Shown piece by piece: positions 1 to 64,000 of a stretch of 64,000 nt of DNA (position 1 is its first letter; each line of letters opens with the position of its first letter). The DNA comes from Desulfobacterales bacterium. GTDB lineage: Bacteria > Desulfobacterota > Desulfobacteria > Desulfobacterales > UBA5852. The stretch is taken from NCBI GenBank assembly GCA_049366795.1, contig JBMNCP010000062.1:6201-70200 (forward strand). The letters run 5' to 3'. Under the pieces are notes generated by a model. It saw nothing but the letters and a program-made list of their open reading frames with translations. It made no database searches and had not been told where the DNA came from. A program made the position numbers and the translations under genes.

Positions 1-49
1 CCTATAAAAATACCAGCCGCCTATCGGATTGTAAAGGCAGGCAGGGTGC

Positions 50-1804
50 TTACAGGTGCTGGCGTTTGTTTTTCCGGCTGCGGAGACCGGAAGGGTTGGA
101 GCCTTTGGCACGGCGGTCGGGCTTTCCGGTGATGAGCTGTTTCTGACGGGTTTTGCCCTTGAGGGTTTTCTCCACGAAAACCGGCTCTCCTGAAAAGGGG
201 TCGCGCCCGGTGTGGTACATCAGCGAGGACCATGTCGAAGGGGTCGGGGTGAAAATCTGCACCTGCTTCGGGAGCACCCCGAACCGCCCCAACAGTTCTT
301 TGCGCATGTCGTGCATCCGCTTTTCGTCGCATCCGGGGTGGGCTGCCATGAGGTAATAGGTGAGGAACTGCGGCTTGTGGGCTTTCTGTGAGGCGGCGTC
401 GAACATGACCTTGAAACGCTCGAGGACTTCAACGGACGGTTTTCCCATGAGGCGGAGGACCGTCGGATCGAAGTGTTCGGGCGCGACCTTGAGCTGACCC
501 GACACATGATGGGCGGCAACTTCCTTCAGATATTCCGCGGCCGAGCGCTGGTCGGCCAGTACCAGGTCGTACCGGATGCCTGAGGCGACGAATATGGATC
601 GGATTCCGGGCAATGTGCGAAGCGCCCTCAGAAGTTCGAGTTGAGGGCGATGATCCGGTTCGAGTTTGCGGCAAATCTCCGGGAAAAGGCATTGACGATG
701 TCGGCAGCTGCCCGAGACGGCCCGTTGCCGGCACTCGATCCCATACATGTTGGCGGTCGGTCCGCCGACGTCCGCGATTACCCCTCTGAACCGCGGGTGA
801 GCCGTCATCCTCTCCGCTTCGCGGACGATCGAAGCCTGGCTCCGCCAGTGAACCGCCTTTCCCTGATGCACGGCGATGGCACAGAAGCGGCAGCCACCGT
901 AGCAACCCCTGTGGGATGTGATCGAGAACCGAATCGTATCCAGGGCCCGCACCTCGCCTCCGGTGCGGTGATAGGGGTGAAGTTCGCGTTCATAATCCAG
1001 CTCGTGTAGACGATCCAGTTCGGGCGTATCCAGCGGTTCGGCGGGCGGATTCTGGATCAGCAGGCGGTTCCCGTGAGCTTGGAAAAGTCCCTTTGCACCC
1101 GGTATTTCCGCATTGGCGTAAAAGATCTCGAACATCCTCCCGAAGGCTTCGGGATCGGAAGCGGTCCTTTCGAATGCCGGCATCTCGATGTAGCCGGATG
1201 GCGCGGATGCGGCCCGGTAGCAAACACCGGGAATGTCCCTCGGGTCGGATCCTGCCTGGATGGCGTCGGCCATGCGGACGATCGATCTTTCTCCCATGCC
1301 GTAGATCAGGTAGTCGGCCTTGGCATCGAAGAGAATCGACCGCCGGATCCGGTCATCCCAATAGTCGTAGTGGGCAACGCGGCGAAGGCTGGCCTCGATG
1401 CCGCCCAGTACGATGGGGGCCGTGTCTTTGAAGAAGCGGCGGATGAGGTTGGCGTAAACGATCACGGCCCGGTCGGGCCGGCGGTCGTTGACGCCTCCGG
1501 GAGTGAAGTCATCCTGTTTCCTGCGCTTCTTCGTTGCGGTGTAGTTGGCCACCATGGAGTCGACGCTGCCCCCGGTCACCCCCCAGAACAGCAACGGTTC
1601 GCCCAGCCGCGATATGTCCGCACCGGAAGAGACGTCGGGCTGGCCGATGATGCCGACGCGAAAGCCCCGTTCGAGAAGTACCTTTCCCACCAGGCACGCA
1701 CCGTTGAACGCCGTGTCGACGTAGCTGTCACCGGATACGATGATCACATCGAGCCGGGACCAGCCCAAACGCTTCATCTCTTTCTGGGTTGTGGGAAGAA
1801 ACAT
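50..1804 (-). CDS. ygiQ: YgiQ-family radical SAM protein (UPF0313)
   Basis: 584-aa ORF. Radical-SAM CxxxCxxC cluster within SHRGCYGGCRFCAI. The N-terminal LDVIIVSGDSYVD region is typical of the YgiQ family. Confidence 0.85.
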   Translation of the reverse strand: MFLPTTQKEMKRLGWSRLDVIIVSGDSYVDTAFNGACLVGKVLLERGFRVGIIGQPDVSSGADISRLGEPLLFWGVTGGSVDSMVANYTATKKRRKQDDFTPGGVNDRRPDRAVIVYANLIRRFFKDTAPIVLGGIEASLRRVAHYDYWDDRIRRSILFDAKADYLIYGMGERSIVRMADAIQAGSDPRDIPGVCYRAASAPSGYIEMPAFERTASDPEAFGRMFEIFYANAEIPGAKGLFQAHGNRLLIQNPPAEPLDTPELDRLHELDYERELHPYHRTGGEVRALDTIRFSITSHRGCYGGCRFCAIAVHQGKAVHWRSQASIVREAERMTAHPRFRGVIADVGGPTANMYGIECRQRAVSGSCRHRQCLFPEICRKLEPDHRPQLELLRALRTLPGIRSIFVASGIRYDLVLADQRSAAEYLKEVAAHHVSGQLKVAPEHFDPTVLRLMGKPSVEVLERFKVMFDAASQKAHKPQFLTYYLMAAHPGCDEKRMHDMRKELLGRFGVLPKQVQIFTPTPSTWSSLMYHTGRDPFSGEPVFVEKTLKGKTRQKQLITGKPDRRAKGSNPSGLRSRKNKRQHL

Positions 1805-2107
1805 GATGTCGCCGACGCTGGGGTTTTATCGAATCGAACCTGCTGATCATCCGGAGTCAGCGCCGGATCCGTTGGCATGACGGCTGGAAGGGACAGACGC
1901 ATGGGCTTGAAGCGTGAGCATCGCGGATCAATCATCCATTTGGCAGGAGAGTAGGGAAGATGTTTCGGGATGTCAACGCGTCGGCGCAAAAGTCCGCCGG
2001 CTCGTTCGCCAATCTTGACACTCCCGGGCATTGCGGATAAAAGTTCGGATTTACATTGGAGACATCGATCCCATCGTCCATTGGGGATCACCAACCCGGA
2101 GGCCTAC

Positions 2108-4915
2108 ATGAACTACAAGACAACGCTGAATCTTCCCCAGACGGGATTCCCAATGAAGGCCAACCTCGCGCAGCGGGAGCCCGAACAACTCCGGAGCTGG
2201 GAAGATCAACGGCTTCACGACAGGGTCCGTGAAACGTCCAGGGGACGCGAGCCCTTCATTCTTCACGACGGGCCGCCATATGCCAACGGCCACATTCACA
2301 TCGGGACCGCCCTGAACAAGATCTTGAAGGATTTCATCGTCCGCGCGCGCCAGATGTCCGGGTTCGACGCCGTCTATGTGCCCGGATGGGATTGTCACGG
2401 GCTGCCGATCGAGCACAATGTGGACAAGGAGATCGGTCCTCGAAAAAAGGACATGACCCTTCCCGAGATTCGGGAAAAATGCCGGCGTTATGCCGAGAGA
2501 TTCATCGACATCCAGAGAGAGGAATTCAAGCGGCTCGGCGTCATGGGGGACTGGGGGAATCCCTATCTGACCATGAACTACGCCTACGAAGCCACCATCG
2601 CCGGTGAGTGCTGCAAGTTCGCGCTCGACGGCAGCCTCTTCCGTTCGAAGAAGCCGATTCACTGGTGCTGCAGCTGCCACACGGCCCTGGCCGAGGCCGA
2701 GATCGAATACGCAGACGAGATCTCGCCTTCCGTATACGTCCGGTTCCCGTTGCTGGGAGACCCCGCGGAAGTGGCTCCCGAACTTGCGGGAAAGTCCGTG
2801 GATATCGTGATCTGGACCACGACGCCCTGGACACTTCCCGCCAACCTCGCCGTCGCGCTGCACCCCGAAATCGGGTACGCGGCGGTCGAGGTGCCGGGGG
2901 GCGACGTCATGATTCTCGCCCGGGAGCTGGTGGAATCGTGCATGCGAAAATTCGGGTTCGAGGACTACCGGATCCTCGTCGAACTCGATGCCGCCTCCCT
3001 GGAGAGGAAAACATGCCGGCATCCGCTCTACGACCGGGAATCGTTGATCATCCTGGGCGATCACGTGACACTGGAGGCCGGGACCGGCTGTGTGCACACG
3101 GCCCCCGGTCACGGTCGTGAAGACTACGAGGTCGGGCTGGTCTACGGTCTCGACGCCTACTCGCCGGTCGACGACAGCGGGGTGTTCACCGATCAGGTCG
3201 ATTACTTCAGCGGGCAGTTCGTGTTCGATGCCAACAGCAGCATCATCGACCGGCTCCGAACGGCAGGAGTGCTGGTAGCCGAAGAAAAGATCGCCCACTC
3301 CTACCCGCACTGCTGGCGATGCAAAAAACCGGTGATCTTCAGGGCCACGCCACAGTGGTTCATATCTATGGAAAAAACGGGATTGCGGGCAAAGGCCCTT
3401 GCCGCCATCGATGAAGTGAACTGGATTCCCCATTGGGGAAGGGAGCGGATATACGGCATGATCGAGAATCGCCCCGACTGGTGCGTATCCCGCCAGCGAG
3501 CGTGGGGCGTTCCGATCGCGGTTTTCACCTGCGGGGAATGTGACGCCATCGTGATCAGCCCGGAGATCGTGGATCGGGTCAAACGGCTTTTCGAGGAACA
3601 CGGGGCGGACATCTGGTTCAGCAAAACGGCCTCCGAACTGCTTCCGGAAGGAACGGTTTGCGGCAACTGCGGAGGGACCCGTTTTGTCAAGGAGACCGAC
3701 ATCCTCGATGTCTGGTTCGATTCGGGCGTGAGCCACGCCGCCGTCCTGGAAGGCCGGGAGGATTTGAGATGGCCGGCCGACCTCTACCTGGAGGGAAGCG
3801 ATCAGCACCGCGGATGGTTCCACAGTTCGCTGCTGACCGCTGTCGGGACACGGAATCGGGCGCCCTACCGGTCCGTCTTGACCCATGGATTCGTTGTCGA
3901 CGCCGACGGCCGAAAGATGTCCAAGTCCATCGGAAACGTCATCGCACCCGGCGAAGTCATCCGCAAGTACGGCGCGGAGATTCTCAGGCTTTGGGTGGCC
4001 GCCTCCGACTATCGGGATGACGTGCGGATTTCCGACAACATCCTCAAGCAGTTGAGCGACGCCTACCGGAGGATCCGCAACACCAGCCGGTTCATGCTGG
4101 GCAACCTCTTCGACTTCGAGCCGGAAAAGGACGCGGTTGCCTACGAATCGATGCCCGAGCTCGACCGGTTCGCCCTGCACCGGCTCGCCCGGTTCATCCG
4201 GCGATCCCTCAAGGCTTACGAGACCTGCGATTTTCACGTGATCTACCACGGACTGTACAATTTCTGCACCGTCGATCTGTCGTCTCTCTACCTGGACGTT
4301 CTCAAAGACCGGCTTTACACCTCGCCGCCGACATCCCTGGAGCGCCGGAGCGCCCAGACGGCGCTCTTCCGGCTTCTGGACGCCATGGCACGGCTGATGG
4401 CGCCGATCCTCCCCTTCACCGCGGAGGAAATCTGGCGGTACATGCCTGCCTGGACCGGCAAGGAGGAGAGCATTCATCTCGCCGCGCTGCCGGATTCCGA
4501 AGCGCTTCCTGAGGATGAAGCGCTTGGCGCGGCGTGGGATCAGCTGCTCGTGATTCGCGGCGAGGTCATGAAAGCCCTCGAGACCGCCAGGGTCGACAAG
4601 CGGATCGGACACCCCCTGGATGCCTCGGTCCTGCTGGCGGCCGATGGAGACCACGGCGATCTTCTGGCCCGTTACGAATCCGTACTGCGCGATCTCTTCA
4701 TCGTTTCGAACGTCCGCCTGTTCGAGCCTGGCCGGTTGGAGGACGGCATCGCCAGCACGGAGATCGACGGGCTCCGGATCAAGGTCGAGTCCGCGGCCGG
4801 CCTGAAGTGCGAACGCTGCTGGGTGCACGACATCGACGTCGGCCGGAATGCGGATTATCCTACCGTGTGCGGCCGGTGTGCCGTCAAGCTGGATGTCATT
4901 CTGAAGAAACACTGA
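2108..4915 (+). CDS. ileS: Isoleucine--tRNA ligase
   Basis: Class I aaRS motifs: HIGH-type [11 protein letters not shown] and KMSKS ([10 protein letters not shown]). C-terminal CxxC...CxxC zinc-finger (CERCW, CGRC). I prefer the start at [12 protein letters not shown] (ATG 2108) over the track start at 1970. Confidence 0.95.
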
Positions 4916-4949
4916 TTCTGCAAAGGCTGAGAGACAGGGGACCGGAACC

Positions 4950-5456
4950 ATGGCCGAGGCACCGAATGAAAAACCGAGTCCCGATTACCGTCTCTTGGCG
5001 GTGGTGACCCTGATCATCCTGGTGCTCGACCAGGCGACCAAGGCGCTCGTGTTGCAACAGATACCGCTCCATGGTTCGATTCCTGTGATTTCGGGGTTCT
5101 TCAACCTCACCCACATCCACAATCCCGGCGGCGCCTTCGGCTTTTTGGCGGATCAGAGCATCGGCGTCCGCCGCCTGTTCTTCCTGATCATCTCATCGGC
5201 CGCCGTCGTTCTTGTTTTCTGGTTCTATCGTACCACTCCGCGAGATCGCCCCTTTCTGGCCCTGGCCTTCGCGCTCATCTTCGGAGGCGCCATCGGTAAC
5301 CTGATCGATCGCTTTCGATTCGGCAAAGTGGTGGACTTCCTCGATTTTTATTTAGGCCAATGGCACTGGCCGGCCTTCAACGTTGCCGATAGCGCCATCA
5401 CCGTCGGCATCGGGATCTTCCTACTTCACCTGTTAAGCGGCAAAATGCCCGATTAA
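4950..5456 (+). CDS. lspA: Lipoprotein signal peptidase (signal peptidase II)
   Basis: 168-aa polytopic membrane ORF with conserved NPGGAFG and FNVADS motifs. Classic position directly after ileS. Confidence 0.9.
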   Translation: MAEAPNEKPSPDYRLLAVVTLIILVLDQATKALVLQQIPLHGSIPVISGFFNLTHIHNPGGAFGFLADQSIGVRRLFFLIISSAAVVLVFWFYRTTPRDRPFLALAFALIFGGAIGNLIDRFRFGKVVDFLDFYLGQWHWPAFNVADSAITVGIGIFLLHLLSGKMPD

Positions 5457-6931
5457 TGGCCGAATTCAAGTACATCGATTTTCAAAAGCACCTGGCCAAG
5501 GCGGGTTCGGAGTGGCAGGAATGCCCGGCCTACCTGATCCACGGGGACGAGCTGCTCGTCAACCGCGTGCTGGACCGATTGATCCCCCGGCTTCTCGACG
5601 GCGCTTCGCTTCAGCACAATTTCGAGCCCATCGACGGCCGCAACGAAAACGTCAAAGAAGCGCTCTCGCGGCTCAACACATTTTCCCTGCTCTCGGGCCG
5701 CAAGGTCGTCGCCTTGAAGGATGCCAGGGTCTTCTACAGCAGGAAGCAGAACACGGATCTGTTTCGAAAGGCCAGGGAAGCGGCCGCTGCCGGACAGATT
5801 CCGGAAGCCGCCCGATGGCTCTGCGATCTGCTGGGGATTCTCGGGCTTCAGTTCGAGGATATCGATGATGCCGAATCCTCCGAGCGGCACCTCGACGGGT
5901 TCGATCCCGCGCGGGATCGAAATTGGCTGGATCGTACCCTCGCCCATGCCCGGGAGGAGGCCATGGCGCCGGGCACCGCACCAGACGTCCAGCAGGAGAT
6001 CGAAAAGGCGATTGCCGACGGGTTCCCGCGCGGCCATTACTTGGTGATCACCACTGATTATGTCGACCGCCGGCGCACCTTGTATAAAAGCCTGGCTTCG
6101 GCGGGCACCGTCGTCGACTGTTCGGTGCCGGACGGTGAGCGAAGCTCGGGGCGGGGTGAACATGACGCGCTGATCCGCGAACTGGTGGACGGCAGGTTGG
6201 GGATGGCCGGAAAACGTATGGAGCCGGGGACGGTGTCAGCGCTGGTGGAGAGGACCGGGACGGATCTGCGGATGCTGAGCGGCAATCTGGACAAGCTGGT
6301 CGATTTTGCCGGCGGGCGGGAGTTGATCACCGCCGATGACGTGGTCCAGGTGCTTCAGCGGACCCGCCAGGACCCCCTGTATGCCTTCACCAACGCCGTG
6401 ACGGACCGGAATCTGCCCCAGGCGCTCTTTTACATGGACTCCCTGTTGGAGGGAGGAGAAATCAACCACCCGCTTCCGCTCCTGTCGGCTGTCATCAACC
6501 AGGTGCGGAAGCTACTGGTGATCAAGGATTTCATGACCAAGCCGACGGGGCGTATCTGGAAGCCGTCCATGTCCTATCCGATGTTTCAGAGTCGGGTCTA
6601 CCCGGCCGTTCAGGAGTTCGATCGGGGGCTCGCCGATCGCATCCAGAAGTGGCGGCTGGCCATCGAAGACGATGACGCCGCAGACGGCCCCCGGAAAAAG
6701 AGCGGGCGCGGGAAGGGTCCATCCTCGGACCTGTTGATCTGCCGGCAGTCGAAGAGTCCCTATCCGGTTTTTAAACTCTTCCTCAAGGCGGATCGATTCC
6801 GCATCGAAGAACTGATCGATGCGCTGCAAACCCTTGAAGCGGCCGACAGGCGCCTCAAGCGTTCGGGAACGAGCGGGCGCCTTGTCTTGGAGCAGGTCGT
6901 GTTTCGAATCTGCACCCCGAAGGAGAATTGA
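5456..6931 (+). CDS. holA: Probable DNA polymerase III delta subunit (unusually long, 491 aa)
   Basis: The N-terminus (AYLIHGDELLVNRVLDRL...FEPIDG...LNTFSLLSGRKVVALKDARVF) follows the HolA pattern, and the C-terminal helical region fits. The start overlaps the lspA stop (TAATG). Assignment is from motif recollection only. Confidence 0.55.
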   Translation: MAEFKYIDFQKHLAKAGSEWQECPAYLIHGDELLVNRVLDRLIPRLLDGASLQHNFEPIDGRNENVKEALSRLNTFSLLSGRKVVALKDARVFYSRKQNTDLFRKAREAAAAGQIPEAARWLCDLLGILGLQFEDIDDAESSERHLDGFDPARDRNWLDRTLAHAREEAMAPGTAPDVQQEIEKAIADGFPRGHYLVITTDYVDRRRTLYKSLASAGTVVDCSVPDGERSSGRGEHDALIRELVDGRLGMAGKRMEPGTVSALVERTGTDLRMLSGNLDKLVDFAGGRELITADDVVQVLQRTRQDPLYAFTNAVTDRNLPQALFYMDSLLEGGEINHPLPLLSAVINQVRKLLVIKDFMTKPTGRIWKPSMSYPMFQSRVYPAVQEFDRGLADRIQKWRLAIEDDDAADGPRKKSGRGKGPSSDLLICRQSKSPYPVFKLFLKADRFRIEELIDALQTLEAADRRLKRSGTSGRLVLEQVVFRICTPKEN

Positions 6932-6932
6932 T

Positions 6933-8336
6933 ATGCCGAGAACCAAGATCGTATGCACCATCGGGCCGGCCAGCGGCACCCCCGAGGTCATCGAAGCCAT
7001 GATCCACAACGGTATGAGCGTGGCCCGCCTCAACTTTTCCCATGGGACCCATGAACAGCACGTCGTCAACATCCGGACGATCCGGGAGGTGTCTTCCCGC
7101 ATGGGAAAACCGGTGGCGGTCCTCCAGGATTTGTGCGGCCCCAAGATCCGCGTGGGAAGCCTGCCTGAAGACGGGCTCAGGCTGAAAACGGGCCAGACCA
7201 TCCGCTTGACGAGCGAGCTGGTGGCGGGAGCCGCCGATCGTATTCCGGTCTCCCACCAGGCGCTCCACACCGACGTGAAGACCGGAGACCGGATTCTGCT
7301 GGCGGACGGCATGATGGAGGTCACGGTCGATCGGGTGGATGGCCTGGACATTATCTGTACCGTGGTGACCGGGGGACTGCTGACCTCTCACAAGGGCGTA
7401 AACCTTCCAGCCCGGACGTTGACGGTTGACGCGATAACCGACAAGGATCGGGAGGACCTGCGGCTCGGGCTGGAAAACGGCGTGGATTTCGTCGCCTTGT
7501 CCTTTGTACGTTCCGCCGCCGACGTGAACAAGTTAAAGGCGCTCATCCGGGAGCACGGCCGGAACACGCCGGTCATCGCCAAGATCGAAAAGCACGAGGC
7601 GCTGGAGGATGTGGACCGTATCGTCGACGCGGCTGAGGCCATCATGGTCGCCCGAGGCGATCTCGGAGTGGAGATCCCTTTGGAGAATGTGCCGAACATT
7701 CAGAAGATGCTGATCCACAAGTGCAACGCCGCGGGAAAGCCCGTCATCATCGCCACTCAGATGCTGCGATCCATGGTGGACTCGCCACGGCCGACGCGGG
7801 CCGAGGCCGCCGACGTCGCCAACGGCGTCCTGGACGGTGCCGATGCCGTGATGCTCTCGGAGGAAACCGCCAGTGGAAGCTATCCCGTCGAAGCGGTCCG
7901 CTATATGGCCATGATCGCCAAAAGTGCCGAGACCCGCTATCCCCACGACCGCTATTCCCGTCAGATTCCAAGTCCCGATGTATCCGAAGCGGTGGCGGCG
8001 GCGGCCTGCACGCTTGCCGACAATGTTCGGGCCGCCGCGATCGTCGCCACCACCCGTTCCGGCGCAACCGCCATCCACATCGCCCGATTCCGGCCCCGCG
8101 CTCCCATTCTGGCCCTTTCGCCGGATGAGCGGAGCATCCGCCGGCTATGCCTCACCTGGGGATGCATTCCCTGCCCGCTCAAGATCAGCGAAGACACCGA
8201 CGAGATGGTGGAACGTGCCGCGGAGGCCGCTCTGGAAACCGGACATGTCGGCAGCGCGGACCGGGTGGTGATCACGGCGGGCCGCCCGTTGTGGGCGGAG
8301 GGCACCACCAATATGCTGTGGGTCAAGGAACTGTGA
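6933..8336 (+). CDS. pyk: Pyruvate kinase
   Basis: MPRTKIVCTIGPAS, NFSHG, MVARGDLGVEIP and MLSEETA motifs. ATG 6933 lies 2 nt after the holA stop. The track start at 6819 is an upstream extension. Confidence 0.93.
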   Translation: MPRTKIVCTIGPASGTPEVIEAMIHNGMSVARLNFSHGTHEQHVVNIRTIREVSSRMGKPVAVLQDLCGPKIRVGSLPEDGLRLKTGQTIRLTSELVAGAADRIPVSHQALHTDVKTGDRILLADGMMEVTVDRVDGLDIICTVVTGGLLTSHKGVNLPARTLTVDAITDKDREDLRLGLENGVDFVALSFVRSAADVNKLKALIREHGRNTPVIAKIEKHEALEDVDRIVDAAEAIMVARGDLGVEIPLENVPNIQKMLIHKCNAAGKPVIIATQMLRSMVDSPRPTRAEAADVANGVLDGADAVMLSEETASGSYPVEAVRYMAMIAKSAETRYPHDRYSRQIPSPDVSEAVAAAACTLADNVRAAAIVATTRSGATAIHIARFRPRAPILALSPDERSIRRLCLTWGCIPCPLKISEDTDEMVERAAEAALETGHVGSADRVVITAGRPLWAEGTTNMLWVKEL

Positions 8337-8338
8337 CC

Positions 8339-8557
8339 ATGAAAGGGTTTTTCAGGCTTCAGGAAGAACGATTCGCCCTCAGGCTTCTGACCTGGCAGTA
8401 TCAGAAGAACGGACTTTCCGTGCCTCCCGAGCCGGAATTGAGCCAACGCGCCGCCGGTCTCGTGGACGAAGCGCATCGCATCGGGGCCGAAAGGGGACGA
8501 AACGTGCTTTCAATCCTAAAGGAACTGGCGGAATCCGTTCTCAAGAAAAAGCAGTGA
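8339..8557 (+). CDS. Small hypothetical protein (72 aa)
   Basis: ATG 3 nt after the pyk stop, in frame with the C-terminal part of track ORF 8147..8557. No recognisable motif. Confidence 0.3.
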   Translation: MKGFFRLQEERFALRLLTWQYQKNGLSVPPEPELSQRAAGLVDEAHRIGAERGRNVLSILKELAESVLKKKQ

Positions 8558-8726
8558 CCGACGATTTGAAAACTGAATCCCACTACAGTCGCCGAAGCCG
8601 ACTTAGGGATTGATAAAAGACATTCGGCGTGCTATGGAGCCAGCGCAAATCAGCTTGATCGCAAGCGCTTGGCCCTCGTTTATCCCAACTGCTCCGCTCT
8701 GGAGAACGGAACCAAAGGAGGTCGGA

Positions 8727-9911
8727 ATGCGAAAAGGATTAAGTGTTCTCGTAGCAATGCTGGTCGTGAGTCTGGCCGTTGCACCCATGGCTTGGTCCGC
8801 AATGCCATGGTCCAGGGGAAAATCCATCAAGATCGGCCTCAATGTGCCCATTACCGGCGATATTCCGAAAGTGGGCGAGGGATCAAAGTTTACCTCCGAG
8901 ATGTGGCTCGAATCCATCAACAACACTCTCAAGGTCGGCGACAAGGAATACAAGGTGGAGGTCGTGATCGAGGACAACGAGTCCAAGGCGGAATCCGCCG
9001 TGCAGGTGATGACCAAATTGATCACCGAGGACGAAGTCCTTGCCGTGATCGGACCCCAGTCGTCGAAACAGGCCGTGCCGGCCGGCGAAGTGGCCAACAA
9101 CTACGGTACGCCGATGATCAGCCCGTGGTCCACCAACCCCAACACCACGCTCGACCGGCCCTTCGTGTTCCGCGCCTGCTTCCTCGATCCCTTTCAGGGC
9201 CCGGTTCTGGCCAACTTCATCAAGGAAGAGTTCGGCTTCACCAAGGCCGCCGTGCTTTTCGACGTTGCCAGCGACTACCCGAAAGGCTTGGCTGAATTTT
9301 TCAGAATGGCCTGGGAGGAGAACAACGGTCCCGGATCCGTCGTCGCCTACGAAAGCTTCACCACCAAGGACACCGATTTCAGCTCCCAGCTGACCAACAT
9401 TATCAAAAGCGGAGCCGAGGTACTCTTCACGCCCCAGTACTACAACGAGGTGGCGCTCATCGTCCAACAGGCGCACGAGCTGGGATGGAAGAATCCCATC
9501 GTCGGCAGCGACAGCTGGGGGTCCGCCGAAACGGTCAACCTTTGCGGATCGGACTGCTACGGTGAATTTTTCAGCACCCATTACGCAGCTGCCGGCGCCA
9601 CTGGGGCGACCAAGGAATTCATCGACAAGTACAACACCAAATACGGGTATGTTCCGGATGACGCCGCGGCGTTGACCTGGGATGCCTTCAAACTCATTCA
9701 GACAGCCATCGAAAACACGGGAGGCCTTTCCGGCGACCTTCAGGAGGACCGCAAGGCCGTTCGGGACGCCCTTTCGAAGATCCAGGAATTCGACGGCATC
9801 ACCGGCAAGATGAGCTTCACGGAAGGCAGCGGAGACCCCACCAAGTGCGCGGTCATCGTTCGCATCAGCGACAAGGGGGAGTTCGAATTCTATAAAACGG
9901 TATGCCCCTGA
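8727..9911 (+). CDS. Branched-chain amino-acid ABC transporter substrate-binding protein (LivK/PF13458-like)
   Basis: Signal peptide MRKGLSVLVAMLVVSLAVAPMAWSA after the RBS AAAGGAGG. Periplasmic-binding type I fold pattern. Followed by livHMGF. Confidence 0.85.
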   Translation: MRKGLSVLVAMLVVSLAVAPMAWSAMPWSRGKSIKIGLNVPITGDIPKVGEGSKFTSEMWLESINNTLKVGDKEYKVEVVIEDNESKAESAVQVMTKLITEDEVLAVIGPQSSKQAVPAGEVANNYGTPMISPWSTNPNTTLDRPFVFRACFLDPFQGPVLANFIKEEFGFTKAAVLFDVASDYPKGLAEFFRMAWEENNGPGSVVAYESFTTKDTDFSSQLTNIIKSGAEVLFTPQYYNEVALIVQQAHELGWKNPIVGSDSWGSAETVNLCGSDCYGEFFSTHYAAAGATGATKEFIDKYNTKYGYVPDDAAALTWDAFKLIQTAIENTGGLSGDLQEDRKAVRDALSKIQEFDGITGKMSFTEGSGDPTKCAVIVRISDKGEFEFYKTVCP

Positions 9912-9977
9912 TATTCGGCTGCATTGATCTCTGATTGAACCGCAAAGGCAATTGCTTTTCCCTCAGGAAAATAAAAG

Positions 9978-10011
9978 AGCGGGCCAGGGGTTGCCCCTGA
10001 GCCCGCTTTTC
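9978..10011 (+). terminator. Intra-operon stem-loop / attenuating terminator between the binding-protein gene and livH
   Basis: AGCGGGCCAGGGG-TTG-CCCCTGAGCCCGCT stem (one bulge) followed by TTTT. Confidence 0.5.
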
Positions 10012-10032
10012 TGAGAGCGCGAGGAGCCCTTC

Positions 10033-10956
10033 ATGTCCTTTTTCCTGCAAAATGTGGTCAATGCCCTCCAGTGGGGTAGCTTTTACGCCCTCATCGCACT
10101 CGGCTATTCGATGGTTTACGGCATATTGATGCTGTTCAACTTCGCCCATGGCGATATTTTCATGGTGGGCGCCTATATCGGGTTCGGCGTGGCAACGGGC
10201 ATCACGGCCCTGGCGGCTGCCGGCGCCATCGCGTTGCCGAACTGGCTGATCCTGGTATTGACCATCCTGATCTCCATGCTGTTCACTTCCTTTGTCGGCA
10301 TGCTGGTCGAGCGCATCGGCTATCGCCCGTTGAGAGACGCCCCGAGGGCCTCCGCCGCCATCACCGGCCTCATGATCGGCATCATTCTCGAGACCGGCAA
10401 CCTGGCGCTTTTGGGCGCCCAGCGGATCAGTTTTCCCTCCCTGATTCAATCCACCACCTACAACTTCGGCGGCGTGTATGTGACCAACAAGAAGATCATG
10501 ATCGTGGTCGTGTCGCTGAGCCTGATGCTGCTGTTGAACGAGTTCGTTCGACGCACCCGATGGGGGATGGCCATGCGGGCCATGGCCTACGACTACGTGG
10601 TGATTCCCTTGATGGGAGTCCCCCTGAACACCATCGCCGCCATGACGTTCGCGTTGGGATCCGCGCTGGCGGCCGCCGCCGGCATTCTTTTTGGCATCGC
10701 ATACCCGGTTCTGGATCCGTACATGGGAATTGTCTTCGGCTGGAAAGCGTTCGTGGCCGCTATTCTCGGGGGAAGGGGATCGATTCTCGGAGCCTGCCTG
10801 GCCGGATTTCTGCTGGGATTCATCGAAATTTTCGTTGCCATGATCTTCCCCTCGACCTTGAGGGACTTGATCGCCTATTCGATCATTCTGCTGATCCTGG
10901 TTTTCAGACCCCACGGCTTCTTCGGGGAGCCTTACAGTGCCAGGTTGAGACTCTAA
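10033..10956 (+). CDS. livH: Branched-chain amino-acid ABC transporter permease
   Basis: 307-aa polytopic membrane protein. The N-terminus FLQNVVNALQWGSFYALIALGYSMVYG is typical of LivH. Confidence 0.88.
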   Translation: MSFFLQNVVNALQWGSFYALIALGYSMVYGILMLFNFAHGDIFMVGAYIGFGVATGITALAAAGAIALPNWLILVLTILISMLFTSFVGMLVERIGYRPLRDAPRASAAITGLMIGIILETGNLALLGAQRISFPSLIQSTTYNFGGVYVTNKKIMIVVVSLSLMLLLNEFVRRTRWGMAMRAMAYDYVVIPLMGVPLNTIAAMTFALGSALAAAAGILFGIAYPVLDPYMGIVFGWKAFVAAILGGRGSILGACLAGFLLGFIEIFVAMIFPSTLRDLIAYSIILLILVFRPHGFFGEPYSARLRL

Positions 10957-11015
10957 TCCCCTTGCAATGAAAAAGGATGGAGGATCTTCAATAGAAACCT
11001 GACGAGGACGAACGC

Positions 11016-12320
11016 ATGGACATGAGCGATACTACTGCGGGACGATGGAAGCGATTCGGGCGCTGGTTGCAAAAAAAAGGAGAGGGTGTGCCGATGTTGG
11101 CATGGCTTTCCGGAGGCCTGCTGGCGGTCCTGCTCGAACAGTTTTTCGGAGACCTCCTTGCCTATCTGGTCGGCTTGCCCAAGATACCGGTTCTCTTCGG
11201 ATTTGTGATCATGTTGAAACAACCGGCACTGATTCCCAGCGCCGTGGTTTATGTTTTTCTCATCTATGTGGTCCCGATTTTCTTCATCGGCCGGTTGAAC
11301 CGGCGCTGGGCCAACGCGGTGGCGGGAAGCCTGCTGCGGATGCCGAGTTGGATTTCGGTGGTGGTGCATGTGGTTTTCTTCTATCTCATCCTGCATCTTT
11401 GGGCCGATGTCAGCGCCTACCGCGTGCTGTCCCTGAAGCTGACGTTGATCGCGGTGATGCTCACCCTCAGCCTGAATGTCATCAACGGCTATATGGGAGA
11501 GTTCTCCTGCTCCCACCCCGGATTCATGGCGCTGGGAGCCTATGCGGCGTCGGTATTTACGGTCGGGCTCTTCGTCAATGACAAGCTTTATGGAAATGCC
11601 CTGCTGCCTCCCGCGCTGGGTCCTTATCTTTTCCCAGTGGGTCTGATCTTCGGAGGGCTGGTTGCCTCGCTCGGGGCGTTGGCCATAGCGATCCCATCCT
11701 TCAAAACGCGGGGAGACTATCTGGCGATCATCTCCCTGGCCTTTCTCTTCATCGTCAAGAGTTTGATCGAAAACCTCGAATTCGTCGGAGGCCCCCGGGG
11801 ACTCAGCAGCCAACCGGATTACGCAGGGCTGCCGATCGTCTTCGGCTGGACCGTGCTTTGCGTCTGGGTGATCAACAACTTCGTTGGATCGACGCTTGGA
11901 AAAGCGCTGAATGCCGTTCGTGACGACGAACTGGCGGCCGAAGCCATGACCGTCGACACCCGCCGGACCAAGATGACCGCCTTCCTGTTTGCCGCCTTCT
12001 GGGCCGGGGTGGCGGGAGGATTGTTTGCCCATGTGCTGCGGTACGTGAATCCCAGCACCTTCGGAATTCAGAAGCTGGCGGAAGTGCTGGCCATGGTTTA
12101 CTTCGGAGGACTCAATTCCGTCTACGGCTCGATCGTGGGCGCGCTGAGTCTCAGCCTGCTGGGCGAAGCCCTGAGGCCGCTGGAGATCTATAAATGGATC
12201 ATCATACCGCTGATGCTCATCCTGGTGATGATCTACAGGCCGACCGGGCTTATCGCCTTCAAGGAGTTCGATGTCGTCGCCCTGATTCAACCCAAACGCA
12301 AACCTGGAGAAGAGGTGTAG
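11016..12320 (+). CDS. livM: Branched-chain amino-acid ABC transporter permease
   Basis: 434-aa membrane protein with the LivM-type core (NVINGYMGEFSCSHPGFMALGAYA). Located between livH and livG. Confidence 0.85.
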   Translation: MDMSDTTAGRWKRFGRWLQKKGEGVPMLAWLSGGLLAVLLEQFFGDLLAYLVGLPKIPVLFGFVIMLKQPALIPSAVVYVFLIYVVPIFFIGRLNRRWANAVAGSLLRMPSWISVVVHVVFFYLILHLWADVSAYRVLSLKLTLIAVMLTLSLNVINGYMGEFSCSHPGFMALGAYAASVFTVGLFVNDKLYGNALLPPALGPYLFPVGLIFGGLVASLGALAIAIPSFKTRGDYLAIISLAFLFIVKSLIENLEFVGGPRGLSSQPDYAGLPIVFGWTVLCVWVINNFVGSTLGKALNAVRDDELAAEAMTVDTRRTKMTAFLFAAFWAGVAGGLFAHVLRYVNPSTFGIQKLAEVLAMVYFGGLNSVYGSIVGALSLSLLGEALRPLEIYKWIIIPLMLILVMIYRPTGLIAFKEFDVVALIQPKRKPGEEV

Positions 12321-12321
12321 A

Positions 12322-13092
12322 ATGGCTTTGCTACGGGTAGACCACATGACCCACTACTTCGGCGGGCTGAGGGCCGTTCACGGTTTCAATCTCGACCTCG
12401 AGCCCGGTCAGATCCGGGGGCTTATCGGTCCGAATGGGGCCGGCAAAACGACCGTCTTCAACCTGCTCACCGGCATTTACACACCCACGGAAGGGCGGAT
12501 CTTCCTGGACGGCGAGGACATTACCGGGCTGAAGCCCAATCAGGTCGCGTCGAAAGGACTGGGGAGGACGTTTCAGAACATTGCCCTGTGGCGGCACATG
12601 ACCGTCCTGGAACACGTGAAAATGGCCCGCTATTCAAGAATCTCCTATGGCCTCGCCGGCGCGTTCTTCGGCACCTCAAAACGGCGGAAGCAGGAAGCCG
12701 AAAACGAGGCGCTGGCCCTCGAATTGCTGAATCTGGTCGGGATCGGACACCTGGCGGATCAGGTGGTGACCAACCTCCCGTATGGCGCGCAGCGTCGGGT
12801 GGAGATGGCCCGGGCATTGGCGACAGAACCCAAGGTGTTGTTCCTGGACGAACCCACGGCCGGCATGAACCCGGACGAACTCATCCAGATGATGAACACG
12901 TTCAGGCAGATTCACGAAAAGTTCGGCATGGCCATCTTTCTCATCGAACACCGGTTGAAAATGGTGATGGAACTCTGCCACCGGGTTCAGACGCTGGTTT
13001 TCGGCGAAGTCATCGCCGAGGGTACGCCGGAGGAGATTCAGGAGAATCCAAAAGTGATCGAGGCTTATCTGGGCAAGGAGGCGGTGGATTAA
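12322..13092 (+). CDS. livG: Branched-chain amino-acid ABC transporter ATP-binding protein
   Basis: Walker A GPNGAGKTT, Walker B LFLDEPTAGMNP, and a LivG-type C-terminus (VIEAYLG). Confidence 0.9.
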   Translation: MALLRVDHMTHYFGGLRAVHGFNLDLEPGQIRGLIGPNGAGKTTVFNLLTGIYTPTEGRIFLDGEDITGLKPNQVASKGLGRTFQNIALWRHMTVLEHVKMARYSRISYGLAGAFFGTSKRRKQEAENEALALELLNLVGIGHLADQVVTNLPYGAQRRVEMARALATEPKVLFLDEPTAGMNPDELIQMMNTFRQIHEKFGMAIFLIEHRLKMVMELCHRVQTLVFGEVIAEGTPEEIQENPKVIEAYLGKEAVD

Positions 13093-13805
13093 TGTTATCA
13101 GTGGAGAATCTGCATGTTTCATACGGCAACATCCGGGCACTTCACGGCATCTCCTTCTCAATCGATGCCGGCGAGATCGTCTGCATCATCGGGGCCAATG
13201 GGGCTGGGAAGAGCACGACCCTGAGAGCCGTTTCCCGGCTGGTTCCCGTGCATGGCAACAGCCGGTTGACCTATGACGGAAAGGACCTGTTGACCTACTC
13301 CGCGGACAAGGTGGTCAGTGAATTGGGGATCACCCACGTCCCCGAGGGCCGCAGGCTTTTCGGAAATTTGACGGTGATGGAAAACCTGGTACTGGCCACC
13401 TTTGCCCGGAAGGACAAGGAAGGCATCCAGCGGGATCTGGAAAAGGTCTTTTCAGTTTTCCCGCGCTTGAAGGAGCGGGAAATCCAGAAATCCGGCACGC
13501 TGAGCGGCGGTGAACAACAGATGCTCGCCATCGGACGCGCTTTTATGAGCGGAAGAAAGATCATGCTCCTGGATGAACCTTCCATGGGCCTGGCACCGCT
13601 GCTCATGTTGAACGTGTTCGAGGCGCTGAAAGAGATCAACCAGCAGGAAGGGACCGCCATTCTGCTCGTAGAACAGAACGCTCGCCTTGCCCTTCAGTTT
13701 TCCCAGCGGGGGTATGTGCTGGAAAACGGCAACCTGGTGCTGCAAGGCAAATCGTCCGATCTGCTGAAGGACCCGGAGGTCAAAAAGGCCTATCTCGGCG
13801 GCTGA
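13092..13805 (+). CDS. livF: Branched-chain amino-acid ABC transporter ATP-binding protein
   Basis: Start MLSVENLHVSYG at ATG 13092, overlapping the livG stop. Walker A GANGAGKST, signature LSGGEQQML, Walker B LLDEPSMGLAP. The track ORF from 12588 is a spurious 5' extension. Confidence 0.9.
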   Translation: MLSVENLHVSYGNIRALHGISFSIDAGEIVCIIGANGAGKSTTLRAVSRLVPVHGNSRLTYDGKDLLTYSADKVVSELGITHVPEGRRLFGNLTVMENLVLATFARKDKEGIQRDLEKVFSVFPRLKEREIQKSGTLSGGEQQMLAIGRAFMSGRKIMLLDEPSMGLAPLLMLNVFEALKEINQQEGTAILLVEQNARLALQFSQRGYVLENGNLVLQGKSSDLLKDPEVKKAYLGG

Positions 13806-14163
13806 GACCTGTCCTTCTCCGGATTTTGGAAATATGCCCGCATTCAAATCCGCGACGGCCCATCCATACCCCGGTCTCGGATTGGAAAGATAAAAGTCTT
13901 TGAGTTTTCGCGGTCGGTCCGGGCCATCGCCGTTCTTACCACCCGCCGGATGATCCGCTGTCAAGGATCATCCGATATCTTTTCATTCGAAAGTTCCGCG
14001 GCTGGAATCGGCCCCCGATTCGATGCACTCGATGGGTTCCATCCAGCACCCATGCCATTTCCTCCCTGTCGATGGCCATCGAGTTCGGTTTTGACCTGCA
14101 GGACTCCTGTGGTTATTTTATTATGATCTCTTCCCAAGAGTGTTGGCGTAAATGGGAAGCGGC

Positions 14164-14287
14164 CGAGGGGTCCAGGTCTCGAGGGTTCGAGGCAGGTGCA
14201 GAAACACGGCAGGGATCGCCACCCAAGAAAGTCATAAAATTACTTTATATTACCAAGCGCTTGATCCCTTGACGCCTGGACCCCTCG
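14164..14287. repeat. Perfect 13-bp inverted repeat enclosing a 98-bp AT-richer spacer
   Basis: CGAGGGGTCCAGG (14164-14176) and CCTGGACCCCTCG (14275-14287). The arms extend imperfectly to about 22 bp. Confidence 0.8.
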
Positions 14288-14338
14288 ATCCCTTTGTGTC
14301 GACCCCGATCACGATACCGATACCGATGGAGCCCTCAC

Positions 14339-14358
14339 CGAAACGATTCCGTTGGCGT
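14339..14358. repeat. Dispersed intergenic repeat, copy 1 (20-nt identical core)
   Basis: CGAAACGATTCCGTTGGCGT is identical to 40273-40292. Flanking similarity also exists (TCGACCC(C)GATC, CCGATGGRG). Confidence 0.85.
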
Positions 14359-14389
14359 TGGCAATCTTTATGGGTTTCAAGGAACAGCT

Positions 14390-15286
14390 ATGGAAGACAA
14401 GGCGCGTGCGGCGGTGTGGGGCGGATTCGTCGCCGATTCATTGGCACTGGGAGCCCACTGGATCTATGATGTCGATCGCATCGACCAGGAGATCGGGCGC
14501 GTCGATCGTCTGATGGATCCTCCGAAAGGATCCTACCACGCCGGCAGGGCTAAGGGAGATCTCACCCACTACGGAGACCAGATGCGAGTGCTGCTCGAAT
14601 CGGTATCCGCGACTGGAACCTATGACCAGATCCATTTCTTCACGGCCTGGAAACAACTGTTTTCGGAATATGATGGATATGTGGATCGTGCCACCAGGGA
14701 TACGCTCGGGAACATCGAATCCGGAAATCCCCCCGAGGCGGCAGGATCTGCTTCCGGCGATCTGAGCGGCGCATCGAGGGTAGCCGCATTGAGCTACCAC
14801 TACCGCAACGATTCAACCGGATTCGTAGTTGCGGCGCGATCTCAGACCGCAATGACGCACAATCATCCGCAGGTTATTGAAAGTGCTGAATTTTTCGCCC
14901 AATTGATATCGGGGGTCGTTTCCGGAGGCAAGCCGGCGGCGACGATAGCGGCGATCCGGCGACGACTTCCTCCGGATTCACGGCTTGGGAAATGGATTGA
15001 CCATGGGCTGGACAGTGCCGGAGTCGATACCCGATCCGCCATCAGAAAATTTGGCCAGATGTGTGACGTGACGGCCGGATTTCCATGCGTGATTCATCTG
15101 ATCGCCCGATACGAGAACCATCTGAGGGAAGCCCTGATCGAGAACGTGATGGCCGGAGGGGATTCTGCGGCGAGAGGCATACTGGTGGGTGCGATTCTGG
15201 GCGCCGATGCGGGGACCGGGGGCATCCCCGGCGACTGGGTGACGGGTCTGCGGGGTTATGAGCGAATACGGGATCTCATCCGATGA
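14390..15286 (+). CDS. ADP-ribosylglycohydrolase family protein
   Basis: MEDKARAAVWGGFVADSLALGAHWIYD N-terminus and C-terminal AGGDSAARGILVGAILGA are typical of the ARH family. The track start at 14294 runs through the repeat region. Confidence 0.75.
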   Translation: MEDKARAAVWGGFVADSLALGAHWIYDVDRIDQEIGRVDRLMDPPKGSYHAGRAKGDLTHYGDQMRVLLESVSATGTYDQIHFFTAWKQLFSEYDGYVDRATRDTLGNIESGNPPEAAGSASGDLSGASRVAALSYHYRNDSTGFVVAARSQTAMTHNHPQVIESAEFFAQLISGVVSGGKPAATIAAIRRRLPPDSRLGKWIDHGLDSAGVDTRSAIRKFGQMCDVTAGFPCVIHLIARYENHLREALIENVMAGGDSAARGILVGAILGADAGTGGIPGDWVTGLRGYERIRDLIR

Positions 15287-15723
15287 AATGGTTATGGTGG
15301 GTCCTTGCACTCGCTTATCTGCTATTTCCCTTTGACCTGCTGCCGGATTTTGCGATCGGATTGGGATGGATCGATGACCTGATAATACTTCTTCTCATTT
15401 ATTTCCTTGGCCTTCGGTCAGTCGGGAAACCCGACAGAGAATCCTTCCAAAATGACGAGAATCGCTTCCGGGAAGGCGGCGATCCAGCTGGCCAGCGAAC
15501 CGACTCGAACAACGGCAGATGGACCGCCCAGGATCCCCATGCCATCCTGGGCGTAAGGCCGGGGGCGTCGTCCGAGGAAATCCAGAAGGCCTTTCACCGT
15601 CTGGCGACGCAATACCACCCCGACAAGGTGGCGCATCTTGGGGAGGAATTTCGAAATCTGGCCGAGGAAAAATTCAAAAAAATCCAGAACGCCTATGACC
15701 GTTTGAAACAACGGGAGCTCTGA
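15283..15723 (+). CDS. DUF1232 (YkvA-like) membrane domain fused to a DnaJ J-domain
   Basis: The N-terminus LLFPFDLLPDFAIGLGWIDDL is the DUF1232 signature. The C-terminus DPHAILGVRPGASSEEIQKAFHRLATQYHPDKV is a J-domain with HPD. ATGA overlap with the upstream gene. Confidence 0.8.
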   Translation: MKWLWWVLALAYLLFPFDLLPDFAIGLGWIDDLIILLLIYFLGLRSVGKPDRESFQNDENRFREGGDPAGQRTDSNNGRWTAQDPHAILGVRPGASSEEIQKAFHRLATQYHPDKVAHLGEEFRNLAEEKFKKIQNAYDRLKQREL

Positions 15724-15784
15724 GTATCGGAAATTATTTGTTTTTTAAGGTAATCGCTTTAATTGTGAGAGTGGTTTAATTTCC

Positions 15785-15813
15785 TTGACTTTTAAAATGC
15801 ACCTTTCTAAGAT
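15785..15813 (+). promoter_or_regulatory. Sigma70-like promoter for cspA with a long 5' UTR
   Basis: TTGACT (15785-15790), 17-nt spacer, TAAGAT (15808-15813), in an AT-rich intergenic region about 130 nt upstream of the csp start. Confidence 0.45.
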
Positions 15814-15943
15814 ATATAACATCTACAAAATATTAACTATTTCGATTTTCACAGGATAGCCTGCCCGGCTATCGAGAAGGTGCAGAGCCATTCGGGGATC
15901 GGCCTGCCAGGAGATGACCAGCGGTTGGAAAGGAGAAAGGGTT

Positions 15944-16144
15944 TTGGCAAACGGTACAGTGAAATGGTTCAATGACAAGAAGGGCTATGGTTTCATTGAG
16001 AGGGAAGAAGGAGGAGACATCTTCGTTCACTACTCGGCGATCACGATGCCCGGGTTCAAAACGCTCACTGAAGGGGAGCAGGTTTCCTTTGAGGTGGAGA
16101 ATGGTGATCGGGGGCCGGCCGCCAAGAATGTGACAAGGATCTGA
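15944..16144 (+). CDS. cspA: Cold-shock protein (CspA family)
   Basis: [16 protein letters not shown] (RNP1) and DIFVHYS (RNP2). The TTG at 15944 is preceded by AGGAG at 15931-15935 and gives the canonical ~66 aa. An alternative upstream ATG at 15914 is in frame. Confidence 0.9.
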
Positions 16145-16179
16145 TTCAGGGGAAGTTCAACAGGGTTGAAATTCGATGG

Positions 16180-16209
16180 AATCCCGTCCGGGTTGCCCCG
16201 GACGGGATT
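16180..16209. terminator. Bidirectional stem-loop terminator between convergent cspA and the RecA-like ATPase gene
   Basis: Perfect 13-bp stem AATCCCGTCCGGG / CCCGGACGGGATT with loop TTGC. Followed by a T-rich tract on the + strand. Confidence 0.6.
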
Positions 16210-16278
16210 TCTGTTGCGGGGGTATCGGATACGGGCACGAATCCGAAGGGCCGGCAGGCGGCTCGGGCAGGGGAGCCA

Positions 16279-17127
16279 TCAAGCCGGTTCCCGGGCCGTC
16301 CCGTTATTCACCAGCATGGTCGATGGATCCAGTCGGAGGTCGGTTTTGGCATTTTCCCGGCTGCCGCCGATCAATGCATCCACGTGGATATCCTTGCCGT
16401 CGGGGACCAGCTGAAGTGCCGCTTCGAACAGATCCGCAACCGATTCCAATTGAACCGGCACTCCGGAAGCGCCGGGCGTCTCATGGCGATGGGTGCGGAC
16501 CGTAAACCAGACGTGGGTCTTGAAGGCACCCGCCAATCGCTTGAGAGCGGTCAATTCACCCCGAATGTTGGCGTCGAAAGGCATCCCATCGATGATGATC
16601 ATGTCCGGGGTGAAAATGTTCTGGGAGGTGAGATCCGTCAGTCGCTCCTCCAGCTTGGGAACGCTGAAACCTTCGACCTGAAAGGTCATGATGAAACGAT
16701 GGGGAAGCAGCGTCTCCCACAGCTGGTGAGCCTGCTTGACGTCATCTTCGCGGGTCAAATGGTGAAATACCTCTTCATACCAGAGTTTGACCTTGGTGAC
16801 CGGATCGTGAAGGCTGATGTGGAGAATGTTGAGCCCCCTGAGCATTTCGTTCAGCGCAATTTGAACCACGAAGGCGGTCTTTCCGACGCCGGCACGGGCA
16901 AGAACGGCACCAAAGCCGCCCGTGGTGAGCGTTTCTCCGCCCTCCAAGCCGACGAGCTTCAATGGGTTACGAAGGAGAAGATCCTTGGTGAGCATTTTCA
17001 GACTCCTTTCCCTGAGTCGGATAACGGGCGCATCGGCACCGCAGTCCATCCGCTTGAAGGTGCGCCTTTCGACCGGGACCACCGGCGAAGCGGGCATTCT
17101 GGGCGTGAACAGGTGGTTTTCTGTCAT
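16279..17127 (-). CDS. RecA-superfamily (KaiC/DnaB-C-terminal-like) ATPase
   Basis: Walker A ARAGVGKTAF and Walker B-like MIIIDGMPFD. Starts 42 nt downstream of the EF-G gene on the same strand. The start codon is uncertain (alternative MLTKDLL). Confidence 0.6.
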   Translation of the reverse strand: MTENHLFTPRMPASPVVPVERRTFKRMDCGADAPVIRLRERSLKMLTKDLLLRNPLKLVGLEGGETLTTGGFGAVLARAGVGKTAFVVQIALNEMLRGLNILHISLHDPVTKVKLWYEEVFHHLTREDDVKQAHQLWETLLPHRFIMTFQVEGFSVPKLEERLTDLTSQNIFTPDMIIIDGMPFDANIRGELTALKRLAGAFKTHVWFTVRTHRHETPGASGVPVQLESVADLFEAALQLVPDGKDIHVDALIGGSRENAKTDLRLDPSTMLVNNGTAREPA

Positions 17128-17168
17128 CGATCGGCAGCGTCAGCGCGCAAGCGGCGATCCCGCATGGA

Positions 17169-19265
17169 TCAGGCGACTTTCTTCTTTGCATCCGCGACCT
17201 TTTTGGCGATGTCCTCGGCCACGGATTGGGGAACTGGCCGGTAGGCGCAAAATTCCATGGTGAACTGTGCCTTGCCCTGGGTGGACGATCGGAGCACCGT
17301 GGAGTATCCGAACATTTCCGCCAGAGGCACCTGGGCTTCGATGACACACATTGGGCCTTCCTCCTGGGATCCGACGATCATCCCCCGCCGCTGGTTCAAC
17401 GTACCCATGACCGGTCCCTGGAATTCCGTGGGCGTCTCCACGACCACTTTCATCACCGGCTCCAGAATGACCGGTTTTGCCTTGGGGTACACCTCCTGGA
17501 AGGCGCCTCGAGCCGCCGCCTGGAACGCCATGTCCGAGGAGTCGACGGAGTGCGACGCGCCGTCATCGACGACAACCTTGATGCCGGTCAGCGGGAACTC
17601 CAGCTTCGGGCCCTTGGCCATGCACGCCCGAAACCCTTTTTCCACGGCCGGAATATACTGTGTCGGGATCGCACCTCCCACCACCTTGTTTTCAAAAACG
17701 AAGTCCGCGTCCTCGATGGGCTCGATCCAGCCCGCCACACGGCCGTACTGACCGGCGCCGCCGGTCTGCTTCTTGTGGGTATAATTGAACTCGGCCATCT
17801 GGGTGATGGCTTCCCGGTACGCCACCCTGGGCTGCCCTACGATGACCTCCGCCTGATACTCGCGTTTCATCCGTTCGACATAGACTTCCAGGTGGAGTTC
17901 GCCCATTCCGGAAATGATGGTGTCGCCGGTCTCGTCGCTGACGAACGTCTTGAACGTAGGGTCCTCTTTGGAGAAGCGGTTGAGCGCCTTGGACATGTTG
18001 ATTTCCGATTTGTTGTCCTTGGGCTGGATGGCCAGGGAAATCACCGGTTCCGGAACGAACATGGACGTCATCGTGAGCGAGGTTCCCGGGGTGACGAAGG
18101 TATCGCCGGAGGCGCAATCGATGCCGAACAGGGCGCCGATGTAGCCGGCCGGAATGGACGAGATGTCTTCCATCTGATCGGCGTGCATTCGAATGACCCT
18201 GCCGACCTTGACTTTCTTCCCCGTGCGGATGTTGACGACCGTATCTCCCTTCGCCAGGGTTCCCTGGTAGACGCGAATGTAAGTCAACTGCCCATAGGGG
18301 CCGTCTTCGAGTTTGAAGGCGAGGGCCACCGTGGGTTTCCCGGGATCGCCGGAAAGCGTGACTTCCGCGCCGTCCCGGTCCATGTCCATGGCGATGTTTT
18401 CGACGTCAGGCGGGGCGGGCAATAGGGCATTGACCATGTCGAGAAGCGGTTGAATGCCCTTGTTCTTGTATGCCGAGCCCATCAGCACCGGTGTGATCTG
18501 CCGCTTCAGGACGCCGGTCCGCAGAGCGGAGAGAATCATGTCCGGGGTCACTTCGCGTTCTTCCAGAATCGCCTCTGTAAGTGCATCGGAAGAAAGCGAG
18601 GCGGCGTCGATGAGGGATTCTCGAAGTTTCCTGGCATCGGCCATCAGGGCCTCCGGAACGGCCTCCTCTCGAACCGTCTCACCGTTGGCCCCGTCGAAGT
18701 AGAGCGCCGTCATGCGGACCAGATCGATCACGCCGCTGAAGTCGGCTTCGAGCCCGATGGGCATCTGAAGGAGCACGGCATTGTGACCGAGCTTTTCCCT
18801 GAGCTGATCGACAACCCGGTGGGGACTGGCACCGCTGCGGTCACATTTGTTGATGAACGCGATGCAGGGAACCTTGTAGCGCTTCATCTGCTGATCCACT
18901 GTAATCGATTGGGACTGGACGCCCCCAACCGAGCAGAGCACCAGAATGGCGCCATCCAAGACCCGAAGGGACCGCTCGACCTCAATGGTGAAGTCCACGT
19001 GCCCCGGGGTATCGATTATGTTGATTTCATGGCCCTTCCATTCACAGAAGGTGGCGGCTGAGGCTATGGTGATGCCCCGCTCCTTTTCCAACTCCATGGA
19101 ATCCATTGTTGCGCCGACACCGTCTTTTCCCTTGACGTCGTGAATTGCATGGATGCGATTGGTGTAAAACAACACCCGCTCGGTCAAAGTGGTCTTGCCG
19201 GAGTCGATGTGAGCGCTGATGCCGATGTTTCTAACCTTCTGGATTTCCTTTTTCATCTGTGCCAT
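17169..19265 (-). CDS. fusA: Elongation factor G paralog (not in an str operon context)
   Basis: G1 [10 protein letters not shown]3 DTPGHVDF, G4 NKCD, with full domains II-V. Preferred start [19 protein letters not shown] (ATG 19265). Divergent [14 protein letters not shown] in place of the usual MDWMEQE-type motif. Confidence 0.9.
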
Positions 19266-19384
19266 TTCACTGTTCTCTTCTCTGGGTCCTTCCCTGTACG
19301 TGCCGGAATCGGTTGACGGCTTCCCCGCGACCCATTCGGTGCCGGCCATGAGGAGCCGGCGATTGAATGTCGGTTGTGCGGAAA

Positions 19385-19426
19385 CGAAAACAAAAAACCC
19401 TTCACCCGACCCGCTACGGTTGAAGG
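19385..19426 (-). terminator. Putative rho-independent terminator downstream of the Smr gene
   Basis: On the minus strand: CCTTCAACC...GGGTGAAGG stem (one mismatch) followed by GTTTTTTGTTTTCG. Confidence 0.5.
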
Positions 19427-19502
19427 ATTGATAAAGCTCTGCCAGAAAAATTTATAATTTCTACTTCCTATCCGGTATCATGTCAACCCCTAAAATCGGA
19501 TT

Positions 19503-20201
19503 CTAGTATTTTTTCCCTGAACGCCGACGCCGCCGCTGGAGTGGATTCGGACGCAAAAGGACATAGGTGGCTCCGGGTCCTCCATCACACGCCCTGGCGG
19601 AAGCAAACGCTGCGACCCACTTTCGCCATGGGCTGCTGGTCAGCCATTTGACGACGCCGGCTTTGAGCACCGGCTCCCCTCGAGAGGAAAGCCCCCGGCC
19701 ATGGATGACCATGACCGCATTTTTCCGCGTTCTGACGGCTCTGCGCAGGAATTGATCCAAGGCCGTTTTGGCTTCCCGTACCGTCAGGCCGTGCAGGTCG
19801 ATCTGATCCTGAACCGTGAAATGACCCTGATGCAGCCTTCGGGCAATCTCGGGGTGGAGGCGGTCGTCCGTCCCCTCGATGTACTCGTCGGTCTGAGCCC
19901 ATGAGAACCCGGTGCCGTCTCCGATCAGGGCCCTCAGCCGTTCGAGGACTTGCTGCTCTTCGCTCGCGTAGGCCCTCTTCCCCGGGGACGGTCGACTGCC
20001 CCGGAGACCGGAGAGGCGGTCGTGCCGGCGGCGAAGCGGGGTGACGCCTTCCATTGCCTTGAAGAACAGCGTTCGGTCATCCATGCCGTCGCCATCGATA
20101 TCCGGCGCCTGAAGCGCAGGACCGGACTCCAGGGGGATTTCCTTCTCCTGAAAAAGGGATTTCAGATGCCTGAAAGGCTTGAAGGCACCGGAGGATTTCA
20201 T
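19503..20201 (-). CDS. Smr (MutS2 C-terminal-like) domain protein
   Basis: C-terminal DLHGLTVREAKTALDQFL...VMVIHGRGLSS is the Smr domain signature. Confidence 0.8.
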   Translation of the reverse strand: MKSSGAFKPFRHLKSLFQEKEIPLESGPALQAPDIDGDGMDDRTLFFKAMEGVTPLRRRHDRLSGLRGSRPSPGKRAYASEEQQVLERLRALIGDGTGFSWAQTDEYIEGTDDRLHPEIARRLHQGHFTVQDQIDLHGLTVREAKTALDQFLRRAVRTRKNAVMVIHGRGLSSRGEPVLKAGVVKWLTSSPWRKWVAAFASARACDGGPGATYVLLRPNPLQRRRRRSGKKY

Positions 20202-20693
20202 GAAACCTTCGAAATGTCGAACGTCTACGGGTTGATCAAAGCTCAGGATGCACTGAGGGGTTCAGGCCGGAATCCATGCTTTGGTGTGAACGGCTTTCAT
20301 GATATGCGCCTCTATCTGGTTTTGGGACCGACCGGGACGAAGTAACCAGCAAACGTCGAACAGCGGCAGCGGAAGCAGGAGAAGATTGAGAAGGTCAACC
20401 GGCCTCCTTATTAACAGGTGCGATCGCATCGGTCAATGCCGTGAGGCGATCCCGTCATTCCCCGCCTTCGCCGCGGGGAACCACTTGACTCTCCAAGGGA
20501 ATTGGGGTCTTATAGCCCGGCACGCCTTACTGAACCGGCTGCAGACAGCACATGCCGGCCGATCGGAATCGATGGCATTTTCGATCGGAGAGGATCGGGC
20601 AAGATGGGTCGTTGAGACCCCTCCGACCGCCGATGACTTGTGTTGGGATCGGTCAAGGATTTTCACCGGTACTTCCGAGAAGGGAAATTCCTG

Positions 20694-22610
20694 ATGAGCC
20701 TTCGGAATGTTCATCCGTCCAAGCTGGTTTCGGCCGGCAAGGCGGTGTCGATGGTCAAGCGGGGCAGCCGGGTCTTTCTGGGGACCGGCTGTGGAGAACC
20801 CCAGGAATTGATTCGGGCGATGGTGGCGGATCCTCATATGCAGGACATCATGATTTACCAGATGCTGTCCTCGACGCTGGCCAAGTATGTGGACGATGCC
20901 TCGTTTCTGGCCCGTTTCCAGATCAAGCTCTTTTTCATCAGCAAGGCCATGCGGAAGGCGGCGTTCGAGGGAAAAATCGACTATATCCCCGCATACCTTT
21001 CTCAGATTCCTAGGCTTTTCTCCAGCCAGCGCATCGGTCTCGACGCCGCCTTGATCCAGGTGAGCCCACCCGATCAGTTCGGATATTGCAGCCTCGGTGT
21101 ATCGGTGGATATCACACGATCCGCGATGGAAAACGCCAAGCTCGTGATTGCGCAGGTCAATTCCAGGATGCCCCGTACCTGGGGGGACAGTTTCGTTCAT
21201 ATCGACGAAATCGATTATTTCGTCGTCCACGACGAGCCGCTGGTGGAAATGCAGATGGTCGGCAAGGACAACCAGATTGCCCTGCGCATCGGCCATTTCG
21301 TTTCCCAGCTGGTGGAGGACGGGGCAACGCTTCAAATCGGATTCGGGTATCTGCCGAATGTGATCCTCAAATATCTCGATCGGAAAAAGGACCTGGGGAT
21401 CCACACCCAGCTCATCACCGACGGCCTTCTTCCTCTTTTTGAAAAAGGCGTGATCACCAACAAGAAGAAGAGCCTGTTGCCGGGCCGCGTCGTGGCATCC
21501 CTGTGCATGGGAACCGATCAGCTCTACCGGTTCGTGGACAACAATCCGGCCTTTTATTTCCGATCATCGGAATTCGTCAACGATCCCACGCAGATTGCGC
21601 GCAACGACCATCTGATATCGATCAGCTCGGCATTGGAGGTGGACCTGACAGGGCAGGTCTGTTCGGACTCCATGGGTCACCATTTTTACAGCGGGATCGG
21701 TGACCAGGTGGATTTTCTCAGGGGCAGCGCCATGTCGAAGGGCGGCTTCTCCATCATCGCCCTCCCGTCCACCGCCCAGAACGACCGGGTATCGCGGATC
21801 GTTCCGCATCTGTCCGAGGGGGCGGGGGTCGCCACCACCCGCGCCGACGTGAATTTCATCGTCACGGAATACGGCATCGCGGAGCTCCAGGGCAAGGGAA
21901 TATACCAGCGCGTGATGGAACTTGCCCAGATCGCCCATCCGAAATTCAGGGTGCAGCTGATCGAGGCGGCCAAGAAGCGGCACTACATTTTTCCCGATCA
22001 ACTGCCGCCTTCACAGGAAGATCTTTTATTTTTGGAGGGTTACAAAAACACCTTGATTCTTCGAAACGGCAAGGCCGTGGATTTCAGACCCCTTTTGCCG
22101 TCCGATGAATTCGCCTATCGAAATTTCTTTTATTCCCTTCAAGAAAAAACCATTTATTACCGATTCTTTTACAAGATGAAGCTGTTTTCCCACGAGGTGG
22201 TCCAGAAACAATGGGCCAGCGTGGACTATCGCAAAAACATGTCCATCATCGGCCTGGTTCAGAAGGGCGGGCACCAGGAAATCGTGGCCATCGGAACCTA
22301 TGCACAGGAAACCGAGGAGCGGGCCGAGGTCGCCTTCGTGGTCAGGGAAGATTATCAGAACATGGGCATCGCCTCCTACCTGCTGAAGACCCTGGAGGAA
22401 ATTGCCAGAGAGAACGACTACCGGTATTTTTCGGCATCGGTGCTGAGAGAGAATTCTTCGATGGTGAGAGTGTTCAAGAAAAGATATCCCAAGGCCAGCG
22501 TAACCACCGGGGATGGCGCAGATTTGACGATCCTCATGGACTTTGAGGACGCAGTCGATTCAACGACGGAGAAAATGTCGAACGAGAACGGCGCCGATGC
22601 CGCCGAATGA
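20694..22610 (+). CDS. Acetyl-CoA hydrolase/transferase family domain fused to a GNAT N-acetyltransferase domain
   Basis: The N-terminal ~430 aa (VFLGTGCGEPQELIRAM...SALEVDLTGQV...GIGDQVDF) is acetyl-CoA hydrolase/transferase-like. The C-terminal ~180 aa (VVREDYQNMGIASYLL) is GNAT-like. Start MSLRNVH at 20694. Confidence 0.8.
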   Translation: MSLRNVHPSKLVSAGKAVSMVKRGSRVFLGTGCGEPQELIRAMVADPHMQDIMIYQMLSSTLAKYVDDASFLARFQIKLFFISKAMRKAAFEGKIDYIPAYLSQIPRLFSSQRIGLDAALIQVSPPDQFGYCSLGVSVDITRSAMENAKLVIAQVNSRMPRTWGDSFVHIDEIDYFVVHDEPLVEMQMVGKDNQIALRIGHFVSQLVEDGATLQIGFGYLPNVILKYLDRKKDLGIHTQLITDGLLPLFEKGVITNKKKSLLPGRVVASLCMGTDQLYRFVDNNPAFYFRSSEFVNDPTQIARNDHLISISSALEVDLTGQVCSDSMGHHFYSGIGDQVDFLRGSAMSKGGFSIIALPSTAQNDRVSRIVPHLSEGAGVATTRADVNFIVTEYGIAELQGKGIYQRVMELAQIAHPKFRVQLIEAAKKRHYIFPDQLPPSQEDLLFLEGYKNTLILRNGKAVDFRPLLPSDEFAYRNFFYSLQEKTIYYRFFYKMKLFSHEVVQKQWASVDYRKNMSIIGLVQKGGHQEIVAIGTYAQETEERAEVAFVVREDYQNMGIASYLLKTLEEIARENDYRYFSASVLRENSSMVRVFKKRYPKASVTTGDGADLTILMDFEDAVDSTTEKMSNENGADAAE

Positions 22611-22862
22611 ACGGAACGGGGTGGGGGTTCCCGTCCCAGCGTTGTTGCGAATGTCGATATTTCGGTTGATAACCTTGGAAATTTTCTGATAATCGTTCAG
22701 GCTTGCCGGTTGAAACCGTGAAGCTCCCAAGGGCCGACGGATTGCCGCAGGGGATCCCCGAAGTGCAATATGCCATCGAGCGCCTCCTATCGGACGATTC
22801 ACCCGTTATCAAACGAATGCCCGGATTCAGGGCCAAGATCATCAAATAGGGAGGATGGGCTA

Positions 22863-23264
22863 TTGTCTTACGCACTGGGTCAAAAACAGCTGGATGGCAT
22901 CGATGAGATTCTCAAGAACGATCTCGTCGATATCGGTGTGCACTGTGTTTTCCTGATCGATATGTCCGGAAACATCATCGCCAGCTTGGACGACGGGGAG
23001 AACAAGCACGATATCTATTCTCTTGCCGCCCTGGCTGCCGGGAATTTCGGTGCGGTGAGCGCCATGGCCAAAATCGTGGGCGAAGGAGAATTTTCTCTTT
23101 TATTCCATAAGGGAAAGAAGGAGAACATTCACTTCAGCAAAGTCCTGTCCGAATTCCTGCTGATCACCCTCTTCGGAAACGAGATATCGCTAGGATTTCT
23201 CAGACTGAAAGTGGCCGAGGCTGTTGAAAGAATCAACAAGATTCTCGAACCGATCCAGGGGTAG
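22863..23264 (+). CDS. mglB: Roadblock/LC7 protein, MglB-like
   Basis: 134-aa ORF from TTG 22863, 5 nt downstream of the AGGGAGGA RBS. Roadblock pattern (VHCVFLIDMSGNIIAS...LAAGNFGAVSAM...LLITLF). Immediately upstream of the MglA-like GTPase. Confidence 0.75.
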   Translation: MSYALGQKQLDGIDEILKNDLVDIGVHCVFLIDMSGNIIASLDDGENKHDIYSLAALAAGNFGAVSAMAKIVGEGEFSLLFHKGKKENIHFSKVLSEFLLITLFGNEISLGFLRLKVAEAVERINKILEPIQG

Positions 23265-23325
23265 TCAGCTGACGGACGGTGAGGCGGATCTTTCACCAAT
23301 CCACGTTTAAGACCAGGTGATTTTC

Positions 23326-23931
23326 ATGGCATTCGTCAATCTCAAGAAGAAGGAAGTTCAAGTCAAGATTGTTTATTACGGGCCTGGAAGAGGGGGAAAG
23401 ACGACCAACCTGGAATATATCTACAAAAAGTTCAATGACCGTATCCAGACGGAAATGGTGACCGTCAAGACCCACGGTGATCGTACCCTCTTTTTTGACT
23501 TTCTCCCGTTCGATATCGGCAAGATCAACGGCTATACCGCCAAAATCCAGCTTTATACCGTTCCCGGTCAGGTCAAGTACAATGCGACCCGGCGTCTGGT
23601 GCTGCGCGGGGCGGACGGCATCGTGTTCGTCGCGGATTCCATGGCGGTCCGAAGAGAGAAAAACATCCTCTCCCTGAAGAATCTTCACGAGAATCTGAAA
23701 AACTACAAGAAGAGTATTTTTTCGGTCCCGCTGGTGTTTCAGTACAACAAGATCGATCTGGCCGAGCAGGGAATACCGATTCTGCCGTCGTCTACCATTG
23801 AAAAAGATCTCAACAGCCAGCTGAAAAAGCCCTCCTTCGAGGCAAGCGCCGTGGTAGGGACCAATGTGGTCGCGACGCTAAAGAAAATCATCATGATGAC
23901 GATGGCATCGATTAAGGACGAACTCAAGTAG
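23326..23931 (+). CDS. mglA: MglA-like Ras-superfamily small GTPase
   Basis: KIVYYGPGRGGKTTNL (P-loop), DRTLFFDFLP (switch I with Arg-Thr), LYTVPGQV (switch II Gln), YNKIDL (NKxD). Close match to my recollection of Myxococcus MglA. Confidence 0.88.
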   Translation: MAFVNLKKKEVQVKIVYYGPGRGGKTTNLEYIYKKFNDRIQTEMVTVKTHGDRTLFFDFLPFDIGKINGYTAKIQLYTVPGQVKYNATRRLVLRGADGIVFVADSMAVRREKNILSLKNLHENLKNYKKSIFSVPLVFQYNKIDLAEQGIPILPSSTIEKDLNSQLKKPSFEASAVVGTNVVATLKKIIMMTMASIKDELK

Positions 23932-23942
23932 GAGGTGAGCCG

Positions 23943-24683
23943 TTGGCCGACGAGGGTAAGGCAAAAACCGTTGACACCGAAGTCAAGAGCCGACTGGATG
24001 TCCTCTTCCCGGACGAACTGCCGGTGGGGTCGGCCGATAGCGGAATGAATTCACTGAAAGGTCTGGACCCGCTCGAAGAGCTGCGAAACCTGGTCATGTC
24101 CATCGAGTGGGAAATCACGGACGAGGTGATGGCCCGGTTCGTGGATCAGATCGAAGCGCTCAAGGCAAAATACGGCAAGGACAGAATTCTCGTCATGTTT
24201 CTCCAGCTCCTGGGATCGCTCGGGTTGTATGTCCGATCCTACAAGGCCAAGGCCCACCCGAGTTCCTTCAGGTTGATTCATTCGGTCTACTCCGGGTTCG
24301 ACAAGGTCATGAGCTCTGATCATCTGGACGCCTCCGAAAAGAAAAAACTCCTTTATGTGGAACTCAACAAGTACAAAGAGCTAAAGGAGCAGATCGACCA
24401 GGCGAAAACCCATTCCATGAAGGATCGAAAAGAGGTCATGCCGAACGACGTTCGGGCGGCGAAGGAAGGACCGGTCGGCGAGGAGACGGTCCCCGGCGTG
24501 GCAGCCTTCGAGCCGAAGGCGGTGACGGAAACACCATCGCCCGGCAAAACATCCGAATACGGAAGTGCGGATATTCAGAAGGTGGTCGATGCGATCGAAG
24601 ATATGAAAATTTCCTTCAAAAAGGAGCTTGAAGAGATCCGCAAGGAAATTCAAAAGCTCCGGAAGATTGAGTCGTCATCCTGA
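23943..24683 (+). CDS. Hypothetical acidic/coiled-coil protein of the mglA cluster
   Basis: 246-aa ORF (TTG start) 12 nt after mglA. No recognisable domain. Lys/Glu-rich helical C-terminus. Confidence 0.6.
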   Translation: MADEGKAKTVDTEVKSRLDVLFPDELPVGSADSGMNSLKGLDPLEELRNLVMSIEWEITDEVMARFVDQIEALKAKYGKDRILVMFLQLLGSLGLYVRSYKAKAHPSSFRLIHSVYSGFDKVMSSDHLDASEKKKLLYVELNKYKELKEQIDQAKTHSMKDRKEVMPNDVRAAKEGPVGEETVPGVAAFEPKAVTETPSPGKTSEYGSADIQKVVDAIEDMKISFKKELEEIRKEIQKLRKIESSS

Positions 24684-24747
24684 AAACGTTTCGACGGATC
24701 ATCGCGCTGATGCCGCATTCGCGGAAACGGCGCCCCGGGAGGTGGTG

Positions 24748-25221
24748 ATGGTTTTGGGTTCGGGTGATATTTCGCGAATGGTTTTCAAGCCGGTCGTGAG
24801 GGGAGACCTCGGCAACTTTTCCCTTGACGGGCACAGTTTGAGTCTACTGATGGCGCTCGACGGCAAGAAGAGCCTGGGAACCATTGCTCAGAAAACCGGG
24901 TTCAGCCCCGAGGAAATCGGCAGCATCGCCAATCGCTTGATTCAACTCAAACTGATCGAGCAGGTGCAGCAGCAGACGGTTGCGGCTGCCGATGCCGATT
25001 TTTTCAAACGCCTGACAGACGAACTTTCCCTGGCCATCGGGCCGCTGGCGGAGGTGCTGATCGAGGACGGAGTCGAGGATTTGGGTCATTCCCTCAAGGC
25101 CTTTCCAGCTCATCGCGTCGCGGATCTGGTTCAACTTCTCGCCGAGGAGATCCAGAGAGACGAAAAACGGACGGCGTTCACCCAAAAAATGCTGCAGATC
25201 ATTCAGAAAAAGGGCTACTGA
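24748..25221 (+). CDS. Hypothetical protein (possible winged-helix N-terminus)
   Basis: ATG 24748 preceded by GGGAGGTGG. 157 aa. No confident domain call. Confidence 0.55.
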   Translation: MVLGSGDISRMVFKPVVRGDLGNFSLDGHSLSLLMALDGKKSLGTIAQKTGFSPEEIGSIANRLIQLKLIEQVQQQTVAAADADFFKRLTDELSLAIGPLAEVLIEDGVEDLGHSLKAFPAHRVADLVQLLAEEIQRDEKRTAFTQKMLQIIQKKGY

Positions 25222-25331
25222 TTCGAATCCGTCCGGTCGGGCGGCGGGGAGTGCCCGATCATCGGCGGCCGACCAGCTGTAGCGGAACAACTTATTGCGG
25301 AATTTCTATCTGACGACAAAGGAGCTTCGCC

Positions 25332-26729
25332 ATGATCGTTCAATGTGACAACTGCGGGAAAAAATACCGGGTGGAACCCGATAAGATAAAAGGCCGGGAG
25401 GCCCGATTCAAGTGCAAGTCCTGCAACCAGTTGGTAACCGTTCTGAAGCCCGCCCCGGAACCCGAACTGGAATTTGCCCTCCTTGAAGAATCCGAAGCCG
25501 GGGTCGGCATCGTAACGTCGAGTCCGCCATCCGAGCCGAATCCGGGTTTCACATTTCCCGAGGCCGACCTCTCCGCCGAACTGGAAACCGTGACGGCCGA
25601 ACCCGAGGTGATAAGTGTCGACGAGCCGTCGAAAAACAAGGCCGAGGCCCCGGTCCGGAAAAAGGGCATCGGGCTGACCGGAAAAGTGATTCTTCTGATG
25701 CTCCTGGTGAGCCTCGTTCCACTGGGTGTTTTCTCCTTCATCACCATTCAGCAGGTCCAGGATCGGATTGTCCACAATCAGGAACAGTTGGGCGCCCAGG
25801 TGACCGAAGGTCTCACTGCCCAGGTGGATGAGTGGATCGACAAGAACCTGCGGGTGCTCAAAGCCCTGGCGGACATGCCGGCCATCCAGAGTATGAACCG
25901 GCTCAGCCAGGAAACGCTGCTCAAAATCGTCCACGATCAGTACCCTTGGATGTACCTCGTCTTTACGACCGACAGCCTGGGAATGAACGTTGCCCGGAAC
26001 GACGGGAACGAACTGACCGATTATTCGGATCGGCAATACGTGAAGGACGTCATATCCGGAAAGGCGGTCGCCTGGCAGACGCTGATCGGCAAGACTTCCA
26101 AAAAGCCGGCGCTGGTGATGGCCGTTCCGATTCAAAGAAATGGCGGTACGGTCGGCGTCATGGCGGCCGCCATGACGATCGATGACATTTCCAAAAGAAT
26201 CGCCAACTGGCGGCAGGGGCAGACCGGTTTCGCCTATCTGGTGGATGAGAAGGGCAAAGTGGTTGCCCACCAGGTGGACGCCTATGTGCAGGAACAGAGA
26301 TCGCTTTCGACCCATCCTCTCATTTCGGCCTTCAGAAACGGCTCCAAGGGGGTGATCGAGTTTACGACCGATGAGGGGCACCAAGCCATCGGTCAGGCCC
26401 GAAACACCGAATACGGGTGGACGCTCGCCATCCAGCAAAGCAAAAGCGAGGCTTTTGCCGCGTTGAGCCGGGCGCGGACCTTTGCATTGACCCTCCTGGC
26501 TCTGACCGTGGTCGTCGTTGTCCTGATCGCCCTGTTTTCCAGCCGAAGCATCGTCAATCCGATCAAGGCGCTGACAGATGCCGCCAACCGAATCAGCGTC
26601 GGGGATCTGGATGTGGAAATCCAGAACCAGTCCAGGGATGAAATCGGAGAACTCGCCGATGCGGTCACACGTATGCAGGACAGCATCCGTCTGTCCATAG
26701 CGAGGCTGCGCCGCAGGCGACGGAAGTGA
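25332..26729 (+). CDS. Zinc-ribbon (MJ0042-type) - Cache - HAMP sensor without output domain
   Basis: N-terminus MIVQCDNCGKKYRV...FKCKSCNQLV (CxxC...CxxC). TM, Cache-like periplasmic region, second TM, then HAMP (IVNPIKALTDAANRISVGDLDVEI...DEIGELADAVTRM). The protein ends about 25 aa after HAMP. Confidence 0.75.
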   Translation: MIVQCDNCGKKYRVEPDKIKGREARFKCKSCNQLVTVLKPAPEPELEFALLEESEAGVGIVTSSPPSEPNPGFTFPEADLSAELETVTAEPEVISVDEPSKNKAEAPVRKKGIGLTGKVILLMLLVSLVPLGVFSFITIQQVQDRIVHNQEQLGAQVTEGLTAQVDEWIDKNLRVLKALADMPAIQSMNRLSQETLLKIVHDQYPWMYLVFTTDSLGMNVARNDGNELTDYSDRQYVKDVISGKAVAWQTLIGKTSKKPALVMAVPIQRNGGTVGVMAAAMTIDDISKRIANWRQGQTGFAYLVDEKGKVVAHQVDAYVQEQRSLSTHPLISAFRNGSKGVIEFTTDEGHQAIGQARNTEYGWTLAIQQSKSEAFAALSRARTFALTLLALTVVVVVLIALFSSRSIVNPIKALTDAANRISVGDLDVEIQNQSRDEIGELADAVTRMQDSIRLSIARLRRRRRK

Positions 26730-26878
26730 AGACCCAAGCCGAGAATCGACTGCATTGACCGCCTGCAAACCGGAGGCTGACGGCTGAAAACCGCATGCCC
26801 CCGGCTGCAGGCGACAGCCTCCCGAGGAATGATCCACTGTCGGGTCGAACACCGTTGAAGGAGTCATAGCGCATTGCC

Positions 26879-27868
26879 ATGATTATCACGCCGAAGGAAA
26901 AGCCGGTCGTCCAGAAACTGAACAGCTATTATATTCGCATTCCAAAACTGATCGAACACTTCCAGGGTGAAATCGGGTCCGGGGTCGTGCATTTTACCTC
27001 TGCGATGGCAGAGGGCATGATTTTCTTCGACAAGGACGAGCTGCTGAACGGCGCTCTCCATGGCAGACAGACTTCCCTCACCGGCTCCGAGGCGGTTCAA
27101 ACGCTGTTGAATGTCGATGAGACTGCCAGTTACAGCTTATCGGTCTACAGCATCAGCCCGGACGAGATCTACTTCTGGTCGAGCATTCCGGATGCCAAGC
27201 TCATTTACAAGGATTTGAGCACCGAATTCACCGATCTGGAAGGTCTCATCAAGAAAATGCGCACCGAGGAGCTCACCGGCGTCATCGAAGTCGTTTTGGG
27301 TGACGGATCGGAAGGAGGGCTGCTTCTGCTCAACAACGGCAGCGTGTTTGGAGGCTCCTATTCCTGGGCCGAGGGCGGACGTTCGGACAGCGGGAACGAC
27401 CAGGAAATTCTTTTACGGAAATCCAAGGCCGTCGGAGGCATATTTCATGTCAGCCGCCTGCCTTCGCGGGGTGGGGCCGACACCGGAACCCGGGGCGAAC
27501 CGGGAGAAACGACCGGAGCTTCGAAGCGCGTGGTGACCTCCCTCGAAGAATTGCTGGGCATACTGGAACGCGTCGCCCAAAGCCGGAAAAGCGTCGCGGG
27601 AGGATTCCAGACCGCCCTCAACCGAAAATTCGTGGAAAAAGCGGACAAATATCTGTTCCTGGATCCTTTCGCCGCGGAATTCAAGTATGCCAACCGCAGC
27701 ATTTCCCTTGCCGCCGATATCTCCGACCCGGAACTGTGGAACGGCGTCGTGGAGTCCGTTGCCGAGCTCGCCGACGAACTGGGGCTGATGAATGTCTTCC
27801 AGGAGAACCTCGTGGGGTGGAAGAAGAAGTATCATAGCGAGCTGTCGATCTTCGGATTCGGAATTTGA
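26879..27868 (+). CDS. Hypothetical protein with two DUF4388-like repeats
   Basis: Two segments fit the DUF4388 pattern: GVVHFTSAMAEGMIFFDKDELLNGA...GSEAVQTLL and GVIEVVLGDGSEGGLLLLNNGSVFGG. Low-stringency call made by eye. Confidence 0.5.
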   Translation: MIITPKEKPVVQKLNSYYIRIPKLIEHFQGEIGSGVVHFTSAMAEGMIFFDKDELLNGALHGRQTSLTGSEAVQTLLNVDETASYSLSVYSISPDEIYFWSSIPDAKLIYKDLSTEFTDLEGLIKKMRTEELTGVIEVVLGDGSEGGLLLLNNGSVFGGSYSWAEGGRSDSGNDQEILLRKSKAVGGIFHVSRLPSRGGADTGTRGEPGETTGASKRVVTSLEELLGILERVAQSRKSVAGGFQTALNRKFVEKADKYLFLDPFAAEFKYANRSISLAADISDPELWNGVVESVAELADELGLMNVFQENLVGWKKKYHSELSIFGFGI

Positions 27869-28869
27869 AAGTGATTGCCAATCTTCCCGAATTTGTCGGC
27901 CAGCTGCCGGCTGCGATCTACCGCGTGACCATGGAAGGGAAGATCATCTACTGCAACAACGCCTACGCCCGGTTGTTCGGATTTGACACGGCTCGGGAAC
28001 TGATCGGCTCTCCGGTCATACGGCTCTATCGCAACAAGACGGATCGCGGCCATCTGTTGCAGGCGCTGCTTCAGAGGGGTTTGGTGATCGATACGCCGAT
28101 GGCCTTTCTCCGGAAGGACGGAATGCCGCTCTGGTGCGCGGTTACCGCCAAGGCGGTTTTGGACGACGACGGCATGGTCGTCTTTCTGGACGGCATGCTG
28201 CGGGATATCACCGGTGAAATCGAAGAGCGAGGACCGGGCCTGCCGGGTTCGACCGGGATGGCTTCCGAGGCCATGGCCACCTTTTTGCTGGATGTTCAGG
28301 GTCGATTCCTCGAAGCGAACGAAGCCGGGCACCGGCTTCTCGGTTCGGCAAAAGGGGAGTTGGACGGCAGGGCGATTACCGACTTTTTCCCTGAATCGGA
28401 TCGAGATCTCTTCCTTTTGATTCTGGGAGATATCCGAAAGATGGGGAGGGAAGAGGTCGTTCTGCGATTGAAAAACCAAAGCGGGGTGAACCGCTTTGCC
28501 GAAATCACGGCCATTTTCGTAAGAACCGAGGGCCGGGCGCACCATGTCAAGGTGCTGGCACGCGATGTCACCGAGCAGATACGACAGGCCGAGGAACGTC
28601 GCAACATCGAAAAATTCCAGGGCGTTCTGGAAATGGCCGGCGCCGTGGCCCACCGGTTCAATCAGCCGCTCACCGTGGTGACCAACGTGATCAACGAACT
28701 GTTGAGCGAAATGACGCCGGCGGACCGGTTTTATGGCAGCATTCAGAAAGCCCAGGACCAGATCAAGAGGCTCAATGAAATTACCACCAAGATCGGCAAT
28801 ATCAAAAAATATGCCGCAACGGATTACGTGGCCGGCGTCAAAATCGTCGACATCGACCAGGCTTCCTGA
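27865..28869 (+). CDS. PAS-PAS-HisKA-like protein lacking an HATPase_c domain
   Basis: Two PAS-like segments (AIYRVTMEGKIIYCNNAYARLFG; FLLDVQGRFLEANEAGHRLLG) followed by the H-box AGAVAHRFNQPLTVV. Only ~70 aa follow, and I see no N/G1/G2 boxes. Start is TTG 27865 or GTG 27871. Confidence 0.7.
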   Translation: MKVIANLPEFVGQLPAAIYRVTMEGKIIYCNNAYARLFGFDTARELIGSPVIRLYRNKTDRGHLLQALLQRGLVIDTPMAFLRKDGMPLWCAVTAKAVLDDDGMVVFLDGMLRDITGEIEERGPGLPGSTGMASEAMATFLLDVQGRFLEANEAGHRLLGSAKGELDGRAITDFFPESDRDLFLLILGDIRKMGREEVVLRLKNQSGVNRFAEITAIFVRTEGRAHHVKVLARDVTEQIRQAEERRNIEKFQGVLEMAGAVAHRFNQPLTVVTNVINELLSEMTPADRFYGSIQKAQDQIKRLNEITTKIGNIKKYAATDYVAGVKIVDIDQAS

Positions 28870-28892
28870 GATGACGCCCGGAGGGAATCGTC

Positions 28893-29930
28893 ATGATTCG
28901 TAAAGTGCTTTTTGTGGATGACGACCAGGAAATGCTCCTGGCGCTCAAAGAAGGGCTTGAAAAGTATGGCGATACCTTTTCCATCCTGCTGGCGCGCGAT
29001 GGGATGGAGGCCGTCGAGAGACTTCGAAAGGAAAACGTATCGCTCGTCGTAACCGATCTCAAGATGCCGCGGATGGACGGTTTCAATCTACTTGCCCACA
29101 TCATGGAGCATGCTCCGGACATTCCGGTGATTATCATTACCGGGTACAGCACGCCCGAAATGAAGCGCCTCGCCAGGGAAGGCGGCGCCGTCGGATACAT
29201 CAGCAAGCCGTTCCTGATCGAGGATCTTGCCCACCTGGTCATCAAGACGATCCGAAAGGAATCGGAAGGCGGAACGCTTCACAGCGTCAGCTCGGGTATG
29301 TTCCTTCAGCTGATGGAAATGGAGGAGAAGACCTGCACCGTCCGACTGGTGGAAAAATCCACCGAACGCGGCGGAGTTCTGTTTTTCCGGAACGGCAAAC
29401 TGCTGGATGCCCGCTGCGGGCAGCTCCAGGGACTGGATGCGGCCTATGAGATCTTTTCATGGGACCAGGTCAATCTTTCCATCAGAAATGACTGCCCCCA
29501 GGTTGAAAATCGGATCAACAGCGACTTGCAGCCCATCATCCTGGAGGCCGCACGCCGAAAGGACGAGCGTGACGCGAACGAGGAGAGGCCGGCGGACACG
29601 ACAGCGCTGCTGGATGTCGAGGCGGTAGAGGAGGAGCCTTCGGCCGAGGCGGGCACGCAGCGACTGAGGGATCTGCTCGTGAAAAAGGTCGGAGAGCATT
29701 GCGGCGTGGAAGACATCAGCAACGATCCGGAATACGACGAACTGAGCTTCAAGCTGACGCTCCTGGGCGGTTTGTTTCAATTCGGTTCCTTGAAGGCCGG
29801 CTACTTCGATCGCGGAGAAAAAACCGACATCATTCTGCTGCCCGGCAACCCGTCCACGATTATATCCGTCAACCCCAAATGCCCGCGGGACAAGATCCTG
29901 CGTGTATTGGCTGAACACAACAGGATTTGA
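28893..29930 (+). CDS. Response regulator receiver domain fused to DUF4388
   Basis: REC: VLFVDDDQ, VVTDLKMPRMDG (acceptor Asp), ISKPF. DUF4388: GTLHSVSSGMFLQLMEMEEKTCTVRL...GVLFFRNGKLLDARCGQLQGLDAAYEIFSW. Confidence 0.85.
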   Translation: MIRKVLFVDDDQEMLLALKEGLEKYGDTFSILLARDGMEAVERLRKENVSLVVTDLKMPRMDGFNLLAHIMEHAPDIPVIIITGYSTPEMKRLAREGGAVGYISKPFLIEDLAHLVIKTIRKESEGGTLHSVSSGMFLQLMEMEEKTCTVRLVEKSTERGGVLFFRNGKLLDARCGQLQGLDAAYEIFSWDQVNLSIRNDCPQVENRINSDLQPIILEAARRKDERDANEERPADTTALLDVEAVEEEPSAEAGTQRLRDLLVKKVGEHCGVEDISNDPEYDELSFKLTLLGGLFQFGSLKAGYFDRGEKTDIILLPGNPSTIISVNPKCPRDKILRVLAEHNRI

Positions 29931-30286
29931 TCACCATGAAAGAGCTCTTCAGCAACCTGCTCAATATGAAGGGTGTCCGCGGCCTGGTGCTGTTTTCAGC
30001 CGAGGGAGAGATCCTTTTCGATGCGTTTCCGGGCGCCGAAGAAGCGGAGGTCCGGAGTTTTGGAAACTGGGAGGCGGTTTCGGCCGCTTTGGCTGGGGTC
30101 AGGGAGGCGGATCTGCTGTTCCAAAACGGCAGGTTTTATATCCGGAGAACGGGAATCGGTATCCTGCTCGTCGTCATCGATCTGTCCCTATCCGTGGCCA
30201 TGGTGAAATTGAACTGTGATATAATTCTGCCGAATTTGAAACAGGTTTCCAGCGGTAAGGGGCTCCGGCGCTTTTTCCGAAAATGA
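29927..30286 (+). CDS. Second roadblock/LC7-like small protein
   Basis: LLNMKGVRGLVLFSAEGEILFDAF...GILLVVIDLSLSVAMVKLN fits the roadblock fold pattern. Overlaps the upstream stop. An alternative ATG lies at 29936. Confidence 0.6.
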   Translation: MITMKELFSNLLNMKGVRGLVLFSAEGEILFDAFPGAEEAEVRSFGNWEAVSAALAGVREADLLFQNGRFYIRRTGIGILLVVIDLSLSVAMVKLNCDIILPNLKQVSSGKGLRRFFRK

Positions 30287-30409
30287 TCGGATCCACAGCG
30301 GCCGGTGCCATATCGCTCGAGTCCGAACCGGTCGAAATTCCATAAATTCTGCCAAGGAATGCCTGGCTGCTGACGGCAGACCTTTGTACCGGCAGCCGAG
30401 AGTGCTGAC

Positions 30410-32797
30410 ATGACAAAAGTGCAAAAAACGCTGAAGTCGGATGCAGACGCCAAGATCAACGAGGCGGAAGTCTGCTTTACCATGGGACTCTTCGACGAAG
30501 CCGCCGCCATTCTGGAGCAGGTGCTGAAGGATTTTCCGACGCTGGATGCGGAAAAAAAACAATCCATCGAGAATCGGCTGAAAATCGTTCGGGAAAAGAT
30601 CGCGGAAACCGAAAAGGATGAAGCCGGAAGCGTTTCCTCGGAGGAGATCTCCATGCTGAGGAAAACGCTCTCCGGCCAGGAAGACGCTCCCGCGGTGCTC
30701 GACAGCGCTTCCGCCTTCAAGGACCTGGGCCTGTTTGATGAAGCGGTGTCGGAGTTCGAGAAACTGATCTTTCTCGGATATCCGGAACTGGACCGGGTTG
30801 TCCAGGAAGTATCCGCGTGTCTCGTCAAGATCCATTCGCCAGCCGATCTGTATGATCGCATCATGAAGATTGCCTGTGACCAGCGGCTCGAAAAGCCGCG
30901 GATGGCGCAGGTAAAATATTATTTCGGGCAGGAAATGGAACGGCGGGACAATCGGGACCTGGCGATGGATTTGTATGAATCCGCCCTGAAGGATTCGCCG
31001 GAGAACACCGAAATCAAGAAGCGACTCGAAGGATTGAGGACCTCGCTGAGCTCCGGTTCGAAATACGATTTCCTGCTCAGAAACGACCTGGTCAACACCG
31101 AACAGCTCCAGCGGGCCGCAACGCTTGCGAAGCAAACCAAAAAGAGCGTCGAGCACGTTCTGATGAATTCCTTCGGCGTCAAGCGGGAGGACATCGGAAA
31201 ATCCTTCTCCCAATTTTACGGATGCCCCTTCCGGCAGCACGACCCGGACCTGCCGACGCCTTACGAACTTCTGGGGAGCTTGAAAAAGGCCTTTCTTCTC
31301 AATGAACTGTGGGTTCCGCTCAATTGGGGCAAGGACGGCGTCGAAATCCTGGTGGACAACCCCCGGGATCTCAACAAGACCGACAATATCCGGGCCTTGA
31401 TGAAGACCAGCAAGATTCATTTTTCCGTTGCGACCAAGGAGGATATCGAGCAGTACATCGCCCGGTTCTTTTCAGCGGACCAGCAGCTCGAGGCCGTTGC
31501 GGGAGGCGGGGAAGGATTCGACAACTTCGACGAAATCCTGGATGTCTCGTTCGAAGAGGAGGAGGACCATCATGACGACCTCGATGAGATGGACGAGAGC
31601 TCGAGCAAGGTCGTCAAGCTTGTGGATCAGTGCCTGATCGCGGCCTACCGGAAGAATGCCTCGGACATTCATGTCGAGCCTCAGCCCCAGACCAAGACTA
31701 CCAACATCCGCTTCCGGATGGACGGCGTCTGCCAGGATTACATAAAAGTCCCCAATTCCATGGCCAGGGGCATCCTTTCCCGGATCAAGATCATGTCCGG
31801 TCTGGACATTGCGGAACGGCGGCTGCCTCAGGACGGCAAGATCAAGTTCAAACGAAAGGGCGTGCCCCCTTTCGAACTTCGTGTGGCGACGCTTCCGACC
31901 GCGGGCGGCTACGAGGATTGCGTGCTACGGATCCTGGCCACGGCCGGTGTCATGAAACTGGACGACATGGGGCTGAGCGAACGAAACATCAGCGTCATGA
32001 AAAACATCCTGACCAAACCCTACGGGCTCGTCCTCGTAGTGGGGCCCACCGGTTCCGGCAAGACCACCACCCTGCACGCGGGACTGGGGTATATCAACAA
32101 ACCGGGCATCAAGATCTGGACGGCCGAAGACCCTGTGGAAATCACCCAGACGGGGCTCCGCCAGGTCGAGGTCAAACCCAAGATCGGTCTGGATTTCGCG
32201 CGTGTCATGCGAGCCTTTCTGCGTGCGGATCCCGACGTGATCATGATTGGTGAGATGCGCGACGAGGAGACCGCGTCCATCGGCGTCGAAGCATCGCTCA
32301 CCGGGCACCTGGTATTCTCCACGCTGCACACCAACAGCGCGCCCGAAACGATCACCCGTCTGCTCGACATGGGATTGAATCCTCTCAACTTCTCCGACGC
32401 CTTCCTGATGGTGCTGGCGCAGCGCCTGGTCAGGCGGCTTTGCGCCTGCAAGAAGGCGTATCATCCCACGGCGGAGGAATTCGATGCCATCGTCCAGGAT
32501 TTCGGCAAGTCCGATTTTCCCCGAACCGGCATCGAATACAGCAAGGATCTCGTCCTGTATCGCCCCGGCAGCTGCGAGAAGTGTTCAGGGACCGGTTACA
32601 AGGGCCGGATGGGCATCCACGAGCTCATGGAAGGAACGCCGACCGTCAAGAAGCTCATCAAGCAGGCCGCCGATACGGACGTCTTGTTTCGAACCGCTAT
32701 CGACGAGGGGATGTCCACGTTGAAGCAGGACGGCATCGTGAAGGTGTTCCAGGGCCATACCGACCTTGCGGAAGTGCGGCGGGTTTGCATTACCTGA
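30410..32797 (+). CDS. GspE/PilB-family secretion ATPase with a long TPR-like N-terminal extension
   Basis: Walker A GPTGSGKTTT, Asp box/Walker B DPDVIMIGEMRDEETA, His box TGHLVFSTLHTNSA, tetracysteine CACK...CEKCSGTGYKGR. A T2SSE_N-like segment lies upstream. The first ~250 aa carry repeated GLFDEA helical-repeat motifs. Confidence 0.88.
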   Translation: MTKVQKTLKSDADAKINEAEVCFTMGLFDEAAAILEQVLKDFPTLDAEKKQSIENRLKIVREKIAETEKDEAGSVSSEEISMLRKTLSGQEDAPAVLDSASAFKDLGLFDEAVSEFEKLIFLGYPELDRVVQEVSACLVKIHSPADLYDRIMKIACDQRLEKPRMAQVKYYFGQEMERRDNRDLAMDLYESALKDSPENTEIKKRLEGLRTSLSSGSKYDFLLRNDLVNTEQLQRAATLAKQTKKSVEHVLMNSFGVKREDIGKSFSQFYGCPFRQHDPDLPTPYELLGSLKKAFLLNELWVPLNWGKDGVEILVDNPRDLNKTDNIRALMKTSKIHFSVATKEDIEQYIARFFSADQQLEAVAGGGEGFDNFDEILDVSFEEEEDHHDDLDEMDESSSKVVKLVDQCLIAAYRKNASDIHVEPQPQTKTTNIRFRMDGVCQDYIKVPNSMARGILSRIKIMSGLDIAERRLPQDGKIKFKRKGVPPFELRVATLPTAGGYEDCVLRILATAGVMKLDDMGLSERNISVMKNILTKPYGLVLVVGPTGSGKTTTLHAGLGYINKPGIKIWTAEDPVEITQTGLRQVEVKPKIGLDFARVMRAFLRADPDVIMIGEMRDEETASIGVEASLTGHLVFSTLHTNSAPETITRLLDMGLNPLNFSDAFLMVLAQRLVRRLCACKKAYHPTAEEFDAIVQDFGKSDFPRTGIEYSKDLVLYRPGSCEKCSGTGYKGRMGIHELMEGTPTVKKLIKQAADTDVLFRTAIDEGMSTLKQDGIVKVFQGHTDLAEVRRVCIT

Positions 32798-32831
32798 CAG
32801 CGGATCGGCCCGTTTTCGGTTTCGTGGCACA

Positions 32832-33506
32832 ATGAAGATCGGTTCCGACACCTGGAAGCAGCTCCTCCTCAGGGGGGCGGAAGCGCTCGGCTCGCCGCTC
32901 GATCCGCGGCACATCGAGATGTTGACGATTTTCGTCGAAGAATTGCTGCTCTGGAACCGCCGGTTCAATCTCACCCGAATCTGCGACCCGAAAGACATCG
33001 CAATCAAGCACATCCTGGACTCGCTGACGCCGGTGCCGTACCTGAAACCGTCCGGGCACGTCGTGGACCTGGGGTCCGGCGGCGGATTTCCAGGCATCCC
33101 ATTGAAAGTGGTCCGACCGGATCTGCGAATCGATCTGGTGGACGCCTCGCGAAAAAAAGTTCATTTTCTCAAACACGTGATCCGGGTGCTGGGTCTGAAG
33201 GGGATTCAGGCACACCAGAAACGCGCGGAAGAACTGGGGCGCCTCGGCGGCTATCGAGGCCAGTATCATGCGGTGGTGTCCAGGGCTTTTTCAGACCTGG
33301 ACGACCTCCTGGATCGGGCGGCGCCGCTGCTTCAAGGCCACGGACTCCTGATCGCCATGAAGGGAAGGGAATGCGAGAGCGAGCTGTCCGAAGTCCGCGG
33401 CCGAATAGAATCCGAAGGATTGCCCTTTGCGCTCGACTCACGGGTTTTCCATTTGCCCGAATCCGGCGACACCCGGCGGCTGGTCCTGTTGACCCGCCTG
33501 GATTAG
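32832..33506 (+). CDS. rsmG: 16S rRNA (guanine527-N7)-methyltransferase
   Basis: LLLWNRRFNLTRI and the SAM motif VVDLGSGGGFPGIPLKV. 224 aa from ATG 32832. Confidence 0.88.
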   Translation: MKIGSDTWKQLLLRGAEALGSPLDPRHIEMLTIFVEELLLWNRRFNLTRICDPKDIAIKHILDSLTPVPYLKPSGHVVDLGSGGGFPGIPLKVVRPDLRIDLVDASRKKVHFLKHVIRVLGLKGIQAHQKRAEELGRLGGYRGQYHAVVSRAFSDLDDLLDRAAPLLQGHGLLIAMKGRECESELSEVRGRIESEGLPFALDSRVFHLPESGDTRRLVLLTRLD

Positions 33507-33572
33507 CGAAAGGGCGTTCGACCCCATATCCCGCACCGGGGCTTGCACGGGAGGAGGCCATGCCTGATTCCG

Positions 33573-34484
33573 ATGAATGAAACCGCTCACCGACGACGTG
33601 CTCGAAAGGACTATGCGGTCCTTTTCCTAAAGGGGGTGTGCATGGGCTCCGCGGATGTGGTCCCCGGGGTTTCCGGTGGCACCATGGCGCTGATACTGGG
33701 CATTTACGAAGAATTGATTCGCTCCGTGCGCTCGATCGACATCCGGTTCTTCCGGCGGCTCGCCGCAGGCCGTCTCCGGGATGCCGCCGCAGCGGTGGCA
33801 TGGCCGTTTCTGTTCGCCCTCGGCGCGGGTATTCTCACCGCCATTCTCACCCTGGCCCGGGGGATCAGCTGGGCTCTCGTCCATCACGCCGTTTTGATCT
33901 GGTCTTTCTTTTTCGGACTGGTGCTCGCGTCGGTCTGGTCCGTTGGGAAGGAATTGAACCGGTGGGACCCGACGGCCGTTCTGTGGGCTCTCCTCGGAGG
34001 GGCGTCCGCGTACTGGATCGTGGGGCTTGTCCCCGTCGAAACTCCGAATGCCGCATGGTTTCTTTTTTTGAGCGGCTCCGTTGCGATCTGTGCAATGATC
34101 CTGCCCGGCATTTCCGGCTCATTCATCCTGGTGCTGCTCGGCAAGTACCATTACGTGCTCGATGCGGTGAATCAAAGGGATCTCGCAAGCCTGATCGTTT
34201 TCGCGGCAGGGGCGGCCGTCGGGCTGCTCTCATTTGTCCGCTTGCTCAATTGGCTGCTGGAGCGTTACCGGGATCCCACGCTGGCCTTATTGGCCGGCCT
34301 GATGGTGGGCTCTCTGAGAAAGATCTGGCCTTGGAAGACGGCAGCAGCCGGCATGCTCCCCGTGAATGTCTTTCCCGCCTCGTTCGATTCCGAGGTGGCT
34401 GCCGCGGTCGGATTGATGGTGGCGGGCATTGCCGCTGTCTGTCTCATGAACGCCGCGGCCGGGCGCATCAAAAACCGCTCGTAG
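33573..34484 (+). CDS. DUF368 family membrane protein
   Basis: GVCMGSADVVPGVSGGTMALILGIYEELI is the DUF368 signature. Polytopic membrane protein. The start is uncertain (33543 TTG or 33573 ATG). Confidence 0.8.
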   Translation: MNETAHRRRARKDYAVLFLKGVCMGSADVVPGVSGGTMALILGIYEELIRSVRSIDIRFFRRLAAGRLRDAAAAVAWPFLFALGAGILTAILTLARGISWALVHHAVLIWSFFFGLVLASVWSVGKELNRWDPTAVLWALLGGASAYWIVGLVPVETPNAAWFLFLSGSVAICAMILPGISGSFILVLLGKYHYVLDAVNQRDLASLIVFAAGAAVGLLSFVRLLNWLLERYRDPTLALLAGLMVGSLRKIWPWKTAAAGMLPVNVFPASFDSEVAAAVGLMVAGIAAVCLMNAAAGRIKNRS

Positions 34485-34500
34485 AGAACGCCAATCCGGT

Positions 34501-35070
34501 TCATCGGTGATGGGATTGTCCGTCATCCGGAAGCTCGATGAATCGATGGGAAACCCCGCCGTTTCGTATTTCCAGGATGGCGACGGTGGGAAGCAGGCCA
34601 AATCTCGGAAAGCTTGCGCTGCCCGGATTGAGGTAGAATACACCGGAATCCCTCTCCGCTTCTGGCCGGTGGGTATGTCCGGAGATCACCACCTGAATCC
34701 CGGCCGCCAGCGGGTCCAGGTCGATCCGTGAACGGTCGTGGAGAATGAAGATCAGAACTCCTCCGACCTCGATCAGTTCAGCCGATTTCAGGGCGGCTGC
34801 CCATCCTCCGGTGTCCATGTTTCCTTTGACGGCCGCAACAGGCGCGATCCGCCTGACCGACTCGAGCAGCCCCGGCTTGTCGATGTCGCCGGCGTGGAGG
34901 ATAAGGTCCATGCCGTGAAACACCTCTGACACCCCCTGGGGAAGATAGCCGTGCGTGTCCGAGATGATACCGAGGCGCAACGTCTGCCTTCCATCGAAGG
35001 TGTTCAACCGGGTCCCTTCTTCGAGGATGCTTCGAAGGGTTTTGTCGCTTGGCGATGTTTCAGACGCCAT
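34501..35070 (-). CDS. YfcE/MJ0936-type metallophosphoesterase
   Basis: Motifs ISDTHG, AGDIDKP, GNMD and SGHTHRP. Confidence 0.85.
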   Translation of the reverse strand: MASETSPSDKTLRSILEEGTRLNTFDGRQTLRLGIISDTHGYLPQGVSEVFHGMDLILHAGDIDKPGLLESVRRIAPVAAVKGNMDTGGWAAALKSAELIEVGGVLIFILHDRSRIDLDPLAAGIQVVISGHTHRPEAERDSGVFYLNPGSASFPRFGLLPTVAILEIRNGGVSHRFIELPDDGQSHHR

Positions 35071-35082
35071 GACCCGCTTTTC

Positions 35083-35808
35083 CTATCGCAATCGTCTGCA
35101 TTTTTTCCGCTTTCCGGTTTTCCGCGGTGGTTTCCGGGGGATATGGAGCCTGCCTTTCAGGGTCTGCGTACTGTGGACGATTTTTGCGCGAATCGATTTC
35201 CGGTATTCCACGATGGCGCCGTAGACCAGGAAATAGGCAACCACCGACAGGGGAAGGCCGACCACGACACCCCCGACCAGGAGCGTCCAAAGAATCTCCG
35301 GGCCCAGCTTCATCAGGGCGATCAAGGTGTCGATATCGAATTCCACGGGCAGGGAATAGACGGTCGACCTGCCAAGTATCTTTGCCCCGGTGATGTAGGT
35401 GATACCATAAAGGATCGGTGCGGAGAGCGGATTGGATACCCATACGGAGATGCCGGCGGCCAGCTTGTTCCACTTGAACAGGGCGGCGAGAAAAATGGCA
35501 ATCGCCATGTGCAGTCCCATGAAGGGCGTAAAGCCGATCAAAACACCCAGGGCGAAACCGTAGGCGATCTCTTTCGGATTGCCCCGGATTTTTAGAAATC
35601 GCGCATATGCATTGCGAATCACCTTGAACCGGCCTTTAGGGTCGGCTGCTTCACATTCGTCATCCGGGGGAGGAAAGTCCGGTGCTCCACTTGGCGGTTC
35701 CGGCGGAGGACTTGGATCGAGGGGGATCTCGGGGGGATCCGGATAATTTTCGGACCTGACAGCGGGGCTCAATGCGTTTATAGAAGGAACAACAAGCTTC
35801 ACAATCAC
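35083..35808 (-). CDS. DUF2062 family membrane protein
   Basis: GNPKEIAYGFALGVLIGFTPFMGLHMAIAIFLAALFKWNKLAAG matches the DUF2062 core. GTG start. Pro-rich N-terminal extension. Confidence 0.75.
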   Translation of the reverse strand: MIVKLVVPSINALSPAVRSENYPDPPEIPLDPSPPPEPPSGAPDFPPPDDECEAADPKGRFKVIRNAYARFLKIRGNPKEIAYGFALGVLIGFTPFMGLHMAIAIFLAALFKWNKLAAGISVWVSNPLSAPILYGITYITGAKILGRSTVYSLPVEFDIDTLIALMKLGPEILWTLLVGGVVVGLPLSVVAYFLVYGAIVEYRKSIRAKIVHSTQTLKGRLHIPRKPPRKTGKRKKCRRLR

Positions 35809-36228
35809 GGTCCGTGGCGGCGTTGGATCATCATCATTGTACTTGCCGGTTTCGATTCCGTTTCCTCGTGGACAACGGTGTCGTGCGGGGTTTCAACCGG
35901 CAGGGCATTTAACCATCGAATACGGGTCTTGTAAAGATATCGGTATCCGAAGGCTTCCCCTTGACTGCTTCTTTTACAATAGCGGCGTGCAAGGGTTTTC
36001 AATCGAATTCGTTTTCGGTCTCCCGGCTTGACAGGGACCGCGTTCGATACGAGACTCATAAATGGCGTGACCGCCGCGCCGCAGCGGGCGCCGTCAAAAG
36101 CTAACCTGTCCACTGTCGGTTCGGCCGGCAAGAAGGTTCGAGTGAATGGGCCGCCGCCCATCGCCACGGATGCCGGAGCTCGGTTCGGCCGAGGCGGCGC
36201 ATTTCGCTAAACCAAGGAGAAGTCTGCC

Positions 36229-36753
36229 ATGATGCTCAAAGGAAAAAAAGTCGTGATTCTGGTCGAAAACATGGTGAACGATCTTGAGTTCTGGTACCCG
36301 TACTACCGTCTCAAGGAAGAAGGCTGCGAAGTCGAAACGGTCGGAACCGGTTCGTCCGACCAATATGCGGGCAAGGCGGGTATTGCGGTTTCGGTCGACA
36401 GGGATGCAAAAGCCGTCGACGTCTCGAAAATCGACGGGATCATCATTCCCGGAGGATACGCCCCGGACATCATGCGGCGATATCCCGAAATGGTGCAGCT
36501 CGTTCGAGACGCCTTCGACTCCGGAAAAGTCGTTGCCGCCATCTGCCATGCCGGCTGGATGCTTGCCTCGGCAAAGATATTGAAGGGGCGAACGGTCACC
36601 TCCTTCTTTGCGATCCGGGACGACGTGGTTCACGCAGGAGCGGAATGGGTCGATCGGGAAGTGGTCGTGGATGGGAACCTGATCACGAGCCGGAAGCCCG
36701 ATGACCTGCCCGCTTTCATGAAGGCGGTCATCGCCGCGTTGCAAAAGGCCTGA
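36229..36753 (+). CDS. DJ-1/PfpI family protein (type 1 glutamine amidotransferase-like)
   Basis: KKVVILVENMVNDLEF, IIPGGYAPD, and the nucleophile elbow VAAICHAGWML. Confidence 0.85.
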   Translation: MMLKGKKVVILVENMVNDLEFWYPYYRLKEEGCEVETVGTGSSDQYAGKAGIAVSVDRDAKAVDVSKIDGIIIPGGYAPDIMRRYPEMVQLVRDAFDSGKVVAAICHAGWMLASAKILKGRTVTSFFAIRDDVVHAGAEWVDREVVVDGNLITSRKPDDLPAFMKAVIAALQKA

Positions 36754-36910
36754 AGCGAAGTCCCGACCCAGGGCGTCGGGATCCTGCGGGGAGGCATCAC
36801 CCGGAACGTCCATTCTCTCCGGTGGAATTCCCGGGGTGGATGTGGTAGTAAAATTCCCGGTCGTTCGTCCTCGAATCCGATAACCCCATCTTCCAAGGAG
36901 ATCAAAGCGA

Positions 36911-37303
36911 ATGAAACTGATGGTGGCGTTCGATGGATCCAATGTCGCCAAGGAAGCCGTGTCCCTTGCGGTCCAGCATGCCCGGGCTTTTGGCGCTCGG
37001 ATCGAACTCGTCTGGTCGTTGTTCAAGGGAACCGAAAACGAACGGGAAGAAATCGATGCTGCTGAAACAGCCCTCGAATACCGGAGGAAGGCGGTCGAGG
37101 AAGCCGAGGTCCCCTGTGAGACCCATCTTTTGATCCGAGGCAGAAGTCCCGGAGAGGATCTGACGGACTTTGCACGGGATCAGGATATGTCGATGATCTA
37201 CATCGGGGTTCGAAGACGGTCCAAGGTCGGAAAACTGGTTTTCGGTTCCACCTCCCAGTACGTCATCCTCAATGCGCCATGCCCGGTGGTCACCATCAGA
37301 TAA
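36911..37303 (+). CDS. Universal stress protein
   Basis: 130 aa. MKLMVAFDGS...IYIGVRRRSKVGKLVFGSTSQYVILNAPCPVVTIR is the Usp ATP-binding-type C-terminus. Confidence 0.85.
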   Translation: MKLMVAFDGSNVAKEAVSLAVQHARAFGARIELVWSLFKGTENEREEIDAAETALEYRRKAVEEAEVPCETHLLIRGRSPGEDLTDFARDQDMSMIYIGVRRRSKVGKLVFGSTSQYVILNAPCPVVTIR

Positions 37304-37373
37304 GGGGATTCGGGGAGGTCACGACTCAGCCAAACCGTCGAACCTGCCCCACACACAGAGGAGATGATTTCGA

Positions 37374-38348
37374 ATGAAACGATTCCGGGTTGGCGTTGCG
37401 ATCGTGGCGCTCATGGTGTTGCAGCCTATCGCGGTGGCGGGGGCGGCGGATACGGTCCGGATCTCGGTCAGCCAGTTCGTAGAGCACCCGGCCCTGGATG
37501 CGGTGTTGAAGGGTTTTCAGGAGTATCTCCAGGAACAGCGGCTTCCGGTCCAATACACCGTTCACAACGCTCAGGCGAACATGGCTGTCGCCGGCCAGAT
37601 CGCCGGCCAGATCATGGGGGAGAAGCCGGACCTCATTCTGGCCATTGCCACGCCCACGGCCCAGGCCGTGGCCCAGGCATTGCGCAAGGCTCCCCACATG
37701 CGGAAGACGCCTTTTCTCTTCACTGCCATCACCGATCCGGTCGGCGCGGGTCTGGTTGCCGATCTCGACAAGCCCGGCGCCAACATCACCGGCGTCAGCG
37801 ACCTCCTGCCGCTCGACAAGCATCTGGAAATGGTATTGACCTTCCACCCGGATCTGAAGCGGCTGGGCGTCATCTACAACGCGGGCGAAGCCAACAGCAA
37901 GAGCACCGTGGAAGGCATTCGGCGCATCGCCTCGGAGAAGGGATTCGAGGTGGTCGAGGCGACGGTCTCCAAGTCCAGCGAGGTCTATCCGGCGGCCAAA
38001 AGCCTGGTGGGGCGGGCCGATGCCGTTTTTATCCCCACGGACAACACGGTGGTGTCGGCCTTGGAGTCGGCCATCAAGGTGGGCGCCGACAGCGGGCTTC
38101 CGGTTTTCTGCGCGGATGTAGACAGCGTGAAGCGCGGCGCCGTCGCGGCGATGGGATTCGACTACTACGAACACGGACGCCAGACCGGCGCAATGGCCAT
38201 GCGAATCCTCGAAGGAGCCGATCCGGCTTCGACCCCGGTCGAAACCCAGAAGCAGCTCCAACTCCACATCAATCTGACCTATGCCGAAAAAATGGGCGTA
38301 ACCGTTCCGGAATCCCTGCTCGAAAGCGCAGACAGGGTTTATCGTTGA
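37374..38348 (+). CDS. ABC transporter substrate-binding protein (PF04392 ABC_sub_bind type)
   Basis: Signal peptide, then VRISVSQFVEHPALDAVLKGFQEYL, which is typical of this family. Confidence 0.8.
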   Translation: MKRFRVGVAIVALMVLQPIAVAGAADTVRISVSQFVEHPALDAVLKGFQEYLQEQRLPVQYTVHNAQANMAVAGQIAGQIMGEKPDLILAIATPTAQAVAQALRKAPHMRKTPFLFTAITDPVGAGLVADLDKPGANITGVSDLLPLDKHLEMVLTFHPDLKRLGVIYNAGEANSKSTVEGIRRIASEKGFEVVEATVSKSSEVYPAAKSLVGRADAVFIPTDNTVVSALESAIKVGADSGLPVFCADVDSVKRGAVAAMGFDYYEHGRQTGAMAMRILEGADPASTPVETQKQLQLHINLTYAEKMGVTVPESLLESADRVYR

Positions 38349-38376
38349 TTGGGTCGGAATCCCCCGGGGCGACCGA

Positions 38377-39264
38377 ATGACCACCTATGCACTGATCGGA
38401 GCCGTCGAGCAGGGATTCCTCTACGGCATCATGGTCTTGGGCGTTTTCCTGACGTTCCGCGTCCTCGATTTTCCCGACCTCACGGTCGACGGGAGCCTCC
38501 CCCTTGGCGCCTCCGTATCGGCGGTCGCCATTTCCCATGGAATGAATCCCTATCTCTCACTGTTTCTCGCCATGGCGGCGGGGTTCCTCGCCGGTTCGGT
38601 GACGGCACTGCTGAACACCAAGCTCAAGATACTTCACCTGCTGGCCTCCATTCTCACGATGATTGCGTTGTACTCGATCAACATCCGCATCATGGACGGC
38701 CCCAATCGATCCCTTCTGGGTGTCGACACAGTACTCGATGCCCTCGTGCCTCTCGGTATTCCCGGGTACCTGGCGGCACCCGCGCTGTTCGGGGTCATTG
38801 CGCTGCTCGTGACCGCCTGCATGATCGGGTTTCTGAATACGGAATTGGGGCTCGCACTGTTGGCAACCGGTGACAATCCCAGGATGATCACCAGCCAGGG
38901 CGTCAACACCCACGGAACCATTCTCCTCGGCGTCGGCCTGTCCAACGCGCTGGTCGCGCTTTCCGGGGCCCTGGTGGCGCAGAACCAGGGCGCATCGGAT
39001 GTCAACATGGGTGTCGGAACCATCATCGCGGGTCTGGCCTCGGTAATCGTCGGTGAAACCCTTTGCGGCAAAGGGGGGATTGCGCGCGCCTGCCTGGCGG
39101 CACTGCTGGGTTCCCTGGTCTATCGGATCGCCATCGCCCTTGCACTGAGCTTCAAATGGGGGCGCTTCTCCTTTACGCCCAGCGACCTGAATCTCATAAC
39201 GGCGGTTCTGGTCGTCTCTGCCCTGACGGTGCCGAAAATCAAGGCCAGACTGAGTCGATCATGA
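38377..39264 (+). CDS. ABC transporter permease
   Basis: 295-aa polytopic membrane protein immediately downstream of the binding protein. The N-terminus GAVEQGFLYGIMVLGVFLTFRVLDFPDLTVDGS is typical of the partner permease. Confidence 0.8.
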   Translation: MTTYALIGAVEQGFLYGIMVLGVFLTFRVLDFPDLTVDGSLPLGASVSAVAISHGMNPYLSLFLAMAAGFLAGSVTALLNTKLKILHLLASILTMIALYSINIRIMDGPNRSLLGVDTVLDALVPLGIPGYLAAPALFGVIALLVTACMIGFLNTELGLALLATGDNPRMITSQGVNTHGTILLGVGLSNALVALSGALVAQNQGASDVNMGVGTIIAGLASVIVGETLCGKGGIARACLAALLGSLVYRIAIALALSFKWGRFSFTPSDLNLITAVLVVSALTVPKIKARLSRS

Positions 39265-40058
39265 TCGTCGCCGAGCACCTGAGAAAGATATTCAACCGCG
39301 GCGGCGTCAACGAAGCCACAGCCCTGGACGATCTCTCCATTCACGTCGAGAAGGGAGAATTCGTGACGATCATCGGCTCCAACGGAGCCGGAAAGTCGAC
39401 CCTTCTCAACTGCCTGGCCGGCACCTATCCGGTGGAAGGGGGAACGATCCGGCTCGATGGCCGTGACGTCACTTCATGGCCGGAGTATCGCCGTGCGAGG
39501 TATCTGGGGCGCGTCTTCCAGGATCCGCTGGTCGGCACCAGCGCTTCCCTCACGATCGAGCAGAATCTGGCGCTGGCAGTCAAGAGAGGCCGGAGAAGAG
39601 GGTTGCGCATCGGCGTCAGAAACGCCCACCGGGATCTGTTCCGGGCGCAGCTTTCGGTCCTGGGGCTGGGGCTCGAAGATCGCTTGAAGCTGAGCGTTGG
39701 CCTGCTTTCCGGAGGTCAGCGCCAGGCGCTCACCATGGTGATGGCAACGCTCATCCGCCCCAAGCTGCTCCTGCTGGACGAGCACACGGCCGCCCTGGAC
39801 CCGAAAACGGCGCGCCAGATCCTCGAACTGACCCGGGAAATCATCGATGGCCGCCGATTGACGGCCCTCATGGTCACGCACAACATGCACCACGCCCTCG
39901 ACCTGGGGAACCGTTTGATCATGCTCCACAGGGGGAGAATCATTCTGGACATCCGCGGGGCCGAAAAAGCGAATACCTCCGTCGACGATCTGCTCGAAAG
40001 ATTTTACTCGCAGCAGGGAGAATCGTTCGCGACCGACCGGGGGTTGCTTTCCGGATAG
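39261..40058 (+). CDS. ABC transporter ATP-binding protein
   Basis: Walker A GSNGAGKST, signature LSGGQRQAL, Walker B LLLDEHTAALDP. ATGA overlap with the permease gene. Confidence 0.9.
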   Translation: MIVAEHLRKIFNRGGVNEATALDDLSIHVEKGEFVTIIGSNGAGKSTLLNCLAGTYPVEGGTIRLDGRDVTSWPEYRRARYLGRVFQDPLVGTSASLTIEQNLALAVKRGRRRGLRIGVRNAHRDLFRAQLSVLGLGLEDRLKLSVGLLSGGQRQALTMVMATLIRPKLLLLDEHTAALDPKTARQILELTREIIDGRRLTALMVTHNMHHALDLGNRLIMLHRGRIILDIRGAEKANTSVDDLLERFYSQQGESFATDRGLLSG

Positions 40059-40215
40059 TTAAGCTAGTTAGGATAGTTATGTTAGTTGAGATAGTTATGT
40101 TAGTTGAGATAGTTATGTTAGTTAAGATAGTTAAGTTAGTTAAGTTAGTTTAGATAGTTGAGTTAGTTTAGATAGTTGAGTTAGTTTAGATAGTTTAGAT
40201 AGTTTGGTTAGTTTG
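40054..40215. repeat. Tandem array E: 18 consecutive 9-bp units G(A/T/C)TAGTTNN
   Basis: Read directly: GATAGTTAA GCTAGTTAG GATAGTTAT GTTAGTTGA ... GATAGTTTG GTTAGTTTG. Contains three tandem 18-bp GATAGTTATGTTAGTT(G/A)A copies; the third differs at one base. The first unit contains the TAG stop of the ABC ATPase gene. Confidence 0.95.
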
Positions 40216-40272
40216 GTCCTTTTCACTGGACAAATCCTCGACCCGATCCCGATGGGGATTGATTCTCCCTGG

Positions 40273-40292
40273 CGAAACGATTCCGTTGGCGT
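40273..40292. repeat. Dispersed intergenic repeat, copy 2 (20-nt identical core)
   Basis: CGAAACGATTCCGTTGGCGT is identical to 14339-14358. It lies about 60 nt after array E. Confidence 0.85.
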
Positions 40293-40348
40293 CGGTGGTT
40301 CCTCCCGTCACAAGCGCGTGCGGTTCGGAAATCAGACTCCTTCCAACC

Positions 40349-41722
40349 TCAATTCTTCAGGCTGTGAATCGGCGCGGGGATTCGTCCGCCGTGCTGCATG
40401 AATGCGTTTGCGGCGGAACCGTTTCGCACCGGGATGATCGTTGCCTCCCCCAGCAGGCCGCCGAAAGAGGCCTGGTCGCCCGCGGCCTTGCCGGGGACGG
40501 GGATCAGCCGCGCGGCGGTGGTCTTGCAATTGATGACGCCGATTGCCATCTCATCGGCGATGATGGCGGCCAGGGTTTCCGCCGAGGTGTCGCCCGGAAG
40601 CGCGATCATGTCCAGGCCCACTGAGCACACGCTGGTCAGGGCTTCGAGTTTCTCCAGGCTGAGATAGCCCCGGGCGGCCGCGTCGGCGATATTGAGATCC
40701 TCGCTGACCGGAATGAAGGCGCCGCTCAGCCCGCCCACGTGCGAGCTGGCGAAGGCCCCGCCTTTTTTCACCGCGTCGTTCAGCATGGCCAGCACGGCCG
40801 TGCTGCCCGGAACGCCGATGCGTTCGAGCCCCAGGCTCTGAAAAATCTCCCCGACGCTGTCCCCGATGTTGGGCGTGGGGGCAAGGCTCAAGTCCACGGC
40901 GCCGAACTCGATGCCCAGAGAATCGGCCACCTCGCGGCCGATCAGTTCTCCGACCCGCGTGACCCGGCATGCCGTTTTCTTGATGAGTTCGGAAATCTCC
41001 CCCAGGTCCATGCCGGGCTTCATCTCGAGCGCCCGGTCGATGGCCTTTTTGACCACGCCGGGCCCGCTAACGCCGACATTGATGACCGCATCGGGTTCCC
41101 CTATGCCGAGATAGGCACCCGCCATGAAGGGAATGTCCGGGGGAATGTTGGCAAAAACGCACAGCTTGGCGCAGGCGATGCCGTCGCGATCGGCCGTGAG
41201 CGCCGCCGACTCCTTGAGAATGCTGCCCATCATCAACACGGCATCCATGTTGATGCCGGCCCGGGTGGAGGCGACGTTGACCGAGGCGCAGACCCGATCG
41301 GTCTCCGCCAGTGCCGTGGGCATCGCCTCGAGAAGTGCCCGGTCCCCCTTCGTGAATCCCTTCTCCACCAAAGCGGAGTAGCCTCCGATGAAATCCACGC
41401 TCACCGATTCGGCCGCCTCGTCGAGCGTGCGGGCAACGGCCACCATTTCCTCAGCGCCCTGGTTTCCCGCGAAAACGGCCACCGGACTGACTGAGATTCG
41501 CTTGTTGACCACCGGGACGCCGTACTTGTCGCCGATGCGGTTGCACACCGGCACCAGGCGGCGGGAGAGGGTGCGGATCTTTTCCTTGATGTTGGCCCGG
41601 AGGCGGGCGGGGTTCTCGCTGGCGCAGTCCATCAGGCTGATGCCCAGCGTTACGGTTCTCAGATCGAGATGCTCGCTTTGGACCATCTCCAGGGTGGAGA
41701 GAATTTCATTTTGTGTCAGCAT
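40349..41722 (-). CDS. UPF0210 / DUF711 family protein
   Basis: 457 aa. MLTQNEILSTLEMVQSEHLDLRTVTLGISLMDC and the overall length match the UPF0210 family, from recollection. Confidence 0.75.
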   Translation of the reverse strand: MLTQNEILSTLEMVQSEHLDLRTVTLGISLMDCASENPARLRANIKEKIRTLSRRLVPVCNRIGDKYGVPVVNKRISVSPVAVFAGNQGAEEMVAVARTLDEAAESVSVDFIGGYSALVEKGFTKGDRALLEAMPTALAETDRVCASVNVASTRAGINMDAVLMMGSILKESAALTADRDGIACAKLCVFANIPPDIPFMAGAYLGIGEPDAVINVGVSGPGVVKKAIDRALEMKPGMDLGEISELIKKTACRVTRVGELIGREVADSLGIEFGAVDLSLAPTPNIGDSVGEIFQSLGLERIGVPGSTAVLAMLNDAVKKGGAFASSHVGGLSGAFIPVSEDLNIADAAARGYLSLEKLEALTSVCSVGLDMIALPGDTSAETLAAIIADEMAIGVINCKTTAARLIPVPGKAAGDQASFGGLLGEATIIPVRNGSAANAFMQHGGRIPAPIHSLKN

Positions 41723-41789
41723 GGATCGTCACCATCTACGACGGGGTTGAGGAGTGAAAACGCGTTGCCGGCATTCATGGAGGGTAGGC

Positions 41790-42344
41790 TCAGATACGGT
41801 TCAACACCTTGAAGATCTCCCGGTGTTGAATACTGATCTTCAGCCTGAGTTTTTCGGATCGACTTTTCAGATCCGCAAAAAGGGCATCGTGATCCGCCCG
41901 GCGTGGAATATCCACTTCGTAAATCATGATGTTGGCCGTGGGATCGTCTCCACCCTTGAATAGCGCTTGAAGATTGGTGATGTTGACCCCGTGATGGGCG
42001 AGAACGGCGCTGATTTCCGCCACCAGACCCTTCCGGTCGGGGCCGCGGGTGGTGATGACGAAGGGATCGGCCTCCGGCGCGGAGGAGGGGGCTTCCAGCG
42101 CCGCCATCGGTTGAACGTGCACCTGAAGCCCCATGGAGGAAAGCCGTTCCGCGAGGGCATCTTCGATCGTCGAAGGCGCCAGGCGGTCCGGTATGGCCGC
42201 AATGAAGATCCCGGCAAAACAGGACTGCAAGGTCGTCTGACTCACGTTCTCGATATTGCTTTCATGCTCGAGGAGGACGCGGGAGACGGCGGCGATGATG
42301 CCCGGGCGGTCCTGGCCCAGTACGGAGATGATGATCTTGCTCAT
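41790..42344 (-). CDS. Tandem ACT-domain protein (glycine-cleavage-regulator-like)
   Basis: Two ACT-type repeats: IIISVLGQDRPGIIAAVSRVL and FVITTRGPDRKGLVAEISAVLAHHGVNI. Confidence 0.75.
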   Translation of the reverse strand: MSKIIISVLGQDRPGIIAAVSRVLLEHESNIENVSQTTLQSCFAGIFIAAIPDRLAPSTIEDALAERLSSMGLQVHVQPMAALEAPSSAPEADPFVITTRGPDRKGLVAEISAVLAHHGVNITNLQALFKGGDDPTANIMIYEVDIPRRADHDALFADLKSRSEKLRLKISIQHREIFKVLNRI

Positions 42345-43369
42345 GGATTCGGTCCGGTATGCGGTCTGAGTATGCCGCGCCCGGCCTCGGTAATCCGGCT
42401 GACGCCCGTCAATACCATGGCTGAGAGCAGTTCCGACTTGATCTGGTCGATGTAGGCGTGGACGCCTTCCTTGAGCCCGCCCATGACAGCCACGGAGAAC
42501 GGGCGGCCGATCATGACCGCATCGGCCCCGAGGGCGATCATTTTCAGGACATCCGCCCCCGAGCGGACACCGCCGTCGGCCAGGATCGCCACCTGGCCCT
42601 TGACGGCGTCTGCAATCTCCGGCAGCACTTCCGCGGAGCCGGGCGTGTGGTCCAACACCCGGCCCCCGTGGTTGGAGACCACAATGGCCGCAGCTCCCGC
42701 ATCGACGGCAAGCTTCGCCTGGTCCACGGTCATGATGCCCTTGAGGATGAAGCGGGCGGACACCCGGCGAATGATCCCGGCGAGTTTCTCGACAGGCTTG
42801 GGCGTTACCGGCCGTCCCATGAGTTTCAAGGTGATGAGTCCGGCGGCATCGATGTCCATTCCGATGACGTCCGCTCCGGTTTCGAGCGCCTTCTCCAATT
42901 TCGGGAAGAGTTCGTCATCCTCCCAGGGTTTGATGAACGGAATTCCCTTTCCGTCGACGGATCGGATGGCGTCAAAGCCTGCTTCGTGAATGAAGGGAGG
43001 GACGCCGTCGCCGGTGCAGCCGACGATGCCTTTCTCGTGGCACCCCTGAAGCTTGGCGGTGATGTAATCCACTTCGGATACCTTGCCGCCCATGTTGAAC
43101 GAGACCCCGCCGATGGGCGCAGCCATCACCGGCAGGTCCAGGTCCATTCCCAGCAGTTCGACGCGGGTGTCAGGTGCGTCGACGCCGTGAATCAGGCGCA
43201 TGTTGAATCGCCAGCCTGCGAGCGCATCAAGATTGGCGCGGAAGGAGGCGCCGGTTCCGATTCCGCCCATCCCCGGCACTTCACCCGCGCAGACACGCCC
43301 GTTGCAAACCGGGCAGACCCTGCAGAAACCCTGCATCCGTTCTCTCGCTTTCGCCTTGACCGCCTTCAT
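42341..43369 (-). CDS. FMN-dependent alpha-hydroxy-acid dehydrogenase/oxidase family protein with an N-terminal Cys cluster
   Basis: TIM-barrel FMN motifs (AAIVVSNHGGRVLD, ILADGGVRSGADVLKMIALGADAVMIGR). N-terminal CRVCPVCNGRVC. Preferred start MKAVKAK (ATG 43369). Overlaps the ACT gene start. Confidence 0.8.
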   Translation of the reverse strand: MKAVKAKARERMQGFCRVCPVCNGRVCAGEVPGMGGIGTGASFRANLDALAGWRFNMRLIHGVDAPDTRVELLGMDLDLPVMAAPIGGVSFNMGGKVSEVDYITAKLQGCHEKGIVGCTGDGVPPFIHEAGFDAIRSVDGKGIPFIKPWEDDELFPKLEKALETGADVIGMDIDAAGLITLKLMGRPVTPKPVEKLAGIIRRVSARFILKGIMTVDQAKLAVDAGAAAIVVSNHGGRVLDHTPGSAEVLPEIADAVKGQVAILADGGVRSGADVLKMIALGADAVMIGRPFSVAVMGGLKEGVHAYIDQIKSELLSAMVLTGVSRITEAGRGILRPHTGPNP

Positions 43370-43557
43370 GCATTTCCTTTCCGTTGGTTGTCTCCGTTGG
43401 GAGCCTTGTGGTATGAGGCCATCGTTGGAGATAATCACTCCCGATTGGGGGAAAGTTGAGCCGGTAGGTATCGTTTAGAAGGTGGATACTACCCACGCGC
43501 ATGCCGATGGGCGCTGACTGTCTTACTTATTCAAAAGTCCCAACGACCCCAACGATC

Positions 43558-43680
43558 TTAACCATTTTAACTATCCTAACTAACTTAACTAACCTAACTA
43601 TCTTAACTAACTTAACTATCCTAACTAACTTAACTATCCTAACTAACTTAACTATCTTAACTAACTAAACTATCTTAACC
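43558..43680. repeat. Tandem array F: ~13 units of 9-bp NNAACTA(T/A)C, the reverse complement of array E units
   Basis: TTAACTATC CTAACTAAC TTAACTAAC CTAACTATC ... TAAACTATC TTAACC. TTAACTATC is the exact reverse complement of the GATAGTTAA unit in array E. Confidence 0.95.
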
Positions 43681-43724
43681 GTACTACCCGCTCCGACCGC
43701 CATACAAACCAGAAGGACCCGTAA

Positions 43725-44564
43725 ATGTCAAAGCAAAACATGATGCAGATCGTGCGGGACCACAAAACCATGTTCGTGGTCATCGGGGTCTGCCTTCTGT
43801 TGATCGAAATCGAGATTTTTGCCATCGCCGCGATGAAATCAGGCCGGAAGTCCACCATCCAGGTACTCACCCCGGAAGGCTCCGTGATCTACGAGGCGGA
43901 CGGCTCCAATCTGAGCCAGTTCGACAAATACTATTTCGAGCAGAATTTCGGCCCTCTCGACCGGTACGAACTCCGACTCGCAACGCGCGAGGTGCCGTTC
44001 CCGTTCCGGGCATGGTTCGTGGCGGCGTTCGGAATTCCGATCGGCGCCATGCTGCTGTTCGCCTTCCTGGTGAAGGCCTTCCTTGCCGTCTTCTACGGCG
44101 AGTCGCCGGAAACACCTCCGAGGGCCGATTCGCCGGATGACCGGAACCGCCGGGAGAGCACCCGCCTCGAGCGTCTCCTGCTGCGGCTGAGCCGCTACAA
44201 CATCTTCATCATCGGCTTCCTCATTCTGGTCGGCATTTTCGCCTACTGGGTGGTACCCAACCTCATCACCCACCTCGGACGGGTCGGCATCGAGACGCTG
44301 AGCCGCTTTAAATGGGGATTTCTCGGTCTCGGCGCCGTTGTGCTCGGGCTGCTGGTCTGGATCATCTACCTGCGGTTTCTCCTCGCCAGGAAATCACTGG
44401 AAAGCCAGACCGAGTTGGAGCGCTACCGGCTCGAGCTCGAATATCGGTCCGGGAACCGGGATGAAAAACTTCTGACGGACGGCAGCCCGGACCGTCCCCT
44501 TGTCGAATGGACCCCGCCGGTTGGCCGTCCGGATCCCGAATCCCGGAAGGATCGCCCGATATGA
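43725..44564 (+). CDS. Hypothetical membrane protein
   Basis: 279-aa ORF with about 4 predicted hydrophobic helices. ATGA-coupled to the downstream DHH-CBS gene. Confidence 0.6.
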   Translation: MSKQNMMQIVRDHKTMFVVIGVCLLLIEIEIFAIAAMKSGRKSTIQVLTPEGSVIYEADGSNLSQFDKYYFEQNFGPLDRYELRLATREVPFPFRAWFVAAFGIPIGAMLLFAFLVKAFLAVFYGESPETPPRADSPDDRNRRESTRLERLLLRLSRYNIFIIGFLILVGIFAYWVVPNLITHLGRVGIETLSRFKWGFLGLGAVVLGLLVWIIYLRFLLARKSLESQTELERYRLELEYRSGNRDEKLLTDGSPDRPLVEWTPPVGRPDPESRKDRPI

Positions 44565-45880
44565 ATCCCGATACCGATCTCCTGCAGATTGCCACGACCC
44601 ACCGCAACTGTGATTTCGATGGACTGGCTTCCGTGGTCGCCGCCACGCTCCTGTATCCAGGCGCCGTGCCGATCGTCCCGACCGCCGTCAATGCCAATGT
44701 GAAGGCCTTTCTCTCCTTTCACAAGGACATGCTGGACGTCAGGGCGCCGGATGATGTGGATCTCCAGAAAGTCGGCCGCCTCATCGTACTGGATACGGCC
44801 CGGTGGGACCGGCTGGACCGGATGTCGCCGCTGGAGAACAAACCGGGGCTCGAAATCGTGCTGTGGGACCATCACTCGGATGTGGGAACCATCGAGGCCG
44901 CTTCCGCCGTTACGGAAGTGATCGGCGCTACGATAACGCTTCTGATTCGGGAGTTGAGGCGCCTGAAAATCCCGCTGACGCCGATGATGGCCACCCTTTT
45001 TCTGTGCGGGATCTACGAGGACACCGGCAACCTGACCTTTACGTCGACGACCGCCGAAGACGCTTACGCGGCCGGATGGCTTTTGGAGCAGAAGGCCGAC
45101 CTTCACGTGCTGGAGCGGTTTCTCCGCCCCGCCTACGGTCAGAAGCAGAAGGAGGTTCTGTTCCAAATGCTTCAGAAGGCCGAGCGGGGGACCGCCCGCG
45201 GGCACTCGATCAGCATCTGCAGCATCGACGTGACCGGGCATGTGGGCAGCCTTGCCATCGTGGTCCGGATGTACAAGGACATCGTCAACGTGGATGCGGC
45301 GATCGGCATCTTCAGGGACACGGCCGGCGATCGCTGCATCGTCATCGGCCGCAGCCAGCCCGATACGATCGACATGGGGGTGCTGATGCGGGCGCTCGGC
45401 GGCGGGGGACACGCAGGGGCGGCCTCCGCGCTCGTCAAGGGGGCCCGCCCCGAGGCCATCGAGGAGATGATCCTTTCCCTGATTTACGGAAACCAACAGG
45501 CGTCGGTTCAGATGAGCGACCTCATGTCGTTTCCGGTCGTTGCCGTCACTCCGGACACCTCCATGGACCAGGTCGCGAAAGTGCTTCGAAGCCGGGGGTT
45601 CACCGGGCTTCCGGTCATGGACGACGGACGTCTGGTGGGAATGATTTCACGCCGCGATTTTCGCAAGGTGCGGAAGGAATCGCAGCTCAAGGCGCCCGTG
45701 AAGGCCTTCATGGCGACGAAAATCATAACCATCGAACCGGGGGCGAGCCCGCTCCAGGCGGCCCATCTCATGGTGAAGCACGATATCGGGCGGCTCCCGG
45801 TGGTAGAAAACGACCGGGTCATCGGAATCGTCACCCGCTCGGATTCCATGACCTACTTTTACGATCTGCTGCCGGATTGA
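44561..45880 (+). CDS. DHH/DHHA1 phosphoesterase domain fused to a CBS pair
   Basis: DHH motifs NCDFDGLAS, VLWDHHSD and DHHA1 LGGGGHAGAAS. The C-terminus carries two CBS repeats (MSFPVVAV...LPVMDDGRLVGMISRRD; IITIEP...LPVVENDRVIGIVTRSD). Confidence 0.8.
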   Translation: MNPDTDLLQIATTHRNCDFDGLASVVAATLLYPGAVPIVPTAVNANVKAFLSFHKDMLDVRAPDDVDLQKVGRLIVLDTARWDRLDRMSPLENKPGLEIVLWDHHSDVGTIEAASAVTEVIGATITLLIRELRRLKIPLTPMMATLFLCGIYEDTGNLTFTSTTAEDAYAAGWLLEQKADLHVLERFLRPAYGQKQKEVLFQMLQKAERGTARGHSISICSIDVTGHVGSLAIVVRMYKDIVNVDAAIGIFRDTAGDRCIVIGRSQPDTIDMGVLMRALGGGGHAGAASALVKGARPEAIEEMILSLIYGNQQASVQMSDLMSFPVVAVTPDTSMDQVAKVLRSRGFTGLPVMDDGRLVGMISRRDFRKVRKESQLKAPVKAFMATKIITIEPGASPLQAAHLMVKHDIGRLPVVENDRVIGIVTRSDSMTYFYDLLPD

Positions 45881-45991
45881 TGTGACGGTGTACCGACGCG
45901 CCGCGGGTCCGGCAGCCGAAACCGATGGATCGTCGCGAGGTTCCGGGTTCGAAGGGAGGCGGTGCCGGACGTAACCGGGCCGGGGCCGGGT

Positions 45992-46546
45992 TCAGCCGAT
46001 GCGGCTCCGGTAGTCCTGAACGATTCGTTCGATTCGGCCCCGAATGAACTCTGCCAGGTCTTCCGCCTCGCTCCTCGTCATGATTTGGATGGTTTCGGCC
46101 AGTTCGGCAATGCGATCGTCGGGAATGTCGGTGGTCTTGTTGATCATGAAGTCGTCGACCTCCCCGTCTTCCAGCAGCCGGCCGCAGCCGCCGGCCGCGC
46201 CCAGAAACTCCCCGTCGACGAAGATCGGCACCACGATCTTGATCAGCCCCGCGTCGCACTCCTCGATGATAAAGTTCTTCGTGTTCTGCGCCATGGCGGC
46301 CATGTTCTGGTGGGCGACGGCGCAGATGTAGGTCTGGCCTTTTCCAGTCGCCCGGATCTCGGAGCAAAGCTCGCCGGTCGGGGCACTTTTTCCGCTGATG
46401 CCGATACCGTCGATATCGTAGACGCGGGCGCGCATCCCGGAGCGCTGGCGGATTTCCTCCTCCAGCTTCCCCCAATTTTCCGCGGGTTGCAGATCCGTCA
46501 ACAGCATGGATCGGTCTCCTTTCGCTGTCCTTCTGATTTGAGCCAT
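45992..46546 (-). CDS. Stand-alone PocR sensory-domain protein
   Basis: ~170-184 aa. Cys/His pattern ...CSEIR...YICAVAHQN...ECDAGLIKIVVPIFVDGEFLGAAGGCG is consistent with a PocR ligand-binding domain. The start is at 46546 or 46507; both overlap the oleD 3' end. Confidence 0.6.
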   Translation of the reverse strand: MAQIRRTAKGDRSMLLTDLQPAENWGKLEEEIRQRSGMRARVYDIDGIGISGKSAPTGELCSEIRATGKGQTYICAVAHQNMAAMAQNTKNFIIEECDAGLIKIVVPIFVDGEFLGAAGGCGRLLEDGEVDDFMINKTTDIPDDRIAELAETIQIMTRSEAEDLAEFIRGRIERIVQDYRSRIG

Positions 46547-47529
46547 TCTTCCAGCAGCCGCAGCCCCTGGTCAATGGAGACCGCCGGATCGTAGCCGAGG
46601 TCCCTCCTGGCGGCCCCGATGTCGAACCAGTGGCTGGTGGCGAGTTCCTCGGCGACGAATCGGGTCATCGGGGGTTCGCCGGGCAGTCGGAAGGTCCGAT
46701 AGGCCCATTCCATTGTTGCCCCCAGTCGCCGCGCCGCGGCGGTCGAAATGCTTCGTCTGACCGGCGGCATACCGCCGGCGGAAAGAATGCCGTCCACCAT
46801 CTTCCAGAGCTGGATGGGCTGTCCGTTGGAGACGAAATAGACGCGTCCGCTGAGCGAGGGGGTTTCCGCCAGTCGGTGGAGCGCCAGCAGGTGGGCGTCA
46901 GCGGCATTGTCGATGTAAACGGTGTCGACCCGGTTCATGCCGTTTCCGACCCGGACCAGCCGCCGCCCCCGTGCCAGGATCCGCGGAACGAGATGGTTGT
47001 CGCCCGGCCCCCAGATGAGATGGGGACGCAGACAGATCGTCCGGAGTTCATCGCTCGCGGCCTCCCGGACGGCCGTTTCCGCAAGCGCCTTGCTGGCGGG
47101 GTAGGGGGCGTGGAATTGCCGCGCCAGGGGAACGGATTCGTCCACGCCTTCCATGTCCAATCCGTCGAAGACCACGCTGGGGGAGCTCGTGTAGACCAGG
47201 CGGTTGACGCCCGCGGCCCGGCAGGCGGCGATGACATTGAGGGTGCCTTCCGTGTTCGTCCGGTGGTAGGCTTCCCACGGCCCCCACACGCCGGCTCTTG
47301 CGGCCGTATGAACGACGGCGTCAACACCTTCGACGGCTGTCTTCACCGCATCGGGGTCCGCAATATCTCCCGCGATCTGCTCGACCCCGAGGGCGTCGAG
47401 AGCGGAATGACGCCGCCTGGAAAAGCTGCGGAGCCGGTGGCCGTGCTTCAGGAGCTTTTGGACAATCGCGCCGCCCAGGAATCCGCCGCCCCCGGTGACC
47501 AGAATCGTTTCCGCACCATGGATTCGCAT
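46498..47529 (-). CDS. oleD: OleD: NAD(P)H-dependent 2-alkyl-3-ketoalkanoate reductase (3-beta-HSD/epimerase family)
   Basis: Rossmann motif VTGGGGFLGGAIV and catalytic YPASK. The start codon directly abuts the oleC stop. Position in the oleABCD order supports the call. Confidence 0.8.
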   Translation of the reverse strand: MRIHGAETILVTGGGGFLGGAIVQKLLKHGHRLRSFSRRRHSALDALGVEQIAGDIADPDAVKTAVEGVDAVVHTAARAGVWGPWEAYHRTNTEGTLNVIAACRAAGVNRLVYTSSPSVVFDGLDMEGVDESVPLARQFHAPYPASKALAETAVREAASDELRTICLRPHLIWGPGDNHLVPRILARGRRLVRVGNGMNRVDTVYIDNAADAHLLALHRLAETPSLSGRVYFVSNGQPIQLWKMVDGILSAGGMPPVRRSISTAAARRLGATMEWAYRTFRLPGEPPMTRFVAEELATSHWFDIGAARRDLGYDPAVSIDQGLRLLEEWLKSEGQRKETDPCC

Positions 47530-49242
47530 TCAGCGCTCCTCCGGCGCCTGGATTTTTCCCTTCAGTTTTCCCGCCGCCCAGTCCGCCAGTTTTTCCCTGA
47601 ATATCTTTGAGTTGTGCCGGATGTCGACCGGAAACGACCGGTGGTAGAGGATGGTCTGAATGCCCTGGGTCAGTGGGTTTTCTCGGCCCAGCTCCAGAAG
47701 GTCCCGGGTCAGCTGCTCCCGGTCGGCCCGGGAGTGTTCAGAGACCGTCTCGATACAGATGACGGGCGTCTGGCGTCCGGGGTCTCCGATGCCCACGAGG
47801 GCGCTCCGGAGCACGGACGGATGACGGTTGAAAACGGCCTCGCAGGGGATCGTGAAAAGATCGCCATTCGGCGTGGTCACCCGGTGGCTTTTCCGGCCGC
47901 AGAACCAGATCCGGCCCTTGGAATCCCTCCAGCCCAGATCTCCCATCCGGTGCCAGAATCCGTCTCCATCCTGGATCTTGTGGAGGGTATCGGCCTCGGG
48001 GTTGTCGAAGTAGCGGCGTGTGACGATCGGACCCTTGACGGCAATCTCTCCGATGTCGCCGTCCCTGACCTCCAGCTCATCGGTCCAGGCGGCGATGGGA
48101 CTGTCGGAGATCCGGATGATGCGCACCGCGATGTCGTTGATGGGGCGGCCGACACAAATCCCGAAGCCCTGGTCGCTCAGCCTGCGGGTCTCCGACAGGA
48201 TTTCCCGGCTGCCGATGGAGAGGACCGGGACCGCTTCGGTGGCCCCGTAAGGTGTGTGCACTTCCGCTGACTCGGCAAGCATCGCGGAGAATTGCTCGAT
48301 ATTGTCGGGGGAAACGGGCGCCCCCGCGGATACGACCCTTCGCAGCGACGGCATCCGGATTCCGTTCGCCTTGCCGAACCCGCCCACCCGGTTGAGAAGG
48401 GCCGGTGAGGCGAACATGTTCGTTACGCCGTGATTGAGGATCGGCTCGATGACAGCATCCGGGTTCACGGCGGCCGGCCGGGTCGGGTCCATGTCCGGGA
48501 TCACGGCGGTCATTCCCAGCGCGGGATCGAAAAGGGCGAAAAGCGGAAACGTGGGAAGGTCGATCTCATCGTCGGCGATGGCGAAGTGGGCCTGGATCTG
48601 CTCGATCTGTGCATCGAAGTTGCCGTGGGTGTAGACGGCGCCCTTTGCGGGGCCGGTGCTGCCGGTCGTAAAGAGGATGGCGGCGGCATCGTCACGCCGG
48701 GTGCCGGCAGGCGTGTAGGGACGCCAGGGCCTGTGATACAGGCCGTGAAGCGTCGTGGCGCCGAAAAACCAACGCGGTCCGACCACCACGGATGTCTTGA
48801 TCGACTGGAATGCCTCCCGGAAGAGACCTCGAAGCAGGTGGGCCTTCGGGATGCCCACGAAGGCCCGGGAGCGGGTCGACCGAAGGCACTCCACCATTCG
48901 CTGTATTCCCATGCCCGGGTCCACCACGACCGGGATGGCGCCGGCTTTGAACAGGGCGAAGGTCAGTACGAAGAAGTCGATCCCCGGCGGGACCATCAGC
49001 ACCGTCCGCACGCCCTTCTGGATGCCGGCGGCCGCCAGCCCGTGAGCCAGGCAGTCCGATTCCCGGTCCAGTTGTTCGAAGGTGAGATGGACGTAGGCCG
49101 CGCGGCCGAACCGGTCCCTTCCCGCGGTGCAGACCACCGCCCGCTTGTAGGGATGACGGGCGGCCGTATCCCGCAATCGGTTGGCAATGTTGACCGTGTC
49201 CGGGGTGAAGTATTCGTTTTCCGTCATATGGCTCAGTGTCAT
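47530..49242 (-). CDS. oleC: OleC: AMP-dependent synthetase family beta-lactone synthetase
   Basis: AMP-binding motif ILFTTGSTGPAKGAVYTH. ~570 aa. ATG 49242 overlaps the oleB stop (ATGA). The track start at 49287 is an extension. Confidence 0.8.
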   Translation of the reverse strand: MTLSHMTENEYFTPDTVNIANRLRDTAARHPYKRAVVCTAGRDRFGRAAYVHLTFEQLDRESDCLAHGLAAAGIQKGVRTVLMVPPGIDFFVLTFALFKAGAIPVVVDPGMGIQRMVECLRSTRSRAFVGIPKAHLLRGLFREAFQSIKTSVVVGPRWFFGATTLHGLYHRPWRPYTPAGTRRDDAAAILFTTGSTGPAKGAVYTHGNFDAQIEQIQAHFAIADDEIDLPTFPLFALFDPALGMTAVIPDMDPTRPAAVNPDAVIEPILNHGVTNMFASPALLNRVGGFGKANGIRMPSLRRVVSAGAPVSPDNIEQFSAMLAESAEVHTPYGATEAVPVLSIGSREILSETRRLSDQGFGICVGRPINDIAVRIIRISDSPIAAWTDELEVRDGDIGEIAVKGPIVTRRYFDNPEADTLHKIQDGDGFWHRMGDLGWRDSKGRIWFCGRKSHRVTTPNGDLFTIPCEAVFNRHPSVLRSALVGIGDPGRQTPVICIETVSEHSRADREQLTRDLLELGRENPLTQGIQTILYHRSFPVDIRHNSKIFREKLADWAAGKLKGKIQAPEER

Positions 49243-50198
49243 GGGCACAGTGGGTGCTGCTCCAGAAAGTCGATCGTTTCCCTGCATACGGCTTCAGGCT
49301 CGTCCTCGAGAAGGTAGTGGCCGGCATCCGGAAACACGCGGCACCGGGACGTTGGAAAACGTCGCCGCCACTCGTTGTAGTAATCCCGGTCAAAAACGAA
49401 ATCCCGCATTCCCCAGCAGATCAGCGTCGGGACCTGGGCCAGGAGATGAAGGCGCCGGTCGGTTTCGCGAACGATAGAATAACCCGGATCGCCGGGCCGA
49501 AGGGGTATGTCCTGAACGAACCGCAGGGTTGCCGTTCGATTTCGCGGCCGGTCGTAGGGGGCGATCAATCCTTTTCGGACCTCCGGGTCCAGACGTTTGC
49601 GGGGAGCCATCACGAGTGCGCCCCGGGCGAAAAGATTGAAGCCCAGGACGGCGGGGACGCCGAACCATGCCAGGTTGCGGATCAACCGCAGGCGCTTCGG
49701 GATCGGCTTGCCGGCCGGCGGGAGAAAGCCCGACGTGTTGGTGACGACCAGACGACCGACGCGTTCGGGATGGCGCGTTGCGTAAACCAGTCCGATCATG
49801 CCGCCCCAGTCGTGCAGCACCAGCGTCAGGCGGTCCTTGAGCCGCATGCCGTCCAGAAAAGCCTCGAGATCGGCTGCCCGGTCTTCGAGACGGAAGCCGT
49901 AACCGGTTTTTCGGGGCTTCTCCGAGAGGCCGCAGCCGATGTGGTCCGGGGCGATCACCCGGTAATGCTCCCTCAGCGCTCCGACCAGGCTGCGGAAGTA
50001 GAAGGACCAGGTGGGGTTGCCGTGCAGGAGGACGACGGGATCGCCCTTTCCTTCGTCCAGGTAATGGTACTGCCGTCCGCGGACATTCGCGAAGTGAGAG
50101 GCAAAGGGATACAGGGCCTCGAATTCCGCGCTGCCGAAAAAACCGGCCGGCCGGGATGAGCCGCGAGTGCCGGTTCGAATCGCGGGCGCACCTACCAT
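49239..50198 (-). CDS. oleB: OleB: haloalkane-dehalogenase-like alpha/beta hydrolase (beta-lactone decarboxylase)
   Basis: HYLDEGKGDPVVLLHGNPTWSFYFR and the nucleophile elbow LVLHDWGGMIG. 7-nt overlap with the oleA 3' end. Confidence 0.8.
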   Translation of the reverse strand: MVGAPAIRTGTRGSSRPAGFFGSAEFEALYPFASHFANVRGRQYHYLDEGKGDPVVLLHGNPTWSFYFRSLVGALREHYRVIAPDHIGCGLSEKPRKTGYGFRLEDRAADLEAFLDGMRLKDRLTLVLHDWGGMIGLVYATRHPERVGRLVVTNTSGFLPPAGKPIPKRLRLIRNLAWFGVPAVLGFNLFARGALVMAPRKRLDPEVRKGLIAPYDRPRNRTATLRFVQDIPLRPGDPGYSIVRETDRRLHLLAQVPTLICWGMRDFVFDRDYYNEWRRRFPTSRCRVFPDAGHYLLEDEPEAVCRETIDFLEQHPLCP

Positions 50199-51232
50199 CT
50201 CAGCCCCATCATCAGGCAGTTGAGTCCGCTGCCGATCCCCAGAAAGCCAACCCGGTCGCCCGATTCCAGAAAACTTCTCTCGTGGGCGATGGCAGCGGTG
50301 ATGAAAAGCGATACGGTCCCGATGTTGCCGAGGTACCGGAACGTGCTGAAGTCCTTGGATACCGGAATTCCGATGCCGTCCAGGATCGTCTTCTGGTGGG
50401 CCGCGCCGACCTGGTGGCAGATGATTTTATCGGGAGCGTCCGGCCCCCATTCCAGTTCCTTCCGAAACGCCTTGAAGGTGTCGACGCCCAGGGCGACGCC
50501 GTTTTTGAGCACGCCCACCGAGTCGGTGTTCATCACGTGCGGAAGGGTGGCCGGGATCCCGGTGTCCGGGCCCCATGTGCACAGGCGATGGTGCCGAACA
50601 CTGTTCCGGACGATTCCGCCCAGAAGACGATGGCCTGCGGATCCGAACGAGCCGTCCGTCAAGACGGCCGCCGCCGCTCCGGAACCGCCCGTGAGGGTTG
50701 CAACCGTGGTTTTGAACACCTCCATGCTCCGGGTTTCGATAAGCCTCTCGATGGTGCTCTCGACGATTTGCCGGCAGGATTCGCAGGCAACGACGATACC
50801 GGCGCGGATCTGGCCAAGCTCGATCGCGTTGGCGATCTGCACCATGCCGTTGAGCATGCCCAGGCAGGCATTGGAGACGTCGTAGACCTGCGCCTCCGGG
50901 CTCAGGCCAAGACCGTCGGCGACCGCGCAGGCGGTGGCCGGTTCGAGGTTCTCACGGCAGACGGCGCCATAGATGAGCATACCGATTTCGCTCGCCGGAA
51001 CGCCCGATGTCTCCAAGGCCTTCCGGCCGGCCCGGACCCCGCCCTCGGACAGGCGGAACTCCTCGTCCCAGTACCGGCTTTCCTGGATGCCGGTGATCTG
51101 CTCGAGCTGGCCGGGCTTGAGGTGCAACGCCTCGTATACCGGGGCAAGCCGGGACTCGATGTCGTCCGAGGTCACCACGTTGGGGGCCAGCTCGTAGCCG
51201 ATGGAATCGAGGTACACGTTTCGATATTTCAT
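50192..51232 (-). CDS. oleA: OleA: FabH-like thiolase-superfamily condensing enzyme
   Basis: Active-site DVSNACLGMLNG, ENLEPATA, and the C-terminus FLGIGSGLNCLMMGLRW. These closely follow my recollection of Xanthomonas OleA (…LLGIGSGLNCSMAEVVW). First gene of the oleABCD order. Confidence 0.8.
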   Translation of the reverse strand: MKYRNVYLDSIGYELAPNVVTSDDIESRLAPVYEALHLKPGQLEQITGIQESRYWDEEFRLSEGGVRAGRKALETSGVPASEIGMLIYGAVCRENLEPATACAVADGLGLSPEAQVYDVSNACLGMLNGMVQIANAIELGQIRAGIVVACESCRQIVESTIERLIETRSMEVFKTTVATLTGGSGAAAAVLTDGSFGSAGHRLLGGIVRNSVRHHRLCTWGPDTGIPATLPHVMNTDSVGVLKNGVALGVDTFKAFRKELEWGPDAPDKIICHQVGAAHQKTILDGIGIPVSKDFSTFRYLGNIGTVSLFITAAIAHERSFLESGDRVGFLGIGSGLNCLMMGLRW

Positions 51233-51256
51233 GATCTCAGCGGGTCGATCGTCGGG

Positions 51257-54200
51257 TTAATCCGCGTTCGCGGCGTCCGCAACCAGGCGAACACCGAAAT
51301 TCAGCAGCTTATAAATGAAAAGGCCGTCCACTTTCAAGGCGCCGTCGATCCGGAATTCGGATCCGTTGTCCCCATCCTCCTCTTCGCAGGAGGCTTCGAC
51401 GACGATGGTCTTGTTGGAAGGCAATATCTGTCCGCGATACTGCCAGGTATGCGGGCTTCCGACGCGAAGCTCCAGCCTGTGGCCCGGATACCGGGTGCGC
51501 CAGATGTCGAGGGCGGCGCACCGGGCCATCTGGATCAGGGATTCGATGCCAAGGGAGCCCGGGCAAACAGGATCCTGGTGAAAATGAGCCTTGAAGTACC
51601 ATGCGGCGGGGTCGACATCCTTGAACCCTCGCATCTCCAGAACCCTTCCGCCGGCGGTCTGCCGGGGAGCCACCTGGATCCGGTCGATCATGCGAATGGC
51701 CCGAGCCGGAAGGCCGGGCGGGAAATCCGGTTCGTCCACGCGGTCTTCCGGCAAGAAAGGCGGCAGGTCCGTCAGGGTTTCGACCGGAACTGCGGTGGAT
51801 TCGGCCCCGACGCCGGCATCGAATGTCTCGCGGATGCCTCTTTGTTCGTCCAGGGCCTCCGCGGTAAAGAACCCGAAGCCGGTCCTGCCGGTGTAGACGG
51901 GGCTGCCTTCCCGCGACACCTCGAATTCGAACTGTTCGATGATCATATCCCCCGCGGACGAGGCGCGCAGGAGGCGGCAGCGTGTCGTCAGCGTGAAGGC
52001 GCCCCGGCGGACATTTTCATGAATCGTGGCGGTTCCGTCCAGATTGCGGAAGTGAAGGTCCTGTTCGCTTTTCAGCGCCGAACCCATGTAGGCTGCCAGA
52101 AATCCGCAGGACTGAAGCGCGATTTCCATGAGAACGCAAAGCGGCATCACGTCCGAACGGTTGGCTTGAAAATACCAGTGCCAGGGCTTGACGTCGAATT
52201 CCGTCTGGAGCCATCCGCCGGGCTCGAGCACCCAGGGTTCGGGCTCGGCAACGGTCACCCGGTCGATAAAGGAGTAGGGCGGCGCGGGAAGCCTGGCGAT
52301 GAACCGTCCGTCGTCGAACGGCCGGTAGCGGCTGCCGAAGGCGTCCGAGGGCCTTCCGGAGGCGAAGGCGAGGATGTGGCGGCGTTCGAAAACCGCCGGG
52401 ACTGTCCTGCCCGGCACTGGACGGTGTTCCGAACGCTTCCTCCAGAACTGCTTTAAGTCAGATTCCCCAACATTCGATAATTTAAGCGACATCCCCTTGA
52501 ATCGGACGATCCGCCGTCCGTCTGCGATCATCATGGCGTCGGCGATCGCGAAGGGTTCGGGATTCGATCCGATGTCGGTGATCTCGATTTCGTAAACCAC
52601 TTTTTTCGTTTCGGGCGTGACCGGCCCCCTGCATTTGAGAACCGCGGGCGCGGTCGTCAGCGGCTCGAAGCGAGCCTCCTCGTTCGGGCTGACCCATCCC
52701 ATCCCCTGCAACAGGACGCGGAGGGCGTGGGCGCAGCACTCATACATCAACGTGCCGGGCATGACCTGGTCATCCACGAAATGGCAGGTGAGAAACCAGT
52801 CGTCCGGCCGGATGTCCGCCTCGGCGCGGATGGCCCCCAGCCCGCCCGTGCCGCCGAAAGGATCCAGGTCGAGAACCCGGTGGATCAGACGCATCCGTCC
52901 GGCTGGCAGGCGCTGGCCTTCCGGGAGTCTGATGCCCGCGAAATCCGCTCCGAATGCCTTCTCGAGATCGCCGTCCCTCAGCGCATCGAGAGCCTCGTCG
53001 TCAATCCGTCGGGAGCGAACGGCGACCAGCGGCTCCGCCCCGCCCGCCGGAACCGGTGTTTCTTCGGGTTCGCCTGGCAGAATTCCGCCCGAGTTGCGGA
53101 CCTCTTCCTCGGTGAAGAAGCCGGCGCAGCCGTTTCGCATCGTGATCAACGGTTGTCCGGCGATCGATCCGTCGAATTCGAAAAAGAACATCCAGGTATC
53201 GCCCTGTTTGATGAATTTTTCGATCCGGATGTCGTAGCGGATCGTTTCTCCGGGAAGCGGCAACCCCCGGTGAAAGGTGACCGTGGCGTCGAGAAGCCGG
53301 TAGGTGCGCAGGCCCCTGACGTGGAGATCGATCCCAAGATAGGCGCACAAAAAGAGGTCGGCCTGGCCCGCCTCCACCGAAATGCAGACCGGCGCCCGGC
53401 CGCCGTCCAGGTACCACTGGTCCGGCAGGACATCGTGTTCCGTGACAATCCTTCCCGGTCCCAGCTGCCCTTTCCGGCCTTCGATCCGAAGGATCCGGTC
53501 CACCAGCATCAGGGGCTCGTCCGGCAGCCGGACCCGTACGCGATACCGGTCCACCTCCGCAAAATCGGGACCGAACAGGCGAGCAACGGATCCCACCGCG
53601 AACTCCATGCATTGCCCGCGGGTGAAGACAGGGGCGGGAATGCCGGAATGCGAAAATGCGGGAAAGCGGGGATGCGGGGGCGTGGAAAGCGCGGTTTCCG
53701 GGGTATCCGGGACGTTGGGCGCTGGAACGGCTGAAGACGTTTTGCCGCCCGGTTTCGTTCCCGGGGGCGACGCCGCCAGCAGGCGGGATTTGAGTTCAAC
53801 CGCATCGGCGTACGACCGGATCCAGTCCTGAGATAGTGAAAGGAATCGCTCATGGGCCGCGCTGGTCTGCTCCGAGCTTTCGACGAGGTCCTGGACCAGC
53901 CGGTCGATCGATGGCTGGGCGAACGTCGGGTACGGGGTCGGCGGACCGGAGACGGACGCCGGTACCCGGTAAGAGGCCGCTTCCGGGGCGGGGGAGGGTG
54001 CATCGACGGCCAGGGCCGGAAGCGCCGGCCAGTCGATCGACTTTCCGCCGTTGACCACCCGGATCGATGCGGACGGATCGACCGAAGCCGTTTCCACGGC
54101 CGCCGGCCGGACGGTCAGAAGCGACCACTCCACCGGGACGCGGTGCACGGCCAGCGTTGCGGCGATCCTGGCGATGGCGGCAAAGTCGCCTTGGTGCCGA

Positions 54201-57200
54201 TGGGAGGCGGAAAGGGCCAGGTGAGGTCTGCCGTCGAGAATCTGCTGGATCATGCGCGTGCAGGAGGCCCCCGGCCCGGTTTCGATAAAGATGCGGACCC
54301 CGTCCCGGTAGACCCGCTCGACCAGCTTCGGGAAATCGAATCCGTCGAGCCCCTGCCGGAGGATGGACTCCGCCATGGCGTCGGACTCGATCCGGATCGG
54401 GGCGGCGTCCGCGCAGCCATAGAGCGTGATGCCGTTCAACTCCCGGACCGGCAGCCGGTGCAGGTCCCGGTAGGCATCGGCGGAAGGGGAAAGCGCGTCG
54501 CAGTGAACGCTGATCACCCCGTCCAGCGGTACGGCGTTGGCGCCGAGGCGCCGGACCAGCGCCTCCACCTGGGGGCGGTCCCCGCCGATGACGGATGCCT
54601 CGGGTGTGTTGACGATGAGCAGGCGAACGCGGGAAAATTCCTCCAGGGCCGATTGGATGGCGTCGGCCGGGCGGTCGACCACGACCGCGTGCCATTCGAA
54701 CGTTTCGGTTTCGGATAGCCCCCAGGCTTTGCGGGCCGAACGGCAGGCGCCGTAGAGCGCATGGGTGAACAGGTCCGTCTTCTGAATCCGCTTCAGCATC
54801 TCGTCGGGATGGGGCCATGCCCCGGTTGCGAAATAGGCGGCGGATTCGCCCAGGCTGTAGCCGAAAGCGGCGCGGGGCCTCAGCCCCAGGCGTTCGAGAA
54901 GGCGCGTCACCACCAGGCCGTGGGTGACGTGACCGCAAAAAAGATCCCTGGGATCCCGGGACAACCCGGCCATGGCCGCGGACTCCCAGCCGGGGGGCCA
55001 CTCGCTGCGGCACGGCAGAAGCCGTCCGGGGCGGGCTCGGTCCCGAAGCCTTCCCGTCTCCCGGTCCATTTCATCGAGAATGCCGGGCCAGAACAGTCCG
55101 ATCTCCCGCCCCATTCCCGGAAACTGGTTTCCCGATCCGGGATAGACCAGCGCCACTGCGGACGACGCGCCCAACGGGGCAGAGGCGTAGCAGGCGGCCG
55201 AGGTCGGCGTGAACCGGATTTCCGTTCCGTTCCGGATGGCAGTCCTGGCGGCTGCGATGGACCGTTTCAGCTCCCGGGGGTCGGAGCCCTCGACCGCGAC
55301 GGCGAGGCGAGCTCCGAAATCAGGGGGGTGTTCCCGAAGCCAGGCGGCCGCGGCGTGCCCGATCGGCCCGTCGAACTGCGAAGCCTCCCGTTCGAGCCGG
55401 TCCAGCCGGCTCAGGAGCGCATCCGGATCGGCCCCGTCGACCAGAAACATCCCCAGGGGCGGAAGGGACGCGGCATGGAGGCCCGCGGTCACGGGTACGG
55501 CGGCATCGGACGGTGCTTCCCGCAGCACCGCGGCCATGGCGACCCCATCCGGGGTCATGGCGCTGACGCAGGCACGTCGCGGGCCGTCTTCGCTATTCCG
55601 CAGCCAATAATGGGTGGCACGGGGAAGATGGAACCGCTCGGAATCCCACCCGGGCTCCTCGCCGACCGCGTATCCGGGAAGACCGGGGATCCGTCTCCGG
55701 TGGAGGCAAAGGGCGGTTTTCACGACGGCTGCCAGACCGGCGGCCGCCCCCGCGTGTCCGATCGCGGACTTGACGGAGCCGATCGCGCAGGGAAACGGGC
55801 GGGCCGGAAAGACGCGGTGGAATGCCTCCCTTTCCGCTCGGTCCTCCGGGGGAAACCCGCTGCCGTGGGATTCGACGTATTCGATTGCTTCCGGACCGAC
55901 CCCGGCGTCCCGGAATGCAAGCGCAATGGCGTCGGAACAAGCGGTCGAAGCAGGCGCCTCCGTGGGAGCGAATGCCCCGGAAACGGATCCCAGCCCATCC
56001 AGAACGGCGTAAATGCGGTCTCCGGAGGATGTGGCGTCGGATAGCCGCTTGAGCACCAGGGCGGCCGCACCTTCGCCGGGAAGACTGCCGTCGGCTTTCC
56101 GATCGAAGGGATGGACTGCCGGCCGGCCGGACCATCCTCGAATGGCGTCCGCCGCAGCCATTTCCCGAAGGTCGCCCGGGAGATCCACCGCTCCGACCAG
56201 GACCGCGTCGACCTCGTGTCTTTGAAGCGACCGGGCGCCGATTTCGAGCGCCTTCATCCCGGAGGCGGCTTCACACGAGAGAACGAAGCTCGGGGCGCCG
56301 AACCGGAAGGCCTTTGCAATCCGGCTCGCGATCAGGCTTCCCAGGGCGCCCAGCGTCCGCACATGGGTGAGGGGGGGAGAAATGCCGTCGGCCAGGCGTT
56401 TTGCGCCACCCGCCGCCTCGACGGATTCAGTCCGAAGTCCATGTTTTCCTTCGAACTCCCGCAACAGGCGCCGCAGGCTCCAGCGCAGCTGAAACTGGGT
56501 TTCCTCGAAATCGAAACCCATGCCGATGACCGCCCCCATCCGGGGGCGTGCCGGTTCATCGGCCATGCCGGCGTCGGACAGGGCTTCCATCGCCACTGCC
56601 AGCATGAGCAGATGCTGCGGCAGAATATCGGGAATCTCCCTGGGCGGAATCGGAAATCTTCCCAGGGGGATGTCCAGGCGATCCAGGTAGTTTCCTTTCG
56701 GTGGGGAGCGGCGGAACAGGAGGTCCTGAACGGTGCGGCATCCTTTCCATCGGCTGGCGGGCGCTGAACCGAACTCATGGGCTTCCTTGAAAACCGCCTC
56801 CTCGAAAGCCTTCAACGAACCATATCGACCGAAGGCGGCCGACATGCCGACAATCACGACCGGCTCCTCGGCAGGCGGCGCCGGTGCGGCGACCGGCACG
56901 GACGTTTTTCCGGGAAGCCATTCCTCGACCAGGAGGTGAGCGTTGATACCGCCGAAGCCGAAAGCGCTGACCGCCGCTCGCCGCGGTGTGGCGGAATCCC
57001 TTTGATGCCAAGGTTCGGCGACCGTCTGGACCCTGAAGGGACCGTTTTCCAGCGGGCTTCCAGGACGCGGGCGGTTGAAGTTCAATGACGGCGGGAGCGT
57101 TCGGTGTTTCAGGCCGAGCAGGATTTTGATCAGGCCCGCGATGCCGGCCGCGGTGAGCAGATGGCCGATCGTCGACTTGACCGAGCCGATGGCGCACTGA

Positions 57201-58261
57201 CCCGGCGACCATGACGCACCTTCCCACAGCGCCCCGAGACTTTTGAGCTCGACCGCATCCCCGACCAGTGTGCCGGCACCGTGGCATTCGACCAGGTCCA
57301 CCTGGTCAGGGGTCCATCCGGCATCGGCGTAGGCCGCCCGCATCGCCCGCAGCTGGCCCTCCATCTCAGGCGCGAGCAGGCTGCCCCGCATGTCGTTGGA
57401 GAGGCCCATGCCTCGGATGATGCCGAGGATCGGGTCGCCGTTCCGAACGGCGTCCTCCAGGCGCTTGAGGACGACGAGCCCGGCGCCTTCTCCCACCACC
57501 AGACCGTCGGCATCCGCATCGAACGGAGCGGCGCGTCCGGACGGTGAAAGGGCCTGAAGCTGACTGAAGCCGATCTGCGTATAAAGGCAGTCGGGTCGCG
57601 AAACCCCGCCTGCGATCATGGCGTCCGCCCGGCCGGAACGAAGGGCGTCGCAGGCGAATTTGATTCCGAAAAGGGATGAGGCGCAGGCCGCGTCGAGCGT
57701 AAAGCTTCCGGCGCGGTAGCCGAAGGCACGGGCCAGTAGGGCCGCCGGCAGCGCCGTCACCCTGGAGGCCATCGCTTCGAGCGGCGTGACGGGATTTCGG
57801 GAACCGGCGGGTGATTCCGGAAACCAGCGGCGTTCGAGTTCCTTTCCGAACAGCTTCCGGGACAGTGCCGACGCCGCATCCGTGGGAAGGGCGATGGCGG
57901 CCAAAACCACGCCGATCCGCCCTGGATCCACGCTGTCGAGCCTTCCGGACTCCGCGATCTCCCTGCCGCAGTGGAGCACCAAATGATAAAGGGGATCCAG
58001 GGCCAGAAGGTGCTCCGGCGGAAGGAAATAACCGGTCGGGTCGAAGTCGAAGTCGAGAATCAAACCGGCCCGGTTGGACACGGCCCGGTCCGGCTCGTTG
58101 CGGCTCGAAACGACCGACGCCGCCGGAGCGATCCATCGATCCTCAGGCACCGGCCCCGTGCAGTCGAGGCGATGGATCAGGTGGTCCCAGAACTCGTCCA
58201 GGGACCGGCTCCCCGGGAAAATCCCGGAAGCTTCGATGACGGCGATGGGATGGGAAGTCAT
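51257..58261 (-). CDS. PUFA-synthase-type megasynthase, PfaC/Pfa3-like: KS - CLF - AT - (FabA-like DH)x2, 2334 aa
   Basis: See the domain features below. No ACP, KR or ER segment is recognisable in this ORF. Confidence 0.88.
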   Translation of the reverse strand: MTSHPIAVIEASGIFPGSRSLDEFWDHLIHRLDCTGPVPEDRWIAPAASVVSSRNEPDRAVSNRAGLILDFDFDPTGYFLPPEHLLALDPLYHLVLHCGREIAESGRLDSVDPGRIGVVLAAIALPTDAASALSRKLFGKELERRWFPESPAGSRNPVTPLEAMASRVTALPAALLARAFGYRAGSFTLDAACASSLFGIKFACDALRSGRADAMIAGGVSRPDCLYTQIGFSQLQALSPSGRAAPFDADADGLVVGEGAGLVVLKRLEDAVRNGDPILGIIRGMGLSNDMRGSLLAPEMEGQLRAMRAAYADAGWTPDQVDLVECHGAGTLVGDAVELKSLGALWEGASWSPGQCAIGSVKSTIGHLLTAAGIAGLIKILLGLKHRTLPPSLNFNRPRPGSPLENGPFRVQTVAEPWHQRDSATPRRAAVSAFGFGGINAHLLVEEWLPGKTSVPVAAPAPPAEEPVVIVGMSAAFGRYGSLKAFEEAVFKEAHEFGSAPASRWKGCRTVQDLLFRRSPPKGNYLDRLDIPLGRFPIPPREIPDILPQHLLMLAVAMEALSDAGMADEPARPRMGAVIGMGFDFEETQFQLRWSLRRLLREFEGKHGLRTESVEAAGGAKRLADGISPPLTHVRTLGALGSLIASRIAKAFRFGAPSFVLSCEAASGMKALEIGARSLQRHEVDAVLVGAVDLPGDLREMAAADAIRGWSGRPAVHPFDRKADGSLPGEGAAALVLKRLSDATSSGDRIYAVLDGLGSVSGAFAPTEAPASTACSDAIALAFRDAGVGPEAIEYVESHGSGFPPEDRAEREAFHRVFPARPFPCAIGSVKSAIGHAGAAAGLAAVVKTALCLHRRRIPGLPGYAVGEEPGWDSERFHLPRATHYWLRNSEDGPRRACVSAMTPDGVAMAAVLREAPSDAAVPVTAGLHAASLPPLGMFLVDGADPDALLSRLDRLEREASQFDGPIGHAAAAWLREHPPDFGARLAVAVEGSDPRELKRSIAAARTAIRNGTEIRFTPTSAACYASAPLGASSAVALVYPGSGNQFPGMGREIGLFWPGILDEMDRETGRLRDRARPGRLLPCRSEWPPGWESAAMAGLSRDPRDLFCGHVTHGLVVTRLLERLGLRPRAAFGYSLGESAAYFATGAWPHPDEMLKRIQKTDLFTHALYGACRSARKAWGLSETETFEWHAVVVDRPADAIQSALEEFSRVRLLIVNTPEASVIGGDRPQVEALVRRLGANAVPLDGVISVHCDALSPSADAYRDLHRLPVRELNGITLYGCADAAPIRIESDAMAESILRQGLDGFDFPKLVERVYRDGVRIFIETGPGASCTRMIQQILDGRPHLALSASHRHQGDFAAIARIAATLAVHRVPVEWSLLTVRPAAVETASVDPSASIRVVNGGKSIDWPALPALAVDAPSPAPEAASYRVPASVSGPPTPYPTFAQPSIDRLVQDLVESSEQTSAAHERFLSLSQDWIRSYADAVELKSRLLAASPPGTKPGGKTSSAVPAPNVPDTPETALSTPPHPRFPAFSHSGIPAPVFTRGQCMEFAVGSVARLFGPDFAEVDRYRVRVRLPDEPLMLVDRILRIEGRKGQLGPGRIVTEHDVLPDQWYLDGGRAPVCISVEAGQADLFLCAYLGIDLHVRGLRTYRLLDATVTFHRGLPLPGETIRYDIRIEKFIKQGDTWMFFFEFDGSIAGQPLITMRNGCAGFFTEEEVRNSGGILPGEPEETPVPAGGAEPLVAVRSRRIDDEALDALRDGDLEKAFGADFAGIRLPEGQRLPAGRMRLIHRVLDLDPFGGTGGLGAIRAEADIRPDDWFLTCHFVDDQVMPGTLMYECCAHALRVLLQGMGWVSPNEEARFEPLTTAPAVLKCRGPVTPETKKVVYEIEITDIGSNPEPFAIADAMMIADGRRIVRFKGMSLKLSNVGESDLKQFWRKRSEHRPVPGRTVPAVFERRHILAFASGRPSDAFGSRYRPFDDGRFIARLPAPPYSFIDRVTVAEPEPWVLEPGGWLQTEFDVKPWHWYFQANRSDVMPLCVLMEIALQSCGFLAAYMGSALKSEQDLHFRNLDGTATIHENVRRGAFTLTTRCRLLRASSAGDMIIEQFEFEVSREGSPVYTGRTGFGFFTAEALDEQRGIRETFDAGVGAESTAVPVETLTDLPPFLPEDRVDEPDFPPGLPARAIRMIDRIQVAPRQTAGGRVLEMRGFKDVDPAAWYFKAHFHQDPVCPGSLGIESLIQMARCAALDIWRTRYPGHRLELRVGSPHTWQYRGQILPSNKTIVVEASCEEEDGDNGSEFRIDGALKVDGLFIYKLLNFGVRLVADAANAD
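51302..52504 (-). other. Megasynthase domain: dehydratase region 2 (pseudo-DH + FabA-like DH)
   Basis: PWHWYFQANRSDVMPLCVLMEIALQ segment, then AAWYFKAHFHQDPVCPGSLGIE (His2226, codon 51584-51586). Boundaries are approximate. Confidence 0.7.
52562..53659 (-). other. Megasynthase domain: dehydratase region 1 (pseudo-DH + FabA-like DH)
   Basis: TEHDVLPDQWYLDG segment, then FabA-type DWFLTCHFVDDQVMPGTLM (His1827, codon 52781-52783). Boundaries are approximate. Confidence 0.7.
54212..55144 (-). other. Megasynthase domain: acyltransferase
   Basis: VYPGSGNQFPGMG and the GxSxG motif AFGYSLGE (Ser1136, codon 54854-54856). Boundaries are approximate. Confidence 0.75.
55547..56815 (-). other. Megasynthase domain: chain-length-factor-like KS (active-site Cys replaced by Ala)
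   Basis: SFVLSCEAASG aligns to SFTLDAACASS, so the catalytic position (aa 665, codon 56267-56269) is Ala. His motifs ESHGSG and KSAIGH are retained. Boundaries are approximate. Confidence 0.7.
56852..58252 (-). other. Megasynthase domain: ketosynthase (active)
   Basis: DAACASS with Cys193 (codon 57683-57685). ECHGAGT and KSTIGH His motifs. GFGGINAHLLVEE end. Boundaries are approximate. Confidence 0.8.
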
Positions 58262-58399
58262 GAAAACAGTTGGCTCTGAGAATGACAGACCCCGGGCGCA
58301 GCATCCCGCACCCGGGTCAATATGATCGATCGGTGATTTTTATTCGTTCAGAAGCCTTCTTTCATACTCGAAATTCCCTGTCTCCGCAACCTTATAAAA

Positions 58400-58451
58400 G
58401 GCTAAAGGCGAAAGGCTAAAGGCGAAAGGGGAAAGGGCAAAGGGCAAAGGC
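58400..58451. repeat. Heptamer tandem array A (GGNNAAA x7)
   Basis: GGCTAAA GGCGAAA GGCTAAA GGCGAAA GGGGAAA GGGCAAA GGGCAAA GGC. Confidence 0.95.
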
Positions 58452-58649
58452 TGATGGTGAAGGGGTGAAAGATAATCGAGTTGGGAGTTGGGGCGATCCG
58501 GAGAGCGATTTCGCTTTCGTGCTTCTGACCGGGAATACGACTTGTTTTTTCCAGATACGCTCACTCGCTGGAGCATGGGAGCGAGGACATGACCCTCATT
58601 TCTGAATCGGACACGCTCGTTCCCATATCAAACCATCGCGGATGGGCAC

Positions 58650-58713
58650 CAGTTCACGGATCAGGACAATCGGCACACGGTTCACATCCCACGGTTCACG
58701 GCTCACGAATCAC
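58650..58713. repeat. Degenerate ACGGTTC-type heptamer repeats (distal part of the left IR arm)
   Basis: CAGTTCACGG ... CACGGTTCACATCC CACGGTTCACGGCTCACGAATCAC. Confidence 0.8.
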
Positions 58714-58730
58714 TCTCCGCCTTCTCCCTT

Positions 58731-58829
58731 GATCTTTGATCTTTGATCTTTGATCTATTATTCCTCGAGCCTTTAGCCCTTTCACTTTGGCCTTTAGCCT
58801 TTCCCCTTTAGCCTTTTTGCTTTTCCCCC
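58731..58829. repeat. Heptamer tandem array B: (GATCTTT)x3.7 then CTTTNNC units. Left inverted-repeat arm.
   Basis: GATCTTT GATCTTT GATCTTT GATCT ATTATTC CTCGAGC CTTTAGC CCTTTCA CTTTGGC CTTTAGC CTTTCCC CTTTAGC CTTTTTG CTTTTCC. The reverse complement matches arrays A and C. Confidence 0.95.
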
Positions 58830-58907
58830 AACGCCTTGACTTTCCAAAACGGAAGATTTAAAAAATTCCTTTCCTCGCCAACAAGTTTCCCTGGAGGTGG
58901 AATCAAA

Positions 58908-59498
58908 ATGACGGATCCAAGGCAGTCCTCGGAGAGCGAAGACCAGTTGCGGGCCATGCTTGCACGGACCGGTTACTCGGCAAAAGCCATCGATTACTAC
59001 ATCCGGAAACCCCACATGGGTTCCATCGAAAACGCCGATCAGATTTCGGAAATGGTCGGCACCTGCGGCGATTCCATGACGGTGTTCCTCAAGGTGGACC
59101 AAGGTCGCATCGAGGACGTGAAATACCAGATTCTGGGCTGTGCCGGCTCTATTTCCGCGGCGATGGCGGCGGTCGATCTCGTGAAGGGGAAAACGGTCGA
59201 GGAAGCCCTTGCGGTCGATGACGGCGATGTGTTCAAGTCCCTTGAGGAGATTCCGGCAAAGAAGCACCACTGCATTCAGCTTTCCGTGAAGGCCCTGCAA
59301 AAGGCCATCAGGGCCTACCAGAAGTCCAAGGGCGGCCAAGCGCTGATCTCCGCCGAGGTGCCTGCGGGACCGCCGCTGGCGGCGGGCAAGGGCAACGGTG
59401 AGACCGCTTGCTGCAAGCCCTCCCCGGGCAAGGGGAGTTGCGGCGGGAACGGCGGGGGATGCTGCGGTCATTCGGGCGGCCCGAAAATCGGCAATTAG
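58908..59498 (+). CDS. NifU/IscU N-terminal-domain-like Fe-S scaffold protein with a Cys/Gly-rich C-terminal tail
   Basis: Three scaffold cysteines in GTCGDSM, LGCAGSIS and KHHCIQLS. ATG 58908 is preceded by GGAGGTGG. Tail GETACCKPSPGKGSCGGNGGGCCGHSGG. Confidence 0.8.
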   Translation: MTDPRQSSESEDQLRAMLARTGYSAKAIDYYIRKPHMGSIENADQISEMVGTCGDSMTVFLKVDQGRIEDVKYQILGCAGSISAAMAAVDLVKGKTVEEALAVDDGDVFKSLEEIPAKKHHCIQLSVKALQKAIRAYQKSKGGQALISAEVPAGPPLAAGKGNGETACCKPSPGKGSCGGNGGGCCGHSGGPKIGN

Positions 59499-59532
59499 AG
59501 CCGAACGATCTGGATTCCAATTTTCATGCGAC

Positions 59533-59570
59533 GGCCTCTTTTCCGGACCCGGAAAGGGGCCGCCTCTTTT
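59533..59570 (+). terminator. Putative terminator after the NifU-like gene
   Basis: GGCCTCTTTTC / GGAAAGGGGCC stem (two G-U pairs) with a 7-nt loop, followed by GCCTCTTTT. Confidence 0.45.
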
Positions 59571-59621
59571 GCGGGAAGGCCGATCCGTAACGGTTGAGGG
59601 ATCGGAACGGGCAAATCACTG

Positions 59622-60233
59622 ATGACCGGTTATCGAGACGAGCAGCTCGAATGCCATCGGCAGGTCCGTGATGCCATCGCCAGGATGGGCGAGGTTGAAA
59701 AGGCCGCCCTTTTGAATGAGATCACACCCTACCTGGAGCTTCGCCGCCAGGTCGACCGCTTCCAGGAGGCTTTTTTCAGCGACACGTGTTCGGAGGCCTG
59801 CTTCAACAGCCGATTGAGTGCGTGCTGCACCAAGGACGGCATCATCACCTTTTTTGCGGATCACGCGATCAATGCGCTGACCGCACCGCTCGAATCCTTG
59901 AAATCGCTCATCGATGCCCTGACCGGCCATCGTTCCACCGGCAAATGCATCTACCTGGATCCCGGTGGCTGCCGCTGGCATATCAAGCCCGTCATTTGCG
60001 AAATGTTTCTGTGCGAGCCTGCCGCGCGCAACATCTTCTCCCTTTACCCCGAGGCCGGCCGTGAGTGGCAGCGGCTTCAAGCCGCCATCAAGGCGTTTCG
60101 ATGGCCCATCAGGCCGGTTCTCTTCGATTCCCTCGAAAAACGGTTCATCGCCCTGGGCGTCGATTCCCCCCTGATGCATCTGCACAAAAGCCCGGGGCTC
60201 ATCCGTCTCAAACAGCGTCATGGGGTGGAGTGA
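59622..60233 (+). CDS. Cys-rich YkgJ/UPF0153-like (putative Zn/Fe-chelating domain) protein
   Basis: CSEACFNSRLSACC and GKCIYLDPGGCRWHIKPVICEMFLC resemble the two halves of the CxxCxxCC-family domain. 203 aa. Confidence 0.55.
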   Translation: MTGYRDEQLECHRQVRDAIARMGEVEKAALLNEITPYLELRRQVDRFQEAFFSDTCSEACFNSRLSACCTKDGIITFFADHAINALTAPLESLKSLIDALTGHRSTGKCIYLDPGGCRWHIKPVICEMFLCEPAARNIFSLYPEAGREWQRLQAAIKAFRWPIRPVLFDSLEKRFIALGVDSPLMHLHKSPGLIRLKQRHGVE

Positions 60234-60309
60234 GGAAAGGCGAAAGGCGAAAGGCTCAAGGCTAAAGGCTAAAGGCTCGAGGGATAGATCAAAGATCAAA
60301 GCAGAAAGC
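60233..60309. repeat. Heptamer tandem array C: GGNNAAA units then (GATCAAA). Right inverted-repeat arm.
   Basis: GAGGAAA GGCGAAA GGCGAAA GGCTCAA GGCTAAA GGCTAAA GGCTCGA GGGATAG ATCAAAG ATCAAAG CAGAAAG. Starts at the last base of the stop codon of the YkgJ-like gene. Confidence 0.95.
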
Positions 60310-60360
60310 CGAGAGTGACCGTGAGCCGGGAGCGGGGTAAGGCAAATTGCCGAGCGTTCT

Positions 60361-60468
60361 AATCCTCAATCCACTAATCCTATAATCCTTCTTTCTACTT
60401 TCTACTCGCTACTTTCTGCTCGTTACTCGTCTACTTTCTGCTCGTTACTCGCTACTTTCCACTCGCTC
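60361..60468. repeat. Heptamer tandem array D: AATCCNN units then CT(T/C)(T/G)CTA units, with a 22-bp tandem duplication (21-nt conserved core)
   Basis: CTTTCTA CTTTCTA CTCGCTA CTTTCTG CTCGTTA CTCGTCTA CTTTCTG CTCGTTA CTCGCTA CTTTCCA CTCGCTC. CTACTTTCTGCTCGTTACTCG occurs twice in tandem. Confidence 0.95.
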
Positions 60469-60493
60469 CCCGTCGCGCCTCGCGCCTTTCTCT

Positions 60494-61942
60494 TCAGGGG
60501 GTCTCCTGGACCAGCTCGCGGGCGGCTGTGCGGTAGTGGACGCGAACGCGGCTGCTGGCCGGGGAGACGATCCGAACCGCGCCCGGCTTGATCGCCAGTT
60601 CGGTGACGATGTCCCCCTCCTGGCTGAGGCTGTCCACGGGAATTTTCAGTGTGTAGAGGGTCTCGATGGGGTTCAGGACCTGTTTGGTCCCGGACACCTC
60701 GATCGTTGGTGGGATGACCCGGGTTTCGGCGATCCGCCTGCCCTTGGGCATGGGGCCGGTCCAGTCGACCTGGATCGGCAGCACCTTGCGGACGATCTCG
60801 TCCATCTCGAGCTTGATGACATCGGGCTCCACGTTGTTGAGGCTGATGCCCGGGGGCAGCTCGATGTTTCCTTGTCCCACCGTGAGCGTGTTGACGCCGG
60901 CGGTCGCCCTCGAAAGATCGAATCGCACCTTGACCTGATCCGGCATGATGGCCTGAACCAGCGTTTTGGGGCCGCTCAACTGAAGCCTGATCTTGGAAGC
61001 CGAGGTTTGAACGATTTCCATGGCCGGGTCCCGCTTGTCGTATTCGACGGGCACCTCGAGAGTGGCGAGCGCCTCGCCCGAGCCGACCGAAAAGCTGAAC
61101 CATATCGCCGAAACGACGAAGAGGCAGATTGCCGCCGCCGCCGCAATGCGAAATTTTTCTTCCCGTTTGCCGGTGGGAACACGCCGGCTCTCGCCCGACT
61201 GGGTCTTGAGAAGCGCCAGCAGGCTTTCGGGCGACCGGACCGGCGTCAACACGTCTCGCCGGGCGACCGTGACGTCGCCGCGCTCCTCCGATACCACCAC
61301 GACCACGGCGTCGGTCTGCTCGGCAAGGCCCAGGGCAGCCCGGTGCCGCGTACCGTAGTGGCTTGGGAGGTCGGTCCGGCTCGACAAGGGTAGAATGGCC
61401 CCCACATGGGCGACCTGATCTCCGTTGACGATTGCCGCGCCGTCGTGGACCGGGTTCCCCGGCCAGAAAACACTCTTGATCATCTCCCTCGAAAGCTTGC
61501 CCTGCCACGAGACGCCTCCGTAAACGATCCCTTCGAGGTCCTGGCGGCCGGGGAACACCAGTATGGCGCCGATTCTGGCACGCGCGAGATCGAATACGGC
61601 CGATACGAGTGCGTCGGTCGGCGTGTCCGTGGATTTCTTGGGGAAACGCCAAATCAGGTCCCCCATGTTCTTGGCCTGGAATGCCGTCCGGATTTCGTTG
61701 CGGAACACGATGATGACGACGATGGCGGCCAGGGCCGTGATGCCCTGGAGAACCCAGCTCGTGATGATCAGGCCGATCGAATAGGACAGCCGTTGGAGGA
61801 TAAAAAAAACGATGACGACCGTGAGGACGCGAAACAGCCGGGTGCCTCTCAGAACGATCAGCAGGCGGAACAGGATGTAGCTGTTGATCAGGATGTCAAC
61901 GACATCCTGCCAGCGCATGGCGGAAAACAGGGATTCGAACAT
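60494..61942 (-). CDS. cdaA: Diadenylate cyclase CdaA fused to a YbbR(CdaR)-like domain region
   Basis: Three N-terminal TM helices. DAC domain motifs VHDGAAIV, GTRHRAALGL and VVVVSEERGDVTVA. Then an extra TM (IAAAAAICLFVVSAIWF) and ~200 aa of YbbR-like beta-rich repeats. Confidence 0.8.
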   Translation of the reverse strand: MFESLFSAMRWQDVVDILINSYILFRLLIVLRGTRLFRVLTVVIVFFILQRLSYSIGLIITSWVLQGITALAAIVVIIVFRNEIRTAFQAKNMGDLIWRFPKKSTDTPTDALVSAVFDLARARIGAILVFPGRQDLEGIVYGGVSWQGKLSREMIKSVFWPGNPVHDGAAIVNGDQVAHVGAILPLSSRTDLPSHYGTRHRAALGLAEQTDAVVVVVSEERGDVTVARRDVLTPVRSPESLLALLKTQSGESRRVPTGKREEKFRIAAAAAICLFVVSAIWFSFSVGSGEALATLEVPVEYDKRDPAMEIVQTSASKIRLQLSGPKTLVQAIMPDQVKVRFDLSRATAGVNTLTVGQGNIELPPGISLNNVEPDVIKLEMDEIVRKVLPIQVDWTGPMPKGRRIAETRVIPPTIEVSGTKQVLNPIETLYTLKIPVDSLSQEGDIVTELAIKPGAVRIVSPASSRVRVHYRTAARELVQETP

Positions 61943-61943
61943 G

Positions 61944-62396
61944 TCAATCGGTGATGCTGAAGCGAAGTGTCGTCAGAACCCGGCCGTTGTCATCGGTGAT
62001 GTCGACACGCCAGGGGCCCTTGTCGGCGTCCCGGATCTGGATGCTGCTTGCCGAGGACCATTTGGGAGGGATCAGTTGAAGCCCCCTGCGGGTGACCAGC
62101 TGATCCCTTCGATACCAGTGATGATGGATGAACATCTTCTCGGGGATTTTTTCAAACGCAGTGAAGCAGTATATCTTGCCGACCGAAACCGGAAAAACAG
62201 AGCCGCTGTTGACCGGTTTGAATGCGCGGATGGATTCGCACATGGCCGCCTCGGTCAGGCGGAGCTCCTGGCGGTCCGCCGGCGGTGCGGCCTCCTGCAT
62301 CTCTTCGCTTGCTGCAGGTTGACCCAGCAGGAGCCAGGCAATGGCGGCAATCATCACCCCTCTGACCGGAAGGGCTATGGCTTGGGTGAATTTCAA
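61944..62396 (-). CDS. DUF2914 domain protein with signal peptide
   Basis: GKIYCFTAFEKIPEKMFIHHHWYRRDQLV...WSSASSIQIRDADKGPWRVDITDDNGRVLTTLRF fits the DUF2914 pattern. Stop lies 1 nt before the cdaA start. Confidence 0.65.
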   Translation of the reverse strand: MKFTQAIALPVRGVMIAAIAWLLLGQPAASEEMQEAAPPADRQELRLTEAAMCESIRAFKPVNSGSVFPVSVGKIYCFTAFEKIPEKMFIHHHWYRRDQLVTRRGLQLIPPKWSSASSIQIRDADKGPWRVDITDDNGRVLTTLRFSITD

Positions 62397-62467
62397 CGTC
62401 TGCTGACCCCTTGCGTAGCTTCAAAAGTCCCCGTGCGCGGCATCGGCGATGCCTCTGAATCGGCCCC

Positions 62468-62496
62468 ATACAAAATCAAATGCAAGGCATTGTCAA
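62468..62496 (-). promoter_or_regulatory. Possible sigma70-like promoter for the DUF2914-cdaA genes
   Basis: Minus strand: TTGACA (62496-62491), 17-nt spacer, TTGTAT (62473-62468). The -10 element is weak. Confidence 0.3.
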
Positions 62497-62560
62497 TGCC
62501 CGACCGCGGGGGTGACCCTCTCCCGGCGGGTTTCATGTGCCGGTAACCGGGCTGATTGGA

Positions 62561-64000
62561 CTACCCGGCGGCGGCAAGCAGGTTCGGCTTGAAAGAGTGG
62601 ATCAGGGCGTCGTCCATGATGGCCTCGTGGCCCGCGATGGCGGCGACCACACGGCCTTCACCGTCCAGAAAGGTAAAATCCCCCTTTACTCTGCGTTCGG
62701 TCGCTTCTCGAATCTCGAGCACGGCCGTAATGGATTCCGACGGGTACACCCGCCGGTATTGACGATAGGCGGCGTTGTAGCTGGGAAGCGATACGCGTCC
62801 TTTCTGTTCGTGGCACCAGAGGCTTGCCATCTGATGCGCGGAGTCCAGAACCAGTGGGTCGGCGATCCAGCGGTTGCGGGGCGGGTCCGACATCCACTGA
62901 CTCGGGGAAGGGGCCGTTGCGAGCAGGGCGACCATCCCCCTGGGACCTAGATGTTCGACCTTGCGGATTCCCTGGAGGGCGTCTCCGTGAAACAGCACGT
63001 CCCGATAGATATCGCCGATCGGCCGGTGATAATTCCGATCCGACAGCTCCGGCGGTATGACGAAAGCGGGCGGAGGCGGAAACGTATCCGAAAGAATGGC
63101 CGTTGCCCGGGAGTGGACGATTTCGCGGTCGTTTTTGAATCCGTCTCTGAGTTCCAGGTCCACTGCGAATCCCGTGTCGCTTTTCCGCGCTTTTCCAGCC
63201 ATCAGGCGGATGTGCTTGCTGCCGTTGTCGATCACGACTCCCTTGAGCAGGCGCATATCGTCGATGCCCGACAAGACGAGCCCCGGGTTGTCGTGGAGGG
63301 CGCTGTGGGCAAACCACTCCGCCATCAGAGCGAAGGGGAGGACCGGTTTCCCGTCGAGTTTGTGATGGGTGAGCACGGGAACGGTCTTCTCATCGATTTC
63401 CCGTTGAAAATTCAACGACAGGTTTGACGTCGGCGGGTCCTGGATCACTTGGGGGGAAGCTTCGGTCATGGCGGTCGACGAGACTGCCGGTGCTTCCTCC
63501 GGCGGAAATCCGGAGCCGACGACGACTTCCACGTCGGCGCCGCCCTTGGCGGAGAGCTCGTGAAGAAGGGCATCCACGCCAGCGGGGACCGGGATCAGGG
63601 CGGTGCCGTTTCTGAGAAATTCCCGTTTCAGCGCCCCGGTGACCATTCCGCCGTCCCAGGGACCCCAGTTGAAGCTCACGACACGGCAGGCGGGGAACTG
63701 TTGAGCGATCGCCCGCGCCGTTTTGTTGAGGACCTCGTTGGCCGCCGCATAGTCCGACTGCCCACGGTTTCCGTAGCGCGCGGCCGCCGAGGAAAAGAGC
63801 GCCAGGTAGCGCAGCTCCTTCGGGTCGATGCCGGCGAGCAGGTTCCCCAATCCGCCGATCTTGGTGTCCAGCACCCGTTCGAACTGCTCGGCCGTCTTGT
63901 CCAGAATCAACCGGTCTTCCAGAACTCCGGCGCCATGCAGCAGGATCCTCACGGGTCCATGGACCAACTGAACATCCTTCAACACCGCCATCACCTTGTC
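62561..64000 (-). CDS. 3' end of a PfaA/Pfa2-like PUFA synthase subunit (KR C-terminal part + PKS-type DH). Partial: continues beyond the window.
   Basis: KR motifs LFSSAAARYGNRGQSDYAAANEVL. DH motif LTHHKLDGKPVLPFALMAEW (HxxxGxxxxP). The frame stays open to nt 64000 upstream of the track start at 63994. Confidence 0.8.
   Translation of the reverse strand, partial: DKVMAVLKDVQLVHGPVRILLHGAGVLEDRLILDKTAEQFERVLDTKIGGLGNLLAGIDPKELRYLALFSSAAARYGNRGQSDYAAANEVLNKTARAIAQQFPACRVVSFNWGPWDGGMVTGALKREFLRNGTALIPVPAGVDALLHELSAKGGADVEVVVGSGFPPEEAPAVSSTAMTEASPQVIQDPPTSNLSLNFQREIDEKTVPVLTHHKLDGKPVLPFALMAEWFAHSALHDNPGLVLSGIDDMRLLKGVVIDNGSKHIRLMAGKARKSDTGFAVDLELRDGFKNDREIVHSRATAILSDTFPPPPAFVIPPELSDRNYHRPIGDIYRDVLFHGDALQGIRKVEHLGPRGMVALLATAPSPSQWMSDPPRNRWIADPLVLDSAHQMASLWCHEQKGRVSLPSYNAAYRQYRRVYPSESITAVLEIREATERRVKGDFTFLDGEGRVVAAIAGHEAIMDDALIHSFKPNLLAAAG

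Follow-up and report, generated by a model that had tools for sequence, protein, structure and literature searches.

A probable pfaBC-oleABCD-pocR operon couples a Pfa synthase subunit to head-to-head olefin synthesis genes in a Desulfobacterales bacterium

A run of minus-strand genes in a Desulfobacterales MAG raises the question of whether a subunit of a polyunsaturated fatty acid (Pfa) synthase and a complete set of ole genes have been brought together as a dedicated olefin pathway, and whether such an arrangement is new. In the 64,000 nt stretch of DNA analysed, hereafter the window, ORF reading found pfaBC and oleA to oleD, all five on the minus strand, where the initial annotation had placed them, followed by a sixth gene:

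51257..58261, minus strand: pfaBC fusion, 2334 aa, KS-CLF-AT-DH2 (Pfam ketoacyl-synt x2, Ketoacyl-synt_C x2, FabA x4; NCBI MFZ7126818)
51233..51256, minus strand: pfaBC-oleA spacer, 24 nt, from the pfaBC TAA to the oleA ATG, read directly
50192..51232, minus strand: oleA, thiolase-fold head-to-head Claisen condensing enzyme, 346 aa (PDB relatives, NF006720, catalytic residues)
49239..50198, minus strand: oleB, HLD-like alpha/beta hydrolase, predicted beta-lactone decarboxylase, 319 aa (Abhydrolase_1, Pfam, 4e-34)
47530..49242, minus strand: oleC, ANL-superfamily beta-lactone synthetase, 570 aa (NF006754, NF045786, NF045785)
46498..47529, minus strand: oleD, SDR-type 2-alkyl-3-oxoalkanoate reductase, 343 aa (OleD models NF042422, NF042423)
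45992..46507, minus strand: pocR, stand-alone PocR sensory-domain protein, 171 aa (PF10114, Pfam, 6e-17; the same 171 aa protein is annotated by NCBI)

We consider it likely that these genes, in the order pfaBC-oleA-oleB-oleC-oleD-pocR, form a six-gene operon in which one Pfa subunit is coupled to the Ole olefin pathway. The established part of the analysis comprises the gene identities, their order, the junctions, the catalytic residues and the conservation of the linkage.

The four ole genes are contiguous, in the same orientation and in the order A-B-C-D. Three junctions were read as previously described: a 7 nt overlap of oleA and oleB (ATGGTAG), an ATGA overlap, which lies between oleB and oleC and coincides with the oleC start annotated by NCBI, and a stop abutting a start, the TGA of oleC being followed at once by the ATG of oleD. 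The longest oleC ORF extends to 49287, the start of the 570 aa form being that of NCBI protein MFZ7126815. The boundary between pfaBC and oleA had been given as 22 nt containing two in-frame stops; in fact the spacer is 24 nt long, pfaBC ends at a single in-frame TAA, and the TGA within the spacer is out of frame. Equivalent spacers downstream of pfaC or pfaBC in relatives range from -4 to +91 nt. The translational coupling to the megasynthase proposed in the initial annotation is compatible with this distance, but there is no overlap between the two genes. As the spacer is too short for a terminator, pfaBC and oleA are very likely to be co-transcribed, and the layout of the genes makes co-transcription of pfaBC with the whole of oleABCD very likely too. 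Terminator-like matches within the operon number 17, close to the 16.1 expected by chance. The arrangement itself is not fortuitous, as dozens of independent contigs show this order of genes.

The KS-CLF-AT-DH-DH composition attributed to the 2334 aa product was recovered, the domains being arranged as follows:

~56903-58249, minus strand: KS domain (C193, H327, H367)
~55682-56851, minus strand: CLF domain, Ala replacing Cys (SCEAASG, residues 662-668)
~54194-55237, minus strand: PfaB-type AT domain (GYSLG with S1136; TIGR02816 at residues 1009-1343)
~52382-53881, minus strand: DH unit 1, double FabA-type (H1827)
~51260-52381, minus strand: DH unit 2, double FabA-type (H2226/2228)

A KS followed by a CLF without an active Cys, and then by two FabA-like DH units, is the composition of a PfaC-type protein. 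There are four FabA stretches in all, both canonical DH units retain the active-site His (HFVDDQVMPG and HFHQDPVCPG), and motif reading found the catalytic motifs of the protein to be intact. The AT appears PfaB-like on the strength of its GxSxG motif and of profile matches that fall below threshold, both for TIGR02816 (99.6 bits, cut-off 144) and for Acyl_transf_1 of Pfam (26.5, cut-off 32.7).

The products downstream of PfaBC, described in the initial annotation as a FabH-like enzyme, an alpha/beta hydrolase, an AMP-binding protein and a 3beta-HSD/SDR reductase, have the corresponding domain content. Comparison of the first with characterised proteins, which had been suggested as a means of telling OleA from FabH/KAS III, clearly identifies it as OleA (EC 2.3.3.20), with predicted head-to-head Claisen activity. 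Its closest PDB entries are those of Xanthomonas OleA (3fk5, 3row, 3s21, 4kti, 5vx*, 6b2*), matched over the full length with E values of 9e-58 to 1e-55, and it scores 462 bits against NF006720 (PRK09258), for which the cut-off is 285. Residues C123, E97, H273 and N303 align with Cys143, Glu117, His285 and Asn315 of the X. campestris enzyme, Glu117 being the OleA-specific base, and all four are invariant across 37 homologues; near homologues carry the JGI name 'acyl-CoA:acyl-CoA alkyltransferase'. A FabH/KAS III identity for the 346 aa protein was rejected on the retention of these four residues and on the contrast between E values of about 1e-57 for OleA structures and, at best, 2.9e-13 for genuine FabH structures (1.8e-5 for E. 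coli FabH); the score against the fabH model TIGR00747 is 53.6 bits, relative to a cut-off of 292.

The three remaining enzymes are also of Ole type, so that the complete oleABCD set claimed for the locus stands. OleC is covered over its whole length by the broader model NF006754 (PRK09274), which it passes with 748 bits (cut-off 478), and carries the motif TGSTGPAKG at 193-201. It lies below the cut-offs of the olefin beta-lactone synthetase equivalogs NF045786 (603.5 against 900) and NF045785 (596.9 against 850), yet the next best generic acyl-CoA ligase model in NCBIfam reaches only 170 bits; with scores so far above those of generic ligases, the protein is OleC-like without being a Xanthomonas/Shewanella equivalog by the NCBI criterion. 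The best NCBIfam matches of OleD are likewise the OleD models NF042422 (409.8 bits) and NF042423 (374.5 bits), both under the cut-off of 580, as compared with 145 bits for the next family, HpnA; its motifs are GGGGFLG at 13-19 and Y143xxxK147. The NCBIfam and PDB matches of the 319 aa hydrolase include no OleB-specific profile or solved OleB structure, and haloalkane dehalogenases lead them (166 bits for PRK03592 in NCBIfam; E values from 1e-37 to 1e-29 for the HLDs in the PDB). It has HDWGG with D130, the Asp nucleophile, GNPTW at 60-64 and H294, the His base; an HLD-like hydrolase with such a nucleophile is what an OleB would be expected to be.

That OleC and OleD fall under the strict equivalog cut-offs is also what might be seen if the product of the locus were not a hydrocarbon but a beta-lactone, or some other natural product derived from OleA, in the manner of OleACD clusters of the lipstatin/nocardiolactone type. 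To our knowledge, OleB is characteristically absent from beta-lactone clusters. Here an HLD-like oleB with the nucleophile Asp and the His is present and overlaps both of its neighbours, oleA and oleC, and the canonical order, with oleB adjoining oleA, is kept in 41 of the 49 related clusters in which the downstream DNA extends far enough. Homologues of OleA, OleC and OleD are common to beta-lactone pathways (PMC7064751). Overall we judge such a product highly improbable; the presence of oleB makes it unlikely that the pathway ends at the beta-lactone intermediate named in the initial annotation.

The sixth gene had been omitted from the initial annotation. It shares its first 10 nt, ATG included, with the 3' end of oleD, and AGGAG stands 8 nt before this start; from its position pocR is probably the last gene of the operon. 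A PocR gene is present in six of the 15 clusters of the survey; it directly follows oleD in the related loci L003, L010 and L017, and is separated from it by one gene in L007/8.

At the other end of the operon, the region upstream of pfaBC contains the following features:

58262..58835, no strand assigned: divergent intergenic region, 574 nt, between pfaBC (minus) and a NifU-like gene (plus), recognised from its sequence and its heptamer tandem arrays
58397-58451: AAAGGCN x8 repeat
58729-58756: TTGATCT x4 repeat
58768-58816: inverse array
62561..64000, minus strand: 3' end of a pfaA-like gene, KR and PKS-type DH, cut by the window end (KR 3.2e-22, PS-DH 1.1e-12, Pfam)

The divergent region presumably holds the promoter and 5' leader of the operon. 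It matched no Rfam family, and the single sigma-70-like hit, at 58785-58757 on the minus strand, is no more than chance would give. The part of the pfaA-like gene within the window matches positions 2121-2567 of the 2582 of TIGR02813 (omega_3_PfaA) with 239 bits; the syntenic orthologue in L003 passes this model (1227, cut-off 1010) and carries three PP-binding stretches, and the window gene presumably encodes tandem ACP domains in the same way. It lies 4.3 kb upstream of pfaBC, the two being separated by genes for a DUF2914 protein and CdaA-YbbR, an unknown ORF and the plus-strand NifU-like gene, which has a strong terminator-like hairpin of its own. From this layout the pfaA-like gene is a separate transcription unit. 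Hence the earlier proposal of a physical fusion of pfa and ole in a single transcription unit stands for pfaBC, but not for pfaA.

Neither PfaD (ER) nor PfaE (PPTase) was found within the 64-kb window, nor was a hot-dog thioesterase gene, and the ORFs of at least 220 aa in 1-46 kb include no ER, PPTase or thioesterase. Syntenic relatives have a full PfaA with at least three ACPs, and PfaD, both above the TIGRFAM cut-offs; in L011 PfaD is encoded upstream of pfaA (TIGR02814, 635 against a cut-off of 449). PfaE was seen in none of the loci examined.

A survey of pfa-ole contiguity, which the initial annotation had called for, was made with 55 de-replicated clusters from related metagenome contigs. 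In 52 of them pfaC or pfaBC lies no more than 1 kb upstream of oleA, although flanking genes vary, and it is directly upstream in all eight of the long contigs inspected individually. All three downstream ole genes follow in order in 19 of the 26 loci long enough to show them. This conservation bears on the possibility that the ole genes are fed by ordinary FAS II acyl-CoAs, as in Xanthomonas and Stenotrophomonas, and that their position behind pfaBC is inherited synteny without a metabolic link. Part of the arrangement does reflect vertical inheritance within one family, since the downstream genes (DHH-CBS, orf279, FMN_dh, ACT and DUF711) are also kept in L003, L007 and L016. However, the pfaC-oleA junction is maintained, with the range of spacings given above, amid wholly different neighbours in L007, L010, L015 and L017, and its retention within 1 kb across nearly the whole survey similarly argues against passive synteny. 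Furthermore, in Shewanella it is the Pfa synthase that supplies OleA in vivo, and chains of other origin are not used although FAS II is also present (PMC6463001). We therefore regard a FAS II supply as improbable, and favour feeding of the Ole enzymes by the Pfa synthase.

The pfaC(BC)-oleA pair is sometimes found far from any pfaA; no pfaA was detected within 2.7-4.3 kb upstream of pfaC in L007, L010 and L017. We tentatively put forward, as a rather unlikely reading, that the conserved functional unit in Desulfobacterales is this pair, rather than a 'pfa cluster plus ole cluster', and that the PocR protein, translationally coupled to oleD in some genomes, is a new accessory that senses or binds hydrocarbons or lipids. 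Were the pair to be such a unit, docking of OleA on the PfaC subunit, or assembly with it, would be suggested, and some lineages would make ketones or use unlinked OleBCD.

Co-transcription, the source of the substrate, the product and any role of PocR are what we infer from these observations. In the proposed pathway, PfaBC, together with the separately transcribed PfaA (KS-MAT-ACPn-KR-DH) and a PfaD encoded outside the window, would form a medium-chain polyunsaturated acyl thioester. Two such chains would be joined by OleA in a non-decarboxylative Claisen condensation to a 2-alkyl-3-ketoacid, which OleD would reduce; OleC would close the reduced product to a beta-lactone at the expense of ATP, and decarboxylation by OleB would yield a cis-olefin of very long chain length. 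Judging from Shewanella and Geobacter bemidjiensis, this may be a polyene of the C31:9 type.

It is rather unlikely, in our view, that the Pfa-like synthase instead makes another 'secondary lipid', be it saturated, monounsaturated or a stand-alone PUFA, which OleABCD would turn into a ketone or into an olefin other than a polyene. The active-site His is retained in both DH units, which are of the FabA (isomerising) type, and G. bemidjiensis, with a Type I pfaBC fusion followed by tandem oleABCD, does make C31:9 (PMC4882568, PMC3098273). Nevertheless, PfaBC is just 47-57% identical to its Desulfobacterales relatives, and in the list of Shulse & Allen the products of the pfaBC-fusion types found in deltaproteobacteria (C, I and K) are given as uncharacterised (PMC3098273). 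In addition, eight of the 49 related clusters, about one in six, have pfaBC-oleA without oleBCD nearby, where OleA alone would be expected to give ketones. A polyene olefin is still the product that we prefer.

The locus is a genuine and probably Pfa-fed operon for head-to-head olefin synthesis. Its arrangement is conserved and was already known from Geobacter and other bacteria, which makes it a further example of a known system and not a new kind. The novelty implied for it relative to Shewanella is consequently not upheld, tandem pfa and ole genes having been published for G. bemidjiensis, Photobacterium profundum SS9 and, more generally, by Shulse & Allen in 2011, who noted that "ole genes are often linked" (PMC4882568, PMC6463001, PMC3098273). 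With X. campestris OleABCD it shares an end-to-end alignment of OleA (E 1e-57), the Cys/Glu/His/Asn residues and four separate genes in the same order; the Xanthomonas system draws its acyl-CoAs from FAS II, without pfa genes linked to it, and relative to its OleA that of the window has a 9-residue insertion (the TGIPATLPH region). The enzymes, and presumably the chemistry, are those of S. oneidensis MR-1 (pfaEABCD and oleABCD, SO1742-1745), in which a Pfa-derived 16:4 chain is condensed by OleA and converted to the polyene by OleD, OleC and OleB; in that gammaproteobacterium, however, the pfa and ole loci are unlinked, and PfaB and PfaC are separate proteins (PMC6463001). The pfa and ole genes of P. 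profundum SS9 are physically adjacent, as here, but form two operons with pfaT (the orf6 thioesterase) between them, and SS9 has no detectable PUHC (PMC6463001).

Two further comparisons are with other members of the 'deltaproteobacteria'. Type C of Desulfatibacillum alkenivorans AK-01, also of the Desulfobacterales, has the same order of pfaBC fusion, [KS-CLF-AT-DH2], but pfaD at the 3' end of the cluster (PMC3098273), whereas no ER gene follows the cluster here and pfaD precedes pfaA in L011. The tandem cluster of G. bemidjiensis Bem, pfaD-A-B-C-oleA-B-C-D-pfaE, which makes hentriacontanonaene C31:9 (PMC4882568), is Type I of Shulse & Allen, with a pfaBC fusion (PMC3098273). By its published description it differs from the present locus in that pfaA and pfaBC here are interrupted by the DUF2914, cdaA-ybbR, unknown and opposing NifU-like genes, and in that oleD is followed here by the PocR-domain gene and not by pfaE. 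Shared features are the position of pfaD upstream of pfaA, seen in L011 as in G. bemidjiensis, and, in both of these strictly anaerobic lineages, a pfaC-type gene (in Type I a pfaBC fusion) with oleABCD directly after it in the same orientation.

A tightly packed row of ORFs occupies the minus strand of the window between 45.9 and 58.3 kb. Pfam and NCBIfam profiles assign to the 2334-aa protein and the four proteins downstream of it the same domains as were claimed for them in the initial annotation:

51257..58261, minus strand: pfaBC megasynthase ORF, 2334 aa (ORF listing)
50192..51232, minus strand: oleA, FabH-like ORF, 346 aa (ORF listing and profile match)
49239..50198, minus strand: oleB, alpha/beta hydrolase, 319 aa (ORF listing and profile match)
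47530..49242 (longest ORF to 49287), minus strand: oleC, AMP-binding, 570 aa (ORF listing and profile match)
46498..47529, minus strand: oleD, 3beta-HSD/SDR, 343 aa (ORF listing and profile match)

The window proteins are 100% identical to those of an NCBI Desulfobacterales MAG (MFZ71268xx). A sixth gene, absent from the initial annotation, is pocR (45992-46507, minus strand), the ATG of which, preceded by AGGAG, lies at 46507 and gives a 10-nt overlap with the end of oleD. Its 171-aa product, also present in the NCBI annotation, consists of a PocR sensory domain alone (PF10114, 6e-17). An ORF at 45831..46574 (247 aa) had no Pfam match, the real gene there being the PocR frame.

Direct reading of the junctions found the reported 7-nt overlap between the oleA stop and oleB start (ATGGTAG), an ATGA common to oleB and oleC, with the same oleC start in the NCBI annotation, and the oleD ATG immediately 3' of the oleC TGA. 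The spacer upstream of oleA, described as 22 nt with two in-frame stops, is actually 24 nt with one, measured from the megasynthase TAA to the oleA ATG. These corrections are trivial, and the observation of Ole genes behind the megasynthase is confirmed. As the genes overlap or abut, the proposed translational coupling is plausible at the oleA-oleB, oleB-oleC, oleC-oleD and oleD-pocR junctions, but only possible across the 24 nt between pfaBC and oleA.

The initial annotation had allowed that the condensing enzyme might prove to be an ordinary FabH; searched against all PDB sequences, it is clearly OleA. The twelve best matches were Xanthomonas OleA structures, aligned over their full length (E values 9e-58 to 1e-55), whereas the first true FabH appeared at 2.9e-13 with about 115 residues covered. 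Residues C123, E97, H273 and N303 align with Cys143, Glu117, His285 and Asn315 of X. campestris OleA, and all four are invariant across 37 homologues, several of the closest of which carry the JGI name 'acyl-CoA:acyl-CoA alkyltransferase'. The top NCBIfam scores of OleC and OleD are to Ole-specific models, exceeding others 3- to 4-fold in bits while lying under the strict equivalog cut-offs of these models. The putative OleB is a haloalkane-dehalogenase-like hydrolase that has its Asp nucleophile in an HDWGG motif, and a His towards the C-terminus; OleB enzymes are reportedly hydrolases of this type, using an Asp nucleophile and a His. Since the public names are only generic ('3-oxoacyl-ACP synthase III', 'alpha/beta fold hydrolase', 'fatty acid CoA ligase family protein' and 'NAD-dependent epimerase/dehydratase'), the functional call is a useful re-annotation.

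Within PfaBC, the first ketosynthase module keeps the Cys-His-His triad (C193, H327 and H367); the second has Ala in the Cys position, and is hence a chain-length factor. The acyltransferase region is PfaB-like, having a GYSLG motif and sub-threshold profile matches. Profile searches found four FabA-type hot-dog stretches, equivalent to two DH units, both of which retain the His of the HFxxDxV(M/C)PG motif.

Upstream of pfaBC, the intergenic region is followed by a NifU-like gene, an ORF, CdaA-YbbR, DUF2914 and the end of a pfaA-like gene:

between pfaBC and the NifU-like gene, no strand: intergenic region, 574 nt (sequence)
58836..59498, plus strand: NifU-like/IscU-like scaffold gene, NifU_N match, divergent from pfaBC
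59532-59562, plus strand: strong terminator-like 12-bp hairpin and T-run, 3' of the NifU-like gene
59616..60299, minus strand, and 59622..60233, plus strand: ORF pair between the NifU-like and CdaA-YbbR genes, without a family match on either strand
60494..61942, minus strand: CdaA-YbbR diadenylate cyclase gene, a fusion of DAC domain and YbbR (CdaR-like), 482 aa
within the 60494-62396 block, minus strand: DUF2914 gene, between CdaA-YbbR and pfaA (profile match)
62561.. running off the window, minus strand: pfaA-like gene, KR-DH end (profile match)

A minus-strand ORF at 58794..59471, first taken as a gene, is an antisense shadow of the NifU_N frame, which agrees with the minus-strand NifU call in L007 and L011 orientation (both related loci). 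The insertion of DUF2914 and CdaA-YbbR between pfaA and pfaBC is a conserved feature of the pfa locus in this lineage, as it is also found in L011 and in L003, a Desulfobacteraceae MAG contig.

The suggestion that pfa and ole form one transcription unit would thus hold for the pfaBC subunit but not for the remaining Pfa synthase, which is not contiguous; pfaBC would be the only Pfa subunit to be cotranscribed with the ole genes. Among ORFs of at least 220 aa at 1-46 kb of the window, none codes for an enoyl reductase, a PPTase or a thioesterase; this remainder has housekeeping content (IleRS, pyruvate kinase, EF-G, ABC transporters and signalling proteins). Most homologues recovered with the PfaA C-terminus as query were fragments, and the window's own protein was not among the matches; the only informative one was P0122, on L011, where PfaD precedes pfaA (TIGR02814, 635 bits against a cut-off of 449). 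The PfaA of L003 scores above the TIGR02813 cut-off and has three PP-binding stretches. Judging from these two relatives, the wider locus very probably encodes a complete Pfa synthase.

Intergenic stretches around the NifU-like gene and 5' of pfaBC carry direct and inverted tandem arrays of heptamers (AAAGGCN, TTGATCT and CTACTTT-like; 58397-58451, 58729-58816, 60236-60282 and 60391-60467), which give imperfect inverted repeats of 48-54 nt. Two long arrays with a 9-nt period, GATAGTTAA repeated 17 times and its reverse complement repeated 12.6 times, lie mutually inverted at 40054-40213 and 43557-43679, bracketing the DUF711-ACT-FMN_dh group. Neither the heptamer nor the nonamer arrays are conserved in the syntenic region of L003. 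No Rfam family was detected anywhere in the window, and promoter and terminator scans gave matches at no more than chance level.

L003 is syntenic through pfaA, DUF2914, cdaA-ybbR, NifU, pfaBC, oleABCD and pocR to DUF711. On long contigs encoding eight further OleA homologues (67-78% identity), the gene directly upstream is always either an AT-less pfaC of 1886 aa or a pfaBC of about 2340-2400 aa, its end separated from the oleA start by -4 to +91 nt, whilst the genes farther up- and downstream differ. A metagenome scan added 80 loci, forming 75 clusters at 97% oleA nucleotide identity. The PfaC/BC C-terminus lies within 1 kb upstream of oleA in 52 of 55 clusters, and oleB is next after oleA in 41 of 49; AT-containing PfaBC outnumbers AT-less PfaC by 19 to 6. 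Hence the pfa-ole linkage is a stable, selected feature of the clade rather than a chance adjacency. Scanning genome contigs for pfaBC gave five loci, one an unrelated Paenibacillus PKS, with neither Geobacter nor any named Desulfobacterales isolate among them; the window OleA, used as a query for encoding contigs, recovered a single 1.9-kb Logan contig only.

AT-less PfaC (KS-CLF-DH2, 1886 aa) replaces the fusion in some relatives. One, L007 (4334-9994), has no pfaA within 4.3 kb upstream, where Tricorn-like and unknown genes are found; in another, L004 (Candidatus Desulfaltia; 5258-10834), PfaC follows pfaA and no ole genes occur in the next 10 kb. In one sub-lineage, comprising 8 of the 49 de-replicated clusters, oleA comes directly after pfaBC but oleB, oleC and oleD are missing within 2-8 kb (L015, 10001-12203; L055, 8001-10540; also L023, L027, L030, L039, L042 and L097), oleA being followed by fabD (TIGR00128, 309 bits), dksA, a PHP gene and RNase III. 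With no oleBCD at another site in these genomes, OleA alone would be expected to yield ketones.

The pocR gene directly follows oleD in the relatives L003, L010, L017, L034, L046 and L064 and is missing in others; in the metagenome scan it lies within 1.5 kb after oleD in 6 of 15 clusters. PocR homologues at 51-56% identity have no ole genes beside them, only unrelated neighbourhoods, which weakens a general link between the two, and a literature search on PocR and ole returned nothing connecting PocR domains with ole genes.

The best-supported reading is a canonical Pfa-fed Ole pathway. PfaA, PfaBC and PfaD would build a polyunsaturated medium-chain acyl thioester; OleA would join two such chains head to head into a 2-alkyl-3-ketoacid, which OleD, OleC and OleB would convert via a beta-lactone to a cis-olefin. 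The analysis establishes the gene identities and order, the catalytic residues and the conservation, with co-transcription, the origin of the substrate and the product being inferred. A beta-lactone end product, entertained in the initial annotation, is disfavoured by the presence of oleB. By analogy with Shewanella and Geobacter bemidjiensis, the olefin may resemble C31:9. The earlier interpretation is partly supported: the Ole pathway is real and was correctly recognised, and it is linked to one Pfa subunit. If the Pfa-fed pathway operates as proposed, an uncultured sulfate-reducer-type bacterium can make very-long-chain polyunsaturated hydrocarbons anaerobically, a capacity shared by a large clade of sediment relatives. 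This would bear on where C31:9-type polyenes in anoxic sediments come from, and on the debate over whether pfa genes primarily supply hydrocarbon precursors or membrane PUFA.

The novelty implied by comparison with S. oneidensis, in which pfa and ole are unlinked, does not stand, as linked arrangements have already been published. Shulse & Allen (2011, PMC3098273) describe pfaBC-fusion clusters in Deltaproteobacteria, including a Type I cluster in Geobacter and others and the Type C of D. alkenivorans, the published domain order of which, [KS-CLF-AT-DH2], is exactly that of the window pfaBC. Linked arrangements also feature in Yoshida et al., and Allemann et al. (2019, PMC6463001) report that the pfa and ole operons of P. 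profundum SS9 lie side by side, with OleA mediating the link between the pathways in vivo. As publications from 2010-2016 onward already describe pfa-ole linkage, including direct tandem clusters in anaerobic Deltaproteobacteria, the window locus is a further case of a known arrangement and no conceptual advance. Its local peculiarities are modest: the separation of pfaA from pfaBC by unrelated genes, the PocR-domain gene coupled to oleD, and the related pfaBC-oleA sub-lineage without oleBCD nearby.

Follow-up and report, generated by a model that had tools for sequence, protein, structure and literature searches.

Heptanucleotide tandem arrays in two intergenic spacers of a Desulfobacterales genome: probable simple-sequence repeats with a constant strand orientation

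Introduction

Four tandem arrays of seven-nucleotide units, A to D, lie in two intergenic spacers within a 64,000-nucleotide stretch of Desulfobacterales DNA (the window). The locus raises the question of what kind of DNA these arrays are, how they arose, and why purine-rich and pyrimidine-rich arrays alternate in it. Mazel and colleagues reportedly described in 1990 the cyanobacterial STRR sequences, heptanucleotide non-coding tandem arrays with several unit families per genome. The STRR1-3 units are CCCCAGT, TTGGTCA and CAACAGT, and about 100 copies are found throughout the heterocystous cyanobacterial genome. What bacterial heptanucleotide arrays do has been an open question since that description. 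A preliminary description of the present locus knew of no equivalent in GC-rich bacteria, but such arrays have been published in Xanthomonas (PMC4692102), in Burkholderia and Xanthomonas (PMC4679880) and in Geobacter metallireducens (PMC2700814).

Results

Detection and position of the arrays

Tandem Repeats Finder (TRF), run over the whole window, recovered all four arrays where the preliminary description had placed them (Table 1). In a scan of the 64-kb window, the period-7 self-match rose above 0.65 only at 58386-58469, 58702-58828, 60215-60309 and 60382-60431. Values of at least 0.8 occurred only at the arrays and in 0 of 20 window shuffles, a periodicity beyond chance. Across the heptamer arrays and the second system described below, TRF gave 4-9 copies per array and periods of 7 and 9/18 nt. 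Array B1 contains four GATC sites at 7-nt spacing. The periodicity was less strict than had been claimed, because D contains both 7- and 8-nt units and D2 carries a 22-nt higher-order repeat (60403-60459, 2.7 copies, 94% matches, TRF score 105). A run of ACGGTTC-type heptamers was also found at 58671-58707 (5.3 copies), but it was weak and marginal (63% matches, TRF score 32).

The purine/pyrimidine asymmetry between strands was confirmed: purines make up 84% of A, 19% of B2, 76% of C1 and 21% of D2, and in each spacer a purine-rich array is followed by a pyrimidine-rich one (A/B and C/D). On the + strand, A (G22:C7) and C1 (G19:C8) are G-rich, and B2 (C23:G7) and D2 (C28:G8) are C-rich and G-poor. 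The composition of D1 is C10:G0.

The arrays form two blocks that surround the nifU-like gene and the Cys-rich gene. The left block (58397-58829) fills a divergent spacer, and the right block (60234-60468) fills a convergent one. The minus-strand PKS-like gene starts 135 nt from array A, and 6 nt separate the end of B2 from the downstream -35 hexamer of the putative nifU-like promoter. This promoter is proposed from conservation, with the layout TTGAC(A/T)-17 nt-TA..AA recurring upstream of the nifU-like gene in three array-free relatives; a consensus promoter scan did not list the site. On the right, the earlier boundaries were accurate: array C begins immediately past the stop codon at 60231-60233, and D ends 25 nt short of the cdaA stop (60494-60496). 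The label 'YkgJ-like' for the Cys-rich gene was not confirmed in Pfam, which gave no match. The arrays are placed between ORF ends, and ORFs crossing them had no Pfam match, in agreement with the proposal of STRR-like non-coding heptanucleotide arrays at gene boundaries.

Table 1. Positions of arrays, linkers and neighbouring genes in the window
Feature	Position	Strand	Unit or description	Basis
Second system, left array	40054-40213		9/18-nt units GATAGTTAA/GTTAGTTGA, 18-mer x8.9	TRF
Second system, right array	43557-43679		reverse complement of left array	TRF
Array A	58397-58451		AAAGGCN x7.9, 87% matches	TRF
Left-block unique core	58452-58728		contains weak ACGGTTC-like run and 58691-58728	
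Array B1	58729-58756		TTGATCT x4, 100%	TRF
Non-repeat linker	58757-58767		ATTATTCCTCG; inverted copy also in right block	alignment
Array B2	58768-58829		AGCCTTT/CCTTTNG x7-9	TRF: 58768-58816, AGCCTTT x7
Promoter-like TTGACT-17 nt-TAAAAA of nifU-like gene	58836-58864	+		sequence reading
nifU-like gene	58908-59498	+	NifU_N domain; syntenic in relatives	Pfam E = 1.3e-27
Cys-rich hypothetical gene	59622-60233	+	528 unnamed homologues	
Array C1	60234-60282		AAAGGCN x6-7	TRF: 60236-60277, AAAGGCT x6, 91%
Linker and array C2	60283-60309		linker GGGATAG, then AGATCAA x2.3	TRF: 60286-60301
Right-block spacer	60310-60359		unique elsewhere	window and ~120 loci
Array D1	60360-60390		TAATCCN x4	TRF: TAATCCT x4.1, period 8, 15% indels, score 30
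Array D2	60391-60468		CTTTCTA/CTCGCTA ~x11	TRF (end 60467)
cdaA-like diadenylate cyclase gene fused to YbbR domains	60494-61942	-	convergent with Cys-rich gene	Pfam

Composite blocks and inverted copies

About 140 nt of the left block was found again, inverted, in the right block, non-repeat linkers included. B and C represent one composite element in opposite orientations, C1 being the inverted counterpart of B2 and C2 that of B1; unit order and linkers are common to both blocks, and C2 has two TTGATCT-type units compared with four in B1. The shared linker core CCTCGAG (58763-58769) extends 2 nt into B2, and its counterpart CTCGAGG (60277-60283) lies mostly within C1. The segment 58691-58728 (GGCTCACGAATCACTCTCCGCC...) has a 36-nt inverted counterpart at 60310-60345. 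Within the left block, A and B2 form an inverted repeat of 48-54 nt that is 78-85% complementary, rising to 94% in the outermost 33 nt. The 14-nt unit pair of D2 is the complement of a single-copy segment in block C (60300-60316), and the D2 units are an amplified form of that complement. For the left core (58452-58728), the window and about 120 loci gave no second copy and the spacers of the relatives no similarity, and the ORFs crossing it had no Pfam match.

Comparison with relatives

The syntenic loci in three relatives had the same gene order and no arrays. The spacer at the left block is 646 nt here and 195-261 nt in the three relatives, and that at the right block is 260 nt here and 45-115 nt in the relatives. 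At the second locus, the spacer of 290 nt corresponds to 39-73 nt without 9-nt arrays in relatives that share 85-88% identity in the DUF711 protein. The absence of arrays, together with the shorter spacers in three syntenic relatives, indicated that the blocks are recent additions. The C-termini of CdaA and DUF711 are unchanged in length, as are those of the ABC ATPase in two of three relatives and of the Cys-rich protein in L001 and L003, the third homologue (L004) being 35 residues longer overall. The blocks appear to have been added to two pre-existing short spacers without altering the proteins or the conserved nifU promoter. These are genuine non-coding arrays that are peculiar to this uncultured Desulfobacterales lineage.

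A second array pair

A pair of 9-nt arrays elsewhere in the window behaves like the heptamer blocks. The left array has a composition of G42:C1, and the ABC ATPase gene ends within its first unit, at a TAG stop codon. The right array (C32:G0) is 80% identical to the left one as an inverted copy and lies 45 nt upstream of the following + strand gene.

Orientation of the arrays

The order seen in the two spacers recurs elsewhere. In 20 other genomes, all 24 adjacent arrays of opposite composition had the purine/G-rich array before the pyrimidine/C-rich one (comparison sample, about 120 loci from many phyla), and all six arrays in the window obey the same rule. A single orientation persists: read 5' to 3', the G-rich strand leads away from the nearest ORF and the C-rich, G-poor strand leads into it. 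GC skew predicted which ORF an array adjoins (odds ratio 9.4, p = 9e-8) and prevailed in 12 of the 14 cases where it conflicted with AT skew. The ORF calls by which the rule was generalised were crude and may inflate it at 5' flanks, but the rule also held in the convergent class and in a test independent of ORFs. Complementary arms were not necessary, as the rule was obeyed by C/D here and by at least 11 pairs of unrelated units in other genomes.

RNA structure, terminators and Rho

The preliminary description had raised the possibility of long hairpins or cruciforms at both blocks. In agreement with this, the A-B region folded to a minimum free energy of -177 kcal/mol, compared with -139 +/- 5.7 kcal/mol for shuffles (z = -6.6). 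C/D, however, showed no significant pairing (z = -0.55 and +0.61), with complementarity over only 17 nt. A DNA cruciform is unlikely with arms about 312 nt apart. The A/B hairpin is probably a by-product of the inverted duplication and would be relevant only if the block is transcribed.

Searches with Rfam 15 covariance models gave no match at E <= 1 within 58100-60700. No intrinsic terminator (hairpin and U tract) was found within 58397-58829 or 60234-60468, and no G-quadruplex motif (G3+N1-7 x4) in or near the arrays. The sole good intrinsic terminator site lies at 59532-59562, between the nifU-like and Cys-rich genes. Convergent 3' transcripts would be G-rich and then C-rich, with C/G counts per 80 nt changing from 13/27 to 26/6 in one case and from 12/33 to 30/15 in the other. 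A Rut site would be expected to span about 80 nt of weakly structured nascent RNA richer in C than in G. Rut-type composition was seen in + strand RNA (C/G 26/6 to 33/12 per 80 nt) and in - strand RNA (27/13 to 30/15), and the C-D region had no significant structure. Rut sites are loosely defined and biased to C over G (PMC13650167, PMC6144790). The arrays may have a Rho-loading or insulator role.

Discussion

We consider the four arrays to be long simple-sequence, STRR-like repeats in two composite blocks that arose by slippage and local inverted duplication and were filtered by orientation, with a probability of about 0.6. Slipped-strand replication would amplify 7-nt units, and new unit variants would be amplified in turn, giving chains of related arrays. 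Template switching or gene conversion may have produced a local inverted copy of the composite piece of about 140 nt across two genes, with later divergence of the two copies in unit number. The arrays would grow until they reached selected sequence, a stop codon or a promoter -35 element. Their putative effect is that of spacers or insulators: an untranslated transcript crossing the spacer would turn C>G-rich just before the neighbouring gene, the composition on which Rho loads. Among long simple-sequence repeats, heptanucleotides are the commonest in many bacteria, with Burkholderia and Xanthomonas as examples (Mrazek 2007, summarised in PMC4679880), and their abundance has been put down to polymerase slippage (Mrazek 2007, cited in PMC4679880 and PMC4692102). 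However, the absolute 24:0 polarity is hard to explain by neutral slippage alone, implying a selective filter or a polar mechanism. A Rho-based filter gives no obvious reason for the G-rich arm to come first and not second.

The inverted arrays might instead be structured nucleic-acid elements selected for long RNA or single-stranded DNA hairpins, serving as bidirectional terminators, RNase III sites or mRNA stabilisers like REP/BIME elements or the hmw 5'-UTR hairpin. The strong folding of A-B fits such a role. In all 12 close same-family inverted pairs elsewhere, the A-rich arm lies 5' of the T-rich one, which is the polarity of a bidirectional intrinsic terminator, and several inverted pairs lie between convergent genes and abut stop codons. 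The hmw1A (ATCTTTC)n array does act via a hairpin, a long one in the 5' UTR that RNase III cleaves (PMC12721329). Nevertheless, C and D are unpaired and have the same polarity, as do the pairs of unrelated units elsewhere; since the polarity exists in non-pairing arrays, complementarity cannot be the selected trait. The superiority of GC skew over AT skew as a predictor of orientation is contrary to U-tract logic, and the arrays have no terminator-like site. The A/B loop would be 312 nt, and A-B lies between two divergent promoters, so it may be untranscribed. Selection for hairpins is thus unlikely. A fold-back mobile element, in which the blocks would be two related copies of a non-autonomous MITE-like insertion with heptamer arrays as terminal inverted repeats, could account for the apparently clean gain of about 430 nt and about 215 nt by spacers that were short in the ancestor and for the 140-nt segment common to both blocks. 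It also suits the 48-nt inverted ends (85%) of the A-B block, where A and B2 are most alike at their outer ends with a unique core between them, and the IS110-type or ISGme8/9 elements of Desulfonema magnum and Geobacter metallireducens, which lie at a fixed spacing from arrays of this sort (PMC2700814). We consider it quite unlikely, because neither block has a target-site duplication as far as can be read from the sequence, no transposase is nearby, and the arms of the right block are made of different units. The cores and the composite linker had no further copy in the window or the roughly 120 loci, and the JGI metagenome collection gave two chance matches.

Iterated binding sites have been invoked for the paired opposite-strand tandem 7-9-nt sites of G. 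metallireducens (PMC2700814), and the 7- and 9-nt units here could likewise be recognised by an IHF/HU-like nucleoid protein or 'global regulator', or by an OB-fold protein that binds single strands, such as a cold-shock protein, which covers 7 nt. CspB is described in PMC4679880 as binding heptamer repeats, one protein per heptamer, with a preference for T-rich ones, and the pyrimidine arms here are T/C-rich (ATCTTTG, GCCTTTA, CTTTCTA). This reading is very unlikely, as the units vary freely within arrays, between arrays and between genomes, which is unexpected for a specific site. Close relatives with the same nearby gene content have no arrays, and no candidate binding gene was identified. 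Recombination between the inverted copies B/C, or between the 9-nt pair, would invert the enclosed operon; segments of 1.4 kb and 3.3 kb in the window are each bracketed by inverted copies 74-80% identical. We regard such a substrate as extremely improbable. The promoter lies inside the bracket, so inversion leaves expression unswitched; an identity this low is unfavourable to homologous recombination, the arrays have no adjacent recombinase gene, and gene orientation is identical in all relatives. Moreover, same-family arrays in neighbouring spacers more than 1 kb apart elsewhere were direct in 22 cases and inverted in 9. The source is a metagenome-assembled genome and repeats are hard to assemble, so exact unit numbers could be wrong, but an assembly artefact is scarcely credible. 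The repeats in each array are imperfect and vary in a position-specific way, the inverted copies are not identical to each other, and the ORFs on either side are unbroken. Isolate and complete genomes from many phyla also show this architecture.

REP, BIME and REPIN elements are intergenic, often just after stops, and occur as inverted doublets that form hairpins; BIMEs are linked to Rho-dependent attenuation. REPs share one conserved sequence, an imperfect palindrome of 20-40 nt that exists in hundreds of copies and is linked to a RAYT transposase, whereas the tandem 7-nt units here vary in sequence and show no evidence of dispersal. The locus also differs from STRR sequences, with no tandem dimer of CCCCAGT, TTGGTCA or CAACAGT in any rotation on either strand, and its host is a Desulfobacterales metagenome-assembled genome and not a heterocystous cyanobacterium. 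The 7- and 9-nt units fall within the 5-11 nt of the Mrazek class, and the arrays are far above chance length, but the survey as summarised in PMC4679880 has neither composite fold-back blocks nor an orientation rule.

The Xanthomonas GGGAATC arrays are 89-93% intergenic and near ORF ends, with 70-75 convergent inverted pairs per genome (PMC4692102). These arrays and the GGGGAYT arrays of Nostoc PCC 7120 are often 0-50 nt from an ORF end or overlap the stop, and their G-rich strand is always nearer the 5' neighbouring ORF, whatever the gene orientation; convergent pairs are reported for both hosts, and related strains differ in repeat length but have the repeats at the same positions (Rehm et al. 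2015, PMC4692102). The present arrays are alike in their 7-nt intergenic units, ORF-end position, orientation rule and inverted pair A/B, and Xanthomonas is also a GC-rich host. In contrast, the units AAAGGCN, TTGATCT, CTTTCTA/CTCGCTA and TAATCCN have no G3+ runs and no G-quadruplex potential, several unit families are chained per block, and the arrays have no counterpart in the nearest available relatives.

In G. metallireducens, a related former deltaproteobacterium, classes 1-3 consist of three to five tandem 7-, 8- or 9-nt units in intergenic opposite-strand pairs at variable distance, which the sister species does not have (Aklujkar et al. 2009, PMC2700814). Eight to 24 pairs per class share a consensus, the sites are associated with ISGme8/9, and the IHF/HU reading was offered without a test (PMC2700814). 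Opposite-strand pairs of tandem 7-9-nt units are found here too, but the units match none of GTTGCTYN, TCTCCGTS[Y] and MTYCTGA, and the G. metallireducens sites are short. TAACTGA and mixed heptamers in Beggiatoaceae, cyanobacteria and Bacteroidetes are intergenic, with families sometimes mixed in one spacer (MacGregor 2015, PMC4679880). Close relatives of the Bacteroidetes concerned have the same neighbourhood with shorter, repeat-free spacers; the 'Maribeggiatoa' repeats lie directly in front of start codons, with a suggested effect on translation, and TAACTGA has no G/C skew (PMC4679880). Our arrays resemble these in being intergenic and of mixed families and in having syntenic relatives with shorter spacers free of repeats, but TAACTGA is absent. 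The only heptamer array with a dissected mechanism is Haemophilus influenzae hmw1A (ATCTTTC)n, whose expression depends on repeat number (PMC12721329). A C/T-rich heptamer strand running into a gene, with a long hairpin to a G-rich partner arm, is common to both loci. However, hmw1A is a phase-variable adhesin with the repeat in the transcribed 5' UTR, whereas array B is upstream of a housekeeping gene's promoter.

The locus is a solid, fairly ordinary new example of a known, functionally unexplained simple-sequence DNA that follows a known orientation rule. It adds a before/after comparison, in which relatives that have or lack arrays share their genes, promoter and stop codons; proof of a composite block copied in inverted orientation; and two spacers and a 9-nt system obeying the rule. 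That rule was known from Xanthomonas and Nostoc and is extended here to about 20 further genomes from many phyla, to G/C and not A/T skew, and to non-complementary arms. Its presence in about 20 genomes, its dependence on G/C skew and its independence of complementarity leave fewer explanations, and Rho loading is directly testable. For annotation, such arrays should be taken as real, not as coding, and not as CRISPR-like or mobile by default. More speculatively, and doubtfully at present, heptamer and nonamer arrays could be cross-phylum, orientation-constrained intergenic elements rather than neutral slippage debris, acting as Rho-loading insulators or arising by dedicated G-strand synthesis with fixed polarity. 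If this were true, the window would contain two operons insulated on both sides.

Heptamer arrays of the window

Tandem Repeats Finder, applied to the whole window, confined period-7 arrays to two sites, one in the divergent spacer between the PKS-like and nifU-like genes (left block, arrays A and B) and one in the convergent spacer between the Cys-rich gene and cdaA (right block, arrays C and D). An independent self-match scan of the whole window found lag-7 identity of at least 80% at A and C only, and no window in 20 shuffles reached this value. Lowering the threshold to 65% added B and D and nothing further. The unit families and coordinates of the preliminary description agreed with the Tandem Repeats Finder output within a few bases, and the strong strand asymmetry that it reported was borne out by purine contents of 84% in A and 76% in C1 versus 19% in B2 and 21% in D2. 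Its strict 7-nt periodicity stood as a period-7 signal at A to D but not as strictness, since D1 has units of 7/8 nt and a 22-nt higher-order repeat (94% matches) lies within D2. The ACGGTTC-type heptamers that it listed were also detected, but as a weak run with 63% matches only. The 78-aa and 47-aa ORFs that cross A and the ACGGTTC run had no match in Pfam, and the STRR1-3, TAACTGA, GGGAATC, GGGGAYT, ATCTTTC and GGACCGG units were all absent. The arrays are real and non-coding. We also noted that GATC sites number 597 in the 64 kb, where base composition predicts roughly 230; four of them lie in B1 (58731-58752) at 7-nt spacing.

Positions in the window of the array sites and the neighboring genes
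Feature	Position	Strand	Details
PKS/PUFA-synthase-like gene	start 58261	-	2334 aa
Left site	58397-58816		A, weak ACGGTTC-like run, B1, B2 (Tandem Repeats Finder)
nifU-like gene	58908-59498		NifU_N, E = 1e-27
Cys-rich gene	59622-60233		no Pfam family
Right site	60236-60467		C1, C2, D1, D2 (Tandem Repeats Finder)
Diadenylate cyclase-YbbR fusion (cdaA-YbbR)	60494-61942	-	convergent
9/18-nt tandem array, left	40054-40213		units GATAGTTAA/GTTAGTTGA, G42:C1
9/18-nt tandem array, right	43557-43679		inverted copy of left, C32:G0

The "YkgJ-like" label previously given to the Cys-rich gene could not be confirmed, as no Pfam family matched at E ≤0.01. Its homologues, over 500 and all unnamed, come mainly from Desulfobacterales and related MAGs; one of them, in a Desulfobacterales MAG, is 100% identical. 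Between the nifU-like and Cys-rich genes lies a terminator-like hairpin of 12 bp with a T tract behind it (59532-59562), so this gene pair may not be a simple operon.

Inverted copies of a composite piece

The segment 58691-58829 aligned with the reverse complement of 60234-60345. Both copies share the order GGCTCACG.., TCACTCTC(C/G)GC, (TTGATCT)n, TAT.CCTCGAG, (CCTTTNG)n. The non-repeat linkers common to the left and right copies point to one composite element as the source rather than independent slippage, and show that the piece was duplicated as an inverted copy. The copies differ in the number of TTGATCT units (4 versus 2), as expected if the arrays keep slipping. Within the left block, A is the inverted partner of B2 over 48 nt (85% complementary), with the outermost 33 nt at 94%. 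In the right block, the 14-nt unit pair of D2 (60404-60420) is the complement of a single-copy stretch in block C (60300-60316), which suggests that the two arms were formerly complementary and that different pieces were then amplified.

The unique cores of the blocks (58452-58728 and 60310-60359) occurred once each in the window and in none of about 120 other loci, and had no similarity to the spacers of the relatives. An origin by joining of two extended break ends is disfavored, given that each block has its arrays at the outer edges and its unique sequence in the middle. A possible in-situ seed of array A was seen in the closest relative (L001), which reads CGCAACC-ATAAAGGGCT in place of the CGCAACCTTATAAAAGGCT of the window. 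We dismissed it as probable chance: the local alignment score was 22 versus a null of 16.1 ± 2.2 (maximum 27), and its distance from the PKS start differs as well.

Comparison with relatives

Three relatives keep the gene order PKS(-), nifU(+), Cys-rich(+), cdaA-ybbR(-), DUF2914(-), PKS(-), with only 61%, 59% and 53% identity in the Cys-rich protein. Their divergent spacers measure 195-261 nt versus 646 nt in the window, and their convergent spacers 45-115 nt versus 260 nt; no tandem array was present in either spacer of the three. The arrays are lineage-specific, recent additions. In length, the cdaA C-terminus matches those of all three relatives and the Cys-rich C-terminus those of two, so that array C begins directly after the native stop codon and leaves the protein unaltered. 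On the other side, a promoter-like TTGAC(A/T)-17 nt-TA..AA element, conserved in all four genomes, starts 6 nt past array B in the window. With the stop codon and this element intact, the arrays occupy the space between functional boundaries, cross none of them, and are confined by them.

The nifU-like gene, the Cys-rich gene, the cdaA-YbbR fusion and DUF2914 make up a conserved island (51257-62396 in the window), flanked in all relatives (L001, L003 and L004) by two giant PKS/PUFA-synthase-like genes. In L003, an extra ADP-ribosylglycohydrolase gene is inserted. L001 carries an 11-nt direct repeat, CATCTGGATTT x1.9, immediately 5' of the conserved nifU -35 element (L001 5217-5237), the position held by array B in the window; it may be a regulator site.

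A second pair of arrays, with 9/18-nt units, brackets a DUF711-ACT-FMN_dh operon elsewhere in the window. The two are 80% identical as inverted copies, and the ABC ATPase gene upstream has its TAG stop codon within the first unit of the left one. Relatives with an 85-88% identical DUF711 protein have the same gene order and convergent spacers of 39-73 nt versus 290 nt, from which the 9/18-nt arrays are absent.

Similar arrays in other genomes

The pattern (AAAGGCN)x3 occurred in at least 120 stretches of species-representative genomes, versus about 17 that our own arithmetic predicts if an 18-base pattern is random across 596 Gb. Among the matches listed, the hosts were cyanobacteria, Bacteroidota, Verrucomicrobiota, Acidobacteriota, Gemmatimonadota, Desulfobacterota, Gamma- and Betaproteobacteria, Leptospira and others. 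In the same matches, (AAAGGCN)n and related units formed tandem arrays across at least 10 phyla, with nested composite fold-backs, and many loci held chains of different heptamer families within one spacer. A Thermoanaerobaculia locus (L017, 3200-3384 and 7010-7250) has nested composite fold-backs just like those of the window. The complete genome of Desulfonema magnum contains an inverted pair, (TGAAACT)4 ... (GTTTCAA)8, and many (CCTAACA)n arrays. In one of its loci (L133, CP061800.1, 273-9979), (CCTAACA)n arrays border three copies of an IS110-family transposase, in two cases with the array 125 nt upstream of the transposase start. This layout recalls ISGme8/9 of Geobacter metallireducens at fixed distances from tandem-repeat sites. 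The locus also holds at least 10 copies of a 242-nt higher-order repeat bearing a (CCTAACA)n array, together with a CRISPR-like array whose period is 66-68 nt.

The preliminary description named cyanobacteria as the known hosts of such arrays and was aware of no equivalent in this type of GC-rich bacterium; that they are undescribed outside cyanobacteria is incorrect, given those published from Xanthomonas, Geobacter, Bacteroidetes and H. influenzae (PMC4679880, PMC4692102, PMC2700814, PMC12721329). According to Mrazek et al. 2007, as summarized in PMC4679880, heptanucleotides are the most abundant class of long simple-sequence repeats in many bacteria, GC-rich Burkholderia and Xanthomonas among them, and polymerase slippage was proposed as the cause. 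About 185 GGGAATC arrays per Xanthomonas genome, 89-93% of them intergenic, were reported by Rehm et al. 2015. The nearer ORF is nearly always 5' of the G-rich strand, whatever the gene orientation; some arrays overlap stop codons, convergent inverted pairs number 70-75, and the majority of the arrays are transcribed (PMC4692102). In Geobacter metallireducens, tandem 7-9-nt sites occur in pairs, one on each strand (Aklujkar et al. 2009, PMC2700814). Mixed heptamer arrays are reported from Bacteroidetes, with close relatives in which the spacers are shorter and free of repeats (MacGregor 2015, PMC4679880). The sole dissected mechanism is that of H. influenzae hmw1A, where (ATCTTTC)n folds into a hairpin of the 5' UTR that RNase III cleaves (PMC12721329).

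Orientation of the arrays

We examined orientation at loci other than the window, taken among the matches listed. The purine-rich array came first in all 12 close same-family inverted pairs. When any two arrays with a gap of at most 300 nt were counted regardless of unit family, adjacent arrays of opposite composition were ordered purine-rich then pyrimidine-rich, and G-rich then C-rich, in 24 cases and the reverse in none (20 loci). With crude ORF calls, purine-rich arrays lay nearer the left ORF (46:22) and pyrimidine-rich arrays nearer the right ORF (50:15). The ratios were 8:2 and 10:3, respectively, for convergent genes, a class that matters because ORF over-extension is unable to bias it. 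As predictors of the nearer ORF, GC skew and AT skew had odds ratios of 9.4 (p = 9e-8) and 4.2, and 12 of 14 arrays with conflicting skews followed GC skew. In the window, the six arrays all follow the rule, with the G-rich strand pointing away from the nearest ORF and the C-rich strand pointing into it. The orientation rule holds. Bracketing of operons by inverted arrays was rejected as a general rule because same-family arrays more than 1 kb apart in the other genomes matched were direct in 22 cases and inverted in 9.

Origin and possible function

The arrays would have been generated by slipped-strand replication, probably with local template switching or gene conversion, and then passed through an orientation filter, for which nascent RNA composition would be the most likely basis. 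The plus-strand convergent transcript is G-rich and then C-rich/G-poor, with C/G per 80 nt going from 13/27 to 26/6 and 33/12; the minus-strand transcript follows the same course (12/33 to 30/15). Rut sites are C>G-biased (PMC13650167, PMC6144790). A functional layer acting through nascent RNA is conceivable but doubtful, and we give it a probability of roughly 0.15-0.3.

A selected hairpin element is a weaker explanation. Of the long imperfect hairpins proposed previously, that of A/B was recovered: as RNA, the A-B block folded into one long hairpin of -177 kcal/mol versus -139 ± 5.7 for shuffles (z = -6.6). Neither strand of the C-D block folded better than its shuffles (z = -0.55 and +0.61). 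The orientation rule cannot result from hairpin formation, since non-complementary arrays such as C and D follow it too. Given the 312-nt spacer of A/B, a cruciform is unlikely to extrude from duplex DNA. The blocks had no match in Rfam, and neither a terminator-like site within the arrays nor a G-quadruplex motif was found. A fold-back mobile element is also a weaker reading; a metagenome scan for the composite linker GATCT-N2-8-CCTCGAGCCTTTAGCC returned two chance matches only, both without arrays, and thus no evidence for a dispersed element. Arrays that bind a protein, a substrate for inversion and an assembly artefact are likewise weaker than slippage with an orientation filter.

No new principle is demonstrated by the heptamer arrays described here, yet their comparative context is tidy. 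They are a genuine feature of a known kind, previously unreported in this lineage.
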